Part shown: one piece after another, positions 1 to 38,221 of the stretch
How the letters are laid out: every line of letters begins with the position of its first letter
Position numbering within the stretch: the stretch's first letter is position 1
IMG/VR virus record: IMGVR_UViG_2585427971_000006
DNA from: a virus
Lineage: Duplodnaviria > Heunggongvirae > Uroviricota > Caudoviricetes
Reading direction: 5' to 3' (one strand)
Length of the DNA: 38,221 bases
Notes under the pieces: model-generated
Databases searched by the model: none
The model's input: only the letters and a program-made list of their open reading frames with translations
Told to the model about the DNA's origin: nothing
Position numbers and translations under genes: made by a program

Positions 1-171
1 TATCGCGCCCTCAACAATGAGTTTTGTGATGCGGTGCCTGGTGCCTCCAGGTGACGTTAACCAGTTAACAATTAACGCCGGATACAGAGAATCCACCCAT
101 AACACTGTTTTTGGTTTTAACTGTTCCGCGTGCGCTTAGCCGCATTCACCGCATCACAAAATTCACTTTAA

Positions 172-227
172 AAAGGGAGGCAGAGCAGTCACGGAGTAAA
201 ACTGATACCGCCAAACGTCACCAGAAA
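172..227 (-). ncRNA. dicF: DicF-like sRNA (cell-division inhibitor sRNA of Qin-type prophages)
   Basis: Reverse complement of 171-227 reads TTTCTGGTGACGTTTGGCGGTATCAGTTTTACTCCGTGACTGCTCTGCCTCCCTTTTT, matching my memory of E. coli DicF except about one base; ends in a U-run; lies downstream of the ydfC-like ORF on the same strand as in Qin. Ends are approximate. Confidence 0.7.
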
Positions 228-567
228 ATTGATAACAGAGGGCGTTGCAGCGGGGTTGTCACTTAAGCGTATGGTCAACCTGACAACCCGGTGTCCTCAA
301 CGGGGAAGGAATAACCCCGCCATACTTACCGCCGCGCCATTTCGCGTAGTGCCACAACCGGAAGCGCACGGTCGACGAAAATTTAACGACAGGCTATCTA
401 TGAACCAGCTACCTCGCCGTGCGCTTTCGCGTTATGGTCTGACTTTTCATGGAAATATCCTTTCAGTAAACTGTCAGTGCCGGATGCTCACCCGTGTCCG
501 GCGCACGCACTCCACCTCACCCGTGGAGAACTCCTTAATTACCAACCTTAGCTTCGTTGGTTAGCTA

Positions 568-786
568 TTAACGCTGGTATGTAATCATTCTGGCAATGCT
601 TAATGCCGCTGCTTTTTCCAGCCTGGTGATATCCTGCTCCAGAGCGGACAGATTTTCAGCCTGCTTAGCCCTGGCTTCATTGGCCCATTTCAGATCCTGC
701 GCTGCATTAATTTTCTGGCGCATCCACTCATAAAGTTCATCATCGGTATAGTCTGGCGCGATGATGACGGGTTCTCGTTTCTGCAT
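568..786 (-). CDS. ydfC: small prophage protein, YdfC-like (72 aa)
   Basis: Track ORF of 72 aa; size and position (last ORF before the DicF-like sRNA, same strand as the repressor) match Qin ydfC; sequence identity not verified. Confidence 0.6.
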   Translation of the reverse strand: MQKREPVIIAPDYTDDELYEWMRQKINAAQDLKWANEARAKQAENLSALEQDITRLEKAAALSIARMITYQR

Positions 787-815
787 ACTGATTCCTCGCG
801 GTGCTGCTTCGCTTA

Positions 816-944
816 TCAGCCGTTAGATTTTGCCGAGCTGGAAAGCGCCTGTTTAAACTCACTGAAGCTGAGAGCTTCTTCGCCTTCGGTAAGGCCTTCG
901 AAGTATTCTTCGTAAGCCTTTTTCATGATTGTGTCGAAATCCAT
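816..944 (-). CDS. ydfB: small prophage protein, YdfB-like (42 aa), absent from the ORF track
   Basis: Manual translation MDFDTIMKKAYEEYFEGLTEGEEALSFSEFKQALSSSAKSNG; ATG at 944-942 sits 2 nt after the stop of the upstream ORF; 42 aa matches Qin ydfB in size and position. Confidence 0.5.
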   Translation of the reverse strand: MDFDTIMKKAYEEYFEGLTEGEEALSFSEFKQALSSSAKSNG

Positions 945-945
945 A

Positions 946-1101
946 TCACTCACCTGAGTTTCTTTCCAGCCAGCGACGGGCACCATTTTCGGTTTTAAAC
1001 GTTTTGCTTTTGGTATACGTCATCGCGGTGAATGTGCCGTCCTGGTTGGGAAACACGCCGTACACCAGAGATTCGTTGTTGCCAAGATCGATAGTATCCA
1101 T
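946..1101 (-). CDS. ydfA: small prophage protein, YdfA-like (51 aa from internal ATG of track ORF 946..1182)
   Basis: Internal Met gives MDTIDLGNNESLVYGVFPNQDGTFTAMTYTKSKTFKTENGARRWLERNSGE, exactly 51 aa as expected for YdfA; first gene downstream of the repressor on the same strand. Confidence 0.55.
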   Translation of the reverse strand: MDTIDLGNNESLVYGVFPNQDGTFTAMTYTKSKTFKTENGARRWLERNSGE

Positions 1102-1287
1102 GTTGACCTCATTTCCCCTTAACGCCGGGGTAGCGGAACAAAAACCTGCTGCATAGTTATTAAAGTTGAACCCTGCCGTCATGTTCTTACGCCTCGGGCT
1201 GGCTACTTAACCCCTGACCACTGCCTGGTAACTCGAAGTATTGCCCTGCATTCTGTGGGGCGGGGTGGGTTGGTATGAAAAGAAGGA

Positions 1288-1324
1288 TACCCATAGGTAT
1301 TTAAAAAGTAAATACCCATGGGTA
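1288..1324. promoter_or_regulatory. pair of operator-like palindromes (OL-like) between repressor 3' end and the ydfA-like operon
   Basis: TACCCATAGGTA (1288-1299) and perfect 12-bp palindrome TACCCATGGGTA (1313-1324), about 25 bp centre to centre, in an AT-rich intergenic region. Confidence 0.4.
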
Positions 1325-1366
1325 AATTTTTGCGGTGTCTTAACTGGTGACTAGTTGTTTGGTGAG

Positions 1367-1786
1367 CTATGATGCGTTTTGTGCTTTCTTTTTACGGATT
1401 TCTTCGTAGATCATATTGTAATACTGTTTTTTCTCTTCAAGAGTTTTTAATAATTTATCCGCTTCACTTTCTGGCAGTTCGTCTAAGAGATCTAAAAAAA
1501 TACGTTGTCGTGGCGTTAGAACCCTTGTTTCATAACTGGAGGCTGTGTTCGTTGATGATGAAACGATACCATCCATCCATCCCCGGGGTAACCCAAAGGA
1601 CTCTTCGATAATCTCCACCATATCATCAGCGATCCGTTTTTTTCCCTTTTTCCCCTCTGGGTACAACATTCTTGATACATAAGAAGGCTCGCGCCCGATC
1701 TTTCTGGCCACGTTAACCGCTTTACCATCGCATTTCTCATCACGAATTTTGATGAGTTGCTGTCGTCTAAATTCATATTTGTCCAT
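1367..1786 (-). CDS. CI-like prophage repressor, helix-turn-helix (139 aa)
   Basis: Divergent from the cro-like gene; HTH-like segment AVNVARKIGREPSYVSRML; occupies the dicA/racR position; not similar to my recollection of K-12 DicA. Confidence 0.75.
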   Translation of the reverse strand: MDKYEFRRQQLIKIRDEKCDGKAVNVARKIGREPSYVSRMLYPEGKKGKKRIADDMVEIIEESFGLPRGWMDGIVSSSTNTASSYETRVLTPRQRIFLDLLDELPESEADKLLKTLEEKKQYYNMIYEEIRKKKAQNAS

Positions 1787-1821
1787 AGGTAAATAATAGA
1801 TGCGATTACCGCAAGGTAAAC

Positions 1822-1862
1822 AACCTGTGGGTATTGACTTTTGTTTACCTGTGGGTATTCTT
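1822..1862 (+). promoter_or_regulatory. OR-like operators overlapping a rightward promoter for the cro-like gene
   Basis: Two related half-palindromic sites ACCTGTGGGTAT (about 1823-1834 and 1847-1858) sharing the CCxxTGGGTA core of the leftward sites; TTGACT at 1834-1839 with a possible -10 TATTCT at 1856-1861; AAGGAG RBS follows at 1876-1881. Confidence 0.4.
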
Positions 1863-1886
1863 TGCTGTGTTTACTAAGGAGTAGCT

Positions 1887-2168
1887 ATGGAAGAATTAAG
1901 AATATTTCTCAATTCTCTTTCGTCAGATGAACAGCGTATGTTTGCATGCGAGTGTGGTACCAGCATCGGTTATCTAAGAAAGGCATTGAGTAAAGGTCAA
2001 GTGTTAGGGGCATCGTTATGTGTCCTTATTGAGCGAGCCAGTAATGGTGAAGTTACACGTCAGCAACTAAGGCCTTTTGATTGGATGAATATTTGGCCCG
2101 AGCTGGAAGATACCAAAACGTTAACACAACAACTTTCTAGGAGCTTGATTCATGAAAATCAAGCATGA
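1887..2168 (+). CDS. Cro/YdaS-like HTH regulator (93 aa)
   Basis: AAGGAG RBS 6 nt upstream of ATG; motif GTSIGYLRKALSKGQVLGASLCVLIERASNGEVTRQQLRPFDW typical of the YdaS/Cro-like family encoded opposite prophage repressors. Confidence 0.75.
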   Translation: MEELRIFLNSLSSDEQRMFACECGTSIGYLRKALSKGQVLGASLCVLIERASNGEVTRQQLRPFDWMNIWPELEDTKTLTQQLSRSLIHENQA

Positions 2169-2577
2169 ACACATCCGCATGGCGATGAATGTCTGGGCGC
2201 ATCCGGACGGCGAAAAAGTGCCGGCTGCGAAAATTACCAAAGCGTATTTCGAGCTGGGAATGACGTTCCCGGAACTGTATGACGACAGCCATCCGGAAGC
2301 CCTGGCCCGTAATACCCAGAAAATTTTCCGTTGGCTGGATAAAGACACCCCTGATGCTGTTGAAAAAATGCAGGCTCTGTTACCGGCGATCGAAAAGGCG
2401 ATGCCGCCTTTGCTGGTGGCCCGTATGCGCAGCCACAGTTCTGAATATTACCGTGAGATCGTCGAACGGAGGGATCGGCTGGTGAAGGATGTCGATGATT
2501 TTGTTGCGTCAGCGGTTGTTTTGTATGACCAGATGAATCGCGGCGGCCCGGCAGGGAATGCTGTGGTGATGCACTAA
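2152..2577 (+). CDS. YdaT-like protein (141 aa)
   Basis: Overlaps the 3' end of the cro-like gene by 17 nt, RBS AGGAG at 2138-2142; arrangement repressor / YdaS-like / YdaT-like as in Rac; family assignment from memory. Confidence 0.65.
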   Translation: MKIKHEHIRMAMNVWAHPDGEKVPAAKITKAYFELGMTFPELYDDSHPEALARNTQKIFRWLDKDTPDAVEKMQALLPAIEKAMPPLLVARMRSHSSEYYREIVERRDRLVKDVDDFVASAVVLYDQMNRGGPAGNAVVMH

Positions 2578-2599
2578 AAGCACGGTGTTCGGGGGTTTT

Positions 2600-3562
2600 A
2601 TGAGCAGCAAGCTTCATGGTCTTGTCTGGGAAGGGTGCGCCTTCACCGGCATGATCTTATCCAGGGTGGCGGTTATGGCCCGTCTTGCAGACTACAGCAA
2701 TGACGAGGGCGTGTCATGGCCTGCCATTGAAACTATCCGGCGTCAGATCGGTGCAAGAAGTGAATCCACAGTGAAATCGGCTATTGCAGAACTGGCGAAA
2801 GAGGGCTGGCTGACGAAGGAAGAGCGTAAGGTCGGTGGGCGTAATGTAAGCAATATCTATCGGCTTAATGTGGAAAAACTCGAAGCAGCTGCGGCGGCGG
2901 CGCGTGAGTCATATAAACCGAAAAGAAAAATTAGCCCGGCAAAAAATGACCCGTTAACAGTTGACCCGTCAAATATTGACCCCTCAACGGTTGACCCGTC
3001 AAATTTTGATGGATCAACTGTTGATAAAAAACTGCCGATTAGGGGGCCGATGATTGACCCCGATCCGTCAGTATTAAAACCTGATCCGTCAGATAAAAGA
3101 TCTTCTTGTCCGGACGCTTCGCAACCGGACCCGCAGACGGCTGAACAGGATTTTTTAACCCGACACCCTGACGCGGTTGTGTTCAGTGCGAAAAAACGCC
3201 AGTGGGGAAGTCAGGAAGATTTGGTGTGCGCACAGTGGATCTGGGGACGAATCGTGAGTCTTTACGAGCAGGCGGCCAGCTATGATGGCGAGATCACTAG
3301 ACCGAAAGAACCCAACTGGACAGCATGGGCCAATGACGTTCGCACAATGCGGATGCTGGATGGCAGAACTCACAGACAAATTTGTGAAATGTTTGGGCGT
3401 CTCCAGCGGGATTCGTTCTGGGTAAAAAACATCATGAGTCCGGCAAAACTCCGGGAAAAATGGGATGAACTGGTTATCCGCCTGGGGCGTTCGCCTGCGC
3501 AGCGTTGCGTGAATCACATTTCTGAACCGGACACTGAAATTCCGCCGGGCTTCAGGGGGTAA
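2600..3562 (+). CDS. phage replication initiation protein (N-terminal winged-helix, C-terminal DnaT/O-like domain)
   Basis: ATG at 2600 preceded by GGGGG; central DPS-rich repetitive linker encoded by iteron-like DNA repeats; C-terminal segment WGRIVSLYEQAASYDGEITRPKEPNWTAWANDVRTMRMLDGRTHRQI resembles the DnaT-type replication domain; track ORF starts at GTG 2585. Confidence 0.75.
   Translation: MSSKLHGLVWEGCAFTGMILSRVAVMARLADYSNDEGVSWPAIETIRRQIGARSESTVKSAIAELAKEGWLTKEERKVGGRNVSNIYRLNVEKLEAAAAAARESYKPKRKISPAKNDPLTVDPSNIDPSTVDPSNFDGSTVDKKLPIRGPMIDPDPSVLKPDPSDKRSSCPDASQPDPQTAEQDFLTRHPDAVVFSAKKRQWGSQEDLVCAQWIWGRIVSLYEQAASYDGEITRPKEPNWTAWANDVRTMRMLDGRTHRQICEMFGRLQRDSFWVKNIMSPAKLREKWDELVIRLGRSPAQRCVNHISEPDTEIPPGFRG
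2946..3005. repeat. four iteron-like 15-bp repeats (TGACCCGTCAA core) inside the replication gene, followed by an AT-rich tract: candidate ori
   Basis: Repeats begin at 2946, 2961, 2976 and 2991 with exact 15-bp periodicity; AT-rich stretch at 3001-3040; two further degenerate copies near 3054 and 3081. Confidence 0.55.
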
Positions 3563-3602
3563 GTGTTAATTTCTGGTCATGAGGTAATTTTCAGGAGGGC
3601 TT

Positions 3603-4025
3603 GTGGCAAAAGTTTTTACACAAGAAGAGCGGGAAAAAATTAAAGGGCAGGTTGTTGAACTCGTACGCCAGAGTGGGCGCGAGACGTTACGACAACTGGA
3701 AACTAAAACTGGGGCAACAAGATATCTGATGAGCGTTCTCGCAAGAGAGCTGGTTGCCAGCGGCGATGTATACAACTCTGGTTACGGGTTATTCCCGTCT
3801 GAACAGGCGCGTAAGGACTGGCAAAATGCCCGTAAAAAGCTCTCAAGGGCAAAGCCGAAGAAACCATCTGCGGTTGATCCGGACCTTATCTGGTCATTAC
3901 CAGACGGAGAAATACGCCGCTACGACAGGCGCCTGAATATAATCTGTCGCGAGTGCCGGAAGAGCGAAGCTATGCAGCGTGTACTGGCTTTCTATCAGGG
4001 TAATTTTCAGGAGGCGGTACTGTGA
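3603..4025 (+). CDS. hypothetical early-region protein (140 aa)
   Basis: GTG start 5 nt after AGGAGG (3592-3597); protein-like composition; no family recognised. Confidence 0.55.
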   Translation: MAKVFTQEEREKIKGQVVELVRQSGRETLRQLETKTGATRYLMSVLARELVASGDVYNSGYGLFPSEQARKDWQNARKKLSRAKPKKPSAVDPDLIWSLPDGEIRRYDRRLNIICRECRKSEAMQRVLAFYQGNFQEAVL

Positions 4026-4082
4026 GTGAAATTAGCTATCAGGCTTCAATTGCCGCTGGCATTCGCATCAAAGGAGAGGAGC

Positions 4083-4439
4083 ATGGAAATAAAACCAGAG
4101 GATGAGTTAAGCAATATCGTTTTATTTCCGGTAAAAGAGGATGACCCTCGTAATCAGGTTAATTTTCTTTATGAGCCATCGGAAAGACCATATTGCCATC
4201 ACGCTTCTGTCCGGGTTGACGAAAAAGAGCGTCAGGTCCGCTGTAAAATCTGCGGTGCAGTTGTGGAGCCATTTGACTGGATGCTCTCTGTGGCGAAAAG
4301 AGAAACCAGACTGGCAGATGATGTAAGGCTCTTGCGCCAGGAGGAACGGGAAAGGCGAAAAAATATAGAAAAGCTAATTCAGATTGAGCGTAACGCGAAA
4401 GCGCGGATACGCAGGGTGACAAAATCCAGAACTGAATAA
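4083..4439 (+). CDS. hypothetical protein with Cys/His zinc-ribbon-like motif (118 aa)
   Basis: ATG at 4083 after AAAGGAGAGG; motif CHHASVRVDEKERQVRCKICGAVVEPFDW; track ORF extends upstream to 4026 without an RBS. Confidence 0.55.
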   Translation: MEIKPEDELSNIVLFPVKEDDPRNQVNFLYEPSERPYCHHASVRVDEKERQVRCKICGAVVEPFDWMLSVAKRETRLADDVRLLRQEERERRKNIEKLIQIERNAKARIRRVTKSRTE

Positions 4440-4532
4440 TTAAATTTAGCACTGTTAAAAATTTAATCCTTAACCGGAGGGATTTCTGCACCCTCAGAAC
4501 ATCAGGAGGCCGCCCGAAAGGGCGGTAGTTAA

Positions 4533-4715
4533 ATGCGAAAGTTTAAAATAATTATTGAAACGGGAATAGCCGGTGGAGATTTCGAGGATGAATTCGAAGT
4601 GGATAATGATGCGACGCCTGATGAAATACATGACGAAGCAAAAGATATTGTCTTTAACTACTGCAATTACTCATATCACGAAATAAAAGACGAAGAGGAA
4701 GAACAAAATGGCTGA
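4533..4715 (+). CDS. small acidic protein (60 aa), nin-like region
   Basis: Track ORF; strongly acidic; a GC hairpin GCCGCCCGAAAGGGCGG sits between an AGGAGG (4504-4509) and the ATG. Confidence 0.45.
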   Translation: MRKFKIIIETGIAGGDFEDEFEVDNDATPDEIHDEAKDIVFNYCNYSYHEIKDEEEEQNG

Positions 4716-4884
4716 TTTTGGTTCAACTAAATACAACGTCAGTTTTGAAGAATGGCATGAACTGTTAATGGACTATGCAGAGTTACGTGGTGGCAGTGCT
4801 GCTGATGCTGAAGCATGGCGTGATGATTATGAAGCAGGAAAAACTCCGGTCGAAGCATATTGTGATGAGTGGGGCGATGAATGA
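4708..4884 (+). CDS. small protein (58 aa), absent from the ORF track
   Basis: Manual translation MADFGSTKYNVSFEEWHELLMDYAELRGGSAADAEAWRDDYEAGKTPVEAYCDEWGDE; start overlaps the upstream stop; stop overlaps the next ATG (ATGA at 4881-4884). Confidence 0.45.
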   Translation: MADFGSTKYNVSFEEWHELLMDYAELRGGSAADAEAWRDDYEAGKTPVEAYCDEWGDE

Positions 4885-5197
4885 GCGAGGTTAATTATCA
4901 GGAAGGGCATGAAACGGCGGGGCAAGCAAAAACAGTGGCATGGCGATATCGCTACGTGAAAAAAAAGGCGTTACGGACTTTCAGGGGAAGTAGTGGTCTG
5001 GTGACTGGAAATATGTACCGAAAAAAGAGGATTGTAACGACAGGCCGAACTATGAAATTCAGGCCTTATTCACTGCCCCGCCAGTCCCGGTTACATCAGA
5101 AGAACTGGTTAAAGCTGTGCACTTTTATGAACAACTAAAACGCGAAAATCCACCAGCATCCGGAAACCTGATTACAGATTCCCAGATAAGGCAATGA
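4881..5197 (+). pseudogene. nin-region gene disrupted by a frame change, or fused by -1 frameshifting
   Basis: Frame-0 ORF 4881..5138 turns into basic low-complexity sequence, while frame 2 (open 4994..5197) encodes protein-like sequence EDCNDRPNYEIQALFTAPPVPVTSEELVKAVHFYEQLKRENPPASGNLITDSQIRQ without a start codon; A_AAA_AAG heptamer at 5021-5027 and an 8-A run at 4959-4966. Confidence 0.3.
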
Positions 5198-5367
5198 GCT
5201 ACCTGACGCAGAACGGGCTGATAAGTATGGGGAATGTTTTACGATGAATATTTAGACTAAAGAGTTTGTAACGCTATGTAAGTGATTTTTTCTGGTTTAG
5301 ATATTTATATGTCCGGCCAAATTGAGGTGTGTTTAAATGTAATTGCACATTGATTGTAGGAGGAATA

Positions 5368-5547
5368 ATGAAAAACGCATTGCAGTTTTTGTTTGTTGCG
5401 TTCTGGTTGTTCGTATCATGTATGCCCATCATCTTCACAGCAAGGTATATGGAAAAAGTTGATGTTTTGATATTAATATTTGGATATATAAATGCCCTTT
5501 TTTTAGGGGTGTTCATGGCGGTCATGTGCATTGAATACTGGCGGTAA
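5368..5547 (+). CDS. small two-helix membrane protein (59 aa) in an AT-rich islet
   Basis: AGGAGG at 5358-5363 before ATG 5368; hydrophobic segments FLFVAFWLFVSCMPIIF and ILIFGYINALFLGVFMAVMCI; track ORF starts further upstream. Confidence 0.45.
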   Translation: MKNALQFLFVAFWLFVSCMPIIFTARYMEKVDVLILIFGYINALFLGVFMAVMCIEYWR

Positions 5548-5602
5548 ATACAGCGAACGCCATTGGTTTAGTTGGATATTTACTGTGCCGGACAAAAACG
5601 GT

Positions 5603-5630
5603 TTGCGGGGAAATCTTAGTTAAGTAGAAT
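5603..5630 (+). promoter_or_regulatory. sigma70-like promoter of the hok-family mRNA
   Basis: TTGCGG (5603-5608), 16-nt spacer, TAGAAT (5625-5630); predicted start near 5637 coincides with the 5' element that is complementary to the 3' end of the mRNA. Confidence 0.45.
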
Positions 5631-5749
5631 GACTGCGGGTGCTTGAGGCTATCTGTCTCAGGCATGAACACCAAAAGGCAGATAGAGAAAAGCCCCAGTT
5701 AACATTACGCGTCCTGCAAGACGCTTAACATTAATCTGAGGCCATATCT

Positions 5750-5809
5750 ATGCGACACATAGAGATTAGCCTCTTACGGACCGAAAGGTCAAGGAGAAGC
5801 AGGCTATGA
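5750..5809 (+). CDS. short leader ORF overlapping the hok start (mok-like, 19 codons)
   Basis: ATG at 5750 with GAGG 8 nt upstream; stop TGA at 5807-5809 overlaps the hok ATG at 5806, as expected for translational coupling. Confidence 0.35.
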   Translation: MRHIEISLLRTERSRRSRL

Positions 5810-5961
5810 AGCAGCAAAAGGCGATGTTAATCGCCCTGATCGTCATCTGTTTAACCGTCATAGTGACGGCACTGGTAACGAGGAAAGACCTCTGCGAGGT
5901 ACGAATCCGAACCGGCCAGACGGAGGTCGCTGTCTTCACAGCTTACGAACCTGAGGAGTAA
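5806..5961 (+). CDS. hokD: Hok/Gef-family type I toxin (51 aa)
   Basis: Manual translation MKQQKAMLIALIVICLTVIVTALVTRKDLCEVRIRTGQTEVAVFTAYEPEE, absent from the ORF track; matches my memory of RelF/HokD and closely resembles Gef; AAGGAGAAG RBS; hokD-rem-ydfU-quuQ order as in Qin. Confidence 0.85.
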   Translation: MKQQKAMLIALIVICLTVIVTALVTRKDLCEVRIRTGQTEVAVFTAYEPEE

Positions 5962-6029
5962 GAGACCTGGCGGGGGAGAAATCCCTCGCCACCTCTGATG
6001 TGTCAGGCATCCTCAACGCACCCGCACTT

Positions 6030-6056
6030 AACCCGCTTCGGCGGGTTTTGTTTTTT
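6030..6056 (+). terminator. intrinsic terminator of the hok mRNA
   Basis: CCCGCTTCGGCGGG hairpin followed by TTTTGTTTTTT. Confidence 0.6.
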
Positions 6057-6128
6057 CCTGGCATTCTGGTTTACAATTCGCACGTCAGCCTGAACACCTG
6101 ACACCTGCTGCGCCAGCAGAGAAAACAG

Positions 6129-6401
6129 ATGGCGCACAAAACCAAATTTCACAATTCTGATACCGACCTTGCCATCCGGCATGAGCGGCGTTCACACGCA
6201 TTTAAAACCGACTGGTACCAACACCCACCATGTACTGAAGAACAGGCCGAATGGCTGATTCATTCTTACCGCAGGCGCGGGTTCGAGGTTAAGAAAGCTC
6301 TCAGTCTCGACTATCGGCACTGGATAATCTCTGTCAGGCTGCCTTATTCCGAACGCCCACCACGTCCGTCCCGCACTTTCCAGCAACGGATCTGGAGGTA
6401 A
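6129..6401 (+). CDS. hypothetical protein (90 aa), in the position of Qin rem
   Basis: Track ORF; stop 1 nt before the start of the DUF968 gene; weak RBS; assignment by position only. Confidence 0.4.
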   Translation: MAHKTKFHNSDTDLAIRHERRSHAFKTDWYQHPPCTEEQAEWLIHSYRRRGFEVKKALSLDYRHWIISVRLPYSERPPRPSRTFQQRIWR

Positions 6402-6402
6402 C

Positions 6403-14515: not shown

Positions 14516-16272
14516 TGGCAAAAGTGGCTGACGGGATCCGCTACGCCGAACGTGTTGTTGCAGGAGAAATTGTTGCTGGCGAATTTGTCCGCCTGGCCTG
14601 CCAGCGTTTTCTTGATGATCTGAAGTACGGCGAAAAGCGGGGGATTTATTTCAGTGAACCCCGTGCGCAGCACATCCTGAATTTCTACAAATTTGTGCCT
14701 CATGTAAAAGGGGCACTGGCAGGCCAGCCCATTGAGTTGATGGACTGGCATGTATTTATCCTCATTAATATTTTTGGTTTTGTCATTCCGCTGGTCAATG
14801 AAGAAACCGGGGAAGTTGTCATGCGCAGCGATGGCAGCGGACGTCCGGTGATGGTGCGCCGGTTCCGGACGGCGTACAACGAAGTCGCCCGTAAAAACGC
14901 AAAATCAACCCTGTCATCGGGTATCGGCCTGTATATGACGGGGGCAGATAGTGAAGGCGGAGCTGAGGTGTATTCAGCCGCAACCACGCGTGACCAGGCC
15001 AGAATCGTGTTTGAAGACGCCAAAAATATGGTCAGAAAAGCCCGGTCGACACTCGGGCGGTTGTTTGATTTCAACAAGCTGGCGATTTACCAGGAGCAGA
15101 GCGCATCAAAATTTGAACCGCTTTCCTCGGATGCAAACAACCTGGACGGTCTGAACATCCACTGCGCCATTATTGATGAGCTGCATGCACATAAAACCCG
15201 CGACGTGTGGGACGTTCTGGAAACGGCAACCGGTGCCCGTCTGCAGTCCCTGTTATTTGGTATCACCACGGCTGGCTTTAACAAGGAAGGGATTTGTTAC
15301 GAGCAGCGTGATTACGCCATCAAGGTATTGCGAGGCTATAACAGCGACGTGGAGGGCGCTGTAAAAGACGACTCTTACTTTGCGATCATTTACACGCTTG
15401 ATGAGGGAGATGATCCGTTTGATGAAACGGTCTGGCAGAAAGCGAATCCTGGCCTGGGCATCTGTAAACGCTGGGATGATCTGCGTCGTCTGGCGAAAAA
15501 AGCGAAGGAGCAGGTCTCTGCGCGGGTGAATTTTTTTACCAAACACATGAATGTGTGGGTCACTGCCGAATCTGCCTGGATGGATATGATTAAGTGGGAG
15601 AAGTGCGAATACATTGCTCCACAACATGAGCTGAAAACATATCCCATGTGGGTCGGCGTCGACCTTGCTCATAAGATTGATATCTGTGCGGCGGCAAAAC
15701 TCTGGCGAACCGATAACGGACATGTTCATGCTGATTTTAAATTCTGGCTTCCGGAAGGACGGCTGGAACGATGCTCGCGGCAGCAGGCAGAACTTTACCG
15801 GAAGTGGGCGGAGATGGATAAGCTCATCCTGACGGATGGTGATGTTATCGATCATGCTCAGATAAAAAGTGACTTACTGGAATGGATTGGCGGTGAAAAC
15901 CTCAGGGAACTGGGATTTGACCCGTGGAGCGCAATGCAGTTCAGTCTGGCACTGGCTGAAGAAGGGATACCGCTGGTGGAGGTTCCGCAGACGGTCCGCA
16001 ATCTGTCAGAGGCCATGAAGGAAACGGAATCACTGGTTTATGCCGGGCGTTTCCATCACAGCAATCATCCGGTCATGAACTGGATGATGTCTAACGTTAC
16101 TGTAAAACCGGACAAAAACGACAACATCTTCCCGAATAAATCCACGCCGGAAGCCAAAATCGACGGCCCTGTTGCGCTTTTTACAGCCATGAGCCGCTTT
16201 CTGGTAAATGGCGGGGGCGTGAATGACTTTCTGTCCACGCTTGATCCTGATGAGGACCTGTTAATTCTGTGA
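14515..16272 (+). CDS. terminase large subunit (585 aa)
   Basis: Walker A-like VARKNAKSTL, EVYSAATTRDQARIVFEDA segment, nuclease-type C-terminal half; HK97-like order TerS-TerL-portal. Confidence 0.85.
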   Translation: MAKVADGIRYAERVVAGEIVAGEFVRLACQRFLDDLKYGEKRGIYFSEPRAQHILNFYKFVPHVKGALAGQPIELMDWHVFILINIFGFVIPLVNEETGEVVMRSDGSGRPVMVRRFRTAYNEVARKNAKSTLSSGIGLYMTGADSEGGAEVYSAATTRDQARIVFEDAKNMVRKARSTLGRLFDFNKLAIYQEQSASKFEPLSSDANNLDGLNIHCAIIDELHAHKTRDVWDVLETATGARLQSLLFGITTAGFNKEGICYEQRDYAIKVLRGYNSDVEGAVKDDSYFAIIYTLDEGDDPFDETVWQKANPGLGICKRWDDLRRLAKKAKEQVSARVNFFTKHMNVWVTAESAWMDMIKWEKCEYIAPQHELKTYPMWVGVDLAHKIDICAAAKLWRTDNGHVHADFKFWLPEGRLERCSRQQAELYRKWAEMDKLILTDGDVIDHAQIKSDLLEWIGGENLRELGFDPWSAMQFSLALAEEGIPLVEVPQTVRNLSEAMKETESLVYAGRFHHSNHPVMNWMMSNVTVKPDKNDNIFPNKSTPEAKIDGPVALFTAMSRFLVNGGGVNDFLSTLDPDEDLLIL

Positions 16273-16289
16273 AACAGCTTATTACTGAT

Positions 16290-16430
16290 ATGACCGGGCT
16301 GATCGGTTTCGGTCTGCTCACTGCTGGCGTTTATCTGTATGCAGGTCTGCCAGCGTCTCTGATGCTGTCTGGCTGTTTGTTGCTGCTTTATGCACTGGTG
16401 GTGTCCATGAGGAGAAAACATGCTTCTTGA
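16290..16430 (+). CDS. small hydrophobic protein between terminase and portal (46 aa from ATG 16290, or 53 aa from GTG 16269), absent from the ORF track
   Basis: Manual translation MTGLIGFGLLTAGVYLYAGLPASLMLSGCLLLLYALVVSMRRKHAS; fills the gap between the TerL stop (16272) and the portal start (16420), overlapping the portal start by 11 nt. Confidence 0.35.
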   Translation: MTGLIGFGLLTAGVYLYAGLPASLMLSGCLLLLYALVVSMRRKHAS

Positions 16431-17646
16431 TGCTCTGTTTCGCAGTGAGCCTCTGGAAAATCCCTCGGTTCCGGTAACCGGAGAGGCCGCAGAGACGGAT
16501 AATATTTTTGCCCGGGATGTGTATGTCAGTCCGGAAACGTCCATGAGGCTGGCTGCTGTCTATGCCTGTATTTATGTTATTTCATCCAGTGTGGCTCAGA
16601 TGCCCCTGCATGTGATGCGAAAAACGAATGAGCATGTTCAGCCGGCACGCGATCACCCGTTGTTCTGGCTCGTTCATGATGAACCGAATGCCTGGCAGAC
16701 CAGCTATAAGTGGCGGGAACTGAAGCAGCGTCATGTGCTGGGGTGGGGCAATGGTTATACGTGGGTGAAACGTAATCGTCGTGGCGAGGTTACCAGTCTT
16801 GAATGCTGTATGCCATGGGAAACCACGTTACTTAACACCGGAGGGCGTCATACCTACGGTGTGTATAACGAAGAGGGTGCATTTGCGGTAAGTCCGGACG
16901 ACATGATCCATATCAGGGCGCTGGGAAACAATCAGAAAATGGGACTGAGTCCGATCATGCAGCATGCTGAAACCATTGGTATGGGAATGAGTGGTCAGCA
17001 GTATACCAGTGCTTTTTTTAACGGTAATGCCCGTCCTGCCGGGATTATTTCTGTGAAAAATGAACTGAACGAACAGAGTTGGAGCAGGCTCAAGAATATG
17101 TGGCAGCGGGCGGTGACAGCGCTTCGCAGCCAGGAAAATAAAACCATGTTGCTGCCTGCGCAACTGGATTACCGCGCTCTGACAGTTTCTCCGGTGGATG
17201 CTCAGATCATTGATATGACCAAGCTGAACCGGTCGATGATTGCCGGGATTTTTAATGTCCCGGCGCACATGATTAATGACCTGGAAAAAGCCACATTTTC
17301 GAATATTACGCAGCAGGCGATTCAGTTTGTTCGCTACACGATGATGCCCTGGGTTGCGAACTGGGAGCAGGAGCTTAACCGTCGCCTGTTTACCCGTACA
17401 GAACGGGCTGCCGGGTATTACGTTCGTTTCAACCTCACGGGGTTGCTCCGTGGGACCCCACAGGAGCGTGCGCAGTTCTATCACTTTGCCATTACAGATG
17501 GCTGGATGAGTCGGAATGAAGCCAGGGCATTTGAGGATATGAACCCGGTTGACGGTCTGGATGAAATGCTGGTCAGCGTAAATGCAGCAAATCCGTTGAA
17601 TAACTTTAAAGATACGAAAGGCAAAGAGGAAAAGAACGATGAATGA
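16420..17646 (+). CDS. portal protein (HK97-type, 408 aa)
   Basis: Position after TerL, size and portal-like sequence; overlaps the protease start. Confidence 0.85.
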   Translation: MLLDALFRSEPLENPSVPVTGEAAETDNIFARDVYVSPETSMRLAAVYACIYVISSSVAQMPLHVMRKTNEHVQPARDHPLFWLVHDEPNAWQTSYKWRELKQRHVLGWGNGYTWVKRNRRGEVTSLECCMPWETTLLNTGGRHTYGVYNEEGAFAVSPDDMIHIRALGNNQKMGLSPIMQHAETIGMGMSGQQYTSAFFNGNARPAGIISVKNELNEQSWSRLKNMWQRAVTALRSQENKTMLLPAQLDYRALTVSPVDAQIIDMTKLNRSMIAGIFNVPAHMINDLEKATFSNITQQAIQFVRYTMMPWVANWEQELNRRLFTRTERAAGYYVRFNLTGLLRGTPQERAQFYHFAITDGWMSRNEARAFEDMNPVDGLDEMLVSVNAANPLNNFKDTKGKEEKNDE

Positions 17647-18238
17647 CCGTGAAACGCGCTGTTACAGCGGGGAGGTGCGGGCGGAACAATATGATAATGC
17701 CCCGACCCACATTCTGGGCTATGGCTCGGTATTTAACAGTCGTTCAGAACCTCTGTGGGGATTTCGTGAAATCATCAAGCCGGGGGCTTTTGATGATGTA
17801 CTGAATGATGATGTACGTGGCTTGTTTAATCATGATCCTAATTTCATTCTCGGACGAAGTTCTGCCGGCACGTTGTCATTGTCGGTGGATGAACGCGGTT
17901 TACGTTATGACATTGTTGCACCGGATACTCCGACTATTTGTGACCTGGTGCTATCTCCAATGTTGCGTGGTGACATTAATCAGTCCTCGTTCGCGTTTCG
18001 TGTCGCCCGTGACGGAGAGAGCTGGTATGAAGACGACGAGGGGATTGTTATCCGGGAAATCACGCGCATTTCTCGTCTGTATGACGTCAGCCCGGTGACA
18101 TATCCGGCCTATCAGGACGCAGACTCTGGTGTCCGCTCAATGAAAGCCTGGCAGGAAGCGCGGGCGAGTGGTGCGCTGAAGAAAGCTGTTAACGAACGAA
18201 TGGCGCGTGAGCGTCTTTTGACCCTTCTTAATGCATAA
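17639..18238 (+). CDS. prohead maturation protease (HK97-type, 199 aa)
   Basis: Position between portal and capsid genes; HK97-protease-like sequence from memory. Confidence 0.8.
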   Translation: MNDRETRCYSGEVRAEQYDNAPTHILGYGSVFNSRSEPLWGFREIIKPGAFDDVLNDDVRGLFNHDPNFILGRSSAGTLSLSVDERGLRYDIVAPDTPTICDLVLSPMLRGDINQSSFAFRVARDGESWYEDDEGIVIREITRISRLYDVSPVTYPAYQDADSGVRSMKAWQEARASGALKKAVNERMARERLLTLLNA

Positions 18239-18252
18239 GGATACTACTGACG

Positions 18253-18546
18253 ATGAAACTTCATGAGATGAAGCAAAAACGAAACACCATTGCAAAGGAT
18301 ATGCGTGCACTGCATGAAAAAATTGGTGATAACGCATGGACTGATGAGCAACGGGCAGAGTGGAACAGGGCGAAAGCTGAGCTGGATGCGCTGGATGAGC
18401 AAATCGCCCGTGAAGAAGAGTTGCGCCGTCAGGATCAGGCATATGTGGATGAGTCCGGGCCGGAAGAGCGCCAGAATAATGAGGCGGAGAACGGGAAAAA
18501 GGCGGTGGAAGAGAAGCGCGCTGCGGCATTATCATTGACACCATGA
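18253..18546 (+). CDS. capsid scaffolding / delta-domain-like coiled-coil protein (97 aa)
   Basis: Highly charged coiled-coil-like sequence (DEQRAEWNRAKAELDALDEQIAREEELRRQDQ); stop overlaps the capsid ATG (ATGA at 18543-18546). Confidence 0.6.
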   Translation: MKLHEMKQKRNTIAKDMRALHEKIGDNAWTDEQRAEWNRAKAELDALDEQIAREEELRRQDQAYVDESGPEERQNNEAENGKKAVEEKRAAALSLTP

Positions 18547-19337
18547 AGGCTTATGGCGGGATTGCCAGTGTGGCGCAACTTCTGACCACATCAACCGGGC
18601 AGGATATCACCTGGTCAACGTCTGATGGCACGACTGAAGAGGGCGAACTGCTGGCGGAAAATACAGCCGCAACGGAACAGGATGTGACGTTCGGGACCGC
18701 TATTCTGGGGGCTAAAAAGCTGTCATCAAAAATAATTCGTGTGTCCAATGAGCTGCTCCAGGACAGTGGGGTGGATATTGAATCTTATCTGGCAAACCGT
18801 ATTGCCCAGCGTATTGGTCGTGGAGAGGCAAAATATCTGGTTCAGGGGACCGGAACGGGATCACCGTTACAGCCAAAAGGGCTGGCAGCGTCGGTGACGG
18901 GAACCATCCAGACTGTAGCCTCTGCCGCTTTCACCTGGAAAGAAATGAATGCCCTGAAACATGCCATTGATCCGGCATATCGTGGTGGGCCGAAATACCG
19001 CTGGGCATTCAATGATGCCACATTGCAGACTATTGAAGAGATGGAGGATGGACAGAAACGCCCGTTATGGCTGCCGGATATTGCAGGCGGTACGCCGGCT
19101 ACTGTGCTGGGGATCCCTTATGTTATTGATCAGGCTATTGACGGGATTGGTACCGGAAAAAAATTCATTTTCCTGGGGGATTTCAACCGCTTTATCATTC
19201 GCCGCGTTACTTATATGGAACTGAAACGTCTGGTTGAGCGTTATGCTGAGTTTGATCAGGTGGCATTTCTGGCTTTCCATCGTTTTGACTGTGTGCTGGA
19301 AGATGTGGCAGCCATCAAGGCGCTCACTGGCAAATAA
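18543..19337 (+). CDS. major capsid protein (HK97 fold, 264 aa)
   Basis: Follows protease and scaffold-like gene; strong terminator after it; size fits an HK97-fold body without the delta domain. Confidence 0.8.
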   Translation: MKAYGGIASVAQLLTTSTGQDITWSTSDGTTEEGELLAENTAATEQDVTFGTAILGAKKLSSKIIRVSNELLQDSGVDIESYLANRIAQRIGRGEAKYLVQGTGTGSPLQPKGLAASVTGTIQTVASAAFTWKEMNALKHAIDPAYRGGPKYRWAFNDATLQTIEEMEDGQKRPLWLPDIAGGTPATVLGIPYVIDQAIDGIGTGKKFIFLGDFNRFIIRRVTYMELKRLVERYAEFDQVAFLAFHRFDCVLEDVAAIKALTGK

Positions 19338-19357
19338 CCACTCGTTGTTCAGTTACA

Positions 19358-19381
19358 GACCGCGCCGACGCGGTTTTTTTA
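19358..19381 (+). terminator. intrinsic terminator after the capsid gene
   Basis: ACCGCGCCGACGCGGT hairpin followed by TTTTTTTAT. Confidence 0.65.
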
Positions 19382-19413
19382 TGCCCGCACAGTGTTGCGG
19401 GCAGGAGTTTCTG

Positions 19414-19731
19414 ATGGCAGCAATAGTGGAAAAACTCAGGGCGCAGTGCCGTATTGATACAGATGATGCAACTGATGATGAGTTACTGATGCTGTATTTC
19501 CGGGCTGCCTGCCGCAAGGCAGAAAATTTTATCAACCGTAAGCTTTATGAGGAGACGGTGCCGGAAGGTGATCCTGAAGGGGTGCTTATAGCTGATGATG
19601 TTTTGCTGGCGCTCATGTTGCTGGTCGGGCACTGGTACGAAAACCGGGAAAATTCCTCAGATGTCAGCAAGGCACCAGTCCCGTTTGGTTTTTCTTCTCT
19701 GCTGGAGCCTTATCGTTTTATTCCTTTGTAG
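19414..19731 (+). CDS. head-tail connector protein (gp6-like, 105 aa)
   Basis: GCAGGAG RBS before ATG 19414; position after the capsid gene; track ORF starts upstream at 19234 across the terminator. Confidence 0.65.
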   Translation: MAAIVEKLRAQCRIDTDDATDDELLMLYFRAACRKAENFINRKLYEETVPEGDPEGVLIADDVLLALMLLVGHWYENRENSSDVSKAPVPFGFSSLLEPYRFIPL

Positions 19732-19739
19732 GAGGAGAC

Positions 19740-20078
19740 ATGCAGGCGGGCAGATTACGTGATCGCGTAATTATTCTGAATGTCACCACCGCCCGCTCTC
19801 CGTCAGGGCATCCGGTGGAGACGGTGACGGAGGGAGCTACCGTATGGGCAGAAGTTAAGGGTATCAGCGGGAGGGAGATAATCTCAGGCGGAGCAGAAAC
19901 CGCTCAGGCTACGGTCAGAGTCTGGATGAGATTCCGGCGCGATGTGACAGCGACTTCACGTCTGAAAGTGCTGACCGGTGCATTTAAAGGGGCCATTCTG
20001 GGTATAGAAGGTCCACCAATACCGGATGCACGCGCTACCCGGCTTGAAATACTCTGCAGCCTGAAGGGGAATGTGTGA
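19740..20078 (+). CDS. head closure / head-tail adaptor protein (112 aa)
   Basis: GGAGG RBS; position and size in the HK97-like head-tail joining module. Confidence 0.65.
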   Translation: MQAGRLRDRVIILNVTTARSPSGHPVETVTEGATVWAEVKGISGREIISGGAETAQATVRVWMRFRRDVTATSRLKVLTGAFKGAILGIEGPPIPDARATRLEILCSLKGNV

Positions 20079-20524
20079 TGGATTTCAGTCTTGATTTTTC
20101 CGGCCTGGCGGATATTGCACGGGATTTGGAGACGCTCAGCAGGGCAGAAAACAATAAGGTTCTGCGCGATGCCACCCGTGCCGGTGCTGAAGTTATGCGG
20201 GATGCAGTTGTTGAACGTGCGCCGGAGCGAACCGGGAAACTGAAGAAAAATGTGGTTGTTCTCACTCAGCGTTCAAAGCGTCGGGGGGAAATTATCTCGG
20301 GTGTCCACATTCGCGGACGGAACCTGCGAACCGGAAACAGTGATAACAGCATGAAAGCCAGCGATCCCCGAAATGCATTTTACTGGCGCTTTGTGGAGCT
20401 GGGAACGATAAACATGCCCGCGCATCCATTCATTCGCCCGGCTTTCGATACGACAGAGGAACTGGCAGCACGGATTGCCATACAGCGAATGAATCAGGCT
20501 ATTGATGAGGTCTTAAGTAAATGA
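20078..20524 (+). CDS. HK97 gp10-like tail-component protein (148 aa)
   Basis: Overlaps the upstream stop; position; track ORF starts at GTG 20075. Confidence 0.65.
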   Translation: MDFSLDFSGLADIARDLETLSRAENNKVLRDATRAGAEVMRDAVVERAPERTGKLKKNVVVLTQRSKRRGEIISGVHIRGRNLRTGNSDNSMKASDPRNAFYWRFVELGTINMPAHPFIRPAFDTTEELAARIAIQRMNQAIDEVLSK

Positions 20525-20865
20525 GAGAGGCCACACTGTATTCCCTGTTGTCTCAGCTGGCCGGAGGACAGGTTTATCCTTATGTGGTCCCACTGACGGA
20601 GGGAAAGCCTGCGGTATCTCCGCCGTGGCTGGTGTTTTCTGTGGTGTCTGACACGGCATCTGATGTGCTTGATGGGCAGGCTGAATCCAGAATTACCGTG
20701 CAGATCGATGTCTGGGCGACAGTACCTGATGACGCAGATAATATTCGTGAGCAGGCGCTTGATGCGGTAAGAAAACTGGCACCCTCCGTTATTTCTAAAA
20801 CGCAGGGTTATGATCCTGACTCCCGTCTGAGCAGAGCCACGCTTGAATTTCAGGTAATAGCCTGA
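20521..20865 (+). CDS. tail completion / tail terminator-like protein (114 aa)
   Basis: ATGA overlap with upstream gene; position just before the major tail gene. Confidence 0.6.
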   Translation: MREATLYSLLSQLAGGQVYPYVVPLTEGKPAVSPPWLVFSVVSDTASDVLDGQAESRITVQIDVWATVPDDADNIREQALDAVRKLAPSVISKTQGYDPDSRLSRATLEFQVIA

Positions 20866-20884
20866 GGTCATTAATGATTTTACC

Positions 20885-20908
20885 CACCCGCCGCTGGCGG
20901 GTTTTTTT
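20885..20908 (+). terminator. intrinsic terminator before the major tail gene
   Basis: CCCGCCGCTGGCGGG hairpin followed by TTTTTTTATTTT. Confidence 0.6.
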
Positions 20909-20925
20909 ATTTTCAGGAGACGAGT

Positions 20926-21630
20926 ATGTCCTCTAATTTTGAGCGTTCGCAACTGACGAAAATTATGATTTCGTCTGCACCGGTAACAGCAGAAACCCTG
21001 GATTCTGCCAGCTATCTTGGCCTGAGCTGTACAATCAAAGAGGTGCAGTTTACCGCAGGACAAAAGCAGGATATTGATGTCACCACGCTGTGTTCTGTTG
21101 AGCAGGAAAATATTAACGGTCTTGGTGCCGCGTCAGAGATTTCCATGTCAGGCAACTTTTATCTGAATGCTGCCCAGAACGCGTTGCGCAGTGCCTATGA
21201 CAATGACACCACGTATGGCTTTAAAGTTATTTTTCCGTCAGGCAACGGATTTACCTTTATGGCAGAGGTGCGTCAGCATACCTGGTCTGCAGGAACCAAT
21301 GGTGTTGTGGCTGCAACGTTTTCCTTGCGCCTGAAAGGTAAACCTGTGCTGACGACAGAGCCGCTGAAAGTGAAGGCCGATTTAAAAAGCACGCTGCGGG
21401 TTGCTTCCGGAGCGAAACTTGAAATGGCGGTTGAGGCTGCGGGTGGTGTGCCGCCTTATTCTTATGTCTGGAAGAAAGGTGGTTCTCCTGTTTCCGGACA
21501 GACGGCGGCAACGTTCAGTAAGGCATCGGCAGTATCCGGTGATGCGGGTGCATATACCTGCGAGATTTCTGATTCAGCAAGCCCGGTTAACAAAGTGACC
21601 TCCACTTCCTGCACTGTAACCGTCAGTTAA
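20926..21630 (+). CDS. major tail protein with C-terminal Ig-like domain (234 aa)
   Basis: Position before the G/GT chaperone genes; C-terminal segment GGVPPYSYVWKKGGSPVSGQTAATFSKASAVSGDAGAYTCEISD typical of Ig-like decoration domains. Confidence 0.8.
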   Translation: MSSNFERSQLTKIMISSAPVTAETLDSASYLGLSCTIKEVQFTAGQKQDIDVTTLCSVEQENINGLGAASEISMSGNFYLNAAQNALRSAYDNDTTYGFKVIFPSGNGFTFMAEVRQHTWSAGTNGVVAATFSLRLKGKPVLTTEPLKVKADLKSTLRVASGAKLEMAVEAAGGVPPYSYVWKKGGSPVSGQTAATFSKASAVSGDAGAYTCEISDSASPVNKVTSTSCTVTVS

Positions 21631-21644
21631 TGAGGATGGATGTG

Positions 21645-22016
21645 ATGACTAAAAATATCCGTAATCTGGCACTGGCAACGATGTCGGGGTTTCGCCATAA
21701 AACCGTTGATGTGCCTGAATGGGAGGGAGCAACGGTTGTGTTACGGGAACCTTCTGCAGAAGCCTGGTTGCGCTGGCAGGAGATCGTTAAAGCAAAAGAT
21801 GATGAGACACCGTTATCCGTTGCGGAGCGCGCCCGCCGAAATCTGGAGGCAGATGTTGAACTGTTCATTGATGTTCTGTGTGATACCGGACTGCAACCCG
21901 TATTTTCAGAGGATGATCGTGAACAGGTGATTGCCGTGTATGGCCCGGTGCATGCGCGGCTTCTTCGGCAGTCTCTGGAACTGATCAGTGATGCCGGCGA
22001 GGTTAAAAAAAAGTAG
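21645..22016 (+). CDS. tail assembly chaperone G-like (123 aa)
   Basis: GAGGA RBS before ATG 21645; ends 3 nt after an A_AAA_AAG slippery heptamer; followed in the -1 frame by a T-like ORF. Confidence 0.75.
   Translation: MTKNIRNLALATMSGFRHKTVDVPEWEGATVVLREPSAEAWLRWQEIVKAKDDETPLSVAERARRNLEADVELFIDVLCDTGLQPVFSEDDREQVIAVYGPVHARLLRQSLELISDAGEVKKK
22007..22013 (+). promoter_or_regulatory. programmed -1 ribosomal frameshift site A_AAA_AAG (G to GT fusion)
   Basis: Heptamer in the zero frame of the G-like gene 1 codon before its stop; -1 frame is open from 22007 to 22318. Confidence 0.7.
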
Positions 22017-22318
22017 CGCTTCCGGGGATGCGTTTTCTGATGATGCTGGCGCTCAGGATGGGGCGCACATTGTCAGAGTTACGCCGGGAAATGTCCGCAT
22101 CAGAAATCATGATGTGGGCAGAATTTGACAGGTTCAGCCCGCTGGGGGACGAACGGGCTGATATCCGGGCTGCCCAGATTGTTTCAGCTGTTTACGGTGC
22201 GCAGGGGGTCAAAGTGCCACTGAATGATGCGCTTCTTCAGTGGGAGAAGGAGCAGACAGAAGGCGTATCAGATCCATTTGCCGGACTGGAAAACGCGCTT
22301 TTAATAGTGTCTCAGTGA
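22007..22318 (+). CDS. T-like extension of the tail assembly chaperone, expressed as a G-T fusion by -1 frameshift
   Basis: -1 frame relative to G, open from the slippery site; no independent RBS; track reports it from 22028. Confidence 0.65.
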   Translation, partial: KKVALPGMRFLMMLALRMGRTLSELRREMSASEIMMWAEFDRFSPLGDERADIRAAQIVSAVYGAQGVKVPLNDALLQWEKEQTEGVSDPFAGLENALLIVSQ

Positions 22319-22326
22319 GTCAACAT

Positions 22327-22348
22327 AACCGCTTCGGCGGTTTTTTTT
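22327..22348 (+). terminator. hairpin plus U-run between GT and tape-measure genes
   Basis: ACCGCTTCGGCGGT hairpin followed by TTTTTTTT. Confidence 0.5.
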
Positions 22349-22358
22349 CGTCCGGAGA

Positions 22359-25300
22359 ATGAGTGTGGCGACATTACGTGAACTGATTATTAAAATCTCG
22401 GCAAATTCCCGGTCATTCCAGTCAGAGATCTCCCGGGCTTCGCGTATGGGGCAGGATTACTACCGTACCATGCAGAACGGAGGCCGGCAGTCCGCTGCTG
22501 CATCCCGTGAAATGCGGCGTGCACTGGCAGAAGTGACGGATCAGATAAATACAGCTAAATCTTCGGCACTGAATATGGCGGGGGCATTTGCCGGGGCTTT
22601 TGCTACCGGTCATCTTATTTCTTTCGCCGATGAGTGGAATTCAGTAAATGCCCGTCTGAAGCAGGCCTCACAGTCCAGTGATGATTTTCAGGCATCACAG
22701 CGTGAATTAATGGCGATCAGCCAGAGAACGGGGACGGCGTTTTCTGATAACGCCAGCCTTTTTGCCCGTTCTGCAGCTTCCATGCGGGAGTATGGTTACA
22801 GTTCTGAGGAGGTACTGAAAGTCACCGAGGCGATCTCCACGGGCCTGAAATTATCCGGTGCCAGTACAGCAGAAGCCAGTTCGGTGATCACGCAGTTCAG
22901 TCAGGCACTGGCGCAGGGAGTGCTGCGCGGTGAAGAGTTTAACTCGGTGAATGAGAACGGCGATCGTGTTATTCGTGCGCTGGCTGCGGGAGTGGGGGTT
23001 GCCCGTAAGGATCTGAAGGCCATGGCGGATAACGGAAAGTTGACCGCCGATAAGGTTGTTCCTGCACTGATTAGTCAGCTTGGGGCATTACGTGATGAAT
23101 ATGCGGCAATGCCTGATACGGTTTCATCCTCTGCAACCAAAGTTGAAAACGCCTTTATGGCCTGGGTTGGTGGTGCGAACGAGGCAAGCGGAGTGACGAA
23201 GACGCTCTCCGGTGTGCTGAATGGTATTGCAGGCAATATTGACACTGTGGCAACCGCTGCCGGTGCTCTGGTTGCCGTCGGGGTAGCCCGATATTTTGGC
23301 AATATGGCGTCTTCTGCTGGATCTGCAACTGCCGGATTAATTACTGCAGCCAGAAACGAAGTGGCTCTTGCGGAAGCGCAGCTCCGGGGGACACAGATAG
23401 CAACAGCCAGGGCGCGTGCGGCGGTTTATCGTGCGCAACAGGCGGTTGTTGCTGCTCGCGGTACCGAAAGGCAGGCAGCCGCAGAAGCGAAACTGGCTGC
23501 TGCCCAGGCATCACTTACCCGTAATATTGCGGCCAGAACAGCAGCACAGACAACGCTGAATACTGTCACGTCAGTGGGAAGTCGTCTGTTAAGTGGAGCA
23601 CTGGGACTGGTTGGTGGGGTGCCGGGGCTTGTCATGCTGGGGGCCGCGGCCTGGTACACGATGTATCAGAATCAGGAGCAGGCCAGAGAATCTGCACGCC
23701 AGTATGCCGCAAAAATCGACGAAATTCGCCAGAAAACGTCGGCAATGTCGCTTCCTGAAGCGTCAGATAATGAGGAAAAGACGCGGCAGGCACTTGATGA
23801 GCAAAACAGGTTAATTGACGAGCAGAAAAGTAAGATTAAATCCTTACAGGAAAAAATTGCTGGCTATCAGTATGTGCTGGCAAACCCGGGCTGGACAACC
23901 GATAACGGTTTTATGATTAACCACATGACGTCGGTAAAAACAGTCACAGAAGGGCTTGCAGAAGCAACAAATCAACTGGCAGTTGAACAGTCCCGTCTCA
24001 CACAAATGCAGGGCAAAGCGCAATCCATTCAGGATGTGCTTGCCGGGCTGGAGGAGCGGCGGGTTGCGTTGATCCGTCAACAGGCGGCGGAACAAAACAA
24101 AGCGTATCAGTCCCTGTTGATCATGAATGGGCAGCATACCGAGTTTAATCGCCTTCTTGGGCTTGGTAATGAATTACTTCAGCAGCGACAGGGGCTGGTG
24201 AATGTACCGTTACGGCTACCACAGGCAACCCTGGATGATAAACAGCAGACCGCACTGAATAACAGCAAGCGCGAACTGGCTCTGTCCCGCCTTAAGGGGG
24301 AAGCGCGTGAGCGTGCCCGACTGGGCTATGCTGCGGATGATCTCGGCTTTGTGGGAGAGGCGTATCAGACAGCCAGACAGAATTATATCAATAACTCACT
24401 GGATGCCTGGCGAAATAACCAGGCAAATAAACCCAAAGCGCATAAAAAGACCGAAGCGGAAAAAACAGAAGATATTTATAAACGGCTGATTAAACAGCAA
24501 AAAGAACAGATAGCACTGGCAGGGCAGAATACTGAACTGGCTAAGATGAAATATCAGGTCAGTCAGGGCGAATTATCAACCCTGTCAGAAGCGCAGAAAA
24601 AAACGCTTTTGCAGAATGCAGCACTCATCGACCAGAAAAAGATTCGTGAGCAGCTTGCTGCGTATGAAAGCAGCCTGGCGGACAGTAATGCCAGTACCCG
24701 GGCGTCTAACGACGCGCAGTTACTGGGATATGGTGAAGGCTCACGGATGCGTGAACGACTCCAGGAAATGTGGAGTATCCGGCATGAGTTTGAGCAGAAA
24801 AATAACGAGCTGCTGAGACAGTATCAGGCCGGAGAAATTGAAGAAGCCCTGTGGAAACAGGAGAAAGAACTGAATAAAAAATATCTGGAAGAGCGTCTCA
24901 GCGATCAGCAGGATTATTATGCAAAGGCCGATGCTTTACGTAATAACTGGAATGCAGGACTCCAGGAGGGGCTGACCAACTGGGCAGACAGTGCCACCGA
25001 TTATGCTTCGCAGGCGGCAGATGCTGTCGTTTCCACTATGGACGGGCTGGTATCAAATATTTCCGATGCGCTGGCCGGAAATGTTGTGGACTGGAGAAAC
25101 TGGGGGAGTTCAATTCTCCAGGAAGTTTCAAAAATTCTGATGAATGCGGCCATTGTTAACGGACTGAAGTCACTCTCCGGTGCCGGAGGGTGGCTTGGTA
25201 CGGTCGGCGGATGGATTTCGGGGGCGGTGGCAAACGCAAAAGGTGGTGTTTACACATCGGCAAATCTGAGTGCTTACAGTAACACTATTGTGGATACACC

Positions 25301-25592
25301 GACGTATTTTGCTTTTGCGAAAGGTGCCGGGCTGATGGGCGAGGCCGGGCCTGAAGCTATCATGCCACTGACACGGGCAGCGGACGGCTCTCTTGGGGTC
25401 AGAGCCATTGGCAATGTGAATAGTGGCGGGGGGGTTGTTTATTCTCCCGTGTATCACATCAGCATTCAGAATCAAGGGAGCAATGGCGAGATAGATGCGC
25501 GCTCAGCCAGGGGACTGGTGGATCTGATCGACAGCAGGGTTGTGTCAATTATGCAGTCATCGCGTCGGGATGGAGGATTGTACAGTGCCTGA
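22359..25592 (+). CDS. tail tape measure protein (1077 aa)
   Basis: Very long, Ala/Gln-rich, coiled-coil-like; follows G/GT; GGAG RBS. Confidence 0.9.
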   Translation: MSVATLRELIIKISANSRSFQSEISRASRMGQDYYRTMQNGGRQSAAASREMRRALAEVTDQINTAKSSALNMAGAFAGAFATGHLISFADEWNSVNARLKQASQSSDDFQASQRELMAISQRTGTAFSDNASLFARSAASMREYGYSSEEVLKVTEAISTGLKLSGASTAEASSVITQFSQALAQGVLRGEEFNSVNENGDRVIRALAAGVGVARKDLKAMADNGKLTADKVVPALISQLGALRDEYAAMPDTVSSSATKVENAFMAWVGGANEASGVTKTLSGVLNGIAGNIDTVATAAGALVAVGVARYFGNMASSAGSATAGLITAARNEVALAEAQLRGTQIATARARAAVYRAQQAVVAARGTERQAAAEAKLAAAQASLTRNIAARTAAQTTLNTVTSVGSRLLSGALGLVGGVPGLVMLGAAAWYTMYQNQEQARESARQYAAKIDEIRQKTSAMSLPEASDNEEKTRQALDEQNRLIDEQKSKIKSLQEKIAGYQYVLANPGWTTDNGFMINHMTSVKTVTEGLAEATNQLAVEQSRLTQMQGKAQSIQDVLAGLEERRVALIRQQAAEQNKAYQSLLIMNGQHTEFNRLLGLGNELLQQRQGLVNVPLRLPQATLDDKQQTALNNSKRELALSRLKGEARERARLGYAADDLGFVGEAYQTARQNYINNSLDAWRNNQANKPKAHKKTEAEKTEDIYKRLIKQQKEQIALAGQNTELAKMKYQVSQGELSTLSEAQKKTLLQNAALIDQKKIREQLAAYESSLADSNASTRASNDAQLLGYGEGSRMRERLQEMWSIRHEFEQKNNELLRQYQAGEIEEALWKQEKELNKKYLEERLSDQQDYYAKADALRNNWNAGLQEGLTNWADSATDYASQAADAVVSTMDGLVSNISDALAGNVVDWRNWGSSILQEVSKILMNAAIVNGLKSLSGAGGWLGTVGGWISGAVANAKGGVYTSANLSAYSNTIVDTPTYFAFAKGAGLMGEAGPEAIMPLTRAADGSLGVRAIGNVNSGGGVVYSPVYHISIQNQGSNGEIDARSARGLVDLIDSRVVSIMQSSRRDGGLYSA

Positions 25593-25926
25593 GCCTGAAG
25601 TTTTTAACTGGATCCCCCGTGAGGGGATGGAGACGACACGAAAGCCATCAGTTATTACGGTAAAGTTTGGTGACGGATATGAACAGAGACGGGCTGGTGG
25701 TCTGAATGCGGATCTGAAAACGTTTAAACCGGTATTTCGTGTCACAGATGAATATTCCCGTGCCGCGCTGGACAGTTTTTTATCCCGTCATGCCGGGATT
25801 CGTGCTTTTTTGTGGCGTCCGCCAAAACACAACAGGACTGTCCGGGTTGTCTGCAGGGAGTGGAGCATTTCGGATAATGCCATGTATACCGATTTTAACT
25901 GTACCTTTGAAGAGGTCACTCACTGA
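25570..25926 (+). CDS. M: minor tail protein M (start 25570 ATG or 25585 GTG)
   Basis: KFGDGYEQRRAGGLNADLKTFKPVF and FLWRPP motifs resemble lambda gpM from memory; track ORF starts at 25540 inside the tape-measure gene. Confidence 0.75.
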   Translation: MEDCTVPEPEVFNWIPREGMETTRKPSVITVKFGDGYEQRRAGGLNADLKTFKPVFRVTDEYSRAALDSFLSRHAGIRAFLWRPPKHNRTVRVVCREWSISDNAMYTDFNCTFEEVTH

Positions 25927-26624
25927 TGCAGGATATACAGCAGGAAACACTCAATGAGTGCACTAAAACGGAGCAATCCGCGCTGATCGTGCTCTGGGAA
26001 ATTGATCTGACAGAGGTCGGCGGAGATCGTTATTTCTTCTGTAATGAGCAGAACGAAAAAGGTGAACCGGTCACCTGGCAGGGGCGGCAGTATCAGGCAT
26101 ACCCCATTCAGGGGACGGGATTTGAACTGAACGGTAAGGGCAGTGCTGCCCGTCCGACACTGACGGTCTCTAACCTGCACGGCATGGTCACCGGGATGGC
26201 GGAAGACCTGCAGAGTCTGGTCGGCGGAACGGTGGTCAGGCGTAAGGTTTACGCCCGTTTTCTGGATGCGGTGAACTTCGTCAACGGAAACAGTGACGCC
26301 GACCCGGAGCAGGAGGTGATCAGCCGCTGGCGCATCGAGCAGTGCAGCGAACTGAGTGCGGTCAGTGCTTCTTTTGTACTGTCCACGCCGACGGAAACGG
26401 ATGGTGCGGTTTTTCCGGGGCGCATCATGCTGGCCAACACCTGTACCTGGACCTATCGCGGTGATGAGTGCGGTTATAGCGGTCCGGCTGTCGCGGATGA
26501 ATATGACCAGCCGACGTCCGATATCACGAAAGATAAATGCAGCAAATGCCTGAGTGGCTGTAAGTTTCGCAATAACGTCGGCAACTTTGGCGGCTACCTT
26601 TCCATCAACAAACTTTCGCAGTAA
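25926..26624 (+). CDS. L: minor tail protein L (232 aa)
   Basis: Lambda gpL-like sequence and C-terminal Cys cluster; ATGA overlap with M. Confidence 0.85.
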   Translation: MQDIQQETLNECTKTEQSALIVLWEIDLTEVGGDRYFFCNEQNEKGEPVTWQGRQYQAYPIQGTGFELNGKGSAARPTLTVSNLHGMVTGMAEDLQSLVGGTVVRRKVYARFLDAVNFVNGNSDADPEQEVISRWRIEQCSELSAVSASFVLSTPTETDGAVFPGRIMLANTCTWTYRGDECGYSGPAVADEYDQPTSDITKDKCSKCLSGCKFRNNVGNFGGYLSINKLSQ

Positions 26625-26629
26625 ATCCC

Positions 26630-27373
26630 ATGACAGAGACAGAATCAGCGATTCTGGCGCACGCCCGGCGATGTGCGCCAGCGGAGTCGTGCGGCTTCGT
26701 GGTGAGAACGCCGGAGGGGGAAAGATATTTCCCCTGCGTGAATATCTCCGGTGAGCCGGAAGATTATTTCCGGATGTCGCCGGAGGACTGGCTGCAGGCC
26801 AAAATGCAGGGTGAGATTGTGGCGCTGGTCCACAGTCACCCCGGTGGTCTGCCCTGGCTGAGTGAGGCTGACAGGCGGCTGCAGGTGCAGAGTGATTTGC
26901 CGTGGTGGCTGGTCTGCCGGGGGGCGATTCATAAGTTCCGCTGTGTGCCGCATCTTACCGGGCGGCGCTTTGAGCACGGGGTGACGGACTGTTACACGCT
27001 GTTCCGGGATGCTTATCATCTGGCGGGGATTGAGATGCCGGATTTTCATCGTGAGGATGACTGGTGGCGTCACGGTCAGAATCTCTATCTGGATAATCTG
27101 GAGGCCACAGGGCTGTATCAGGTGCCGTTGTCATCAGCACAACCGGGCGATGTGCTGCTGTGCTGCTTTGGTTCATCGGTGCCGAATCATGCCGCCATTT
27201 ACTGCGGCGACGGCGAGCTGCTGCACCATATTCCTGAACAACTGAGCAAACGAGAGAGGTATACCGACAAATGGCAGCGACGCACACACTCCCTCTGGCG
27301 TCACCGGGCATGGCACGCATCTGCCTTTACGGGGATTTGCAACGATTTGGCCACCGCATCGACCTTCGTGTGA
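26630..27373 (+). CDS. K: tail assembly protein K (JAB/MPN-like plus NlpC/P60-like regions, 247 aa)
   Basis: HSHPGG motif and Cys/His region; lambda gpK-like from memory; 3' end overlaps the I gene by about 100 nt. Confidence 0.85.
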   Translation: MTETESAILAHARRCAPAESCGFVVRTPEGERYFPCVNISGEPEDYFRMSPEDWLQAKMQGEIVALVHSHPGGLPWLSEADRRLQVQSDLPWWLVCRGAIHKFRCVPHLTGRRFEHGVTDCYTLFRDAYHLAGIEMPDFHREDDWWRHGQNLYLDNLEATGLYQVPLSSAQPGDVLLCCFGSSVPNHAAIYCGDGELLHHIPEQLSKRERYTDKWQRRTHSLWRHRAWHASAFTGICNDLATASTFV

Positions 27374-27918
27374 AAACGGGAGCCGAAGCTATCCGGGCGC
27401 TGGCCACGCAGCTCCCGGCGTTTCGTCAGAAACTGAATGAGGGCTGGTATCAGGTGCGCATTGCCGGGCGTGATGCAGGCGAAAACGAATTATCTGCCCG
27501 TCTTAATGAGCCGCTGGCAAATGGTGCCGTGATCCACATCGTGCCGCGTCTGGCGGGAGCTAAAAGTGGCGGTGTGTTTCAGGTGGTGCTGGGGGCGGCG
27601 CTGATTGCGGTGGCATGGTGGAACCCTGTGGGCTGGCTGGGTGCCGCGGCTGTATCGGGCATGTATGCGGCAGGGGCCAGTATGATCCTGGGTGGTGTGG
27701 CCCAGATGCTGGCACCGAAAGCCCGGACGCCCACAGCGACCAGCACGGATAACGGTAAGCAGAACACCTATTTCTCATCACTGGATAACATGGTTGCCCA
27801 GGGCAATGTTCTGCCTGTTCTGTACGGTGAAATGCGCGTGGGGTCTCGTGTGGTTTCTCAGGAGATCAGCACGGCAGATGAAGGGGACGGTGGTCAGGTT
27901 GTGGTGATTGGCCGCTGA
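27271..27918 (+). CDS. I: tail assembly protein I (215 aa)
   Basis: MAATHTLPLASPGMARICLYGDLQRFG... and the C-terminus match lambda gpI from memory. Confidence 0.85.
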   Translation: MAATHTLPLASPGMARICLYGDLQRFGHRIDLRVKTGAEAIRALATQLPAFRQKLNEGWYQVRIAGRDAGENELSARLNEPLANGAVIHIVPRLAGAKSGGVFQVVLGAALIAVAWWNPVGWLGAAAVSGMYAAGASMILGGVAQMLAPKARTPTATSTDNGKQNTYFSSLDNMVAQGNVLPVLYGEMRVGSRVVSQEISTADEGDGGQVVVIGR

Positions 27919-27978
27919 TGCAAAATATTTCATGTGAAACCGCCTCCGGGCGGTTTTGTCGTTTATGGAGCATGACGA

Positions 27979-30900
27979 ATGGGCAAAGGAAGCAGTAAGG
28001 GGCATACCCCGCGCGAAGCGAAGGACAACCTGAAATCCACGCAATTACTGAGTGTGATCGATGCCATCAGCGAAGGGCCGATTGAAGGTCCGGTGGATGG
28101 ATTAAAAAGCGTGCTGCTGAACAGTACACCGGTGCTGGACAGTGAGGGGAATACCAACATCTCCGGTGTTACGGTGGTGTTCCGGGCAGGTGAGCAGGAG
28201 CAGACACCGCCGGAGGGATTTGAATCCTCCGGTTCCGAGACGGTGCTGGGTACGGAAGTGAAATACGACACGCCGATCACCCGCACCATCACGTCGGCAA
28301 ACATCGACCGTCTGCGCTTTACCTTCGGTGTGCAGGCACTGGTGGAAACCACCTCAAAGGGGGACAGGAATCCATCGGAAGTCCGCCTGCTGGTTCAGAT
28401 ACAACGTAACGGTGGCTGGGTGACGGAAAAAGACATCACCATTAAGGGTAAAACCACCTCACAGTATCTGGCCTCAGTGGTGGTGGATAACCTGCCGCCG
28501 CGCCCGTTTAATATCCGGATGCGCAGGATGACGCCGGACAGCACCACAGACCAGCTGCAGAACAAAACGCTCTGGTCGTCATACACCGAAATCATCGATG
28601 TGAAACAGTGCTACCCGAACACGGCACTGGTCGGCGTACAGGTGGACTCGGAGCAGTTCGGCAGCCAGCAGGTGAGTCGTAATTATCATCTTCGCGGGCG
28701 CATTCTGCAGGTGCCGTCGAACTATAACCCGCAGACGCGGCAATACAGCGGTATCTGGGACGGAACGTTTAAGCCGGCATACAGCAACAACATGGCCTGG
28801 TGTCTGTGGGATATGCTGACCCATCCGCGCTACGGCATGGGAAAACGTCTTGGTGCGGCAGATGTGGATAAATGGGCGCTGTATGTCATCGGCCAGTACT
28901 GCGACCAGTCGGTGCCGGACGGCTTTGGCGGCACGGAGCCGCGCATCACCTGTAATGCGTACCTGACCACACAGCGTAAGGCGTGGGATGTGCTCAGTGA
29001 TTTCTGCTCGGCGATGCGCTGTATGCCGGTATGGAACGGGCAGACGCTGACGTTCGTGCAGGACCGGCCGTCGGATAATGTGTGGACCTATAACCGCAGT
29101 AATGTGGTGATGCCGGATGATGGCGCGCCGTTCCGCTACAGTTTCAGCGCCCTGAAGGACCGCCATAATGCCGTTGAGGTGAACTGGACTGACCCGGATA
29201 ACGGCTGGGAAACGGCAACAGAGCTTGTGGAGGACACGCAGGCCATTGCCCGTTATGGTCGTAATGTCACGAAGATGGATGCCTTTGGCTGTACCAGCCG
29301 GGGGCAGGCACACCGCGCCGGGCTGTGGCTGATTAAAACGGAGCTGCTGGAAACGCAGACCGTGGACTTCAGCGTGGGCGCAGAAGGGCTTCGCCATGTA
29401 CCGGGCGATGTTATTGAAATCTGCGATGATGACTATGCCGGTATCAGCACCGGTGGTCGTGTGCTGGCGGTGAGCAGCCAGACCCGGACGCTGACGCTCG
29501 ACCGTGAAATCACGCTGCCATCCTCCGGCACCACGCTGATAAGCCTGGTTGACGGAAGTGGCAATCCGGTCAGCGTGCAGGTCCAGTCCGTCACCGACGG
29601 CGTGAAGGTGAAAGTGAGCCGGGTTCCTGACGGCGTTGCAGAATACAGCGTGTGGGGGCTGAAGTTGCCGACGTTGCGCCAGCGCCTGTTCCGCTGTGTG
29701 AGTATCCGTGAGAACGACGACGGCACGTATGCCATCACCGCCGTGCAGCATGTACCGGAAAAAGAAGCCATCGTGGATAACGGGGCGCACTTTGACGGCG
29801 ACCAGAGCGGCACGGTGAATGGTGTCACGCCGCCAGCGGTGCAGCACCTGGCCGCAGAAGTCACTGCAGACAGCGGGGAATATCAGGTGCTGGCGCGATG
29901 GGACACACCGAAGGTGGTGAAGGGCGTGAGCTTCCTGCTCCGTCTGACCGTAACAGCGGACGACGGCAGTGAGCGGCTGGTCAGCACGGCCCGGACGACG
30001 GAAACCACATACCGCTTCAGGCAACTGGCGCTGGGGCGTTACACGCTGACGGTCCGGGCGGTAAATGCGTGGGGGCAGCAGGGCGATCCGGCATCGGTAT
30101 CGTTCCGGATTGCGGCACCGGCAGCGCCTGTCACTATTGAACTGATACCAGGGTATTTTCAGATAACAGCGGTCCCGAAACTGGCTGTATATGACCCGAC
30201 GGTGCAGTTTGAGTTCTGGTTCTCGGAAAAGCGGATTATCGATATCAGGCAGGTTGAAACCAGCGCGCGTTATCTTGGTACGGCGCTGTACTGGATAGCC
30301 GCCAGTAGCAATATTAAGCCGGGTTATGATTATTACTTTTATATCCGCAGCGTGAACACCGTTGGTAAATCGGCATTTGTGGAGGCCGTTGGTCGGGCGA
30401 GCGATGATGCGGAAGGTTATCTGAATTTTTATAAAGGGTTGATCAATAAAACGCATCTCGGCAAGGAACTGCTGGAAAACTTTGAGCTGACGGAAGATAA
30501 CGCCAGCAAACTGGAGGAGTTTTCGAAAGAGTGGAAGGACGCCAACGATAAATGGAATGCCATGTGGGGCGTCAAAATTGAGCAGACCAAAGACGGCAAA
30601 CATTATGTCGCGGGGCTTGGCCTCAGCATGGAGGATACGGAGGAAGGCAAACTGAGCCAGTTCCTGGTTGCCGCTAACCGTATCGCGTTTATTGACCCGG
30701 CAAACGGGAATGAAACGCCGATGTTTGTGGCGCAGGGCAACCAGATATTCATGAACGACGTGTTCCTGAAGCGCCTGACGGCCCCCACCATTACCAGCGG
30801 CGGTAATCCTCCGGCATTTTCCCTGACACCGGACGGGCGGCTGACGGCGAAAAATGCCGATATCAGCGGTAACGTGAATGCGAACTCCGGGACGCTCAAC

Positions 30901-31374
30901 AACGTCACGATTAACGAGAACTGCCGGGTTCTGGGAAAACTGTCCGCGAACCAGATTGAAGGCGATCTCGTTAAAACAGTGGGCAAAGCTTTCCCCCGTG
31001 ACTCCCGGGCACCGGAGCGGTGGCCATCAGGGACCATTACCGTCAGGGTTTATGACGATCAGCCGTTTGACCGGCAAATTGTTATTCCGGCTGTGGCATT
31101 CAGTGGCGCTAAGCATGAGAGAGAGCATACTGATATTTACTCCTCATGCCGTCTGATAGTGCGGAAAAACGGTGCTGAAATTTATAACCGTACCGCGCTG
31201 GATAATACGCTGATTTACAGTGGCGTTATTGATATGCCTGCCGGTCACGGTCACATGACGCTGGAGTTTTCGGTGTCAGCATGGCTGGTAAATGGCTGGT
31301 ATCCCACAGCAAGTATCAGCGATTTGCTGGTTGTTGTGATGAAGAAAGCCACTGCAGGCATCACGATTAGCTGA
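27979..31374 (+). CDS. J: central tail fibre / host specificity protein J (1131 aa)
   Basis: N-terminus [54 protein letters not shown] and most of the body match lambda J from memory; the last ~150 aa diverge. Confidence 0.9.
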
Positions 31375-31441
31375 ATTTTATAACCCAGATACGGGCACCA
31401 GAAATGGTGCCTTTTTTATTGCAGAAAAGCGAGAGGTAATT

Positions 31442-32041
31442 ATGCGTAAATTATGTGCTGTTATTCTATCCGCAGTAGTCTGGCTGGTTGCCGCTGGTAC
31501 GCCAGCGAGCGCAGCAGAGCATCAGTCCACACTAAGCGCCGGGTATCTTCAGACCCATACTGATATGCCAGGCAGTGATGACCTGAAGGGCATTAACGTG
31601 AAATACCGTTATGAATTTACGGACACGCTGGGGCTGGTGACGTCATTCAGTTATGCCAATGCCAAAGATGAGCAAAAAACGCATTACAGCGATACCCGCT
31701 GGCATGAAGATTCAGTGCGTAACCGCTGGTTCAGCATGATGGCGGGGCCATCTGTACGCGTGAATGAATGGTTCAGTGCTTATGCGATGGCAGGTGTGGC
31801 TTACAGCCGTGTTTCGACGTTCTCCGGGGATTATCTCCGCGTAACTGACAACAAGGGGAAAACGCACGATGTGCTGACCGGAAGTGATGACGATCGCCAC
31901 AGCAACACGTCTCTGGCGTGGGGAGCTGGCGTGCAGTTTAACCCGACCGAATCCGTGGCCATTGATATTGCTTATGAAGGCTCCGGCAGTGGCGACTGGC
32001 GCACTGACGGTTTCATCGTGGGTGTCGGTTATAAGTTCTGA
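31442..32041 (+). CDS. lom: Lom outer-membrane protein (Ail/Lom family, 199 aa)
   Basis: Signal peptide, beta-barrel-like alternation, C-terminal GVGYKF; position after J as in lambda. Confidence 0.85.
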   Translation: MRKLCAVILSAVVWLVAAGTPASAAEHQSTLSAGYLQTHTDMPGSDDLKGINVKYRYEFTDTLGLVTSFSYANAKDEQKTHYSDTRWHEDSVRNRWFSMMAGPSVRVNEWFSAYAMAGVAYSRVSTFSGDYLRVTDNKGKTHDVLTGSDDDRHSNTSLAWGAGVQFNPTESVAIDIAYEGSGSGDWRTDGFIVGVGYKF

Positions 32042-32068
32042 TTAGCCAGGTAACACAGTGTTATGACA

Positions 32069-32094
32069 GCCCGCCGGTTCAGGCGGGCTTTTTT
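32069..32094 (+). terminator. intrinsic terminator after lom
   Basis: GCCCGCC GGTTCA GGCGGGC hairpin followed by TTTTTTGT. Confidence 0.65.
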
Positions 32095-32097
32095 GTG

Positions 32098-32800
32098 CAC
32101 AGAAAACCCCCAGCTAGGCTGGGGGTTCCGGAAAGCTTTCAGCTTTAAGCCAGTTATTAAAACCCCTTTTGATTTGTTAAAACACCTTGCGGTCTGGCAA
32201 CTGCAAGTGTCAAACAAGAAATCAAAAGGGGGTCCCAATGGGGAACGAAAAGAGCTTAGCGCACACCCGATGGAACTGTAAATATCACATAGTTTTTGCG
32301 CCAAAATACCGAAGACAGGTGTTCTACAGAGAGAAGCGTAGAGCAATAGGCAGTATTTTGAGAAAGCTGTGTGAGTGGAAAAGTGTACGGATTCTGGAAG
32401 CTGAATGCTGTGCAGATCATATCCATATGCTTGTGGAGATCCCGCCCAAAATGAGCGTATCCGGCTTTATGGGATATCTGAAAGGGAAAAGCAGTCTGAT
32501 GCTTTACGAGCAGTTTGGTGATTTGAAATTCAAATACAGGAACAGGGAGTTCTGGTGCAGAGGGTACTACGTCGATACGGTGGGTAAGAACACGGCGAAG
32601 ATACAGGATTACATAAAGCACCAGCTTGAAGAGGATAAAATGGGAGAGCAGTTATCGATTCCCTATCCGGGCAGCCCGTTTACGGGCCGTAAGTAACGAA
32701 GTTGGATGCAAATGTCAGATCGTGTGCGCCTGTTAGGGCGCGGCTGGTAAGAGAGCCTTATAGGCGCATTTGAAAAACCTCCGGCTATGCCGGAGGATAT
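32098..32800 (+). mobile_element. IS200/IS605-family insertion sequence (boundaries approximate)
   Basis: Single Y1 transposase gene flanked by perfect subterminal hairpins CCCCCAGCTAGGCTGGGGG (32107-32125) and CCTCCGGCTATGCCGGAGG (32777-32795); about 700 bp; inserted between the lom terminator and the stf start. Confidence 0.6.
32238..32696 (+). CDS. tnpA: IS200-family transposase TnpA (Y1/HuH, 152 aa)
   Basis: MGNEKSLAHTRWNCKYHIVFAPKYRRQVFY...ADHIHMLVEIPPK (HuH motif) and the catalytic Tyr region RGYYVDTVG; track ORF starts upstream at 32187. Confidence 0.85.
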   Translation: MGNEKSLAHTRWNCKYHIVFAPKYRRQVFYREKRRAIGSILRKLCEWKSVRILEAECCADHIHMLVEIPPKMSVSGFMGYLKGKSSLMLYEQFGDLKFKYRNREFWCRGYYVDTVGKNTAKIQDYIKHQLEEDKMGEQLSIPYPGSPFTGRK

Positions 32801-32816
32801 TTATTGTGGAGTGGAT

Positions 32817-38221: not shown

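Follow-up and report, generated by a model that had tools for sequence, protein, structure and literature searches.

The long inverted repeat at the left edge of the window (the whole 38,221-nucleotide stretch of viral DNA analyzed) is, as judged from base pairing and covariation, the closing stem P1 of a conserved five-helix junction (P1–P5) with a pseudoknot, a structured RNA of about 150 nt that directly follows the terminator of the DicF small RNA. On the minus strand, window positions 1–230 carry the dicF-dicB part of a Qin-like dicBF operon, which belongs to an Escherichia coli ST131 prophage. The first 1200 nt match E. coli ST131 chromosomes (EC958 and JJ1886 among others) with 100% identity, and the RefSeq annotation of the identical EC958 locus, together with K-12, gives the location as a ydfABC-dicF-dicB operon. 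The dicB gene is found at 5812–6000 of the EC958 locus L001, in which the window starts at 6001, so that the dicB ATG lies directly beyond window position 1; its product matches the Pfam DicB family with 135 bits. Positions 1–174 make up the entire dicF-dicB spacer. On the minus strand of this spacer, a simple promoter scan, in itself uninformative, detected no sigma-70-like promoter, in agreement with a published study in which no internal promoter was found (PMC10448788). The features of the segment and its surroundings are:

946–1101, minus strand: ydfA/DUF1391 (RefSeq annotation of the identical EC958 sequence)
816–944, minus strand: ydfB (RefSeq annotation of the identical EC958 sequence)
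568–786, minus strand: ydfC (RefSeq annotation of the identical EC958 sequence)
351–437, minus strand: irregular helix of ~22 bp upstream of dicF, 413–437 with 351–376 (predicted folds)
175–227, minus strand: dicF, the 53-nt DicF sRNA, 5′ end at 227 (Rfam RF00039 and alignment to annotated K-12 dicF, b1574)
178, minus strand: DicF nt 50, U here and G in K-12 (G50U), in the 3′ half of the terminator stem (alignment to K-12)
170–174, minus strand: U5 tract (UUUUU) of the DicF intrinsic terminator (sequence)
1–15, minus strand: dicB ribosome-binding region, Shine-Dalgarno (SD) sequence GAGGG at 8–12

An earlier note on this DNA had recognized a near-exact DicF sequence on the minus strand ending in a U-run, and an Rfam covariance search bears this out. 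RF00039 (DicF) matches the minus strand from 226 to 175 along its entire length (1–52 of 52), at 69.3 bits (E 2e-13; gathering score, 48), and the match is followed by UUUUU at 174–170, a tract whose terminator role is taken from published work (PMC5069750). In an alignment to K-12 Qin, with which the region shares 98% identity over 570 nt, DicF nt 1–49 and 51–53 are those of K-12 (52 of 53 nt identical). The single base difference from K-12 DicF that the note pointed out is therefore real, a G-to-U change at nt 50 (window 178), and when set against the mRNA-pairing region it proves to lie in the terminator stem, outside the known seed regions. The target-pairing sequences (5′ end and hairpin-loop/3′ region) are as in K-12 with nt 50 excepted, and both the 5′ seed and the hairpin loop, through which DicF pairs with xylR and ftsZ in published work, are unchanged. 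DicF and its RNase III processing are already known; K-12 DicF represses ftsZ in an Hfq-dependent manner and is processed by RNase E (PMC5069750, PMC10448788). About 73% of complete E. coli genomes carry a DicF-like sequence. The expectation that the prophage carries a cell-division inhibitor holds for DicF itself, and dicB, whose start is one base past the left edge, adds a further division inhibitor.

The G50U substitution turns the C18-G50 pair of the terminator stem into a C·U mismatch (GGCGG with CCUCC). The predicted energy of the DicF hairpin changes from −15.9 kcal/mol in K-12 to −11.3 kcal/mol with G50U, and that of the canonical terminator stem is −7.9 here versus −13.7 kcal/mol; the U5 tract is present. 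With U50 the MFE structure shifts register, leaving 4 nt between the best stem and the U-run, and a simple terminator scan, in itself uninformative, did not call the DicF terminator. We infer that G50U weakens the terminator, which would give more read-through into the leader and dicB, and a larger share of DicF might then be made by the RNase III route described below. In RNAduplex predictions G50 stands at the outermost edge of the maximal DicF-ftsZ duplex (−38.5 versus −34.1 kcal/mol), and nt 50 in that pairing is a base inside the terminator stem. The exact 65-mer with U50 occurs in 93 E. coli records, compared with 3049 for the K-12 allele, and by this count U50 is a minority allele, mainly of ST131-like genomes. 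It offers a natural variant for probing the balance of termination and processing.

Within the spacer, the 15-bp perfect inverted repeat that the earlier note had placed at 22–36 and 147–161 consists of exact complements. A repeat search extended the arms to 18–36 and 147–165 (19 nt, 95%, 110 nt apart), and with G·U pairs allowed the helix reaches 21 positions, 16–36 with 147–167, including one A·C mismatch; the inverted repeat is therefore the core of P1. The two palindromes reported between the arms are the P5 and P4 hairpins. The first, CCTGGTGCCTCCAGG, sits at 37–51 as described, and the second, GTTAACCAGTTAAC, was given correctly in sequence but with a 2-nt slip in position, lying at 56–69 rather than 54–67. 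MFE folds recover P1–P5. The minus strand of 1–175 folds with −64.2 kcal/mol, whereas its shuffles average −45.6 kcal/mol (z = −4.8, none of 200 shuffles as stable), and the longer segment 1–230, for which the note had suggested folding, is likewise more stable than expected by chance (z = −3.6 versus shuffles). The elements of the leader are:

147–167, minus strand: P1 5′ arm, AGUGAAUUUUGUGAUGCGGUG (repeat search, pairing and covariation)
16–36, minus strand: P1 3′ arm, CACCGCAUCACAAAACUCAUU (pairing and covariation)
144–146, minus strand: J1/2, a conserved AAU preceding P2
128–143, minus strand: P2 hairpin, GCGGCUAAGCGCACGC (MFE folds; corresponds to P2 of the STnc100 model when aligned)
80–127, minus strand: P3, with base GGA (125–127) paired to UCC (80–82), enclosing a pseudoknot strand and a variable hairpin
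53–79, minus strand: P4 hairpin, GGCGUUAAU / GUUAACGUC, containing the second palindrome (56–69)
117–123 with 62–68, minus strand: 7-bp pseudoknot, CAGUUAA with the P4 loop UUAACUG, joining the P3 internal loop to the P4 loop
37–51, minus strand: P5 hairpin, CCUGG and CCAGG around the loop AGGCA, within a near-invariant UCACCnGGAGGCACCnGGCACC block

Other than G50U, five differences from K-12 were found in the spacer, three in P1, one in a hairpin loop and one in the dicB SD sequence. The P1 changes are U·G to C-G, G·U to G-C and A-U to A·C, so that pairing is kept or merely loosened.

BLAST searches revealed spacer copies of 80–87% identity without DicF proper: they directly precede kilR in Rac-like and Stx phages, lie upstream of terB (ban operon) in the P1-like phages P7 and D6, and occur in one Klebsiella phage. 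A DicB-based scan of one genome per species yielded 6 loci only, all Escherichia or Shigella bar one likely contaminated MAG, and was of no use for diversity, so we turned to DNA motif scans of IMG/VR instead, which gave 120 matching DNA stretches and, after pooling with the earlier loci, 77 distinct versions of the element. Covariation was assessed on 33 representatives of less than 95% identity in a MAFFT alignment fitted to no structure, with the five helices and the pseudoknot tested. Standard pairs were formed in 92.9% of the pair cells compared with 31–38% in slid controls, 23 pairs showed changes on both sides compared with 6–9, and the covariation score was 0.218 compared with 0.03–0.06 (n = 33 in each case). 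When columns were shuffled, 0 of 500 shuffles reached the observed value on four of five measures, the exception being additional pair types (2 of 500). P5 is 100% paired, with U-A replaced by G-C in 9 of 33 sequences; P4 has double-sided changes in 6 of its 9 pairs; the base of P3 is 97% paired, with two of its three pairs compensatory (GGA/UCC, GAC/GUC, GGC/GCC, GGG/CCC). P2 is invariant by construction in this sample and therefore carries no covariation information.

The pseudoknot is 97.8% paired in the 33-sequence alignment and is realized by at least 12 different complementary sequence pairs across the family. Versions in relatives include AAGGUUG / CAACCUU, UGGUUAU / AUAACCA, AUCAGCA / UGCUGAU, CUGGUG / CACCGG, CCAGUC / GACUGG and UGCCAGGUC / GACCUGGCA. 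Among 72 distinct members, at least 6 contiguous pairs are formed between the joining strand and the member's own P4 loop in 75%, compared with 15% when another member's loop is substituted; this swap test used hairpin loops only, because stem sequences and shared pseudoknot types otherwise confound it. Near-invariant loops and joining strands recur across copies (GGUGAAU, UNNGCG and UCACCnGGAGGCACCnGGCACC). P1 is 20–22 bp long in all copies linked to DicF or a DicF-like terminator, and also in Klebsiella-type copies with unrelated outer-arm sequence, and is just ~9 bp in STnc100, P7 and the type D copies. The relatives lie in sense orientation in long phage operons and adjoin intrinsic terminators; the genes downstream are dicB, kilR, terB-like and ash/rha-like genes and small membrane ORFs. 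Other copies, including a second one in this window and one in HK639, lie between terminators downstream of Q, and one is 75 nt downstream of stx2B (PMC12370729).

Such conservation might in principle act on DNA, the segment being mosaic boundary sequence kept by lambdoid-module recombination or else a protein-binding palindrome. That it is common to otherwise different phages (Qin-like, Rac-like, Stx, P1-like, Klebsiella) at module joints, and that GTTAAC palindromes are present, would suit this idea, but we consider it very improbable: the great majority of substitutions preserve pairing, even in the long-range pairs of P1 and the pseudoknot, where the sequences are wholly different, the orientation relative to transcription is constant, and length varies in a single P3 hairpin. 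A small protein encoded in the spacer is hardly credible at all. Two ORFs do exist, at 17–139 on the plus strand (40 aa) and from 145 to 65 on the minus strand (26 aa); however, homologues measure 165–191 nt, their indels being of non-triplet size and located inside the ORF span, no SD-like context was noted for the spacer ORFs, and conservation tracks the helices rather than codons.

A relaxed Rfam search of window 1–600 returned, besides DicF, only STnc100 (RF02076), which matched the spacer with 38.8 bits (E 6e-7), below its gathering score of 47. The alignment covers model positions 21–154 only: the core helices and conserved junction sequences of STnc100 are found in the spacer, the UCACCnGGAGGCACCnGGCACC block being common to the spacer and the STnc100 consensus, but the ends that would make it a discrete sRNA are not, with model positions 1–20 and 155–206 unaligned and the dicB ORF in the place of the terminator. 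In the reciprocal direction, a covariance model built from spacer-type copies only (R1) matched the bona fide STnc100 copy at 9779–9896 on the plus strand of the window end to end (51.8 bits, E 9e-14), and other spacer-type copies scored 31–44 bits on the STnc100 model. An R1 search between ydfC and dicF gave no degenerate second core. Given the reciprocal matches, yet sub-threshold score, we treat the spacer fold on this comparative evidence as a divergent variant of the STnc100/PasD fold, and not as a member by the Rfam criterion. PasD and STnc100 are linked in a 2026 preprint (10.64898/2026.05.13.724894), and both have been detected as RNAs, according to that preprint and PMC12370729. The passages of the preprint that were consulted make no mention of a pseudoknot, which the Rfam STnc100 structure does not include, and a term search of the preprint gave no mention of DicF, dicB or kilR. 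A literature search found no described leader structure for dicB or kilR. We have found no earlier description of the link of the fold to STnc100/PasD and its pseudoknot, of its recurrence as the leader of the division-inhibitor genes dicB and kilR and of terB and ash/rha-like genes, of the extension of P1 to RNase III length specifically when it follows an sRNA terminator, or of the minority, probably terminator-weakening DicF allele of this window.

The positions of some relatives suggest a put-like processive antiterminator RNA that carries RNA polymerase through downstream terminators. In the type D copies the core is promoter-proximal, ~60–80 nt downstream of a putative operator-flanked early promoter beside a CI-like repressor gene, and an intrinsic terminator comes directly after it with no N-like gene between; copies of the STnc100 type occur among late-operon terminators. 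We nevertheless judge this reading unlikely. Neither the Rfam STnc100 model nor R1 matches anything in the HK022 genome, and the annotated putL-like RNA of HK639 is not matched by R1. The HK022 put RNA is a two-stem V of ~70 nt (PMC9378689) with no closed five-way junction, the core here follows the DicF terminator and so cannot act on it, and the late-operon copies coexist with Q. Membership among the put RNAs of HK022 and HK639 was itself rejected on the lack of similarity and on the position of the core, ~1.1 kb from dicBp and after a terminator.

The explanation that we favor, and think probable, is the release of DicF combined with a pseudoknotted leader in which P1 is an RNase III substrate. 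The earlier note had offered the long-range repeat as an RNase III processing site or a regulatory structure. Secondary accounts describe an RNase III-dependent DicF of 72 nt in K-12 (PMC5069750, PMC9438474). Its nt 72 corresponds to window 156 (the end falling between 156 and 155), nt 12 of the 21-nt P1 5′ arm, a position that comes by arithmetic from the annotated K-12 5′ end and may err by 1–2 nt with S1-type mapping. With the 72-nt end halfway along the P1 5′ arm, the RNase III idea is thus correct and already documented for K-12. In an RNA-seq study of K-12, site 1649470 between dicF and dicB, flagged as a known site, had 26 reads in an rnc deletion, whereas neither wild-type replicate gave any (PMC5371410 Table S1). 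This site corresponds to about window 139, inside P2 and not P1, and with only 26 reads these data show that the region depends on RNase III but do not pinpoint where it cuts. For P1 itself, 20 of 21 positions are paired here and 21 of 21 in K-12, in line with the ~20 bp (two turns) of double-stranded RNA of an RNase III site, and the conserved two-turn length fits an RNase III substrate; the 9-bp P1 of STnc100, P7 and type D is shorter than an obvious substrate would be. A 190-nt DicF precursor is also an RNase III product (PMC10448788), and its expected 5′ end at ~364, again by arithmetic, falls inside the predicted 351–376 / 413–437 helix.

On this favored explanation, RNase E would cut the ydfABC-dicF-dicB transcript to form the 5′ end of DicF, and termination at the DicF hairpin and U5 tract would set the 3′ end. 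In transcripts that read through the terminator, P1 would form the double-stranded RNase III substrate, and a cut in its 5′ arm would produce the 72-nt DicF. The 2-nt 3′-overhang rule of RNase III predicts a partner cut between 26 and 25, and such a staggered cut in the 3′ arm would sever the dicB mRNA from the upstream operon. The severed mRNA would keep a leader of ~25 nt, and since P1 ends 3–4 nt before the SD sequence, cleavage plausibly frees the ribosome-binding region. The two P1 cuts would at the same time excise the junction-plus-pseudoknot core. DicF is identified, and the fold and its conservation are established, by the searches and alignments given here, and the RNase III-dependent 3′ end that maps into P1 is documented in the K-12 literature; an effect on the translation or stability of dicB is what the model would lead one to expect.

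An RNase III site needs a helix only, yet the junction, the near-invariant loops (UNNGCG and GGAGGCACC) and the pseudoknot are conserved, which implies an additional function. There is a fair-sized minority chance that the junction-plus-pseudoknot core is the functional unit, a cis- or trans-acting RNA of the STnc100/PasD family that P1 cleavage merely liberates or accompanies. The reciprocal model matches, the near-invariant loops and joining strands and a covarying pseudoknot in at least 12 sequence versions all speak for the core, as do its repeated positions, upstream of dicB, kilR, terB and ash/rha-like genes or beside late-operon terminators, and the reported detection of STnc100 and PasD as RNAs. 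It could possibly be a protein- or RNA polymerase-binding element, a punctuation module for operon stability or processing, or an sRNA scaffold. However, the same 0 reads in the K-12 wild type versus 26 in the rnc deletion give no obvious accumulation of a core RNA, though operon expression is low. Action by the core is in any case compatible with the RNase III explanation and not exclusive of it.

More tentatively still, a single class of structured phage RNA, not defined before, may comprise the dicF-dicB spacer, the leaders of kilR and of P1/P7 terB, and STnc100/PasD. Its members would share a five-way junction held in place by a covarying pseudoknot, near-invariant loops and a specific partner or activity. 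If so, the class might bind, for example, RNA polymerase, the ribosome or a nuclease, punctuating operons and gating the toxic dicB and kilR, and RNase III cleavage of an extended P1 would be only its visible part. DicF and DicB are toxic cell-division inhibitors. Locating the known RNase III cut within a conserved 21-bp helix next to the dicB ribosome-binding site makes for a testable model in which DicF maturation is coupled to dicB expression. The same fold precedes the Rac division-inhibitor gene kilR as well as terB and ash/rha-like genes and forms the core of STnc100/PasD, which suggests that prophage sRNAs and spacers catalogued as unrelated may share one module whose function could be solved once for all of them.

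The system most like the present one is the Qin prophage of K-12, which has the same dicF gene with ydfABC upstream and dicB downstream and a spacer to dicB that is 97% identical with the same helices. Apart from G50U in the terminator stem, the two differ in the SD sequence of dicB (GAGGA in K-12, GAGGG here) and in the three P1 changes noted above, all transitions; Qin is decayed, whereas the prophage here has lysis and late-region genes (Q, holin and endolysin-like ORFs). STnc100/PasD share with the spacer a P1 ending in GGUG/CACC and followed by AAU, a P2 with a UNNGCG loop, the P4 hairpin, the UCACC-P5(GGAGGCACC)-GGCACC block and the same position of the covarying pseudoknot. In contrast to the spacer, STnc100 has its own 5′ leader and 3′ terminator and a P1 of ~8–9 bp rather than 21 bp, and STnc100/PasD are located in the late operon downstream of Q or stx, whereas the spacer belongs to the early-left operon, where it follows an sRNA terminator and precedes an ORF. 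The put RNAs of HK022 and HK639 are also cis-acting structured RNAs of lambdoid early operons, and the type D copies occupy a putL-like promoter-proximal position.

The leader of phage lambda N resembles the dicB leader in having a long-range helix that closes a structured region of ~110 nt before the SD sequence of a small early-left gene, with a functional RNA element upstream (nutL in lambda, DicF here). Host RNase III reportedly cuts both arms of the lambda N leader helix and alters N translation (Kameyama 1991, Wilson 2002). The dicB leader is not known to resemble the lambda sequence, and the lambda N leader structure is not known to contain this junction or pseudoknot. The interval between nutL and N is described as highly structured in PMC5725501, which cites Wilson 2002. 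The upstream element in lambda is a nut site, whereas here it is an sRNA with a terminator.

The core of the fold, the pseudoknotted five-way-junction RNA of the dicF-dicB spacer, is found a second time in the same prophage. About 1.1 kb downstream of the antiterminator gene Q, past two tRNA genes and upstream of the lysis genes, lies a bona fide STnc100 RNA that has its own terminator.

7839-8660, antiterminator Q gene (PF03589)
8804-8879, tRNA-Met(CAT)
8980-9054, tRNA-Arg(TCT)
9753-9942, plus strand, STnc100 (132.4 bits)

Because the core fold is common to this STnc100 and the spacer, there are two copies in this prophage, one early-left and one late. Two other small RNAs were identified in the prophage, the first of which adjoins a hokD-type toxin gene.

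5637-5808, plus strand, sok antisense RNA (106.7 bits)
32105-32228, plus strand, STnc490 Hfq-binding RNA (146.1 bits)

At the dicB end of the spacer, the Shine-Dalgarno sequence (8-12) reads GAGGG in the window allele as opposed to GAGGA in K-12, and in the minimum free energy fold it is paired with CCCUU of the DicF 3' end (170-177), lengthening the outer end of P1, the closing helix. On this predicted fold, the pairing may further mask the ribosome-binding site of dicB as long as transcripts stay unprocessed. A nine-nucleotide repeat and its complement were also located around DicF.

129-137, plus strand, CGTGCGCTT, inside hairpin P2 of the fold
418-426, plus strand, CGTGCGCTT again, in the upstream RNase III helix (5' arm)
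362-370, AAGCGCACG, the complement of CGTGCGCTT

Since 362-370 complements both copies, either one is a potential partner in the minus-strand RNA for the 3' arm of that helix; judged from complementarity, DicF would be bracketed by a 9-bp interaction if the downstream copy were the one paired. The complementarity may be due to chance.

The hairpin and U-run immediately 5' of the fold often belong to a DicF-like paralogue instead of DicF, as at many IMG/VR loci and at the two loci below.

1990-2044 of the Rac-SA53 locus, DicF-like paralogue
3442-3490 of locus L050, DicF-like paralogue

These paralogues have the same GGCGG...CCGCC terminator as DicF but a different 5' sequence (e.g. AUUGCUGUGUGUAGUC), and they score 38-41 bits with the Rfam DicF model, under its cut-off. 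They may constitute an sRNA family with differing targets. Near-identical copies of the E. coli dicF-dicB region itself are recorded under unrelated hosts, in MT713136 (Aeromonas phage AP1), PP818812 (an Actinobacillus phage) and a Veillonella MAG (L006), which are likely to reflect contamination or chimeric assembly.

The fold also occurs in other phages.

1995-2124 of the phage P7 locus, fold copy in the ban operon
44806-44929 of the phage HK639 locus, STnc100-like core (49.2 bits with R1, a covariance model built from spacer-type copies)
7880-8240 of locus L016, type D fold copy (about 29 similar IMG/VR loci)

In the P1-like phages P7 and D6, the fold sits between tRNA genes and terB in the C1-controlled ban operon, which shows that the module has been exchanged between lambdoid and P1-like phages. 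The HK639 core lies between Q and the holin gene with annotated terminators on its flanks, and is separate from the annotated putL-like RNA (34187-34312) of that phage. Type D copies stand directly 3' of an operator-like repeat and a putative promoter, beside a CI-like repressor gene, with a conserved GCCUG...CAGGC hairpin before them and a DicF-like terminator immediately after; no N-like gene is present in the interval at L016 and the similar loci. By analogy, this layout resembles that of either an sRNA or an antitermination element located close to a promoter.

Follow-up and report, generated by a model that had tools for sequence, protein, structure and literature searches.

Five palindromic sites of the form TACC-N4-GGTA, grouped on either side of a gene for a 139-aa repressor, are most likely the operators of a lambda-type immunity switch. 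The right-hand group, between the repressor gene and cro, is very probably a tripartite OR and the left-hand group, beyond the 3′ end of the repressor gene, very probably a paired OL, with the predicted operators listed in Table 1. Judged from the sequence and its relatives, the switch itself is very probably an ordinary lambda-style one, whose DNA specificity is widespread but uncharacterised. All positions refer to the 38,221-bp stretch of DNA that was analysed (hereafter the window).

Predicted operator sites flanking the repressor gene

The window contains four copies of the exact form TACCNNNNGGTA, where 0.15 would be expected; 0 of 100 shuffles reached this count, and all four copies are confined to the two clusters flanking the 139-aa repressor gene. 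Exact sites are enriched ~27-fold over the 38,221 bp. Allowing one mismatch returns 10 matches in the window versus 7.6 expected, which is chance level. Since one-mismatch sites occur at chance frequency, the fifth copy, AACCTGTGGGTA at 1822-1833 in the right-hand cluster, which carries one mismatch, owes its credibility only to its position and to family conservation.

The left pair, TACCCATAGGTA and TACCCATGGGTA, lies just 3′ of the minus-strand repressor ORF with a start-to-start distance of 25 bp, and both sites (1288-1299 and 1313-1324) are where the preliminary description had put them. Its right-hand sites, 1823-1834 and 1847-1858, fit a 13-nt exact direct repeat (ACCTGTGGGTATT, 1823-1835 and 1847-1859, 24 bp apart), the palindromic register of which gives 1822-1833 (AACCTGTGGGTA, one mismatch) and 1846-1857 (TACCTGTGGGTA). 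The two paired clusters that it had described are both present, but OR has a third site (1807-1818) that was missed. The core that it had proposed, CCNNTGGGTA, gives 6 matches versus 0.75 expected, one of which (CCTCTGGGTA, 1654-1663, within the repressor gene) fits only this looser core and was rejected as probably due to chance. The improved consensus of the predicted operators is TACCY-N2-RGGTA. A candidate fourth right-hand site, TGTCCATAGGTA at 1780-1791, over the repressor ATG, was likewise rejected, as it has two mismatches and is not kept in the family.

Table 1. Predicted features of the immunity region and its neighbours, with positions in the window
Feature	Position	Strand	Description
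PL-transcribed genes	175..1182	-	ydfA-like DUF1391, 946-1182; ydfB, 816-944; ydfC, 568-786; DicF RNA, 175-226
PL -10 hexamer	1284..1289	-	TATCCT, 17-nt spacer; start predicted near 1277; putative, geometry kept in family
OL proximal operator	1288..1299	.	TACCCATAGGTA; last 2 bases (TA) start PL -10; 25 bp from distal site, as in family
RNA hairpin, possible terminator	1288..1324	-	OL palindromes and flanks; 16-bp stem, 5-nt loop, then UCCUUCUUUU
PL -35 hexamer	1307..1312	-	TTTACT, between both OL sites; read from sequence
OL distal operator	1313..1324	.	TACCCATGGGTA; exact TACC-N4-GGTA; equivalent in 40/49 family sequences
Repressor gene, 139 aa	1367..1786	-	residues 1-74, HTH N-terminal domain (NTD) of mEp043 type; 76-86, linker; 87-139, DicA-like helical C-terminal domain (CTD)
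PRM-like promoter	1793..1820	-	TTTACC (1820-1815)-16-TATTAT (1798-1793); promoter scan
OR3	1807..1818	.	TACCGCAAGGTA; over PRM -35 and spacer; start -32 from ATG (family -33)
OR2	1822..1833	.	AACCTGTGGGTA (TACCCACAGGTT on repressor strand); degenerate half-site typical of family
PR-like promoter	1834..1861	+	TTGACT (1834-1839)-16-TATTCT (1856-1861); promoter scan
OR1	1846..1857	.	TACCTGTGGGTA; over PR -10; exact in 45/49 family sequences
cro, 93 aa, YdaS-like	1887..2168	+	co-inherited with repressor NTD
YdaT operator OM motif	2145..2162	.	TTGATTCATGAAAATCAA, exact match to footprinted motif (PMC9986795); cro/ydaT junction
ydaT (CII equivalent)	2152..2577	+	100% identity to CP-933P YdaT (PDB 8BT1)

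Predicted promoters and transcripts

The predicted promoters fit the lambda layout. The repressor gene (minus strand) and cro (plus strand) are divergent, with a gap of 100 bp between them, and the TTGACT that the preliminary description had noticed here is, by promoter scan, the -35 hexamer of the predicted PR. It fills the gap between OR2 and OR1, and the last two bases of OR1 (TA) are also the first two of the PR -10. In the opposite direction, the PRM -35 falls inside OR3, a layout repeated across the family, and the predicted PRM start is 41.5 bp downstream of the centre of OR2. Counting from the PRM -10, the seventh nt is already the repressor ATG (1786), and no Shine-Dalgarno sequence precedes it; a leaderless repressor mRNA is therefore predicted, such as was established experimentally for PaaR2 (PMC8630535).

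The putative PL is arranged like PR: two sites bracket its -35, and its -10 begins at the last TA of the proximal site. With 8/12 consensus positions, PL is below the threshold of the promoter scan and was not reported by it; the family has TTGAC or TAGAC at the position of its -35. PL points into the ydfA-like gene, ydfB, ydfC and the DicF RNA. The dicF and dicB genes of this operon, inhibitors of host cell division, would come under the switch.

Conservation across the repressor family

A scan of one genome per species by NTD alignment gave 46 loci with 45-82% identity, which span Enterobacterales, Aeromonas, Vibrio, Burkholderiales, Neisseria, Stenotrophomonas, Rhizobium and others among the alpha-, beta- and gammaproteobacteria. 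Together with the window and the phages mEp043 and CharmingMan they form a set of 49 sequences (NTD identity 45-100%). Scanning viral contigs returned only near-identical E. coli prophage copies, which added no comparative power.

Nearly all 49 sequences have three TACC-N4-GGTA sites, whose starts lie at -73/-48/-33 relative to the repressor ATG, together with the same promoters; in the window the sites start at -71/-47/-32, and the downstream pair at +462/+487. The spacing is 15 bp between OR2 and OR3 in 48/49 sequences and 24 or 25 bp between OR1 and OR2 in all of them. OR3 has at most one mismatch in 46/49, and OR2 exactly one in 33/49, mostly in the same half-site (GGTT, GGGA, GGTC or GGCA). 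The central 4 bp and most flanks of the operators vary across the set; kept are the TCAA flank of OR2 (the TTGA of the PR -35 on the other strand), TTTACC at OR3 (the PRM -35) and a -10-like hexamer 6-7 nt ahead of the ATG. Downstream of the repressor operon, two sites at a distance of 24-26 bp recur in 40/49, with TTGAC or TAGAC right after the first site and TAnnnT beginning at the end of the second. Exact sites beyond the OR and OL places are almost absent from the ~270 kb of sequence.

This conservation, together with promoter geometry and a natural exchange in phage Tritos described below, supports the reading of the clusters as OL and OR that the preliminary description had put forward. 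That the sites are chance repeats or a recombination remnant with no regulatory role is scarcely conceivable: one-mismatch versions do occur elsewhere in the window at the frequency expected by chance, but the exact sites are enriched in two clusters only, and their position, spacing and promoter overlap are kept over three proteobacterial classes while the surrounding bases diverge.

A homologous cro is found in almost all loci (MEELRxYLNSLS...CGTSIGYLRKA), and by this comparison the NTD, the predicted operators and cro are one inherited unit. The YdaS-like cro, which the preliminary description had called Rac-like, is not an import from Rac; it is co-inherited with the NTD and the operators from E. 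coli to Neisseria and Stenotrophomonas. Since the NTD and cro co-occur almost everywhere, comparison alone cannot tell the repressor from Cro as the reader of the sites. A reader other than the 139-aa repressor, the candidate being the YdaS-like Cro alone, would account for the presence of cro beside the sites in nearly all loci, and lambdoid Cro proteins do bind the operators of the repressor (PMC8630535). We nevertheless consider it quite improbable. Five Klebsiella loci have a repressor homologue and no cro; OR2 and the PR -35 are gone from them, but OR1, OR3 and the downstream sites are kept, which favours the repressor as a reader. Moreover, the near-invariant recognition helix predicted for the repressor family (SYVSRML) parallels the invariant TACC half-site, and YdaT, the other regulator at hand, has a different footprinted operator, present at 2145-2162.

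The 139-aa repressor

The RefSeq entry for the repressor (WP_000362153.1) is annotated as a hypothetical protein, and PHROGs classes the 139-aa protein as a transcriptional regulator. A Pfam search gave no match, the NTD being covered by no Pfam family, and a PDB sequence search returned nothing significant; weak matches to the ADAR Z-alpha domain in sequence searches were dismissed as chance. Over residues 1-86 the protein shares 65% identity with the N-terminal portion of cI from lambdoid phage mEp043 and from phage CharmingMan, and residues 86-136 match residues 81-131 of DicA from prophage Qin (NCBIfam E 1.9e-5, BLASTP 2e-7). The AlphaFold model (mean pLDDT 85) has a confident HTH fold in the NTD (pLDDT ~90; helical HTH at 3-63), a disordered linker (76-86) and two C-terminal helices (92-102 and 106-138). 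Its closest solved folds are SPC32H Rep and XRE-type, C-protein and HigA DNA-binding domains.

Homologues of the NTD number 223 clusters at E<=1e-10 among 1.84 billion representatives. Most of them have an S24 (LexA-type, PF00717) CTD and a minority a short DicA-like tail. The family signature is MDKYE...SYVSRML...LPRGWMDG, in which the predicted recognition helix SYVSRML is nearly invariant. In the 139-aa repressor the S24 peptidase domain (PF00717) is absent by Pfam, the protein ending at residue 139 with two helices, and RecA-mediated cleavage is therefore not expected.

Other routes of induction were considered. A search of the window for LexA boxes found none with up to 3 mismatches to the consensus, and the single match to CTGT-N8-ACAG is at chance level. 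With PHROGs no antirepressor was found in the early right operon; the window does not include the left end of the prophage, and an antirepressor could act in trans. For short repressors of ~135-150 aa, control by antirepressors was proposed by Lemire et al. (PMC3121763), and PaaR2 is unresponsive to mitomycin C.

A natural swap and the mosaic immunity region

Tritos and the window have in common the DNA coding for the repressor CTD and the PL leader, in two pieces with 87% identity within window positions 1150-1483. The NTD of Tritos is different, and exactly the OL segment between the shared pieces is replaced. TACC-N4-GGTA is absent from the 5.3 kb of Tritos examined, which instead has AGTACAT repeats 24 bp apart at OR and at OL. 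mEp043 shows the converse, with another CTD and other neighbours (cII, N, O/P) and yet the same sites. Taken together, the Tritos swap and its mEp043 converse indicate that the sites follow the NTD and not the rest of the region. TACC-N4-GGTA is absent from Qin as well. The preliminary description had not recognised the specificity; in the literature, six operator strings returned only unrelated primer sequences, and the papers found that mention mEp043 do not deal with its operators.

The region is mosaic, as had been proposed, but its joints lie elsewhere than suggested. Read from the alignments, one joint falls within the repressor gene, at the NTD/CTD linker, others flank the OL cassette on either side, and one is close to the cro/ydaT boundary. 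By the same comparison, the Qin/Tritos-like part comprises dicF, ydfCBA and the PL leader together with the half of the repressor gene that encodes the C-terminus; the other half, encoding the N-terminus, belongs with the OL cassette, OR and cro to the mEp043-like part, and a CP-933P-like part begins at ydaT and its predicted operator. Equating the Tritos repressor with PaaR2 was considered and dropped, as its counterpart in EDL933 lies in a Rac-like prophage (sieB, kilR, recE) and not by paaA2-parE2.

In ST131 strains such as EC958 the prophage sits between zinT and tRNA-Ser/mtfA, with its integrase frameshifted. The 801-bp immunity region is present over at least 80% of its length in 821 of 5426 complete E. 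coli genomes (~15%), ST131 included.

Cro and YdaT

The 93-aa Cro scores 25.9 bits against Pfam YdaS_toxin (PF15943), under the cut-off of 30, and is homologous to the solved Cro proteins 8C7K and 8CO2 (E 1e-10). TTGATT-N6-AATCAA occurs exactly once, at 2145-2162. In CP-933P, PRE lies at the cro/ydaT junction and the YdaT operator was footprinted there (PMC9986795). YdaT was considered as a reader of TACC-N4-GGTA and rejected, its own, different operator being present as an exact copy.

A possible hairpin at OL

Transcribed on the repressor strand, the left pair could also form an RNA hairpin. A terminator scan flags 1288-1324 (16-bp stem, 5-nt loop, T-rich tail), and the fold, with a dG of ~-22 kcal/mol and z of -5, is the strongest in the family and was equalled in stability by 0 of 200 shuffles. 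No other terminator-like hairpin lies between the repressor stop (1367) and PL, whereas in mEp043 and CharmingMan OL is preceded by a separate canonical terminator. It is conceivable from these observations that in this lineage OL serves in addition as an intrinsic terminator of the repressor transcript, stopping PRM read-through into the toxic dicF/dicB, although we regard this added role as rather unlikely. Two copies of any palindrome pair with each other, the stem, with 5 G-C pairs among its 16, is AT-rich, and the U-tract that follows is not continuous (UCCUUCUUUU). Across the family, hairpin stability ranges from -6 to -21 kcal/mol, and the conserved feature is hence not the hairpin but the promoter between the sites. 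A left pair acting as terminator and nothing else is very improbable, since its motif is also that of the OR sites and changes together with the NTD, which termination alone would leave unexplained.

Proposed switch

Drawing on sequence, geometry, conservation and co-variation, we propose that dimers of the repressor would bind the five predicted operators through the N-terminal helix-turn-helix. Occupying OR1, over the PR -10, and OR2, which abuts the PR -35, the repressor would turn off transcription of cro, ydaT and the replication genes. OR2, ~41.5 bp upstream of the PRM start, is in the right place for stimulation of PRM, which may thus be activated by the repressor and would yield its leaderless mRNA. 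OR3, over the PRM -35, could provide negative autoregulation when repressor is abundant or when Cro acts, and is likely to be the first target of Cro. The OL pair, bracketing the PL -35 and overlapping the PL -10, would keep the ydfABC-dicF-dicB operon silent. The YdaS-like Cro, linked to the NTD, most likely uses the same sites, and YdaT would act from its separate operator at 2145-2162. Induction, if any, would presumably need an antirepressor or some other route.

The mechanism is a textbook one; what is gained is annotation and comparative insight, not a new principle. A RefSeq hypothetical protein (WP_000362153.1) would receive a predicted function and a target motif. An immunity group would become definable by a searchable operator, TACCY-N2-RGGTA at fixed spacing, and cross-immunity between prophages and phages such as mEp043 would become predictable. 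In this group the NTD, the operators and cro travel together, and the CTD, hence the induction route, is exchanged.

We speculate further that one specificity, made up of NTD, operators and Cro, circulates across Proteobacteria with either an SOS-cleavable S24 or a non-cleavable DicA-like CTD, the non-cleavable form, found in ~15% of complete E. coli genomes, being a natural 'ind-minus' repressor and OL in this lineage doubling as a terminator that insulates dicF/dicB from PRM read-through. We offer this combined scenario tentatively, as possible rather than probable. If true, it would mean SOS-proof immunity against all phages of this immunity group, e.g. mEp043, and co-resident prophages of the same immunity would be held silent by the non-cleavable repressor.

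Comparison with known systems

The switch of phage lambda has a tripartite OR, an OL at PL and a leaderless repressor mRNA. The region described here resembles it in the divergent repressor and cro genes, the second operator cluster at the leftward promoter and the leaderless repressor mRNA, here predicted. It also shares the tripartite OR: OR1 lies over the PR -10, OR3 overlies PRM, and a weaker OR2 is placed ~42 bp ahead of the PRM start (lambda switch features in part as summarised in PMC8630535). It differs in having a 12-bp core, TACC-N4-GGTA, where the lambda operator is 17 bp, and two OL sites instead of three; its 139-aa repressor is without an S24 cleavage domain, YdaT replaces CII, and ydfABC-dicF-dicB stand on the left instead of the N/nut system.

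The PaaR2/YdaS/YdaT system of CP-933P (E. coli O157:H7) likewise has a short non-cleavable repressor, a leaderless mRNA (predicted here), a Cro of YdaS type, and OR plus OL. Its YdaT is 100% identical and TTGATT-N6-AATCAA is at the same junction. Binding of PaaR2 and YdaS to OR and OL and bistability have been demonstrated there (PMC8630535), which makes it the nearest system with experimental backing. The PaaR2 operators, in contrast, are 18-bp palindromes with the consensus GTTTAGTAA. The toxin-antitoxin genes paaA2-parE2 come after paaR2 in CP-933P, but no such genes accompany the repressor gene here, and PaaR2 could not be linked by sequence to the 139-aa repressor.

The short repressors of Gifsy type (PMC3121763) are of the same size class, the present window being without a LexA box or an antirepressor that could be found. 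Rep of Salmonella phage SPC32H (PDB 5D50, Rep-Ant complex), with an HTH NTD and a helical C-terminal part, is the best structural match, a borderline one (E 1e-3, TM ~0.46, 17-24% identity), and no Ant homologue was identified. With DicA/DicC-dicB of Qin the region shares the DicA-like CTD and the left operon ydfA-ydfB-ydfC-dicF-dicB, but the NTD of DicA is unrelated to that of the 139-aa repressor.

mEp043 and CharmingMan, both isolated phages, differ in their S24 peptidase CTD, which makes their repressors probably SOS-cleavable, in the separate terminator ahead of OL and in flanking genes of cII, N and O/P type. What they have in common with the present switch is an NTD with 65% identity, TACC-N4-GGTA sites at 25/15-bp spacing, the layout of PRM and PL, and a homologous Cro.

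YdaT operator, repressor alleles and initiator repeats

An exact copy of OM, the YdaT operator footprinted in CP-933P, lies at the junction of the cro stop and the ydaT start, and the YdaT encoded there matches the CP-933P protein of known crystal structure (8BT1) at 100% identity. Taken together, these two matches suggest that a PRE-like promoter under YdaT control is probably present here, as in CP-933P.

Positions of the features discussed in the window and in compared loci
Feature	Sequence record	Coordinates	Strand	Sequence or match
DicF antisense RNA	window	175-226	-	Rfam RF00039, 69.3 bits
Alternative-frame ORF	window	1516-1776		
A5 and A7 runs in repressor gene	window	1634-1655	-	GGGGAAAAAGGGAAAAAAACGG, codes for EGKKGKKR
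Operator-like sequence	window	1780-1791		TGTCCATAGGTA
YdaT operator OM	window	2145-2162		TTGATTCATGAAAATCAA
ydaT	window	2152-2577		
O-like replication initiator gene	window	2585-3562		
15-bp unit, five copies	window	2926-3024		about CCCGTCAAATATTGA; alternative reading TTGACCCGTCAA
AGTACAT repeats	phage Tritos (L004)	2365-2395, 2917-2955		AGTACAT
dicA-ydfA interval	Qin (L132)	2842-3009		TGTTAGCTATAGC ... TTGACC ... TGTTAGTCATGGCTAATCT

The repressor gene contains two A-runs. Two of its database homologues start in the alternative frame: P0010 switches to the repressor frame where the A-run lies, and P0019 does so at a point beyond it. Some E. coli genomes therefore carry frameshifted repressor alleles, which may be a sign of inactivation prone to slippage. 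The operator-like sequence overlapping the repressor start codon has two mismatches and no conserved counterpart in related loci; it is probably a chance occurrence. Further along the window, the 15-bp units inside the initiator gene look like origin iterons, comparable to those of lambda ori.

Related loci and layout of the left operon

A sister immunity type, whose repressor has a C-terminal domain in common with that of the window, is marked by AGTACAT repeats spaced 24 bp apart at OR and OL alike, as seen in phage Tritos. It was found in 1047 of 5426 complete E. coli genomes, and a Rac-like prophage of EDL933 is among its carriers. The counterpart of the whole window is the EC958 prophage, which has iss, iraM, hokD, lom, tRNA-Arg, tRNA-Ile, an IS200C insertion and a frameshifted integrase; it may therefore be incapable of excision, despite structural genes that appear complete.

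Five Klebsiella loci (L086, L089, L090, L092 and L093, around locus positions 2400-2500) encode an S24-type repressor homologue and have no divergent cro gene. OR2 and the PR -35 are missing from them, with OR1, OR3 and downstream sites kept. The homologue may have come from the phage switch and now act alone as a LexA-like regulator that controls itself.

The DicF match, downstream of ydfC and within the operon of the predicted leftward promoter PL, confirms the Qin-like left arm of the window. Inspected by eye, the dicA-ydfA interval of Qin has the promoter-operator layout of the window, built from repeats of its own, which suggests that two sites bracketing the -35 are a general design for this left operon.

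Follow-up and report, generated by a model that had tools for sequence, protein, structure and literature searches.

Does a run of short tandem repeats inside the codons of a phage gene mark the site at which the phage genome begins to replicate? The question arises from a 38,221-nt stretch of Caudoviricetes DNA (hereafter, the window), for which an earlier note had proposed a replication origin at 2946-3040, consisting of four iterons and an AT-rich tract lodged in the part of the initiator gene that encodes the linker, an arrangement like that of lambda O but with another iteron specificity. The comparative evidence supports an origin of this kind: we consider it likely that a lambdoid (Qin/Rac-like) prophage has its vegetative replication origin at about 2930-3135, within the linker codons of its own O-type initiator. 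This reading is preferred because an O-family initiator carries its repeats in the slot of the lambda iterons, between a DNA-binding domain and the O C-domain, and because the segment is conserved as DNA and its repeat type covaries with the N-domain. Constraint reaches beyond the span first proposed, over about 2930-3135.

The initiator gene and its parts were delimited as follows.

2600 to 3562, plus strand: gene for the lambda O-like replication initiator, 320 aa (PHROG 391 'replication initiation O-like', E 4e-115)
2600 to 2911, plus strand: N-terminal winged-helix DNA-binding domain, aa 1-104, presumed iteron reader (Pfam HTH_36, E 2e-6)
2924 to 3136, no strand: disordered linker, aa 109-179, the proposed origin region (pLDDT <50; nucleotide-level constraint)
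3137 to 3490, plus strand: helical C-domain, aa 180-297, with homology to those of lambda O, 933W O and phi80 gp15
3491 to 3559, plus strand: disordered C-terminal tail ending IPPGFRG, weakly like the host DnaT C-terminus (E 0.004-0.03; model)

The start was taken as ATG 2600, not GTG 2585 of the mechanical ORF list, because the RefSeq CDS of an identical locus (L001) is 963 nt long and homologues begin MSSKLHG. AlphaFold modelled the N-domain as a bundle of helices bearing a beta-hairpin wing (pLDDT 70-87), and Pfam matched it to HTH_36 only, plus a weak DnaD_N match. A fold search with this model found weak likeness to dimeric winged-helix regulators, all generic (E at least 2.7e-3), and no specific initiator structure. 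BLASTP aligned residues 153-300 with the lambda O C-domain (35% identity over 148 aa, E 5e-26) and gave no alignment to lambda O N-terminal of residue 153; by tblastn, the C-domain matched lambda, 933W and phi80. The assertion that the protein is not lambda O is thus right for the N-domain (HTH_36) and wrong for the homologous C-domain. Judged by these matches, the initiator is an O-family protein in which a lambda O-like C-domain is joined to an N-domain of a different family. K-12 YdaU with the Rac prophage oriJ was considered as a known counterpart and rejected, as YdaU is a DUF1376 protein of another family.

Within the linker, the following repeat elements, none assigned to a strand, were identified.

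2946 to 2957: iteron 1, degenerate (2 mismatches), ATGACCCGTTAA (sequence, motif scan)
2961 to 2972: iteron 2, TTGACCCGTCAA (sequence, motif scan, cross-locus count)
2976 to 2987: iteron 3, TTGACCCCTCAA (sequence, motif scan, cross-locus count)
2991 to 3002: iteron 4, TTGACCCGTCAA (sequence, motif scan, cross-locus count)
3006 to 3017: iteron 5, flipped and degenerate, TTGATGGATCAA; the position reads TTGAGGGGTCAA in other genera
3021 to 3032: half-site plus A-tract, TTGATAAAAAAC, the core of the AT-rich tract 3001-3040
3039 to 3065: distal iteron pair, 15 bp apart, TTAGGGGGCCGA (3039) and TTGACCCCGATC (3054) (DNA alignment)

The sequence, Tandem Repeats Finder and a repeat finder (spacings 15, 15, 15) agreed on the four originally described units in exact 15-bp phase, beginning at 2946 (ATGACCCGTTAACAG), 2961 (TTGACCCGTCAAATA), 2976 (TTGACCCCTCAACGG) and 2991 (TTGACCCGTCAAATT). 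Over 2926-3024, Tandem Repeats Finder reported a period of 15 (about 5 copies) and one of 30 (2.5-3 copies, 80-84% matches). The units are built on the core TTGACCCSTCAA, a near-palindrome of structure TTGAC-CC-GTCAA that matches its own reverse complement save for two central mismatches. Four is an undercount, as more units follow at 3006, 3021, 3039 and 3054; three perfect iterons are left in this copy. In the 38-kb window the exact core occurs three times, in the array only. With up to two mismatches there were 14 matches, 7 of them within 2946-3017, against 5.9 +/- 2.6 in shuffles, and 0 of 100 shuffles reached 14. The degenerate 3039 unit, TTAGGGGGCCGA, reads TTAAGGGGTCAA in five other loci; four loci from three genera (Salmonella, Edwardsiella and Pantoea) have a 33-bp spacing between main array and distal pair, and the TGRYAAAAA element of the 3021 half-site is retained in both subfamilies. 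As had been noted, the repeats encode a DPS-rich peptide, made of xDPSx pentapeptide units within the interdomain linker. The 15-bp spacing places adjacent sites on almost opposite faces of the helix. An Rfam scan of 1-6000 gave no meaningful match at the repeats, and a mir-250 match (E 0.26) was dismissed as hairpin potential only.

Two further elements lie on the C-domain side of the array.

3062 to 3103, no strand: block, conserved and moderately AT-rich, that includes two GATCCGTCAG boxes (3062, 3083) and AGATCT (3098-3103) (alignment)
3108 to 3130, no strand: palindrome GTCCGG-N11-CCGGAC, present even in relatives with other N-domains

The AT-rich tract claimed for 3001-3040 is real (70% A+T, against 50% for the window) but only moderate; it stands at the 95th-98th percentile of predicted duplex instability and overlaps the degenerate repeats. 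A second stretch, 3068-3107, is similarly unstable, and the best stretches (64-77% A+T, 95th-98th percentile), among them 3001-3031 and 3068-3107 at 68-77% A+T, are far weaker than the lambda tract. The positional counterpart of that tract falls instead at about 3056-3105, in a strongly conserved block. Across 3062-3103, synonymous identity is 0.87-0.97, instability is at the 96th percentile and the GATC cluster is the tightest in the window; the protein alignment to lambda O also begins here. By analogy of position, 3062-3103 is a candidate unwinding region matching lambda's AT-rich tract, and the palindrome at 3108-3130 is a candidate analogue of the palindrome to the right of that tract, or else a module junction. 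Scored by eye against consensus sequences, GATCTTCTTGTCC as an oriC 13-mer (7/11) and TTATCTGAC as a DnaA box (5/9) were both poor and were rejected.

Absence of the repeats from close homologues had been named in advance as grounds for abandoning the proposal; they were found in every homologue examined. The diverse loci were gathered by 12 exact-protein look-ups, the first genome-contig scan having given only 11 loci; a viral-contig scan gave 80 near-identical E. coli copies, informative only for copy-number variation. Repeat number changes by whole 15-bp (5-aa) units, from 1 to 8 across homologues, and two loci (L088 and L094) have one unit fewer. Some close E. coli copies hold mutated units, for example TTGCCCCCTCAA and TTGACCTGTCAA, as expected in decaying prophages. 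Remoter members of this N-domain clade (SfIV, Klebsiella, Eeyore, YeP3) show the 15-bp phasing with TCTGAYNCRTCAAAA, and relatives in which the same C-domain is joined to other N-domains (L006, L012, L013, Edno5) carry unrelated 23-24-bp repeats in the same place. Among these relatives, as far as their sequences tell, repeat type covaries with the type of initiator N-domain. Such pairing of N-domain and repeat is the classical modular pattern.

We compared the locus with the lambdoid origin architecture (PMC7466680). Like lambda ori in gene O (four iterons, AT-rich tract and palindrome, served by the O and P proteins), it has dyad-symmetric tandem sites inside the initiator ORF, between a DNA-binding N-domain and C-domains that are homologous at 35% identity, followed on the C-domain side by a less stable stretch and then a palindrome. 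In both, the initiator gene sits in the rightward early operon after cro-like and cII-position genes. Unlike lambda, the N-domain is HTH_36 rather than of the lambda O family; the iterons differ in sequence, and are 12-bp sites at a 15-bp period in both orientations, where lambda has iterons of 18-19 bp placed 20-24 bp apart; lambda's AT-rich tract is far stronger; and in lambda P follows O, whereas here there is no P and the initiator has a DnaT-like tail. The locus therefore departs from a strict lambda O/P module in N-domain family, iteron type and P gene. At a 15-bp period adjacent sites face almost opposite sides of the helix, unlike sites spaced as in lambda; the initiator-DNA complex need not resemble the lambda O-some.

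The origins of the Stx phages 933W and P27 carry six lambda-type iterons, and their relatives differ in iteron number, which extends the linker (PMC7466680). The present type shares this variability, in 15-bp, 5-aa steps; Stx phages, however, have a true lambda-type O with its iterons, and their binding and plasmid replication were shown experimentally, whereas the present type is known from sequence. Other lambdoid specificity types (phi80 gene 15, the Rahnella/lambda-like L013, Edno5, E. albertii L006 and Citrobacter L012) likewise combine an O-type C-domain with their own N-domain and linker repeats, but these are unrelated 20-24 bp repeats rather than the short 15-bp period of the present clade. 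A further group comprises the replication proteins of Shigella phages SfIV/SfII, E. coli phages SKA5/PhiR29 and Klebsiella prophages, together with HTH_36 proteins of the Stx-phage 'Eru' type, members of the same family (56-58% full-length identity) with 15-bp phased TCTGAYNCRTCAAAA repeats and the same conserved block downstream; it is a sister subfamily whose flanks differ slightly and whose centre is freer. Searchable papers on the SfIV-type and Eru HTH_36 proteins name the proteins and describe no origin (PMC8951638), and literature searched for the motif, yfdO, SfIV origins and HTH_36 did not describe this origin type, the motif matches being unrelated primers. Iteron plasmids (pSC101, R6K, P1, RK2) likewise place a winged-helix Rep on tandem repeats beside an unwinding region (PMC4980987), and have no sequence relationship to the present origin. 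What we describe is a probable origin of an apparently undescribed type within the known lambdoid class of origins inside initiator genes. The usual plasmid iteron, for its part, measures 17-22 bp, lies between genes and binds Rep as a monomer.

Of the alternatives, the one that survives best accepts an origin by descent but holds this copy to be a non-functional relic of a defective prophage. We consider this unlikely. The neighbourhood resembles that of cryptic Qin/Rac-type prophages, the identical locus holding DicF, dicB/ydfD and hokD, and also sok; iteron 1 and the 3039 unit are degenerate; and a relative at 90% identity carries, between initiator and DUF977, genes of the DnaC-like and DUF1627 kinds that are both missing here. 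Indeed, no phage helicase-loader gene was found beside the initiator in the window: lambda P is absent downstream, where DUF977 and a gene weakly matching a zinc ribbon come next; in orthologues whose tail is different, lambda P is present. Because no loader gene lies beside its initiator, this copy could rely wholly on the host, or could be crippled. Against decay, the isolated phage SfIV shares this initiator type and tail and also lacks P and a DnaC gene; the window holds a full set of late genes, judged from ORF sizes; the initiator ORF is intact, and 1370 of 5426 complete E. coli genomes carry its N-domain and origin segment at 99% identity or more; and the three perfect iterons that remain equal the number reported to be enough for lambda (PMC7466680).

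It is distinctly improbable that the repeats form a DNA-binding array with no origin role, whether as a site of autoregulation or a roadblock, bound by the initiator or by some other DNA-binding protein of the phage, or, at 3100-3135, as a module-exchange junction. Plasmid iterons also serve in copy control and autorepression, the annotated hybrid crossovers of lambda lie at the equivalent spot, just right of the iterons, and the 3101-3130 block is retained in chimeras with other N-domains. A junction covers only 3101-3135, however, and leaves unexplained both the iterons and the 3038-3100 block, which is missing from both other-N-domain relatives in the alignment (L006 and L012). Moreover, the gene is an O-family initiator with the array exactly at the lambda-origin position, and the tandem-repeat scan, which covered the whole window where the repeat and promoter scans covered the early region, found no alternative candidate origin in the form of a second array beside an AT-rich tract.

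A reading in which the DNA sequence has no role, and slippage simply produced a flexible DPS-rich linker, agrees with the predicted disorder of the encoded segment, with copy number shifting by whole units and with the fact that low-complexity linkers are common in multidomain proteins. It fails on what has been conserved. TTGA-SSSS-TCAA occurs at 41 sites in 11 loci (about nine genera), all within the linker and spaced 15, 30 or 45 bp apart, against one site in 54.8 kb of flanks. It is found both ways round, encoding DPS or EGS; in Morganella only the flipped form occurs, giving EGS in place of DPS, and peptide units reading DPS, EGS, DGS, NPS or DPP all retain it. At the residues flanking the repeats, amino acids differ (V/I/F; N/T/K) but the bases -TT and A- are invariant. 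Synonymous codon identity is 0.7-0.97 over about 2930-3135, compared with about 0.45 in both folded domains, and amino-acid identity is minimal where synonymous identity peaks, which is also where AlphaFold predicts disorder. TCA makes up 96 of 163 serine codons in the linker, compared with 55 of 323 in the rest of these genes (p = 2e-20, a value inflated by kinship, since the compared sequences are mutually related and p-values overstate their independence). Unrelated repeats occupy the same position in relatives with other N-domains. Together, the confinement of sites to the linker, the high synonymous identity and the tracking of N-domain by repeat type point to selection on the repeat DNA rather than on the peptide; synonymous conservation and the linker site counts already largely refute the peptide-only reading, to which we give almost no credence.

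An internal translation start at 3041-3052 (AGGGGG, 3 nt, in-frame ATG at 3050), which would yield a C-domain-only protein and so explain the synonymous constraint, is scarcely plausible: AGGGGG or AAGGGG with an in-frame ATG does recur in E. coli, Edwardsiella, Pantoea and Erwinia copies, and some plasmids make an in-frame second Rep product (PMC6854812), but Salmonella copies (ACC ATT) and all of subfamily B have no ATG, Serratia and Morganella have CCCCCC (the flipped iteron) for the purine run, a 3-nt spacing is short for a ribosome-binding site, and only about 12 of some 200 constrained bases would be accounted for.

For the origin reading, one further feature bears on how the site might work.

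1834 to 1861, plus strand: promoter-like site upstream of the cro-like gene, the ydaT-like gene and the initiator (consensus match only)

That the N-domain binds the repeats, that the duplex opens and helicase is loaded, and that this particular copy is active are inferences. In the proposed scheme, the winged-helix domain would bind the 12-bp near-palindromes of the 15-bp array (2946-3017) and of the distal pair (3039, 3054). Initiator and DNA would thereby form a multimeric complex that would destabilise the adjoining A+T-rich stretch, opening the duplex at one of two candidate sites, 3001-3038 or the conserved GATC-rich block at 3062-3107. The lambda-O-like C-domain and the tail would then bring the host DnaB helicase, presumably by way of host DnaB-DnaC, given the absence of a lambda P gene downstream. 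The candidate promoter on the cro side, which lies upstream of the initiator, would send rightward transcription across the site as at lambda ori. A more elaborate version, which we regard as doubtful, combines an uninterrupted series of alternating half-sites (TTGA / TCAA) about 7-8 bp apart that would nucleate a winged-helix filament, loader-free recruitment of helicase through a DnaT-mimicking tail, and Dam/SeqA control through the GATC cluster at 3062-3103. If true, the filament would be an initiator-origin geometry unlike the separated dimer sites of the lambda O-some, with a helical wrap around the DNA.

The concept of how lambdoid origins are built is unchanged by these findings, and the arrangement is one expected for such a phage. 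Yet the cassette is widespread and its origin apparently unannotated: 28% of complete E. coli genomes, O157:H7, O104:H4, ST131 and O127:H6 strains among them, have initiator and origin together in their prophages, and prophages of many other Enterobacterales carry the cassette too. Knowing the origin and the code of its iterons would supply a compact case of a DNA element encoded within the codons of a disordered linker. It would also make it easier to predict which prophages are still able to replicate, with consequences for induction, lateral transduction and toxin-gene amplification, and which co-resident prophages may be incompatible or may cross-activate one another.

Reading the sequence at 2946-3040 confirmed the phased units that an earlier note had placed at 2946, 2961, 2976, and 2991 inside the initiator gene. 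The repeat finder returned unit spacings of 15, 15, and 15, and Tandem Repeats Finder, over 2926-3024, gave periods of 15 (about 5 copies) and 30, the latter with the better score. The units themselves thus stood, but the count of four was too low, as the array continues beyond them:

Repeat units of the array (start positions in the window)
2946: iteron unit, ATGACCCGTTAACAG
2961: iteron unit, TTGACCCGTCAAATA
2976: iteron unit, TTGACCCCTCAACGG
2991: iteron unit, TTGACCCGTCAAATT
3006: degenerate unit in flipped orientation, TTGATGGATCAA
3021: half-site followed by an A-tract, TTGATAAAAAAC
3039 and 3054: second (distal) pair, TTAGGGGGCCGA and TTGACCCCGATC

All three exact matches to TTGACCCSTCAA in the 38 kb lay inside the array; allowing up to two mismatches there were 14, where shuffles gave 5.9 +/- 2.6, and 2946-3017 contained 7 of these. 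Every unit is a near-palindrome (TTGAC-CC-GTCAA), so that the whole array could fold into a long hairpin when single-stranded (z = -4.2). The 15-bp period puts half-sites about 7-8 bp apart and neighboring units on nearly opposite faces of the helix.

The ORF bearing the repeats starts at ATG 2600 and encodes 320 aa, as judged from the annotation of the identical E. coli locus and from homologues. Pfam HTH_36 covered residues 25-71 of the product (30-76 of the mechanical 325-aa ORF), which also matched PHROG 391, "replication initiation O-like," at E 4e-115. Residues 153-300 were 35% identical to the lambda O C-terminal domain (E 5e-26); phi80 gene 15 and O from 933W and its Stx-phage relatives aligned there too. 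By these alignments the initiator is an O-family protein carrying a different N-terminal DNA-binding domain, and the statement that it is not lambda O holds for that domain only. An AlphaFold model based on 33 homologues divided the protein as follows:

aa 1-104: winged-helix N-domain
aa 109-179 (nt 2924-3136): disordered segment, pLDDT below 50
aa 180-297: helical C-domain
C-terminal to aa 297: disordered tail

In a fold search the N-domain model weakly resembled dimeric winged-helix regulators. Ahead of the initiator gene come two divergent promoter-like sites, then cro-like (YdaS) and YdaT-like genes, an order that gives it the position of O in lambda. The linker also contains a Shine-Dalgarno-like AGGGGG 3 nt ahead of an in-frame ATG (3041-3052).

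Phased 15-bp repeats were present in the linker of all orthologous loci collected (E. coli, Citrobacter, Salmonella, Edwardsiella, Serratia, Pantoea, Erwinia, Morganella, Klebsiella, Shigella phage SfIV, and metagenome), and so were missing from none of the close homologues, an absence that the earlier note had named as counting against an origin. Four tests, all in the same direction, point to conservation acting on the DNA. In the 11 loci with the window's N-domain subtype, 41 TTGA-SSSS-TCAA sites (at most one outer mismatch) all lay in the linker, versus one in a total of 54.8 kb of flanking DNA; they were spaced by 15, 30, or 45 bp, and the step to the distal pair was repeatedly 33 bp. Both orientations occurred, TTGAGGGGTCAA being the reverse complement of TTGACCCCTCAA and coding EGS rather than DPS, and the Morganella copy had the flipped form only. 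Residues flanking the core varied (V/I/F before, N/T/K after) while the motif bases -TT and A- were constant. TCA made up 96 of 163 serine codons in the linker and 55 of 323 in the remainder of these genes (p = 2e-20, though p-values are indicative only, given the relatedness of the sequences). In a codon alignment, synonymous-codon identity between sequences sharing the amino acid was 0.30-0.63 in both folded domains and 0.66-0.97 from about 2930 to 3135, where amino-acid identity reached its minimum (0.28-0.68). This opposition, together with the confinement of the motif to the linker in both orientations, excludes a purely peptide feature.

Synonymous constraint peaked (0.87-0.97) at 3038-3135, downstream of the main array rather than on it. 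An alignment of 17 loci placed the distal pair in this block along with the following elements:

3062 and 3083: two GATCCGTCAG boxes, kept across genera
3098-3103: AGATCT
3108-3130: palindrome GTCCGG-N11-CCGGAC, retained even in chimeras with other N-domains

GATC at 3012, 3062, 3083, and 3099 formed the tightest three-site and four-site clusters in a window otherwise poor in this sequence (108 sites versus about 149 expected), which, with the conservation of the GATCCGTCAG boxes, may point to a Dam/SeqA-sensitive origin. In viral contig L086, a close E. coli copy, exactly 21 bp, or one unit of the pair, is gone between the boxes (equivalent to window ~3066-3086).

The tract at 3001-3040, described earlier as AT-rich, has 70% A+T compared with 50% window-wide and a predicted duplex instability at the 95th-98th percentile; 3068-3107 is similarly unstable by prediction. 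The lambda iterons run up to O residue 144, and an AT-rich tract and then a palindrome come after them (lambda record and sequence). This stretch falls opposite window 3056-3105 in a protein alignment that is loose inside the linker but anchored by a conserved PDA motif, making 3062-3107 at least as good a candidate unwinding region as 3001-3040; neither is strongly AT-rich.

Relatives that share the C-domain but have other N-domains carried unrelated repeats at the same place:

E. albertii L006, 3213-3328: five 23-bp units, CATCGGGTCAAAATGACACGATG
Citrobacter L012, 2987-3144: 23-bp units, AGAATGCGGAACCACCGCAAAC
Rahnella L013, 2861-2927: 20-bp palindromes 23-24 bp apart, GTGTCACTACCGTAGTGACA
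Edwardsiella phage Edno5: 24-bp units, AATGATCCCAAAATTGGGATTTTG

The 20-24-bp families in the equivalent linkers of L006, L012, L013, and L111 (1706-1812 in L111) are probably further uncharacterized origin specificities. More distant members of the window's N-domain clade (SfIV, Klebsiella, phage Eeyore, and Yersinia phage YeP3) retained the period of 15 bp, their sister consensus being TCTGAYNCRTCAAAA. Copy number ranged from 1 to 8 across homologues in whole steps of 5 aa/15 bp, with exactly one unit missing in two close E. coli copies. As read from these comparisons, the N-domain and its iterons travel as one cassette, the classical lambdoid picture. Several close E. coli copies have point-mutated iterons (TTGCCCCCTCAA, TTGACCTGTCAA).

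We compared the C-terminal tail (window 3491-3559) across loci L095-L106. A lambda P family gene came next in 6/6 orthologues with a lambda-like W-x-x-L tail end but in 0/8 with an IPxGFRG tail, including the window and SfIV (Fisher's test p = 3e-4, the loci not being independent). The neighbor of a GFRG-tail initiator was instead DUF977, a PerC/YfdN-like gene, or another gene, which in one case was DnaC-like. Host DnaT, which has a part in loading DnaB-DnaC during restart (PMC13377028), has a C-terminus that the GFRG tail weakly matched (E 0.004-0.03); together with the missing lambda P gene, this match suggests a possible route to DnaB-DnaC that needs no phage loader. DUF977 directly follows the initiator in the window (3562-3603) and in the identical E. 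coli locus, whereas the 90%-identical relative L105 (3448-5010) has DnaC-like (IstB_IS21) and DUF1627 genes in between, a difference of about 1.5 kb.

In the mechanism we propose, each near-palindromic unit would be bound by N-domains, in the simplest case by a dimer, and the initiator-DNA complex so formed would strain the less stable DNA beside it; the host helicase would be brought in by the O-type C-domain together with the tail, and rightward transcription would cross the site. A binding array with a non-origin role, or a module-junction role for 3101-3135, is less economical because the initiator is of the O family and the array sits at the lambda-equivalent position. Translation from an internal start at 3050 could give the C-domain as a separate protein, but this start was not conserved in Salmonella or the SfIV subfamily.

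Elsewhere in the window we observed:

175-226 (-): DicF RNA (Rfam, 69 bits)
23-163 (-): STnc100-like match, sub-threshold (Rfam)
5637-5808 (+): sok antitoxin RNA (Rfam, 107 bits)
1288-1324: long inverted repeat with a 16-bp stem, then a minus-strand T-run, just downstream of ORF 1367-1786
33317-33642: tandem repeats of 21 and 42 bp (~2-3.7 copies, 65-79% matches) in ORF 32787-33944, tail-fiber region

ORF 1367-1786, in the repressor position, had no Pfam match at E <= 0.01. The Rfam matches are typical of Qin/Rac-type lambdoid prophages. The window's own copy of the origin may be inactive, as its DicF and sok, and the dicB and hokD of the identical locus, give it a neighborhood like that of cryptic Qin/Rac prophages, and it lacks the DnaC-like and DUF1627 genes of its 90%-identical relative. 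However, this copy has an intact initiator ORF, 1370 genomes carry the N-domain/origin segment at 99% identity or more, and SfIV, also lacking a loader gene, has the same arrangement.

Our searches of the open-access literature, SfIV, yfdO, and iterons included, turned up no account of such an origin, although older subscription papers could hold one; the iteron motif appeared in no open-access phage paper, and HTH_36 proteins do come up in work on Stx-phage replication units, but an origin is not mentioned there. By analogy, the element would work like lambda ori, with which it shares tandem repeats inside the initiator gene, between the DNA-binding domain and an O-type C-domain, but it differs from lambda O/P in the strict sense in N-domain family, iteron type, and adjacent P gene. 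The main conclusion, a probable and so far uncharacterized origin of the lambdoid kind, is unsurprising to a specialist. What is unusual is the 15-bp period, together with a GATC-rich block under strong conservation and the lack of a loader gene.

What the first reader, a model, noticed from the sequence alone, without database searches (positions are those of the whole stretch)
5600..6060. Hok/Gef-family type I toxin locus with an apparently complete regulatory architecture
A 51-aa Hok-family toxin (5806-5961), missing from the ORF track, is preceded by a promoter (TTGCGG-16-TAGAAT, 5603-5630) and a short coupled leader ORF (5750-5809). The 5' element GCGGGTGCTTGAGG (5636-5649) is complementary to CCTCAACGCACCCGC near the 3' end (6011-6025), as expected for the tac/fbi fold-back pairing of hok mRNAs, and an intrinsic terminator follows (6030-6056). 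A candidate Sok-like antisense promoter lies on the minus strand (-35 TTGACC = plus 5787-5792). From memory the K-12 hokD copy lacks its own 5' region, so this may be a fully regulated hokD-type locus.
Basis: partly seen in the sequence, partly recalled or inferred. Interest (0 to 1): 0.6.

Follow-up and report, generated by a model that had tools for sequence, protein, structure and literature searches.

The report
Intact prophage hokD/mok/sok toxin–antitoxin locus
This is an ordinary, apparently complete copy of the well-known hok/sok RNA-regulated toxin–antitoxin module, sitting in a lambda-like prophage of E. coli; the same sequence occurs in many sequenced E. coli genomes, so it is real but not new.

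Summary
Window 5806-5961 (+) encodes a 51-aa Hok/Gef peptide (Pfam E 1.2e-23). Its coding sequence matches K-12 hokD/relF.

Unlike K-12, where homology starts only 14 nt before the ATG, this copy keeps the whole hok leader:
- a full-length Rfam RF01794 hit (106.7 bits);
- a conserved -10 hexamer;
- the mok leader ORF;
- the anti-SD (ucb) element;
- the 5'-3' tac/fbi fold-back pairing (13-14 bp, one bulge);
- a 3' hairpin and a terminator;
- on the minus strand, a Sok gene (promoter, 5' tail, terminator hairpin) at 5688-5756.

The tac/fbi pairing appears in the minimum-energy fold. It lies 44-52 nt after the stop codon in 34 distinct loci from several genera, and it shows compensatory changes.

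The 541-nt locus is 100% identical in at least 30 listed E. coli chromosomes (EC958, JJ1886, H10407). RefSeq annotates only the hokD coding sequence there. It is 91% identical to hokW-sokW of phage 933W/Sp5, which has been characterised experimentally.

One minority detail: mok here has 19 codons and its TGA stop overlaps the hok ATG. Already known; low interest.

The parts
5603..5630 (+). hok mRNA promoter: -35 TTGCGG (5603-5608), 16-nt spacer, -10 TAGAAT (5625-5630)
   Evidence: Read from the sequence. The -35 matches only 3/6 and failed the generic scan. A TAnnAT-like hexamer lies 5 nt upstream of GC(G)GGG in nearly all related loci listed. Homology among diverse hok loci begins at about 5617-5635. 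Promoter activity is inferred.
5636..6056 (+). full-length mok-hok mRNA; the start (about 5636-5637) and the end at the terminator are predicted
   Evidence: The Rfam model begins at 5637. The -10 ends at 5630. Terminator at 6030-6047 plus T-run. Fold -176.2 kcal/mol, z -7.4. The ends are inferred, not mapped.
5635..5648 (+). tac (translational activator) element, GCGGGTGCTTGAGG
   Evidence: Pairs with 6011-6025 in the MFE fold. Alternative partners are 5655-5665 (metastable hairpin, -17.6 kcal/mol) and the ucb region (-10.5 kcal/mol). The Rfam consensus contains the tac/ucb stem.
5692..5698 (+). ucb / anti-SD box, GCCCCAG
   Evidence: Pairs with CUGAGGC (5736-5742), which includes the mok SD, in the full-length MFE fold and in the RNAalifold consensus. 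Covariation at alignment columns 62/102: AU 9, GC 6.
5738..5741 (+). mok Shine-Dalgarno sequence, GAGG
   Evidence: Lies 8 nt upstream of the ATG at 5750. GAGGC is invariant in the alignment of homologues.
5750..5809 (+). mok leader ORF: 19 codons, with the TGA stop overlapping the hok ATG (ATGA)
   Evidence: A mok ATG 56-58 nt upstream of the hok ATG is found in nearly all related loci tabulated. The 56-nt spacing that gives this short frame is a minority (3 of 38 unique loci with a mok start).
5769..5773 (+). dcb box, GCCUC, which pairs with the mok SD in the processed (open) conformation
   Evidence: Rfam consensus structure. Duplex -9.3 kcal/mol. Naming follows PMC9841398.
5791..5796 (+). 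hok Shine-Dalgarno sequence, AAGGAG
   Evidence: Read from the sequence. Conserved in nearly all loci tabulated. Overlaps the Sok -35 on the other strand.
5806..5961 (+). hok (hokD-type) toxin coding sequence, 51 aa
   Evidence: Pfam PF01848 E 1.2e-23. PHROG 251 E 2.8e-33. The window and K-12 hokD rows match throughout the coding sequence, and the peptides are identical. RefSeq names it hokD.
5968..5991 (+). 10-bp GC-rich 3' hairpin; predicted 3' end protector of the processed mRNA
   Evidence: Present in the MFE fold. Conserved with compensatory changes in the consensus (columns 339-360). The role is inferred from the R1 model (PMC9841398).
6011..6025 (+). fbi (fold-back inhibition) element, CCTCAACGCACCCGC
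   Evidence: It starts 44-52 nt after the stop codon in 34 unique loci. Compensatory changes occur at five tac positions.
6030..6056 (+). intrinsic terminator of the hok mRNA
   Evidence: Terminator scan: 7-bp stem at 6030-6047 followed by TTGTTTTTTC.
5688..5756 (-). Sok antisense RNA gene (predicted 69 nt): 5' single-stranded tail, long hairpin, GGGGCUUUU end
   Evidence: These are the coordinates of the annotated 933W sokW mapped through the alignment. Fold -31.8 kcal/mol, z -5.2. The same architecture is seen in nearly all of 38 related loci. No transcript was observed here.
5763..5792 (-). Sok promoter: -35 TTGACC (5787-5792), 18-nt spacer, -10 TAATCT (5763-5768)
   Evidence: It is positionally conserved across the related loci. 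The annotated 5' end of K-12 sokC lies 8 nt inside mokC, which fits a start at about 5756 here. The generic scan did not detect it.

Best explanation
Window 5603-6056 is an intact type I toxin-antitoxin module of the hok/sok family. It is the full-length form of E. coli hokD (relF) and is closely related to hokW-sokW of Stx phages. It lies in the early-right region of a lambdoid, Qin/Rac-like prophage, between the replication genes and DUF968-RusA-Q.

**Mechanism, by homology with plasmid R1 hok/sok and hokW-sokW:**
1. A weak constitutive promoter makes a mok-hok mRNA of about 420 nt.
2. While the mRNA is being made, its 5' tac element sits in a local metastable hairpin.
3. In the finished transcript, tac pairs with fbi near the 3' end, and the ucb box masks the mok Shine-Dalgarno sequence. 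This form is neither translated nor bound by Sok.
4. Slow 3' trimming back to the GC-rich hairpin (5968-5991) removes fbi. tac then pairs with ucb, the mok SD is exposed, and the Sok target forms.
5. In cells carrying the locus, the abundant, unstable 69-nt Sok RNA made from the opposite strand pairs across the mok start, and the duplex is cut by RNase III.
6. If Sok is lost, ribosomes translate the 19-codon mok ORF into the hok SD and start codon (mok stop TGA overlaps hok ATG). This allows Hok synthesis, and Hok inserts in the inner membrane and collapses it.

**Shown here:** all sequence elements, their positions, the predicted folds, their conservation and covariation, and homology to annotated and characterised loci.

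**Inferred:** transcription start and end points, 3' processing, Sok expression and instability, mok-hok coupling, toxicity, and the biological role (prophage maintenance and/or help with lysis at induction).
For: **Toxin:** Pfam HOK_GEF E 1.2e-23 and PHROG 251. The peptide is identical to K-12 HokD.

**Leader:** Rfam RF01794 matches full-length on the hok-sense strand at 106.7 bits. The same model hits the hok-sense strand at K-12 hokC and hokB and at 933W hokW.

**tac/fbi pairing:**
- It is in the MFE fold, z -7.4.
- 0 of 300 shuffles reach the duplex energy.
- fbi starts 44-52 nt after the stop in 34 unique loci from Escherichia, Kluyvera, Citrobacter, Pantoea, Photorhabdus and K-12 hokB.
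- U-A/C-G and G-C/A-U exchanges occur at five positions.
- RNAalifold predicts the helix de novo.
- 97.3% of cells are paired against 37-51% when partners are slid, and the covariation score is 0.240 against at most 0.108.

**Negative controls behave as expected:** IS186-disrupted K-12 hokC and hokE have no fbi at that place, and K-12 hokD has no tac.

**Sok:** the annotated 933W sokW maps to 5688-5756 on the minus strand. Promoter, 5' tail and terminator hairpin are conserved in nearly all of 38 loci (mean z -3.8; window z -5.2).

**mok:** a start codon with an SD lies 56-58 nt before hok in nearly all related loci tabulated. Mutational data for R1 show that mok need only be translated as far as the hok start (PMC9841398).

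**Distribution:** the identical 541-nt locus is present in at least 30 listed E. coli chromosomes, and 3440 of 5426 genomes hold a place covering at least 80% of it.
Against: No expression data for this locus were available, so neither RNA has been seen here.

Both promoters match the consensus poorly: the hok -35 is 3/6 and the Sok -10 is 3/6. The generic scan found none.

The MFE fold of a 3'-truncated RNA (5636-6010) gave the metastable 5' hairpin rather than the tac/ucb stem expected for the active form. The refolding step is therefore not reproduced by simple energy minimisation.

The mok frame here (19 codons, 56-nt spacing) is a minority form: 3 of 38 unique loci. It has not been tested.

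Native chromosomal hokA, hokB and hokC loci tested earlier did not mediate post-segregational killing, as summarised in bioRxiv 10.1101/2025.08.07.668861. An intact architecture therefore does not guarantee activity.
Confidence: 0.9

Rival explanations
1. The locus is structurally intact but functionally silent. It would be a decaying remnant like the K-12 chromosomal hok loci, with Hok never made from its own signals.
For: - Native chromosomal hokA, hokB and hokC loci did not mediate killing in earlier tests (summarised).
- The short mok frame could be the result of a 2-nt deletion relative to the Rac-type copy.
- Both promoters are weak by consensus.
- Visibly decayed copies exist: L011 has a degenerate leader, L049 a damaged coding sequence, and L053 a frameshifted one.
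Against: - Every regulatory element is present and pairs as expected.
- The mok stop lies after the hok SD and on the hok start codon, which R1 mutational data indicate is sufficient.
- The same 19-codon arrangement occurs independently in hokC-type loci of E. ruysiae and E. whittamii.
- The sequence is 100% conserved in many unrelated strains.
- The 91%-identical hokW-sokW is active.
Confidence: 0.12
2. The module is active, but its main role is not maintenance of the prophage by post-segregational killing. Instead it would be a phage-benefiting function at induction (earlier membrane damage, faster lysis and release), or abortive-infection defence against other phages.
For: - For hokW-sokW in Sp5, sokW RNA disappears after mitomycin C in a RecA-dependent way.
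- HokW appears about 1 h before endolysin R.
- Deletion of the locus halves phage release.
- Here hok lies on the same strand as the flanking replication-side genes and Q.
Against: - The position in the phage genome differs from hokW. In 933W it lies at 58.4-58.7 kb of the 61.7-kb record, next to the large ORF L0134 and on the opposite strand. Regulation need not transfer.
- Nothing in the sequence discriminates between these roles.
- It is not known whether this prophage is inducible.
Confidence: 0.35
3. As in K-12, hok is expressed only as the distal gene of a longer upstream transcript, and the 5'-3' complementarity and antisense signals are fortuitous.
For: In K-12, hokD is co-transcribed with relBE (Gotfredsen and Gerdes 1998, as cited in PMC5120126). 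Read-through from the prophage early operon is conceivable because the orientation is the same.
Against: - The complementarity is beaten by 0 of 300 shuffles.
- It keeps its position and covaries across genera.
- Homology between independent hok loci begins at the -10 hexamer and ends at the terminator, which marks a self-contained module.
- The Rfam match is full-length.
Confidence: 0.02

Closest known systems
hokW-mokW-sokW of Stx2 phage 933W / Sakai prophage Sp5 (AF125520; Takada et al. 2021, PMC8621323)
   Same: - 91% nucleotide identity over window 5591-6033.
- The tac, ucb, fbi and Sok regions are alike, and 63 of 71 sokW positions are identical.
- Both lie in a lambdoid prophage.
- Toxin, antitoxin RNA, and RNase III and Hfq dependence were shown experimentally for hokW-sokW.
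   Different: - The Hok C-terminus differs (VDYESEK against TAYEPEE).
- mokW is in frame with hokW (57-nt spacing, 70 codons), whereas here mok has 19 codons and ends on the hok ATG.
- The 933W copy diverges right after fbi and has a different 3' end.
- The position in the phage genome differs: 58.4-58.7 kb of the 61.7-kb 933W record against upstream of DUF968-RusA-Q here.
E. coli K-12 hokD (relF), Qin prophage
   Same: - The 51-aa peptide and coding sequence match, and identity is 98.9% over 5792-6055, including the 3' hairpin, fbi and terminator.
- The same downstream neighbours are present: DUF968/ydfU and the Q antiterminator ydfT.
   Different: K-12 has relBE immediately upstream, and homology stops 14 nt before the ATG. 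K-12 therefore lacks the promoter, tac, ucb, mok and sok. It also carries rem between hokD and ydfU. The literature attributes the truncation to relBE integration (PMC6379469).
hok/sok (parB) of plasmid R1, the paradigm of the family
   Same: The set of elements and the logic are the same: tac/fbi end-pairing, ucb masking the mok SD, a metastable 5' hairpin, mok-coupled translation, and a cis-antisense Sok over the mok start (described in PMC9841398). All of these elements were located here.
   Different: - The toxins share only about 43-44% identity (tblastn against IncF plasmids; PMC8621323).
- In R1, mok has 70 codons and overlaps hok (PMC9841398).
- R1 is a plasmid, with demonstrated post-segregational killing. 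Here the host replicon is a prophage, and the role is unproven.
K-12 hokC/mokC/sokC (gef) and hokB/mokB/sokB
   Same: Rfam RF01794 hits at 118 and 110 bits on the hok-sense strand. The window locus is 76% identical to hokC at the nucleotide level. The annotated sokC and sokB RNAs occupy the same place relative to mok as the Sok predicted here.
   Different: The Sok hairpin is about 20 nt shorter in hokC and hokB. K-12 hokC has IS186 in place of fbi. These loci are chromosomal and not in a prophage.

Membership tests
[quoted passage not shown] | A toxin of about 50 aa with the Hok/Gef signature (N-terminal membrane helix, conserved Cys and C-terminal motif) | tested here: met
   Pfam HOK_GEF E 1.2e-23, covering profile positions 1-42 of 42. 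PHROG 251 E 2.8e-33. The NCBIfam Hok subfamily model scores below its cutoff (48.5 against 73 bits), but RefSeq names the identical protein HokD.
[quoted passage not shown] | A structured 5' leader of about 170 nt homologous to hok leaders | tested here: met
   RF01794 matches full-length (model positions 1-157) at 106.7 bits against a gathering score of 59, E 7.9e-25, at 5637-5808 on the plus strand.
[quoted passage not shown] | Long-range tac/fbi pairing of the mRNA 5' end with the 3' UTR, conserved by covariation | tested here: met
   MFE fold, shuffle test, 34 loci with compensatory changes at five positions, RNAalifold, and pair counts with slid controls.
[quoted passage not shown] | A mok leader ORF with its own SD, masked by ucb, whose translation reaches the hok start region | tested here: met
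   ATG at 5750, SD at 5738-5741, stop at 5807-5809 overlapping the hok ATG. The ucb/SD helix is in the MFE and consensus folds with covariation. Actual translational coupling was not tested.
[quoted passage not shown] | A cis-encoded antisense Sok RNA overlapping the mok start, with its own promoter and terminator | tested here: inconclusive
   At the sequence level this is met: promoter, 5' tail and terminator hairpin are conserved in nearly all of 38 loci, and the gene coincides with the annotated sokW. The transcript itself cannot be observed with these tools, and the -10 is a weak consensus match.
[quoted passage not shown] | Toxicity of Hok, neutralisation by Sok, 3' processing of the mRNA, and RNase III cleavage of the duplex | not testable with these tools
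   Shown for the 91%-identical hokW-sokW (PMC8621323) and for R1 (PMC9841398), not for this copy.
hokD (relF) orthologue of the Qin-type prophage | Same toxin sequence and same prophage neighbourhood as K-12 hokD | tested here: met
   The peptide is identical, and identity is 98.9% over 5792-6055. The downstream DUF968/ydfU is 83% identical, and a Q antiterminator follows.

The most novel reading that the evidence does not exclude
Because this hok-sok module lies in the prophage's early-right region on the same strand as the flanking genes, read-through transcription at induction could run head-on into the Sok promoter and silence it. It would also produce 5'-extended hok transcripts whose tac element is no longer at the 5' end. 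This would give a direct mechanism for induction-triggered Sok loss and Hok synthesis, a phenomenon reported but left unexplained for hokW-sokW. In this reading the 19-codon mok ORF, ending on the hok ATG, would be a termination-reinitiation variant of the coupling. The hok terminator would also double as a nin-region terminator that makes Q expression depend on antitermination.
Probability: 0.1. Interest if true: 0.4.

Novelty: already known. Interest (0 to 1): 0.12.

Why it matters
It matters little beyond annotation. The locus shows what the ancestral, complete hokD module looks like next to the truncated K-12 copy. It also shows that RefSeq records annotate only the toxin coding sequence there; the mok ORF, the Sok RNA and the mRNA elements are left unmarked.

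The module is carried in a prophage of clinically important lineages, ST131 (EC958, JJ1886) and ETEC H10407. Any role in prophage stability, lysis timing or phage defence would be relevant there, but that role is not established by this analysis.

The three-way variation in the mok reading frame among near-identical loci is natural-variation support for the published view that only ribosome transit through mok matters, not the Mok peptide.

Tried and rejected
- **Generic sigma-70 scan:** it found no promoter on either strand because both candidate promoters have one hexamer at 3/6. I relied on positional conservation instead.
- **The search for related loci with an alignment of the five K-12-type Hok proteins:** I used the single protein instead.
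- **RNAduplex on long flanks, about 170 nt against 130 nt:** gave sprawling, uninformative duplexes and weak z-scores. I replaced it with an 18-nt tac oligo against the 3' flank.
- **MAFFT on concatenated tac and fbi mini-sequences:** it misplaced the one-base bulge in the Photorhabdus rows. I tabulated pairs by tac position in a script instead, and counted pairs on full-length alignment A4.
- **Cognate versus non-cognate tac/fbi energies:** only weakly discriminating (-23.5 against -21.4 kcal/mol; cognate better in 470 of 816 comparisons), because most positions are invariant. I did not use this as evidence.
- **Folding a 3'-truncated RNA:** it did not yield the tac/ucb 'open' structure. The refolding step remains inferred from R1.
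- **Papers:** Steif and Meyer 2012 is not held in the library. Pedersen and Gerdes 1999 was not read directly, and its content is cited only through later papers.
- **Rejected ideas:** that the 5'-3' complementarity is chance; that the Rfam 'sok' hit on the plus strand means Sok is encoded on the plus strand (the model matches the hok-sense strand at K-12 hokC and hokB too, where the annotated sokC and sokB lie opposite); and that the weak isrK hit (27 bits against a gathering score of 50) indicates an IsrK homologue.
Full report
**1. Observation**

- The ORF 5806-5961 encodes MKQQKAMLIALIVICLTVIVTALVTRKDLCEVRIRTGQTEVAVFTAYEPEE.
- It matches Pfam HOK_GEF over the whole model (E 1.2e-23) and PHROG 251 'MokW-like host killing' (E 2.8e-33).
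- An ATG at 5750, preceded by GAGG at 5738-5741, opens a 19-codon ORF. Its TGA (5807-5809) overlaps the hok ATG.
- TTGCGG-16-TAGAAT lies at 5603-5630.
- The terminator scan finds a stem at 6030-6047 followed by a T-run.
It is complementary to 6011-6025, with C6017 bulged.
- The generic promoter scan reported nothing in 5300-6300. The hok -35 (TTGCGG) and the Sok -10 (TAATCT) each match only 3 of 6 positions.

**2. Is it more than chance?**

Rfam model RF01794 matches 5637-5808 on the plus strand end to end (positions 1-157) at 106.7 bits. The gathering score is 59.

Folding 5636-6056 gives -176.2 kcal/mol (z -7.4). In the minimum-energy structure the first 13 bases pair with 6011-6024, and GCCCCAG (5692-5698) pairs with CUGAGGC (5736-5742), which masks the mok SD.

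An 18-nt tac oligo folded against the 130 nt after the stop codon gives -27.7 kcal/mol at 49-66 nt after the stop. None of 300 shuffles reaches this value.

**3. Related loci and covariation**

A scan of species-representative genomes returned 53 loci from Escherichia, Shigella, Kluyvera, Citrobacter, Pseudocitrobacter, Pantoea, Erwinia and Photorhabdus. I added K-12 hokA to hokE, 933W hokW and a Rac-type phage copy.

In 34 unique tac/fbi combinations, the partner of tac starts 44-52 nt after the hok stop. The pairs change in a compensatory way:
- tac position 7: U-A in 22 loci, C-G in 10;
- tac position 15: G-C in 19 loci, A-U in 15;
- single exchanges at positions 10, 13 and 14.

RNAalifold on 15 full-length mRNAs, not fitted to any model, predicts the tac/fbi helix, the ucb/SD helix and the 3' hairpin. 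Of 79 predicted pairs, 24 have double-sided changes.

Counting only the tac/fbi and ucb/SD pairs on that alignment gives:
- 97.3% of cells paired, against 37-51% when the partners are slid by 1-3 columns;
- 5 pairs with double-sided changes, against 1;
- a covariation score of 0.240, against at most 0.108.

The controls behave as expected. K-12 hokE and hokC, which have IS186 right after the gene, have no fbi at that place. K-12 hokD has no tac.

**4. The antisense gene**

Phage 933W annotates sokW. Through the alignment it maps to window 5688-5756 on the minus strand, with 63 of 71 positions identical.

That strand reads TTGACC (complement of 5787-5792), an 18-nt spacer, TAATCT (complement of 5763-5768), six bases, and then the RNA. 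The RNA folds into a short 5' tail, a long hairpin and GGGGCUUUU (-31.8 kcal/mol, z -5.2).

The same arrangement recurs in nearly all of 38 unique loci, although the hairpin sequence and length differ. It consists of a -35 within CTCCTTG(A)CC overlapping the hok SD, a spacer ending in GTAAGAGGC, a -10 such as TAAyCT or CACTCT, a tail, a hairpin and a U-rich end.

The annotated K-12 sokC and sokB lie at the equivalent place.

The Rfam family named 'sok' matches the hok-sense strand, here and at K-12 hokC and hokB, where the annotated sokC and sokB lie on the opposite strand. The plus-strand hit is therefore the hok leader, not Sok itself.

**5. The hok promoter**

The -35 is not conserved. A TAnnAT-like hexamer lies 5 nt upstream of GC(G)GGG in nearly all loci listed (TAGAAT, TATAAT, TACAAT, TATATT, TAGGAT and others). 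Similarity between independent hok loci starts at about 5617-5635 and ends at about 6023-6055. This marks a self-contained module from the -10 to the terminator.

**6. mok**

A mok start with an SD lies 56, 57 or 58 nt before the hok ATG in nearly all loci tabulated.
- The 57-nt spacing, in 26 unique loci including 933W and K-12 hokC, puts mok in frame with hok (68-70 codons).
- The 58-nt spacing, in 9 loci including the Rac-type copy and hokB, gives an overlapping out-of-frame mok.
- The 56-nt spacing, in the window and in hokC-type loci of E. ruysiae and E. whittamii, gives the 19-codon ORF that ends on the hok ATG.

Deep mutational data for R1 show that mok must be translated up to the hok SD and start but not beyond (PMC9841398). 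The short frame is therefore compatible with function. This is inferred and not tested.

**7. Context and identity**

The window is a lambdoid prophage essentially identical to one in E. coli ST131 EC958. It is 100% identical over 1-18530 and 99.995% over the rest, apart from one 133-nt segment that EC958 has and the window lacks.

hok lies after the replication-side genes (YdaT-family, HTH, DUF977) and before a PHROG 1212 ORF, DUF968, RusA and the Q antiterminator, all on the same strand.

K-12 Qin has the same order: hokD, rem, ydfU (DUF968), ydfT (Q). There, relBE abuts hokD, and similarity to the window covers only 5792-6055 (98.9%) and 6112-7355 (83%). The literature states that relBE integration truncated the ancestral mok-hokD of about 70 codons (PMC6379469). 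It also states that hokD lacks canonical TA components because of genomic rearrangement (PMC12214031).

**8. How common and how known**

- The 541-nt query is 100% identical in at least 30 listed chromosomes (EC958, JJ1886, H10407 and others).
- 375 records have a best place at 99% identity or more.
- 3440 of 5426 complete E. coli genomes have a place covering at least 80% of it.
- RefSeq names the coding sequence hokD.
- 102 phage records match, among them 933W with hokW, mokW and sokW annotated.
- hokW-sokW was shown to be a working type I TA system that depends on RNase III and Hfq. Its Sok RNA vanishes on induction, and it speeds lysis and doubles phage release (PMC8621323).
- A recent survey found hok enriched in prophages (bioRxiv 10.1101/2025.08.07.668861).

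**9. Mechanism**

The best-supported reading is the canonical hok/sok mechanism given under Best explanation.

Steps shown here are the presence, position, predicted folding, conservation and covariation of tac, the metastable partner, ucb, the mok SD, dcb, mok, the hok SD, hok, the 3' hairpin, fbi, the terminator and the Sok gene.

Steps inferred from R1 and hokW are the transcription start and end points, 3' trimming and refolding, Sok turnover and RNase III cleavage, mok-hok coupling, membrane toxicity and the biological role.

The simple fold of a truncated RNA did not reproduce the open conformation. This is the weakest computational point.

**10. Verdict**

The novelty class is 'already known'. 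The only slightly unusual detail is the minority 19-codon mok frame. Interest is low.

Noticed in passing
window 5637-5808 (+); L005 902-1054 (-); L007 2067-2218 (-): The Rfam family RF01794, named 'sok antitoxin', matches the hok-sense strand (the mRNA leader). In K-12 the annotated sokC and sokB lie on the opposite strand. A hit to this family therefore marks the hok leader and gives the wrong strand for Sok.
   Followed up: yes
window 5750-5809; loci L009-L054: Among closely related hok loci, the mok start lies 56, 57 or 58 nt before the hok ATG. mok is therefore read in all three frames relative to hok: in-frame extension, overlapping out of frame, or a 19-codon ORF ending on the hok ATG. 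This suggests the Mok peptide sequence is not under selection.
   Followed up: partly
window 5944-5947 (Tyr47 codon TAC followed by G): The hok coding sequence has a TACG at codon 47. Published work reports low-level A-to-I editing of hokD mRNA (6%) that recodes the Tyr aligned with HokB position 46 to Cys (PMC12214031). The local fold here is weak (-4.5 kcal/mol).
   Followed up: partly
window 6003-6182 (-): RefSeq annotates a 59-aa hypothetical protein (WP_001112736.1) on the minus strand. It runs across the hok fbi element and terminator and overlaps the start of the 90-aa plus-strand ORF. It looks like a spurious call.
   Followed up: no
window 5970-6051 (+): There is a weak Rfam match of the hok 3' UTR (GC hairpin plus terminator) to isrK, a Salmonella Hfq-binding sRNA family. 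It scores 27.2 bits against a gathering score of 50, E 0.0019. It is probably only a two-hairpin resemblance.
   Followed up: no
window 5329-5547 (+) and 6129-6401 (+): Two small ORFs flank the module. The upstream 72-aa hydrophobic ORF has no family hit and is not annotated in EC958. The downstream 90-aa ORF matches PHROG 1212 (unknown function, E 4.4e-36).
   Followed up: partly
L011, L049, L053 (E. coli ECMA0423, Shigella flexneri SFBU0723): Some genomes carry visibly decayed copies. L011 has a leader with deletions and no recognisable tac. L049 has a damaged hok coding sequence. L053 is a frameshifted hokC-type copy. Several strains carry 3 or more copies, and the E. coli collection shows up to 10 places per genome.
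   Followed up: no
window 18530/18531: The window is 100% identical to the EC958 prophage over 1-18530 and 99.995% over the rest. EC958 has 133 extra bases at this junction. According to the EC958 annotation, the prophage also carries tRNA-Ile and tRNA-Arg after Q, an IraM anti-adaptor gene, iss, and an IS200 transposase among the tail-fibre genes.
   Followed up: no
L023 (Acinetobacter idrijaensis), L028 (Xanthomonas pisi), L061 (Candidatus Scatousia MAG); phage hit H35 (Actinobacillus phage vB_Apl-pPE4): Near-identical hokD-type sequences appear on tiny contigs (275-431 nt) of non-enterobacterial assemblies, on a 2995-nt MAG contig, and in an 'Actinobacillus' phage record (95% identity). These look like contamination or mis-assigned hosts rather than real distribution.
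   Followed up: no

Follow-up and report, generated by a model that had tools for sequence, protein, structure and literature searches.

The major capsid protein of phage HK97 carries its scaffold as an attached domain, residues 2–66 of which form coiled-coil towers. It continues with a helix lining the capsomer (S76–S88) and with a strand added to the P-domain sheet (K92–G97); cleavage occurs at K103/S104, and the N-arm is the flexible stretch L105–R130 (PMC10275583). The HK97 capsid protein aggregates when the scaffold domain is not attached, and the domain as such "behaves as an independent protein" (PMC10275583). In lambda, P22, T4, SPP1 and phi29 the scaffold proteins are separate (PMC10275583).

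The locus studied here belongs to a 38,221-nt stretch of viral DNA, further referred to as the window (its whole length). A small helical ORF overlaps in it with an ORF encoding the body of an HK97-type capsid protein. The original prediction offered two readings of this pair, a separate scaffold gene translationally coupled to the capsid gene, and a frameshifted single gene. Comparison with relatives makes it highly probable that the pair is a single HK97-family capsid gene inactivated by a real 133-bp deletion between positions 18530 and 18531.

Anatomy of the overlapping ORF pair

ORF1, the upstream member of the pair, occupies positions 18253..18546 of the plus strand and encodes 97 aa. 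ORF2 (264 aa) is located on the same strand at 18543..19337 in the −1 frame relative to ORF1, and the two share the overlap ATGA at 18543–18546. The heptamer G_AAA_AAG is found at 18495–18501, AAA and AAG being zero-frame codons, and the −1 frame of the window is open from 18483 onward into ORF2. The coordinates of both ORFs, their overlap and relative frame, and the heptamer with the −1 frame already open at it are all as the original prediction gave them. Its naming of the pieces, a delta- or scaffold-like coiled coil followed by an HK97-fold body, was also correct, given the profile match of ORF2 and the helical model of ORF1. The product of ORF2 matches Pfam family PF05065 (Phage_capsid) with the E-value of 9.5e-64, yet over profile positions 17–279 of 280 only. 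The 97-aa product of ORF1 had no match in Pfam; in the single-sequence AlphaFold2 model it forms three helices, 3–24, 31–67 and 70–93, with a mean pLDDT of 82.

The gene directly upstream, at 17639..18238 of the plus strand, encodes an HK97-family (S78) prohead maturation protease; it is intact (PF04586 Peptidase_S78, E-value 1.6e-40), and in Escherichia coli 4/0 the identical locus carries the annotation "HK97 family phage prohead protease". The capsid gene begins 15 nt later, and there is no separate scaffold gene. The portal gene (16420..17646) lies just upstream of the protease gene.

The deletion and the intact relatives of the gene

The window was compared by blastn with 41 kb of E. coli 4/0 (NZ_CP023849.1), and the identity was 100% over 1–18530 and over 18531–38221. 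Only two differences separate the window from this prophage, a gap of 133 bp and an A-run shorter by 1 nt at 33452–33456. The window is a lambdoid prophage, and its positions 1–38221 correspond to 1802–40156 of the 41-kb locus. The gap falls in the capsid gene: relative to every close homologue, 133 bp are missing at the junction 18530|18531, and the boundary between ORF1 and ORF2 coincides with this deletion. The window around the junction reads GCGGCATT(18530)|(18531)ATCATTGACACCATGAAGG, and in the alignment 133 extra bases stand in between in E. coli 4/0 as well as in phage Evi.

The intact gene is a single ORF of 1218 nt; its product is a major capsid protein of 405 aa, to which the scaffold (delta) domain is fused at the N-terminus. 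In the E. coli 4/0 locus it is annotated as one "phage major capsid protein" gene of this length (WP_000766111.1), and the capsid gene of phage Evi is likewise a single 1218-nt ORF for 405 aa (VUF53195.1, LR597642.1). The intact protein matches PF05065 over profile positions 1–279 (E-value 2.5e-70). On both sides of the junction the window is 99.8–100% identical in nucleotide sequence to these two loci, and the gene order (portal, S78 protease, capsid, head-tail connector) is shared; the difference is that their ORF is continuous, whereas the window lacks nucleotides 279–411 of it. The intact form of the phage is viable. Evi, with 99.8% identity in this region, is described as a coliphage that was isolated from faecal samples of infants (PMC10910852).

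The 133 missing bases begin with the third base of codon 93 and run through the last base of codon 137, and the residues lost are FNRFLRAGFAELNAEERNLMRELRAQSVTTDSQGGYTVPTQMRNK. As 133 = 3 × 44 + 1, the downstream part drops into the −1 frame. The gene is thus broken into two fragments on the plus strand, and the junction between them (18530..18531) is placed by the alignment, by the whole-window blastn search against E. coli 4/0 and by codon arithmetic. The 5' fragment (18253..18530) comprises codons 1–92 and the first two bases of codon 93, that is, the helical delta domain without its C-terminal part, and is 100% identical to the intact loci up to 18530. The 3' fragment (18531..19337) comprises codons 138–405 and the stop codon, encodes the HK97-fold body without most of the N-arm, and is identical to the 41-kb locus of E. 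coli 4/0 from position 20465 of the latter. After AAA92 the native protein runs on as FNRFLRAG, and ORF1 of the window instead ends in the tail L-S-L-T-P-stop (18529..18546, plus strand). This tail is a frameshift product foreign to the native protein, LSLTP and the TGA being an out-of-frame reading of codons 138–142. The ATG of ORF2 at 18543 is the internal Met142 of the intact protein, and the deletion takes out the conserved profile positions 1–16 of PF05065, the match of ORF2 starting at position 17. In the window copy the helical N-terminal part and the fold are in different frames and hence do not form one polypeptide. Because of the deletion, the copy lacks both the single polypeptide and, by the alignment with HK97, the intact cleavage site with N-arm that are expected of an HK97-type capsid protein.

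The intact state is common, and the junction is private to this allele. In a megablast search with positions 18200–19400, query coverage was at least 80% for 676 records of E. coli genomes and for 9 of phages, and identity was at least 99% for 677 E. coli records and for all 9 phages; each match among the rows listed consists of two pieces, covering 1334 bases of the record versus 1201 of the query. A 213-nt probe across the deleted segment matched in one piece in 677 of the 5,426 complete E. coli genomes, in 675 of them with identity of at least 99%. A 44-nt probe centred on the junction had no match in the same 5,426 genomes or in 50,697 phage records (INPHARED), and the exact 28-nt junction pattern is absent from IMG/VR, the GTDB representative genomes and the JGI metagenomes. 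In a collection of 15 billion proteins, the intact 405-aa sequence is present on at least 1000 contigs, and the 97-aa and 264-aa products are present on one contig only.

More distant relatives give the same picture. Of the 406 records yielded by a tblastn search of phages with the intact protein, 371 align with at least 80% of the query at a single location. In a sample of 40 rows spread over the ranking (100% to about 25% identity), every match is one piece; most of them begin at residue 1–3, and eight weaker ones begin between residues 26 and 152. Since the phage relatives match as one continuous piece, the fused arrangement is the norm of the family. The first of the two proposed readings, a separate scaffold translationally coupled to the capsid gene, is contradicted by these counts, the 677 E. 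coli and 9 phage copies all being one continuous 405-aa ORF. On comparison with relatives, the homologues proved to be uniformly single ORFs differing from the window by an indel at this very place, the outcome for which the original prediction had foreseen an inactivating mutation and a defective prophage.

We also considered whether the 133 bp could be a mobile element or an intron inserted elsewhere, with the window representing the empty site. The segment is in frame, encodes the start of the PF05065 domain and lies inside the alignment with the capsid protein of a gene transfer agent (GTA, see below), and it is the supposedly empty state that is out of frame. We concluded that the window carries a deletion, and that there is no insertion in the other genomes. 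As the flanks are 100% identical to those of intact copies, the event is recent and had no adaptive follow-up.

The ends of the deletion show no microhomology, and neither flanking direct repeats nor a repeat family were found at the breakpoints; slippage between direct repeats was rejected as its origin on these grounds. The predicted DNA fold of the 133-bp segment is unremarkable (z = −0.46). The segment contains a perfect 8-nt inverted repeat, TCTGCGTG / CACGCAGA, absent from the window; its arms lie 9 and 11 nt inward from the segment ends (20341–20348 and 20446–20453 of the E. coli 4/0 41-kb locus). The repeat may have brought the breakpoints together during replication, but this is only a weak hint, and its presence may be due to chance.

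Other disrupted alleles of the same capsid gene, independently broken, occur in other E. coli assemblies. One of them has a 124-aa product diverging after residue 118, found on 12 contigs of up to 395 kb, and another has a 121-aa product diverging after residue 109. The new C-termini of these products suggest insertions or rearrangements elsewhere in the same N-arm region. Several independently broken alleles of a capsid gene are the usual picture of prophage decay.

The structural meaning of the lost segment was assessed using solved capsid proteins. HK97 gp5 (3QPR, 1OHG) is similar to the intact gene in the PF05065 domain, in the layout (an alpha-helical N-terminal domain, the N-arm and the HK97 fold), in the protease gene preceding the capsid gene and in having no separate scaffold gene. 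It differs in that the sequence relation is distant, with an E-value of about 3e-4 over residues 122–258 only. The phmmer alignments place residues 122–258 of the query on residues 109–241 of the full-length 3QPR_A, and 123–258 on residues 7–138 of the mature chain 1OHG_A, so the offset between the two numberings is 13. By this offset, the predicted cleavage site R116|A117 would be equivalent to K103|S104 of HK97, and the N-arm would span approximately residues 117–143. The deleted residues 93–137 would then correspond to approximately residues 80–124 of HK97, the transfer being less safe inside the scaffold domain, and what is gone would be a part of the docking helix-turn-strand, the predicted cleavage site and about two-thirds of the N-arm. 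Thus ORF1 would retain the coiled-coil part only, and ORF2 (residues 142–405, approximately 129–385 of HK97) would be the body without the N-arm. With these equivalents deleted, the two domains are no longer joined in the window.

Among solved structures, the intact protein has its best match in the capsid protein of the Rhodobacter capsulatus GTA (6TBA, 6TB9; phmmer E-value 5.7e-22), although the latter comes from an element of a different kind and the sequence relation is distant. Residues 88–402 of the query align with 63–381 of 6tba as one chain spanning the deleted stretch, within which the HK97 gp5 matches begin (at 122–123).

Translation across the junction

With inactivation by the deletion, the features of the ORF pair can be accounted for as follows. 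Removal of codons 93–137 shifts the frame, and translation from the native start ends after 92 native and 5 junk residues. The remaining 268 codons are left in the −1 frame, where an ORF finder picks them up from the internal Met142, and both the ATGA overlap and the open −1 frame are by-products of the positions at which the deletion ends. Neither fragment would be able to build a procapsid, and the allele is expected to be null for head assembly. Given a null allele, the prophage in this isolate cannot package itself or make its own heads. Near-identical intact homologues, a private lesion, an indel whose length is not a multiple of three and the loss of conserved residues, all features of the sequence, together mark the ORF pair as a presumptive capsid pseudogene in a defective prophage.

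The second reading of the original prediction, a frameshifted single gene, holds in the mutational sense, the shift being that of the 133-bp deletion, and does not hold in the sense of programmed −1 slippage. In intact genes G_AAA_AAG is kept unchanged, and the −1 frame at it reads GGGREARCGI and then TAA, ten codons past the heptamer. The deleted segment begins with this TAA; the −1 frame of the window is open because the stop was lost with the deletion. As the −1 frame is closed in intact genes, the heptamer cannot have evolved for frameshifting. With G as the first base, full re-pairing of the P-site tRNA is impossible, and the heptamer departs from the canonical X_XXY_YYZ. The RNA downstream of it (18502–18580), folded without pseudoknots, has an energy of −23.0 kcal/mol against the shuffle mean of −23.96 (z = +0.31). 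Programmed −1 frameshifting at G_AAA_AAG was rejected based on the closed frame in intact genes, the unstructured downstream RNA and the non-canonical heptamer.

A −1 ribosomal shift could also be imagined as a rescue, occurring at 18495–18501 or anywhere in 18483–18542 and restoring a fused capsid protein with an internal deletion. The zero-frame AAA AAG and the frame open from 18483 into ORF2 are in line with such an event. However, the objections to programmed slippage (the first base of the heptamer, the missing stimulatory structure and the stop after 10 codons in intact genes) bear on the rescue as well, and the resulting fusion, with some 14 foreign residues in it, would have neither the cleavage site nor the N-arm. 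A further point against it is that the window demonstrates what a genuine site looks like. The canonical A_AAA_AAG is found at 22007–22013, just before the stop codon of a gene for a G-like tail assembly chaperone (21645..22016), and the T-like gene (22040..22318) is read in the −1 frame, open from 22007. By its sequence, this is the expected conserved programmed frameshift of G/GT and the real site of the window, the heptamer in the capsid gene being incidental. The latter has the same AAA_AAG core as the A_AAA_AAG sites of the tail chaperones G/GT and of dnaX, but it lacks the first A, the conserved two-frame arrangement and the downstream structure. We consider restoration of the fused protein by frameshifting extremely improbable.

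The pair could alternatively be a functional split gene, with a free 97-aa scaffold and a 264-aa body produced by termination–reinitiation at the ATGA. The overlap itself is compatible with this, many phages have separate scaffolds, and the scaffold domain of HK97 is quasi-independent (PMC10275583). Superficially, the 97-aa ORF does resemble the scaffolds of lambda, P22, T4, SPP1 and phi29, being a gene for a small helical protein just upstream of the capsid gene. Yet those scaffold genes are conserved, separately initiated and provide their own capsid-binding ends, whereas the split in the window is a private deletion allele without the docking end. No match of 4 nt or more to the Shine–Dalgarno sequence AGGAGGT was found in the 22 nt before 18543, and the start codon of ORF2 corresponds to a methionine inside the native protein. 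The equivalents of the docking helix-turn-strand and of the cleavage site, most of the N-arm and positions 1–16 of PF05065 are deleted. The split architecture is seen in none of the 677 E. coli copies, the 9 phage copies and the distant relatives listed, and the perfect identity of the flanks to intact copies, indicating a recent event with no adaptive follow-up, also speaks against it. A functional split gene is therefore very unlikely. As a class of gene organization, a coupled separate scaffold was rejected for three of these reasons: the close relatives and the 40 distant ones listed are fused, the Shine–Dalgarno sequence is missing, and the deletion removes the docking, cleavage and N-arm equivalents.

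Some termination–reinitiation at Met142 via the ATGA overlap could nevertheless take place in the inactivated gene. As the scaffold domain of HK97 is described as behaving like an independent protein (PMC10275583), complementation in trans is not impossible in principle. That the 97-aa coiled coil and a reinitiated 264-aa body devoid of the N-arm still co-assemble into shells is, in our estimate, barely conceivable. If true, it would mean that a fused scaffold of the HK97 type works in trans without the docking segment, the cleavage site and the N-arm, and the allele would be a natural experiment.

With inactivation by deletion as the preferred reading, the locus presents nothing new in kind. 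The intact gene is an ordinary HK97-type capsid gene with a fused scaffold, the split belongs neither to the separate-scaffold class nor to the programmed-frameshift class, and nothing new about capsid assembly or recoding is learned from it. For annotation, this means that a single capsid pseudogene with a frameshift should be entered here in place of separate scaffold and capsid genes.

Authenticity of the deletion and the state of the prophage

The junction is present in a second assembly. Logan contig SRR1824517_108 (13,637 bp), assembled independently from a public run, encodes both shortened products with the identical junction and is collinear with positions 12578–26214 of the window. 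It differs from the window by only 7 substitutions, clustered at window positions 12830–12926 (contig positions 253–349) inside the iss/bor gene, relatives of which occur in other prophages. These substitutions may reflect an assembly path through the copy of another prophage, or else the two sequences may come from different isolates with the same deletion. A literature search for SRR1824517 returned no paper. As the same junction was obtained in an independent assembly, it is not an invention of one assembler, and the deletion is probably real.

The opposite possibility is that the deletion is an artefact of assembly, library preparation or PCR, or a minority variant, and that the isolate carries the normal 405-aa gene. 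The allele is indeed confined to one public contig and read set, being absent from all other collections searched, and the second private lesion, located in a homopolymer (A5 versus A6 at 33452–33456), might hint at imperfect sequence quality. On the other hand, a clean loss of 133 bp in unique sequence without flanking repeats is untypical of assembler or Illumina errors, and the exact junction was reproduced by the independent Logan assembler. We therefore consider an artefact unlikely, though less so than any of the alternatives discussed above.

The second lesion affects the gene annotated as "prophage tail fiber N-terminal domain", which starts at 32817. The run at 33452–33456 has five A in the window and six in E. 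coli 4/0, and the shorter run shifts the frame, leaving 375 aa instead of 792. The exact A5 allele is absent from complete E. coli genomes; the shortened tail-fibre product is not on record elsewhere, with no confirmation from an independent assembly. The A5 run inactivates a second gene, or else it is a sequencing error in a homopolymer; as a second private lesion, it points in the same direction as the capsid deletion, toward a defective prophage.

With the capsid gene inactivated, the prophage of this isolate should be classed as defective in head assembly, though it is otherwise identical to inducible relatives. It is a clean and recent case of decay affecting a prophage that is widespread in E. 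coli, carries iss and lom and is present in about 12% of complete genomes. The capsid region has 100% matches also in JJ1886, EC958 and other genomes of O25b:H4-ST131. In the identical locus of E. coli 4/0, hokD, iss, lom, tRNA-Ile and tRNA-Arg are annotated, together with an IS200C transposase that lies between lom and the tail fibre gene, at approximately 32238–32696 of the window. Both ends of the window coincide exactly with gene boundaries, one following dicB and the other at the zinT start.

Follow-up and report, generated by a model that had tools for sequence, protein, structure and literature searches.

The closest described relatives of the element treated here are IS200 of Salmonella enterica and IS1541 of Yersinia pestis and Y. 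pseudotuberculosis. In the published layout of IS200, a left-end terminator occupies nt 12-34 and a stem-loop over the Shine-Dalgarno sequence occupies nt 69-138; the element has been described as nearly dormant, and IS1541 is reported at much higher copy number in Yersinia (PMC4513863). Further comparison is possible with IS608 (Helicobacter pylori) and ISDra2, which have subterminal hairpins in direct orientation and insert in a fixed orientation 3' of a short target, with no target duplication. In the model for IS608, a tetranucleotide 5' of each hairpin pairs with the cleavage or target site (PMC5934647). With regard to the surroundings of such elements, a 2026 survey found terminator-like sequences enriched just upstream of insertion sequences, most strongly for the IS200/IS605 family (PMC13548323).

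As described below, a member of this family lies in a stretch of viral DNA of 38,221 nucleotides, which we call the window. The whole window corresponds to a lambdoid prophage of the ST131 strain EC958, at approximately 2.137-2.175 Mb and on the minus strand in that strain's record. In the interval from lom to stf, the side tail fibre gene, it carries a complete 711-bp copy of IS200C (IS200 group, IS200/IS605 family) at 32095-32805 on the + strand, with tnpA (152 aa) as its single significant open reading frame and with neither tnpB nor iscB. We are confident of the overall explanation, in which a complete IS200C copy integrated at the T-run of the lom terminator and is probably close to neutral for stf. 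The features involved are the following (coordinates in the window, strand, description and basis).

7839-8660, + strand: gene for a Q-type antiterminator (Pfam Antiterm PF03589, E = 1.6e-54; 'antitermination protein' in EC958)
31442-32041, + strand: lom, coding for an Ail/Lom outer-membrane protein and followed by the targeted terminator (Pfam Ail_Lom, E = 1.7e-127)
32068-32094, + strand: lom intrinsic terminator, hairpin 32068-32089 plus T-run to 32094 (terminator scan, folding, empty-site comparison)
32095-32805, + strand: complete IS200C, GTGCACAG...GGATATTTATT (empty-site comparisons, identical copies at unrelated sites)
32103-32106, + strand: putative guide AAAA, immediately 5' to the core of the left hairpin, a candidate for pairing with the T-run target (analogy with IS608)
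32105-32127, + strand: left-end subterminal hairpin, element nt 11-33, presumed TnpA binding site (folding, compensatory changes)
32105-32228, + strand: IS200 5' regulatory RNA region, Rfam RF01405 STnc490 (cmscan)
32238-32696, + strand: tnpA, intact 152-aa Y1 (HUH) transposase, ATG at 32238 and stop at 32694-32696 (Pfam Y1_Tnp, matches to TnpA structures)
32778-32796, + strand: right-end subterminal hairpin, terminator-like on both strands (terminator scan, folding, compensatory changes)
32801-32805, + strand: TTATT, the last five bases of IS200C, a putative right cleavage site that resembles the T-run target (right-end comparison)
32808-35194, + strand: stf, side tail fibre gene with Shine-Dalgarno sequence GGAG at 32808-32811 and ATG at 32817 (Pfam phage_tail_N, E = 6.2e-68)

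The transposase was compared with both profiles and solved structures. It matches Pfam Y1_Tnp (PF01797) over profile positions 2-121 of 121 with E = 3.8e-38 and 130.7 bits, and a phmmer search matches it to the TnpA structures 2ec2, 2f4f, 2a6m (IS608) and 2vhg with E-values from 4e-23 to 4e-19. In the alignments with 2ec2 and 2f4f, its HUH motif DHIHMLV is paired with DHIHLFV and its catalytic-tyrosine segment RGYYV with RSYFV. The element thus shares a Y1 HUH TnpA with IS608 and ISDra2 (2a6m and 2vhg, E = 4e-19). Those two elements have a tnpB gene as well, and their targets are TTAC or TTGAT, whereas IS200C is without tnpB and is targeted to a T-run at the base of a host terminator hairpin.

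Judged by its sequence, the element is IS200C, of the IS200 group. The span 32098-32800 (703 bp) has 100% nucleotide identity to copies that RefSeq calls 'IS200/IS605-like element IS200C family transposase' (tnpA product WP_000526135.1, 'IS200C family transposase'), and such identical copies are found at unrelated sites that include a P1-like plasmid, the yfeX-pbp4b interval and the lacY-lacZ interval. Membership of this named element is therefore very likely, on the strength of complete identity to the PGAP-named RefSeq copies; the name itself comes from that RefSeq annotation. The ends at these chromosomal and plasmid sites are also the same, and the location alone is particular to the present copy, which lies in an ST131 lambdoid prophage just after the terminator of lom. 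IS200C is widespread: it has matches in 3,096 of 5,426 complete Escherichia coli genomes and a near-full-length copy in 2,063, with up to 35 places in a single genome. The copy in the window is apparently transposition-competent.

Compared with IS200 of S. enterica, the architecture is the same (left terminator hairpin, Shine-Dalgarno stem-loop, one tnpA of 152 aa and the STnc490/art200 region), and IS200C can be regarded as a sequence variant, with a Salmonella houtenae copy 91.9% identical. The length is 711 bp here, where it is defined from empty sites, versus the published 707 bp. IS1541 is an element of other species whose TnpA is 95% identical and whose nucleotide identity is about 87.5%. 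It shares the hairpins, the right-end TTATT and the position directly behind a hairpin and T-run (loci L010-L016, L027 and L028 of our comparison set), and its first 8 nt are GTGCCCAG versus GTGCACAG in IS200C.

The 5' region of the element contains a full-length match to STnc490 at 32105-32228, with a score of 146.1 bits (the gathering score is 56) and E = 2.4e-31. In the predicted fold, a stem-loop at 32163-32231 occludes the tnpA Shine-Dalgarno sequence GGGGG (32228-32232); the 91-nt segment 32155-32245 that contains this stem-loop has a folding energy of -37.2 kcal/mol, with z = -5.8. When the element is numbered from 32095 as nt 1, the left hairpin falls at nt 11-33 and the stem-loop at nt 69-137, at most 1 nt from the published IS200 layout. 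By its position, the left hairpin is the counterpart of the bidirectional terminator described at the left end of IS200. Two weak Rfam matches, to ST7-AS1_2 (24 bits) and Trp_leader (21 bits), were set aside as far under their gathering scores; the Trp_leader match is the lom terminator.

The exact ends were determined from occupied and empty sites together. At all independent IS200C sites compared (the P1-like plasmid, yfeX-pbp4b and lacY-lacZ), GTG precedes the base corresponding to 32098 and TTATT follows that corresponding to 32800, and the flanks diverge beyond these bases. Deleting 32095-32805 in silico gives a 240-nt lom-stf junction that is found in one piece, at 100% identity, in other genomes, among them S88, APEC O1, IAI39, 042 and CE10. 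Similarly, when the homologous 711 bp are removed from the lacY-lacZ copy, the result is exactly the lacZ-lacY spacer of K-12 MG1655. Each empty site leaves some ambiguity, of 3 nt at lom-stf (GTG on both sides) and of 5 nt, in the opposite direction, at lac (TTATT on both sides). The two ambiguities overlap solely at GTGCACAG...GGATATTTATT, so the ends are 32095 and 32805. The boundaries 32098-32800 are ruled out, since the GTG and TTATT extensions at every independent site and the empty lom-stf and lacZ-lacY sites fit only 32095-32805.

These ends imply an insertion in which bases were neither gained nor lost at lom-stf, and target-site duplication is absent. A 5-bp duplication of TTATT was considered as a candidate and rejected: the 5-mer on the left varies (TTTTT, TTATT, TAATT, TTGTT), the one on the right is nearly always TTATT, and the K-12 lac site has a single TTATT, which also counts against duplication. 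The right-end TTATT is identical in the IS200C and IS1541 copies examined except for one (L090, with TTTTT). In more distant relatives the right end is TTATT or TTTTT/TTTT, and again the left-flank 5-mer varies.

In place of terminal inverted repeats, which are absent, IS200C has subterminal hairpins on one strand. The left hairpin, CCCCCAGC-TAG-GCTGGGGG at 32107-32125, has a perfect 8-bp stem, or 10 bp when extended to 32105-32127, and folds with -18.7 kcal/mol (z = -3.6 versus shuffled sequence). The right hairpin, CCTCCGGC-TAT-GCCGGAGG at 32778-32796, folds with -15.9 kcal/mol (z = -3.5 versus shuffled sequence). The two hairpin regions are direct repeats with 78% identity, as expected because the transposase reads both ends on one strand. 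Conservation of the pairing was assessed in alignments of 20 left ends and 25 right ends, all distinct, from GTDB species representatives whose TnpA is 66-96% identical. Pairing is kept at 94% in the left helix, with 25 double-change cells, and at 99.5% in the right helix, with 17, and for each the covariation score was reached by 0 of 500 shuffles. In both alignments the pairing collapses when the 3' partners are slid. On this comparative evidence, the hairpins are to be regarded as genuine, structurally conserved features of the element ends, beyond chance.

Most of what the initial annotation had said of the element itself is upheld. It had called an IS200-family element with a 152-aa Y1 transposase gene; the gene is confirmed by the Pfam match, and the family assignment can be narrowed to IS200C, given the intact transposase and genuine hairpins. 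The comparison with an uninterrupted lom-stf junction that it had suggested was run and worked, placing the ends at 32095 and 32805; the element is where it had been put (32098-32800), except that it extends 3 nt further on the left and 5 nt further on the right. Both hairpins are also real: the left one is at 32107-32125 as given, and the right one, given as 32777-32795, lies one base further right, at 32778-32796.

Neither the element nor its position here is new to public annotation. In EC958, JJ1886 and further genomes, the RefSeq annotation already shows IS200C in the interval from lom to the tail fibre gene; in the EC958 genome paper the prophage at 2.14 Mb is unnamed and the IS200C copy is unmentioned. 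With a 64-nt query covering the junction of the lom terminator and the left end (at least 80% of the query covered), 248 of 5,426 complete E. coli genomes have the insertion, while the uninterrupted junction type occurs, at varying identity, in 4,238. From these counts, the lom-stf insertion marks, by shared inheritance, a sub-population to which the ST131 strains EC958, JJ1886 and JJ1887 belong.

The target of the insertion is the lom terminator, which has an 8-bp GC-rich stem followed by T6 and folds with -18.8 kcal/mol (z = -3.8). The last five T of this terminator (32090-32094) are the integration target, and IS200C starts at the next base, in the same orientation as lom. For comparison with other insertions, a fixed rule was applied: an abutting terminator has to show 5 or more base pairs in the stem, 3-8 nt in the loop and a T-rich tail that reaches the insertion point. 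A terminator-like hairpin and T-run abuts the left end in 24 of 26 distinct left flanks by this rule; in the remaining two the hairpin, judged by eye, is imperfect or has a long loop. Two controls were scored by the same rule: on the opposite strand at the right end 0 of 34 qualified, and at an arbitrary point 60 nt downstream 1 of 34 did. The last 5-mer of the left flank is TTTTT at 17 of the 26 sites, TTATT at 4 and another T-rich sequence at 5.

The pattern extends beyond this set. Seven further IS200C sites show it by eye, two in lambdoid phages and five in E. coli (plaP-sbcB, pqqU-mcbR, kdsA-ldr, fadR-ycgB and ldr-bcsG, of which four are distinct). Every IS200C site examined lies directly after a hairpin and T-run and is co-oriented with the upstream gene. 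A hairpin and T-run is also found directly upstream of IS1541 in Yersinia and of relatives in Phytobacter, Serratia, Erwinia, Desulfovibrio, Sutterella and Firmicutes. In short, the place directly behind a hairpin and T-run is the one that IS200-group elements of E. coli, Yersinia, Serratia, Desulfovibrio, Sutterella and Firmicutes almost always occupy, and because the flanks of these relatives show the same arrangement, the T-run at 32090-32094 is a typical target for the group. The literature searched, with older IS1541 and IS200 papers outside its coverage, yielded no base-resolution or mechanistic account of targeting to terminator T-runs beyond the enrichment in PMC13548323; PMC3184786 and PMC2965389 contributed nothing on the point.

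A position behind a terminator might instead be what survives when IS200C inserts at any T-rich pentanucleotide and only harmless insertions are kept. The E. coli copies examined do lie in intergenic regions, often between convergent genes, which are the least harmful positions, and the survey authors take upstream terminators as limiting transposase expression (PMC13548323). However, with the element removed, the window has 383 TT[T/A]TT sites, of which 31 (8%) are abutted by a hairpin, versus 24 of 26 insertions (Fisher p = 1.8e-21); a T-run alone is therefore an insufficient explanation, and in those 24 flanks the left end meets the T-run at base resolution. Harmless intergenic T-runs with no hairpin should be tolerable too, yet they are essentially unused. 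Moreover, all insertion sites have the element in one and the same orientation with respect to the hairpin and T-run, as the result for the opposite strand at the right end also indicates. Thus, although the association could partly reflect survival of harmless insertions over target choice, we think it improbable that survival accounts for it.

As to how a terminator T-run might be recognized, IS200C would integrate by the single-strand peel-and-paste route of its family. The AAAA at 32103-32106, which is at least 90% conserved in the alignment of relatives' left ends, would base-pair with the T-run in its single-stranded form, in the way that TTAC is paired by the guide of IS608, and the right end, a hairpin followed by TTATT, would mimic the target. 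As in IS608 and ISDra2, a candidate guide is present 5' of each hairpin: a second one, the A-run 32773-32777, is placed to pair with the terminal TTATT. With those two elements as the reference, the left cleavage site of IS200C lies 8 nt 5' of the putative guide AAAA and 12 nt 5' of the 8-bp hairpin core. The left junction is palindromic, GGGCTTTTTTGTGCA / TGCACAGAAAACCCC (T-run/GTGCAC/AAAA). The guide is A-rich and the target T-rich in all relatives, which makes covariation uninformative for their pairing. We offer as a tentative reading that IS200-group TnpA uses an intrinsic terminator as a landing pad, with the T-run captured by the AAAA guide and the right end rebuilding a terminator-like target; that this is at once real and previously undescribed seems to us rather doubtful. 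If true, it would explain why this copy lies precisely in the interval from the lom terminator to the stf ribosome-binding site.

The remaining question for this locus is the effect on stf. The initial annotation had correctly located the element between the lom terminator (32068-32094) and the stf ribosome-binding site (GGAG, 32808-32811), and its statement that IS200 left-end hairpins act as terminators agrees with the literature (PMC4513863). Its conclusion that the insertion probably uncouples stf from upstream late transcription is not supported, in view of the native terminator, the Q gene, the intact stf start signals and the insertions at tR2 described below; the polarity argument had overlooked the native terminator and Q antitermination. 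The element ends 2 nt upstream of the stf Shine-Dalgarno sequence and 11 nt upstream of the ATG, and both signals are unchanged by the insertion. In the uninterrupted junction, the T-run of the lom terminator ends 12 nt before the same Shine-Dalgarno sequence, and in the interrupted one the right hairpin with ATATTTATT takes the former place of that terminator relative to the stf ribosome-binding site.

A polar block would mean that the left terminator hairpin, the right hairpin and 711 nt of poorly translated RNA together cut stf and the downstream tail fibre genes from late transcription driven by pR', which, if true, would give virions without side tail fibres. There are grounds for considering it. 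The left end of IS200 is a bidirectional rho-independent terminator that shields tnpA from transcription entering from outside, and it was a polar insertion in hisD that led to the discovery of IS200 (PMC4513863). In the present copy, the right hairpin with ATATTTATT also scores as terminator-like on the + strand. A scan of 31300-33000 for an outward or internal promoter that could drive stf found no sigma-70-like site, so that between lom and stf there is no promoter-like site to restore expression.

Against such a block, the uninterrupted junction already has a strong, canonical terminator ahead of stf, and a second one lies between J and lom (31393-31412). Several more terminator-like sites are found on the + strand upstream of the element, from near Q through the head and tail genes. 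With native terminators upstream of it, stf must already depend on a terminator-resistant polymerase, and Q is encoded in the window at 7839-8660. On the + strand the left hairpin of IS200C is followed by UUCCGG and not by a T-run. In EC958, stf downstream of the element is annotated as an intact gene of 2,379 nt.

Other phages offer a further comparison. Two deposited lambdoid phage genomes (LR597651 and PV340574) have IS200C directly after tR2, between ren and ninB and in the same orientation. In the standard gene order of lambda, Q is downstream of this site, so that in both phages, which are known here from the deposited genomes, transcription must cross IS200C to reach Q. A search for the origin or viability of phage Lambda_ev058 found nothing useful. 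All in all, a polar block appears unlikely. Given that even the native junction carries a terminator and that late transcription is antiterminated by Q, we regard the insertion as probably near-neutral for expression of stf; some added polarity is possible.

It would be most surprising if the copy were instead a domesticated regulatory locus, kept for host-useful RNAs (the 5'tnpA sRNA and the antisense art200, both under Rfam STnc490): the STnc490 match is full-length and high-scoring, and in Salmonella a processed IS200 5'UTR is reported to regulate invF and virulence regulons (PMC5435999; bioRxiv 10.1101/2024.06.26.600842), but this copy is identical to dozens of others in the same genomes, with nothing special about it, and its transposase reading frame and both ends are intact as in a mobile copy. 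The literature searched held no E. coli data on the function of IS200 regulatory RNA.

Apart from the element, the window differs from EC958 at two places only. One is in stf, where a run of five A at 33452-33456 replaces the six A of EC958, after about codon 212; the missing A causes a frameshift and thus splits stf into separate reading frames. This five-A allele was found in 0 of 940 matching records. The other is in the major capsid gene, where 133 bp are deleted at 18530/18531 and the gene is split into 18253-18546 and 18543-19337; the 133 bp are present in 12 of 12 matches listed. Neither the frameshift nor the deletion was seen in the complete E. coli genomes searched, and the two may be sequence errors instead of real mutations. 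If they are real, this prophage copy is defective regardless of IS200C.

For annotation, the analysis supplies exact ends for the element, 32095-32805, and the lom-stf IS200C junction, present in 248 of 5,426 complete genomes, could be used as a lineage marker. More generally, the rule that these elements land at the T-run of a terminator helps in predicting and delimiting members of the IS200 group, and it makes the target specificity of IS200 TnpA testable. If the landing-pad reading is true, it would amount to a structure-directed rule of safe-harbour targeting that extends from Enterobacterales to Firmicutes.

Among 50,697 phage records, IS200C occurs in only 3. Two lambdoid phages carry the element directly behind the tR2 terminator (AACAGGCCTGC..GCAGGCCTTTTTATT followed by the element), between ren and ninB and in the same orientation as the pR operon; the antiterminator gene Q is presumably downstream of this site, as in the standard lambda gene order. 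These post-tR2 copies are a parallel of the lom-stf case:

1501-2211 of locus L094, IS200C in LR597651 Lambda_ev058
1501-2211 of locus L095, IS200C in PV340574 PhiR63_2

Outside phages, relatives turn up in draft assemblies. In several Enterobacterales drafts the element forms a stand-alone contig of about 700-710 bp (L008, L013, L018), which is a collapsed repeat. A draft contig of Vagococcus sp. WN89Y, a member of the Firmicutes, carries a copy (L015) whose TnpA is 95% identical and whose nucleotide sequence is about 93% identical, and it shares its left-end variant with the Phytobacter copy. These features of the Vagococcus copy point to one of two origins: a recent horizontal transfer, or contaminating DNA in the assembly.

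Comparison with the same prophage in the ST131 E. coli strain EC958 reveals two differences in the window, one in stf and one in the major capsid gene:

32817-35194, stf, side tail fibre gene
32787-33944 and 33911-35194, the two ORFs into which a frameshift splits stf
18253-19337, HK97-type major capsid gene

Within stf, a run of five A at 33452-33456 corresponds to six in EC958, and this 1-nt deletion shifts the frame after about codon 212. Because the A5 allele is absent from all 940 matching records among complete E. coli genomes (best identity 98.4%), it is either private to the window or an error made in sequencing the homopolymer. An internal direct repeat (33359-33598 versus 33547-33787, about 83% identity) also lies in the alanine-rich middle of stf and appeared as secondary BLAST hits when the window was compared with EC958. 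In the major capsid gene, 133 bp of EC958 are absent at the junction 18530/18531, where there is no obvious repeat, and the loss shifts the frame to leave fragments 18253-18546 and 18543-19337. Among the matches listed (two-piece matches), 12 of 12 from other genomes keep the 133 bp. If real, the deletion would leave this prophage copy unable to make capsids.

The right end of the element itself (32773-32805: A-run, hairpin, ATATTTATT) scores as terminator-like on both strands and resembles the hairpin with a T-rich run that the element itself targets, so that another IS200 might in principle insert there in tandem. The E. coli copy at L090 has TTTTTT at its right end, as against TTTATT. Further potential IS200C targets are the terminator-like sites of the plus strand, which are spread from the neighbourhood of the Q gene across the head and tail genes:

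31393-31412, plus strand, terminator-like hairpin and T-run between J and lom
near 6055, 8765, 11025, 19380, 20908 and 22347, plus strand, further terminator-like hairpins and T-runs

These plus-strand sites illustrate the degree to which the prophage depends on antitermination.
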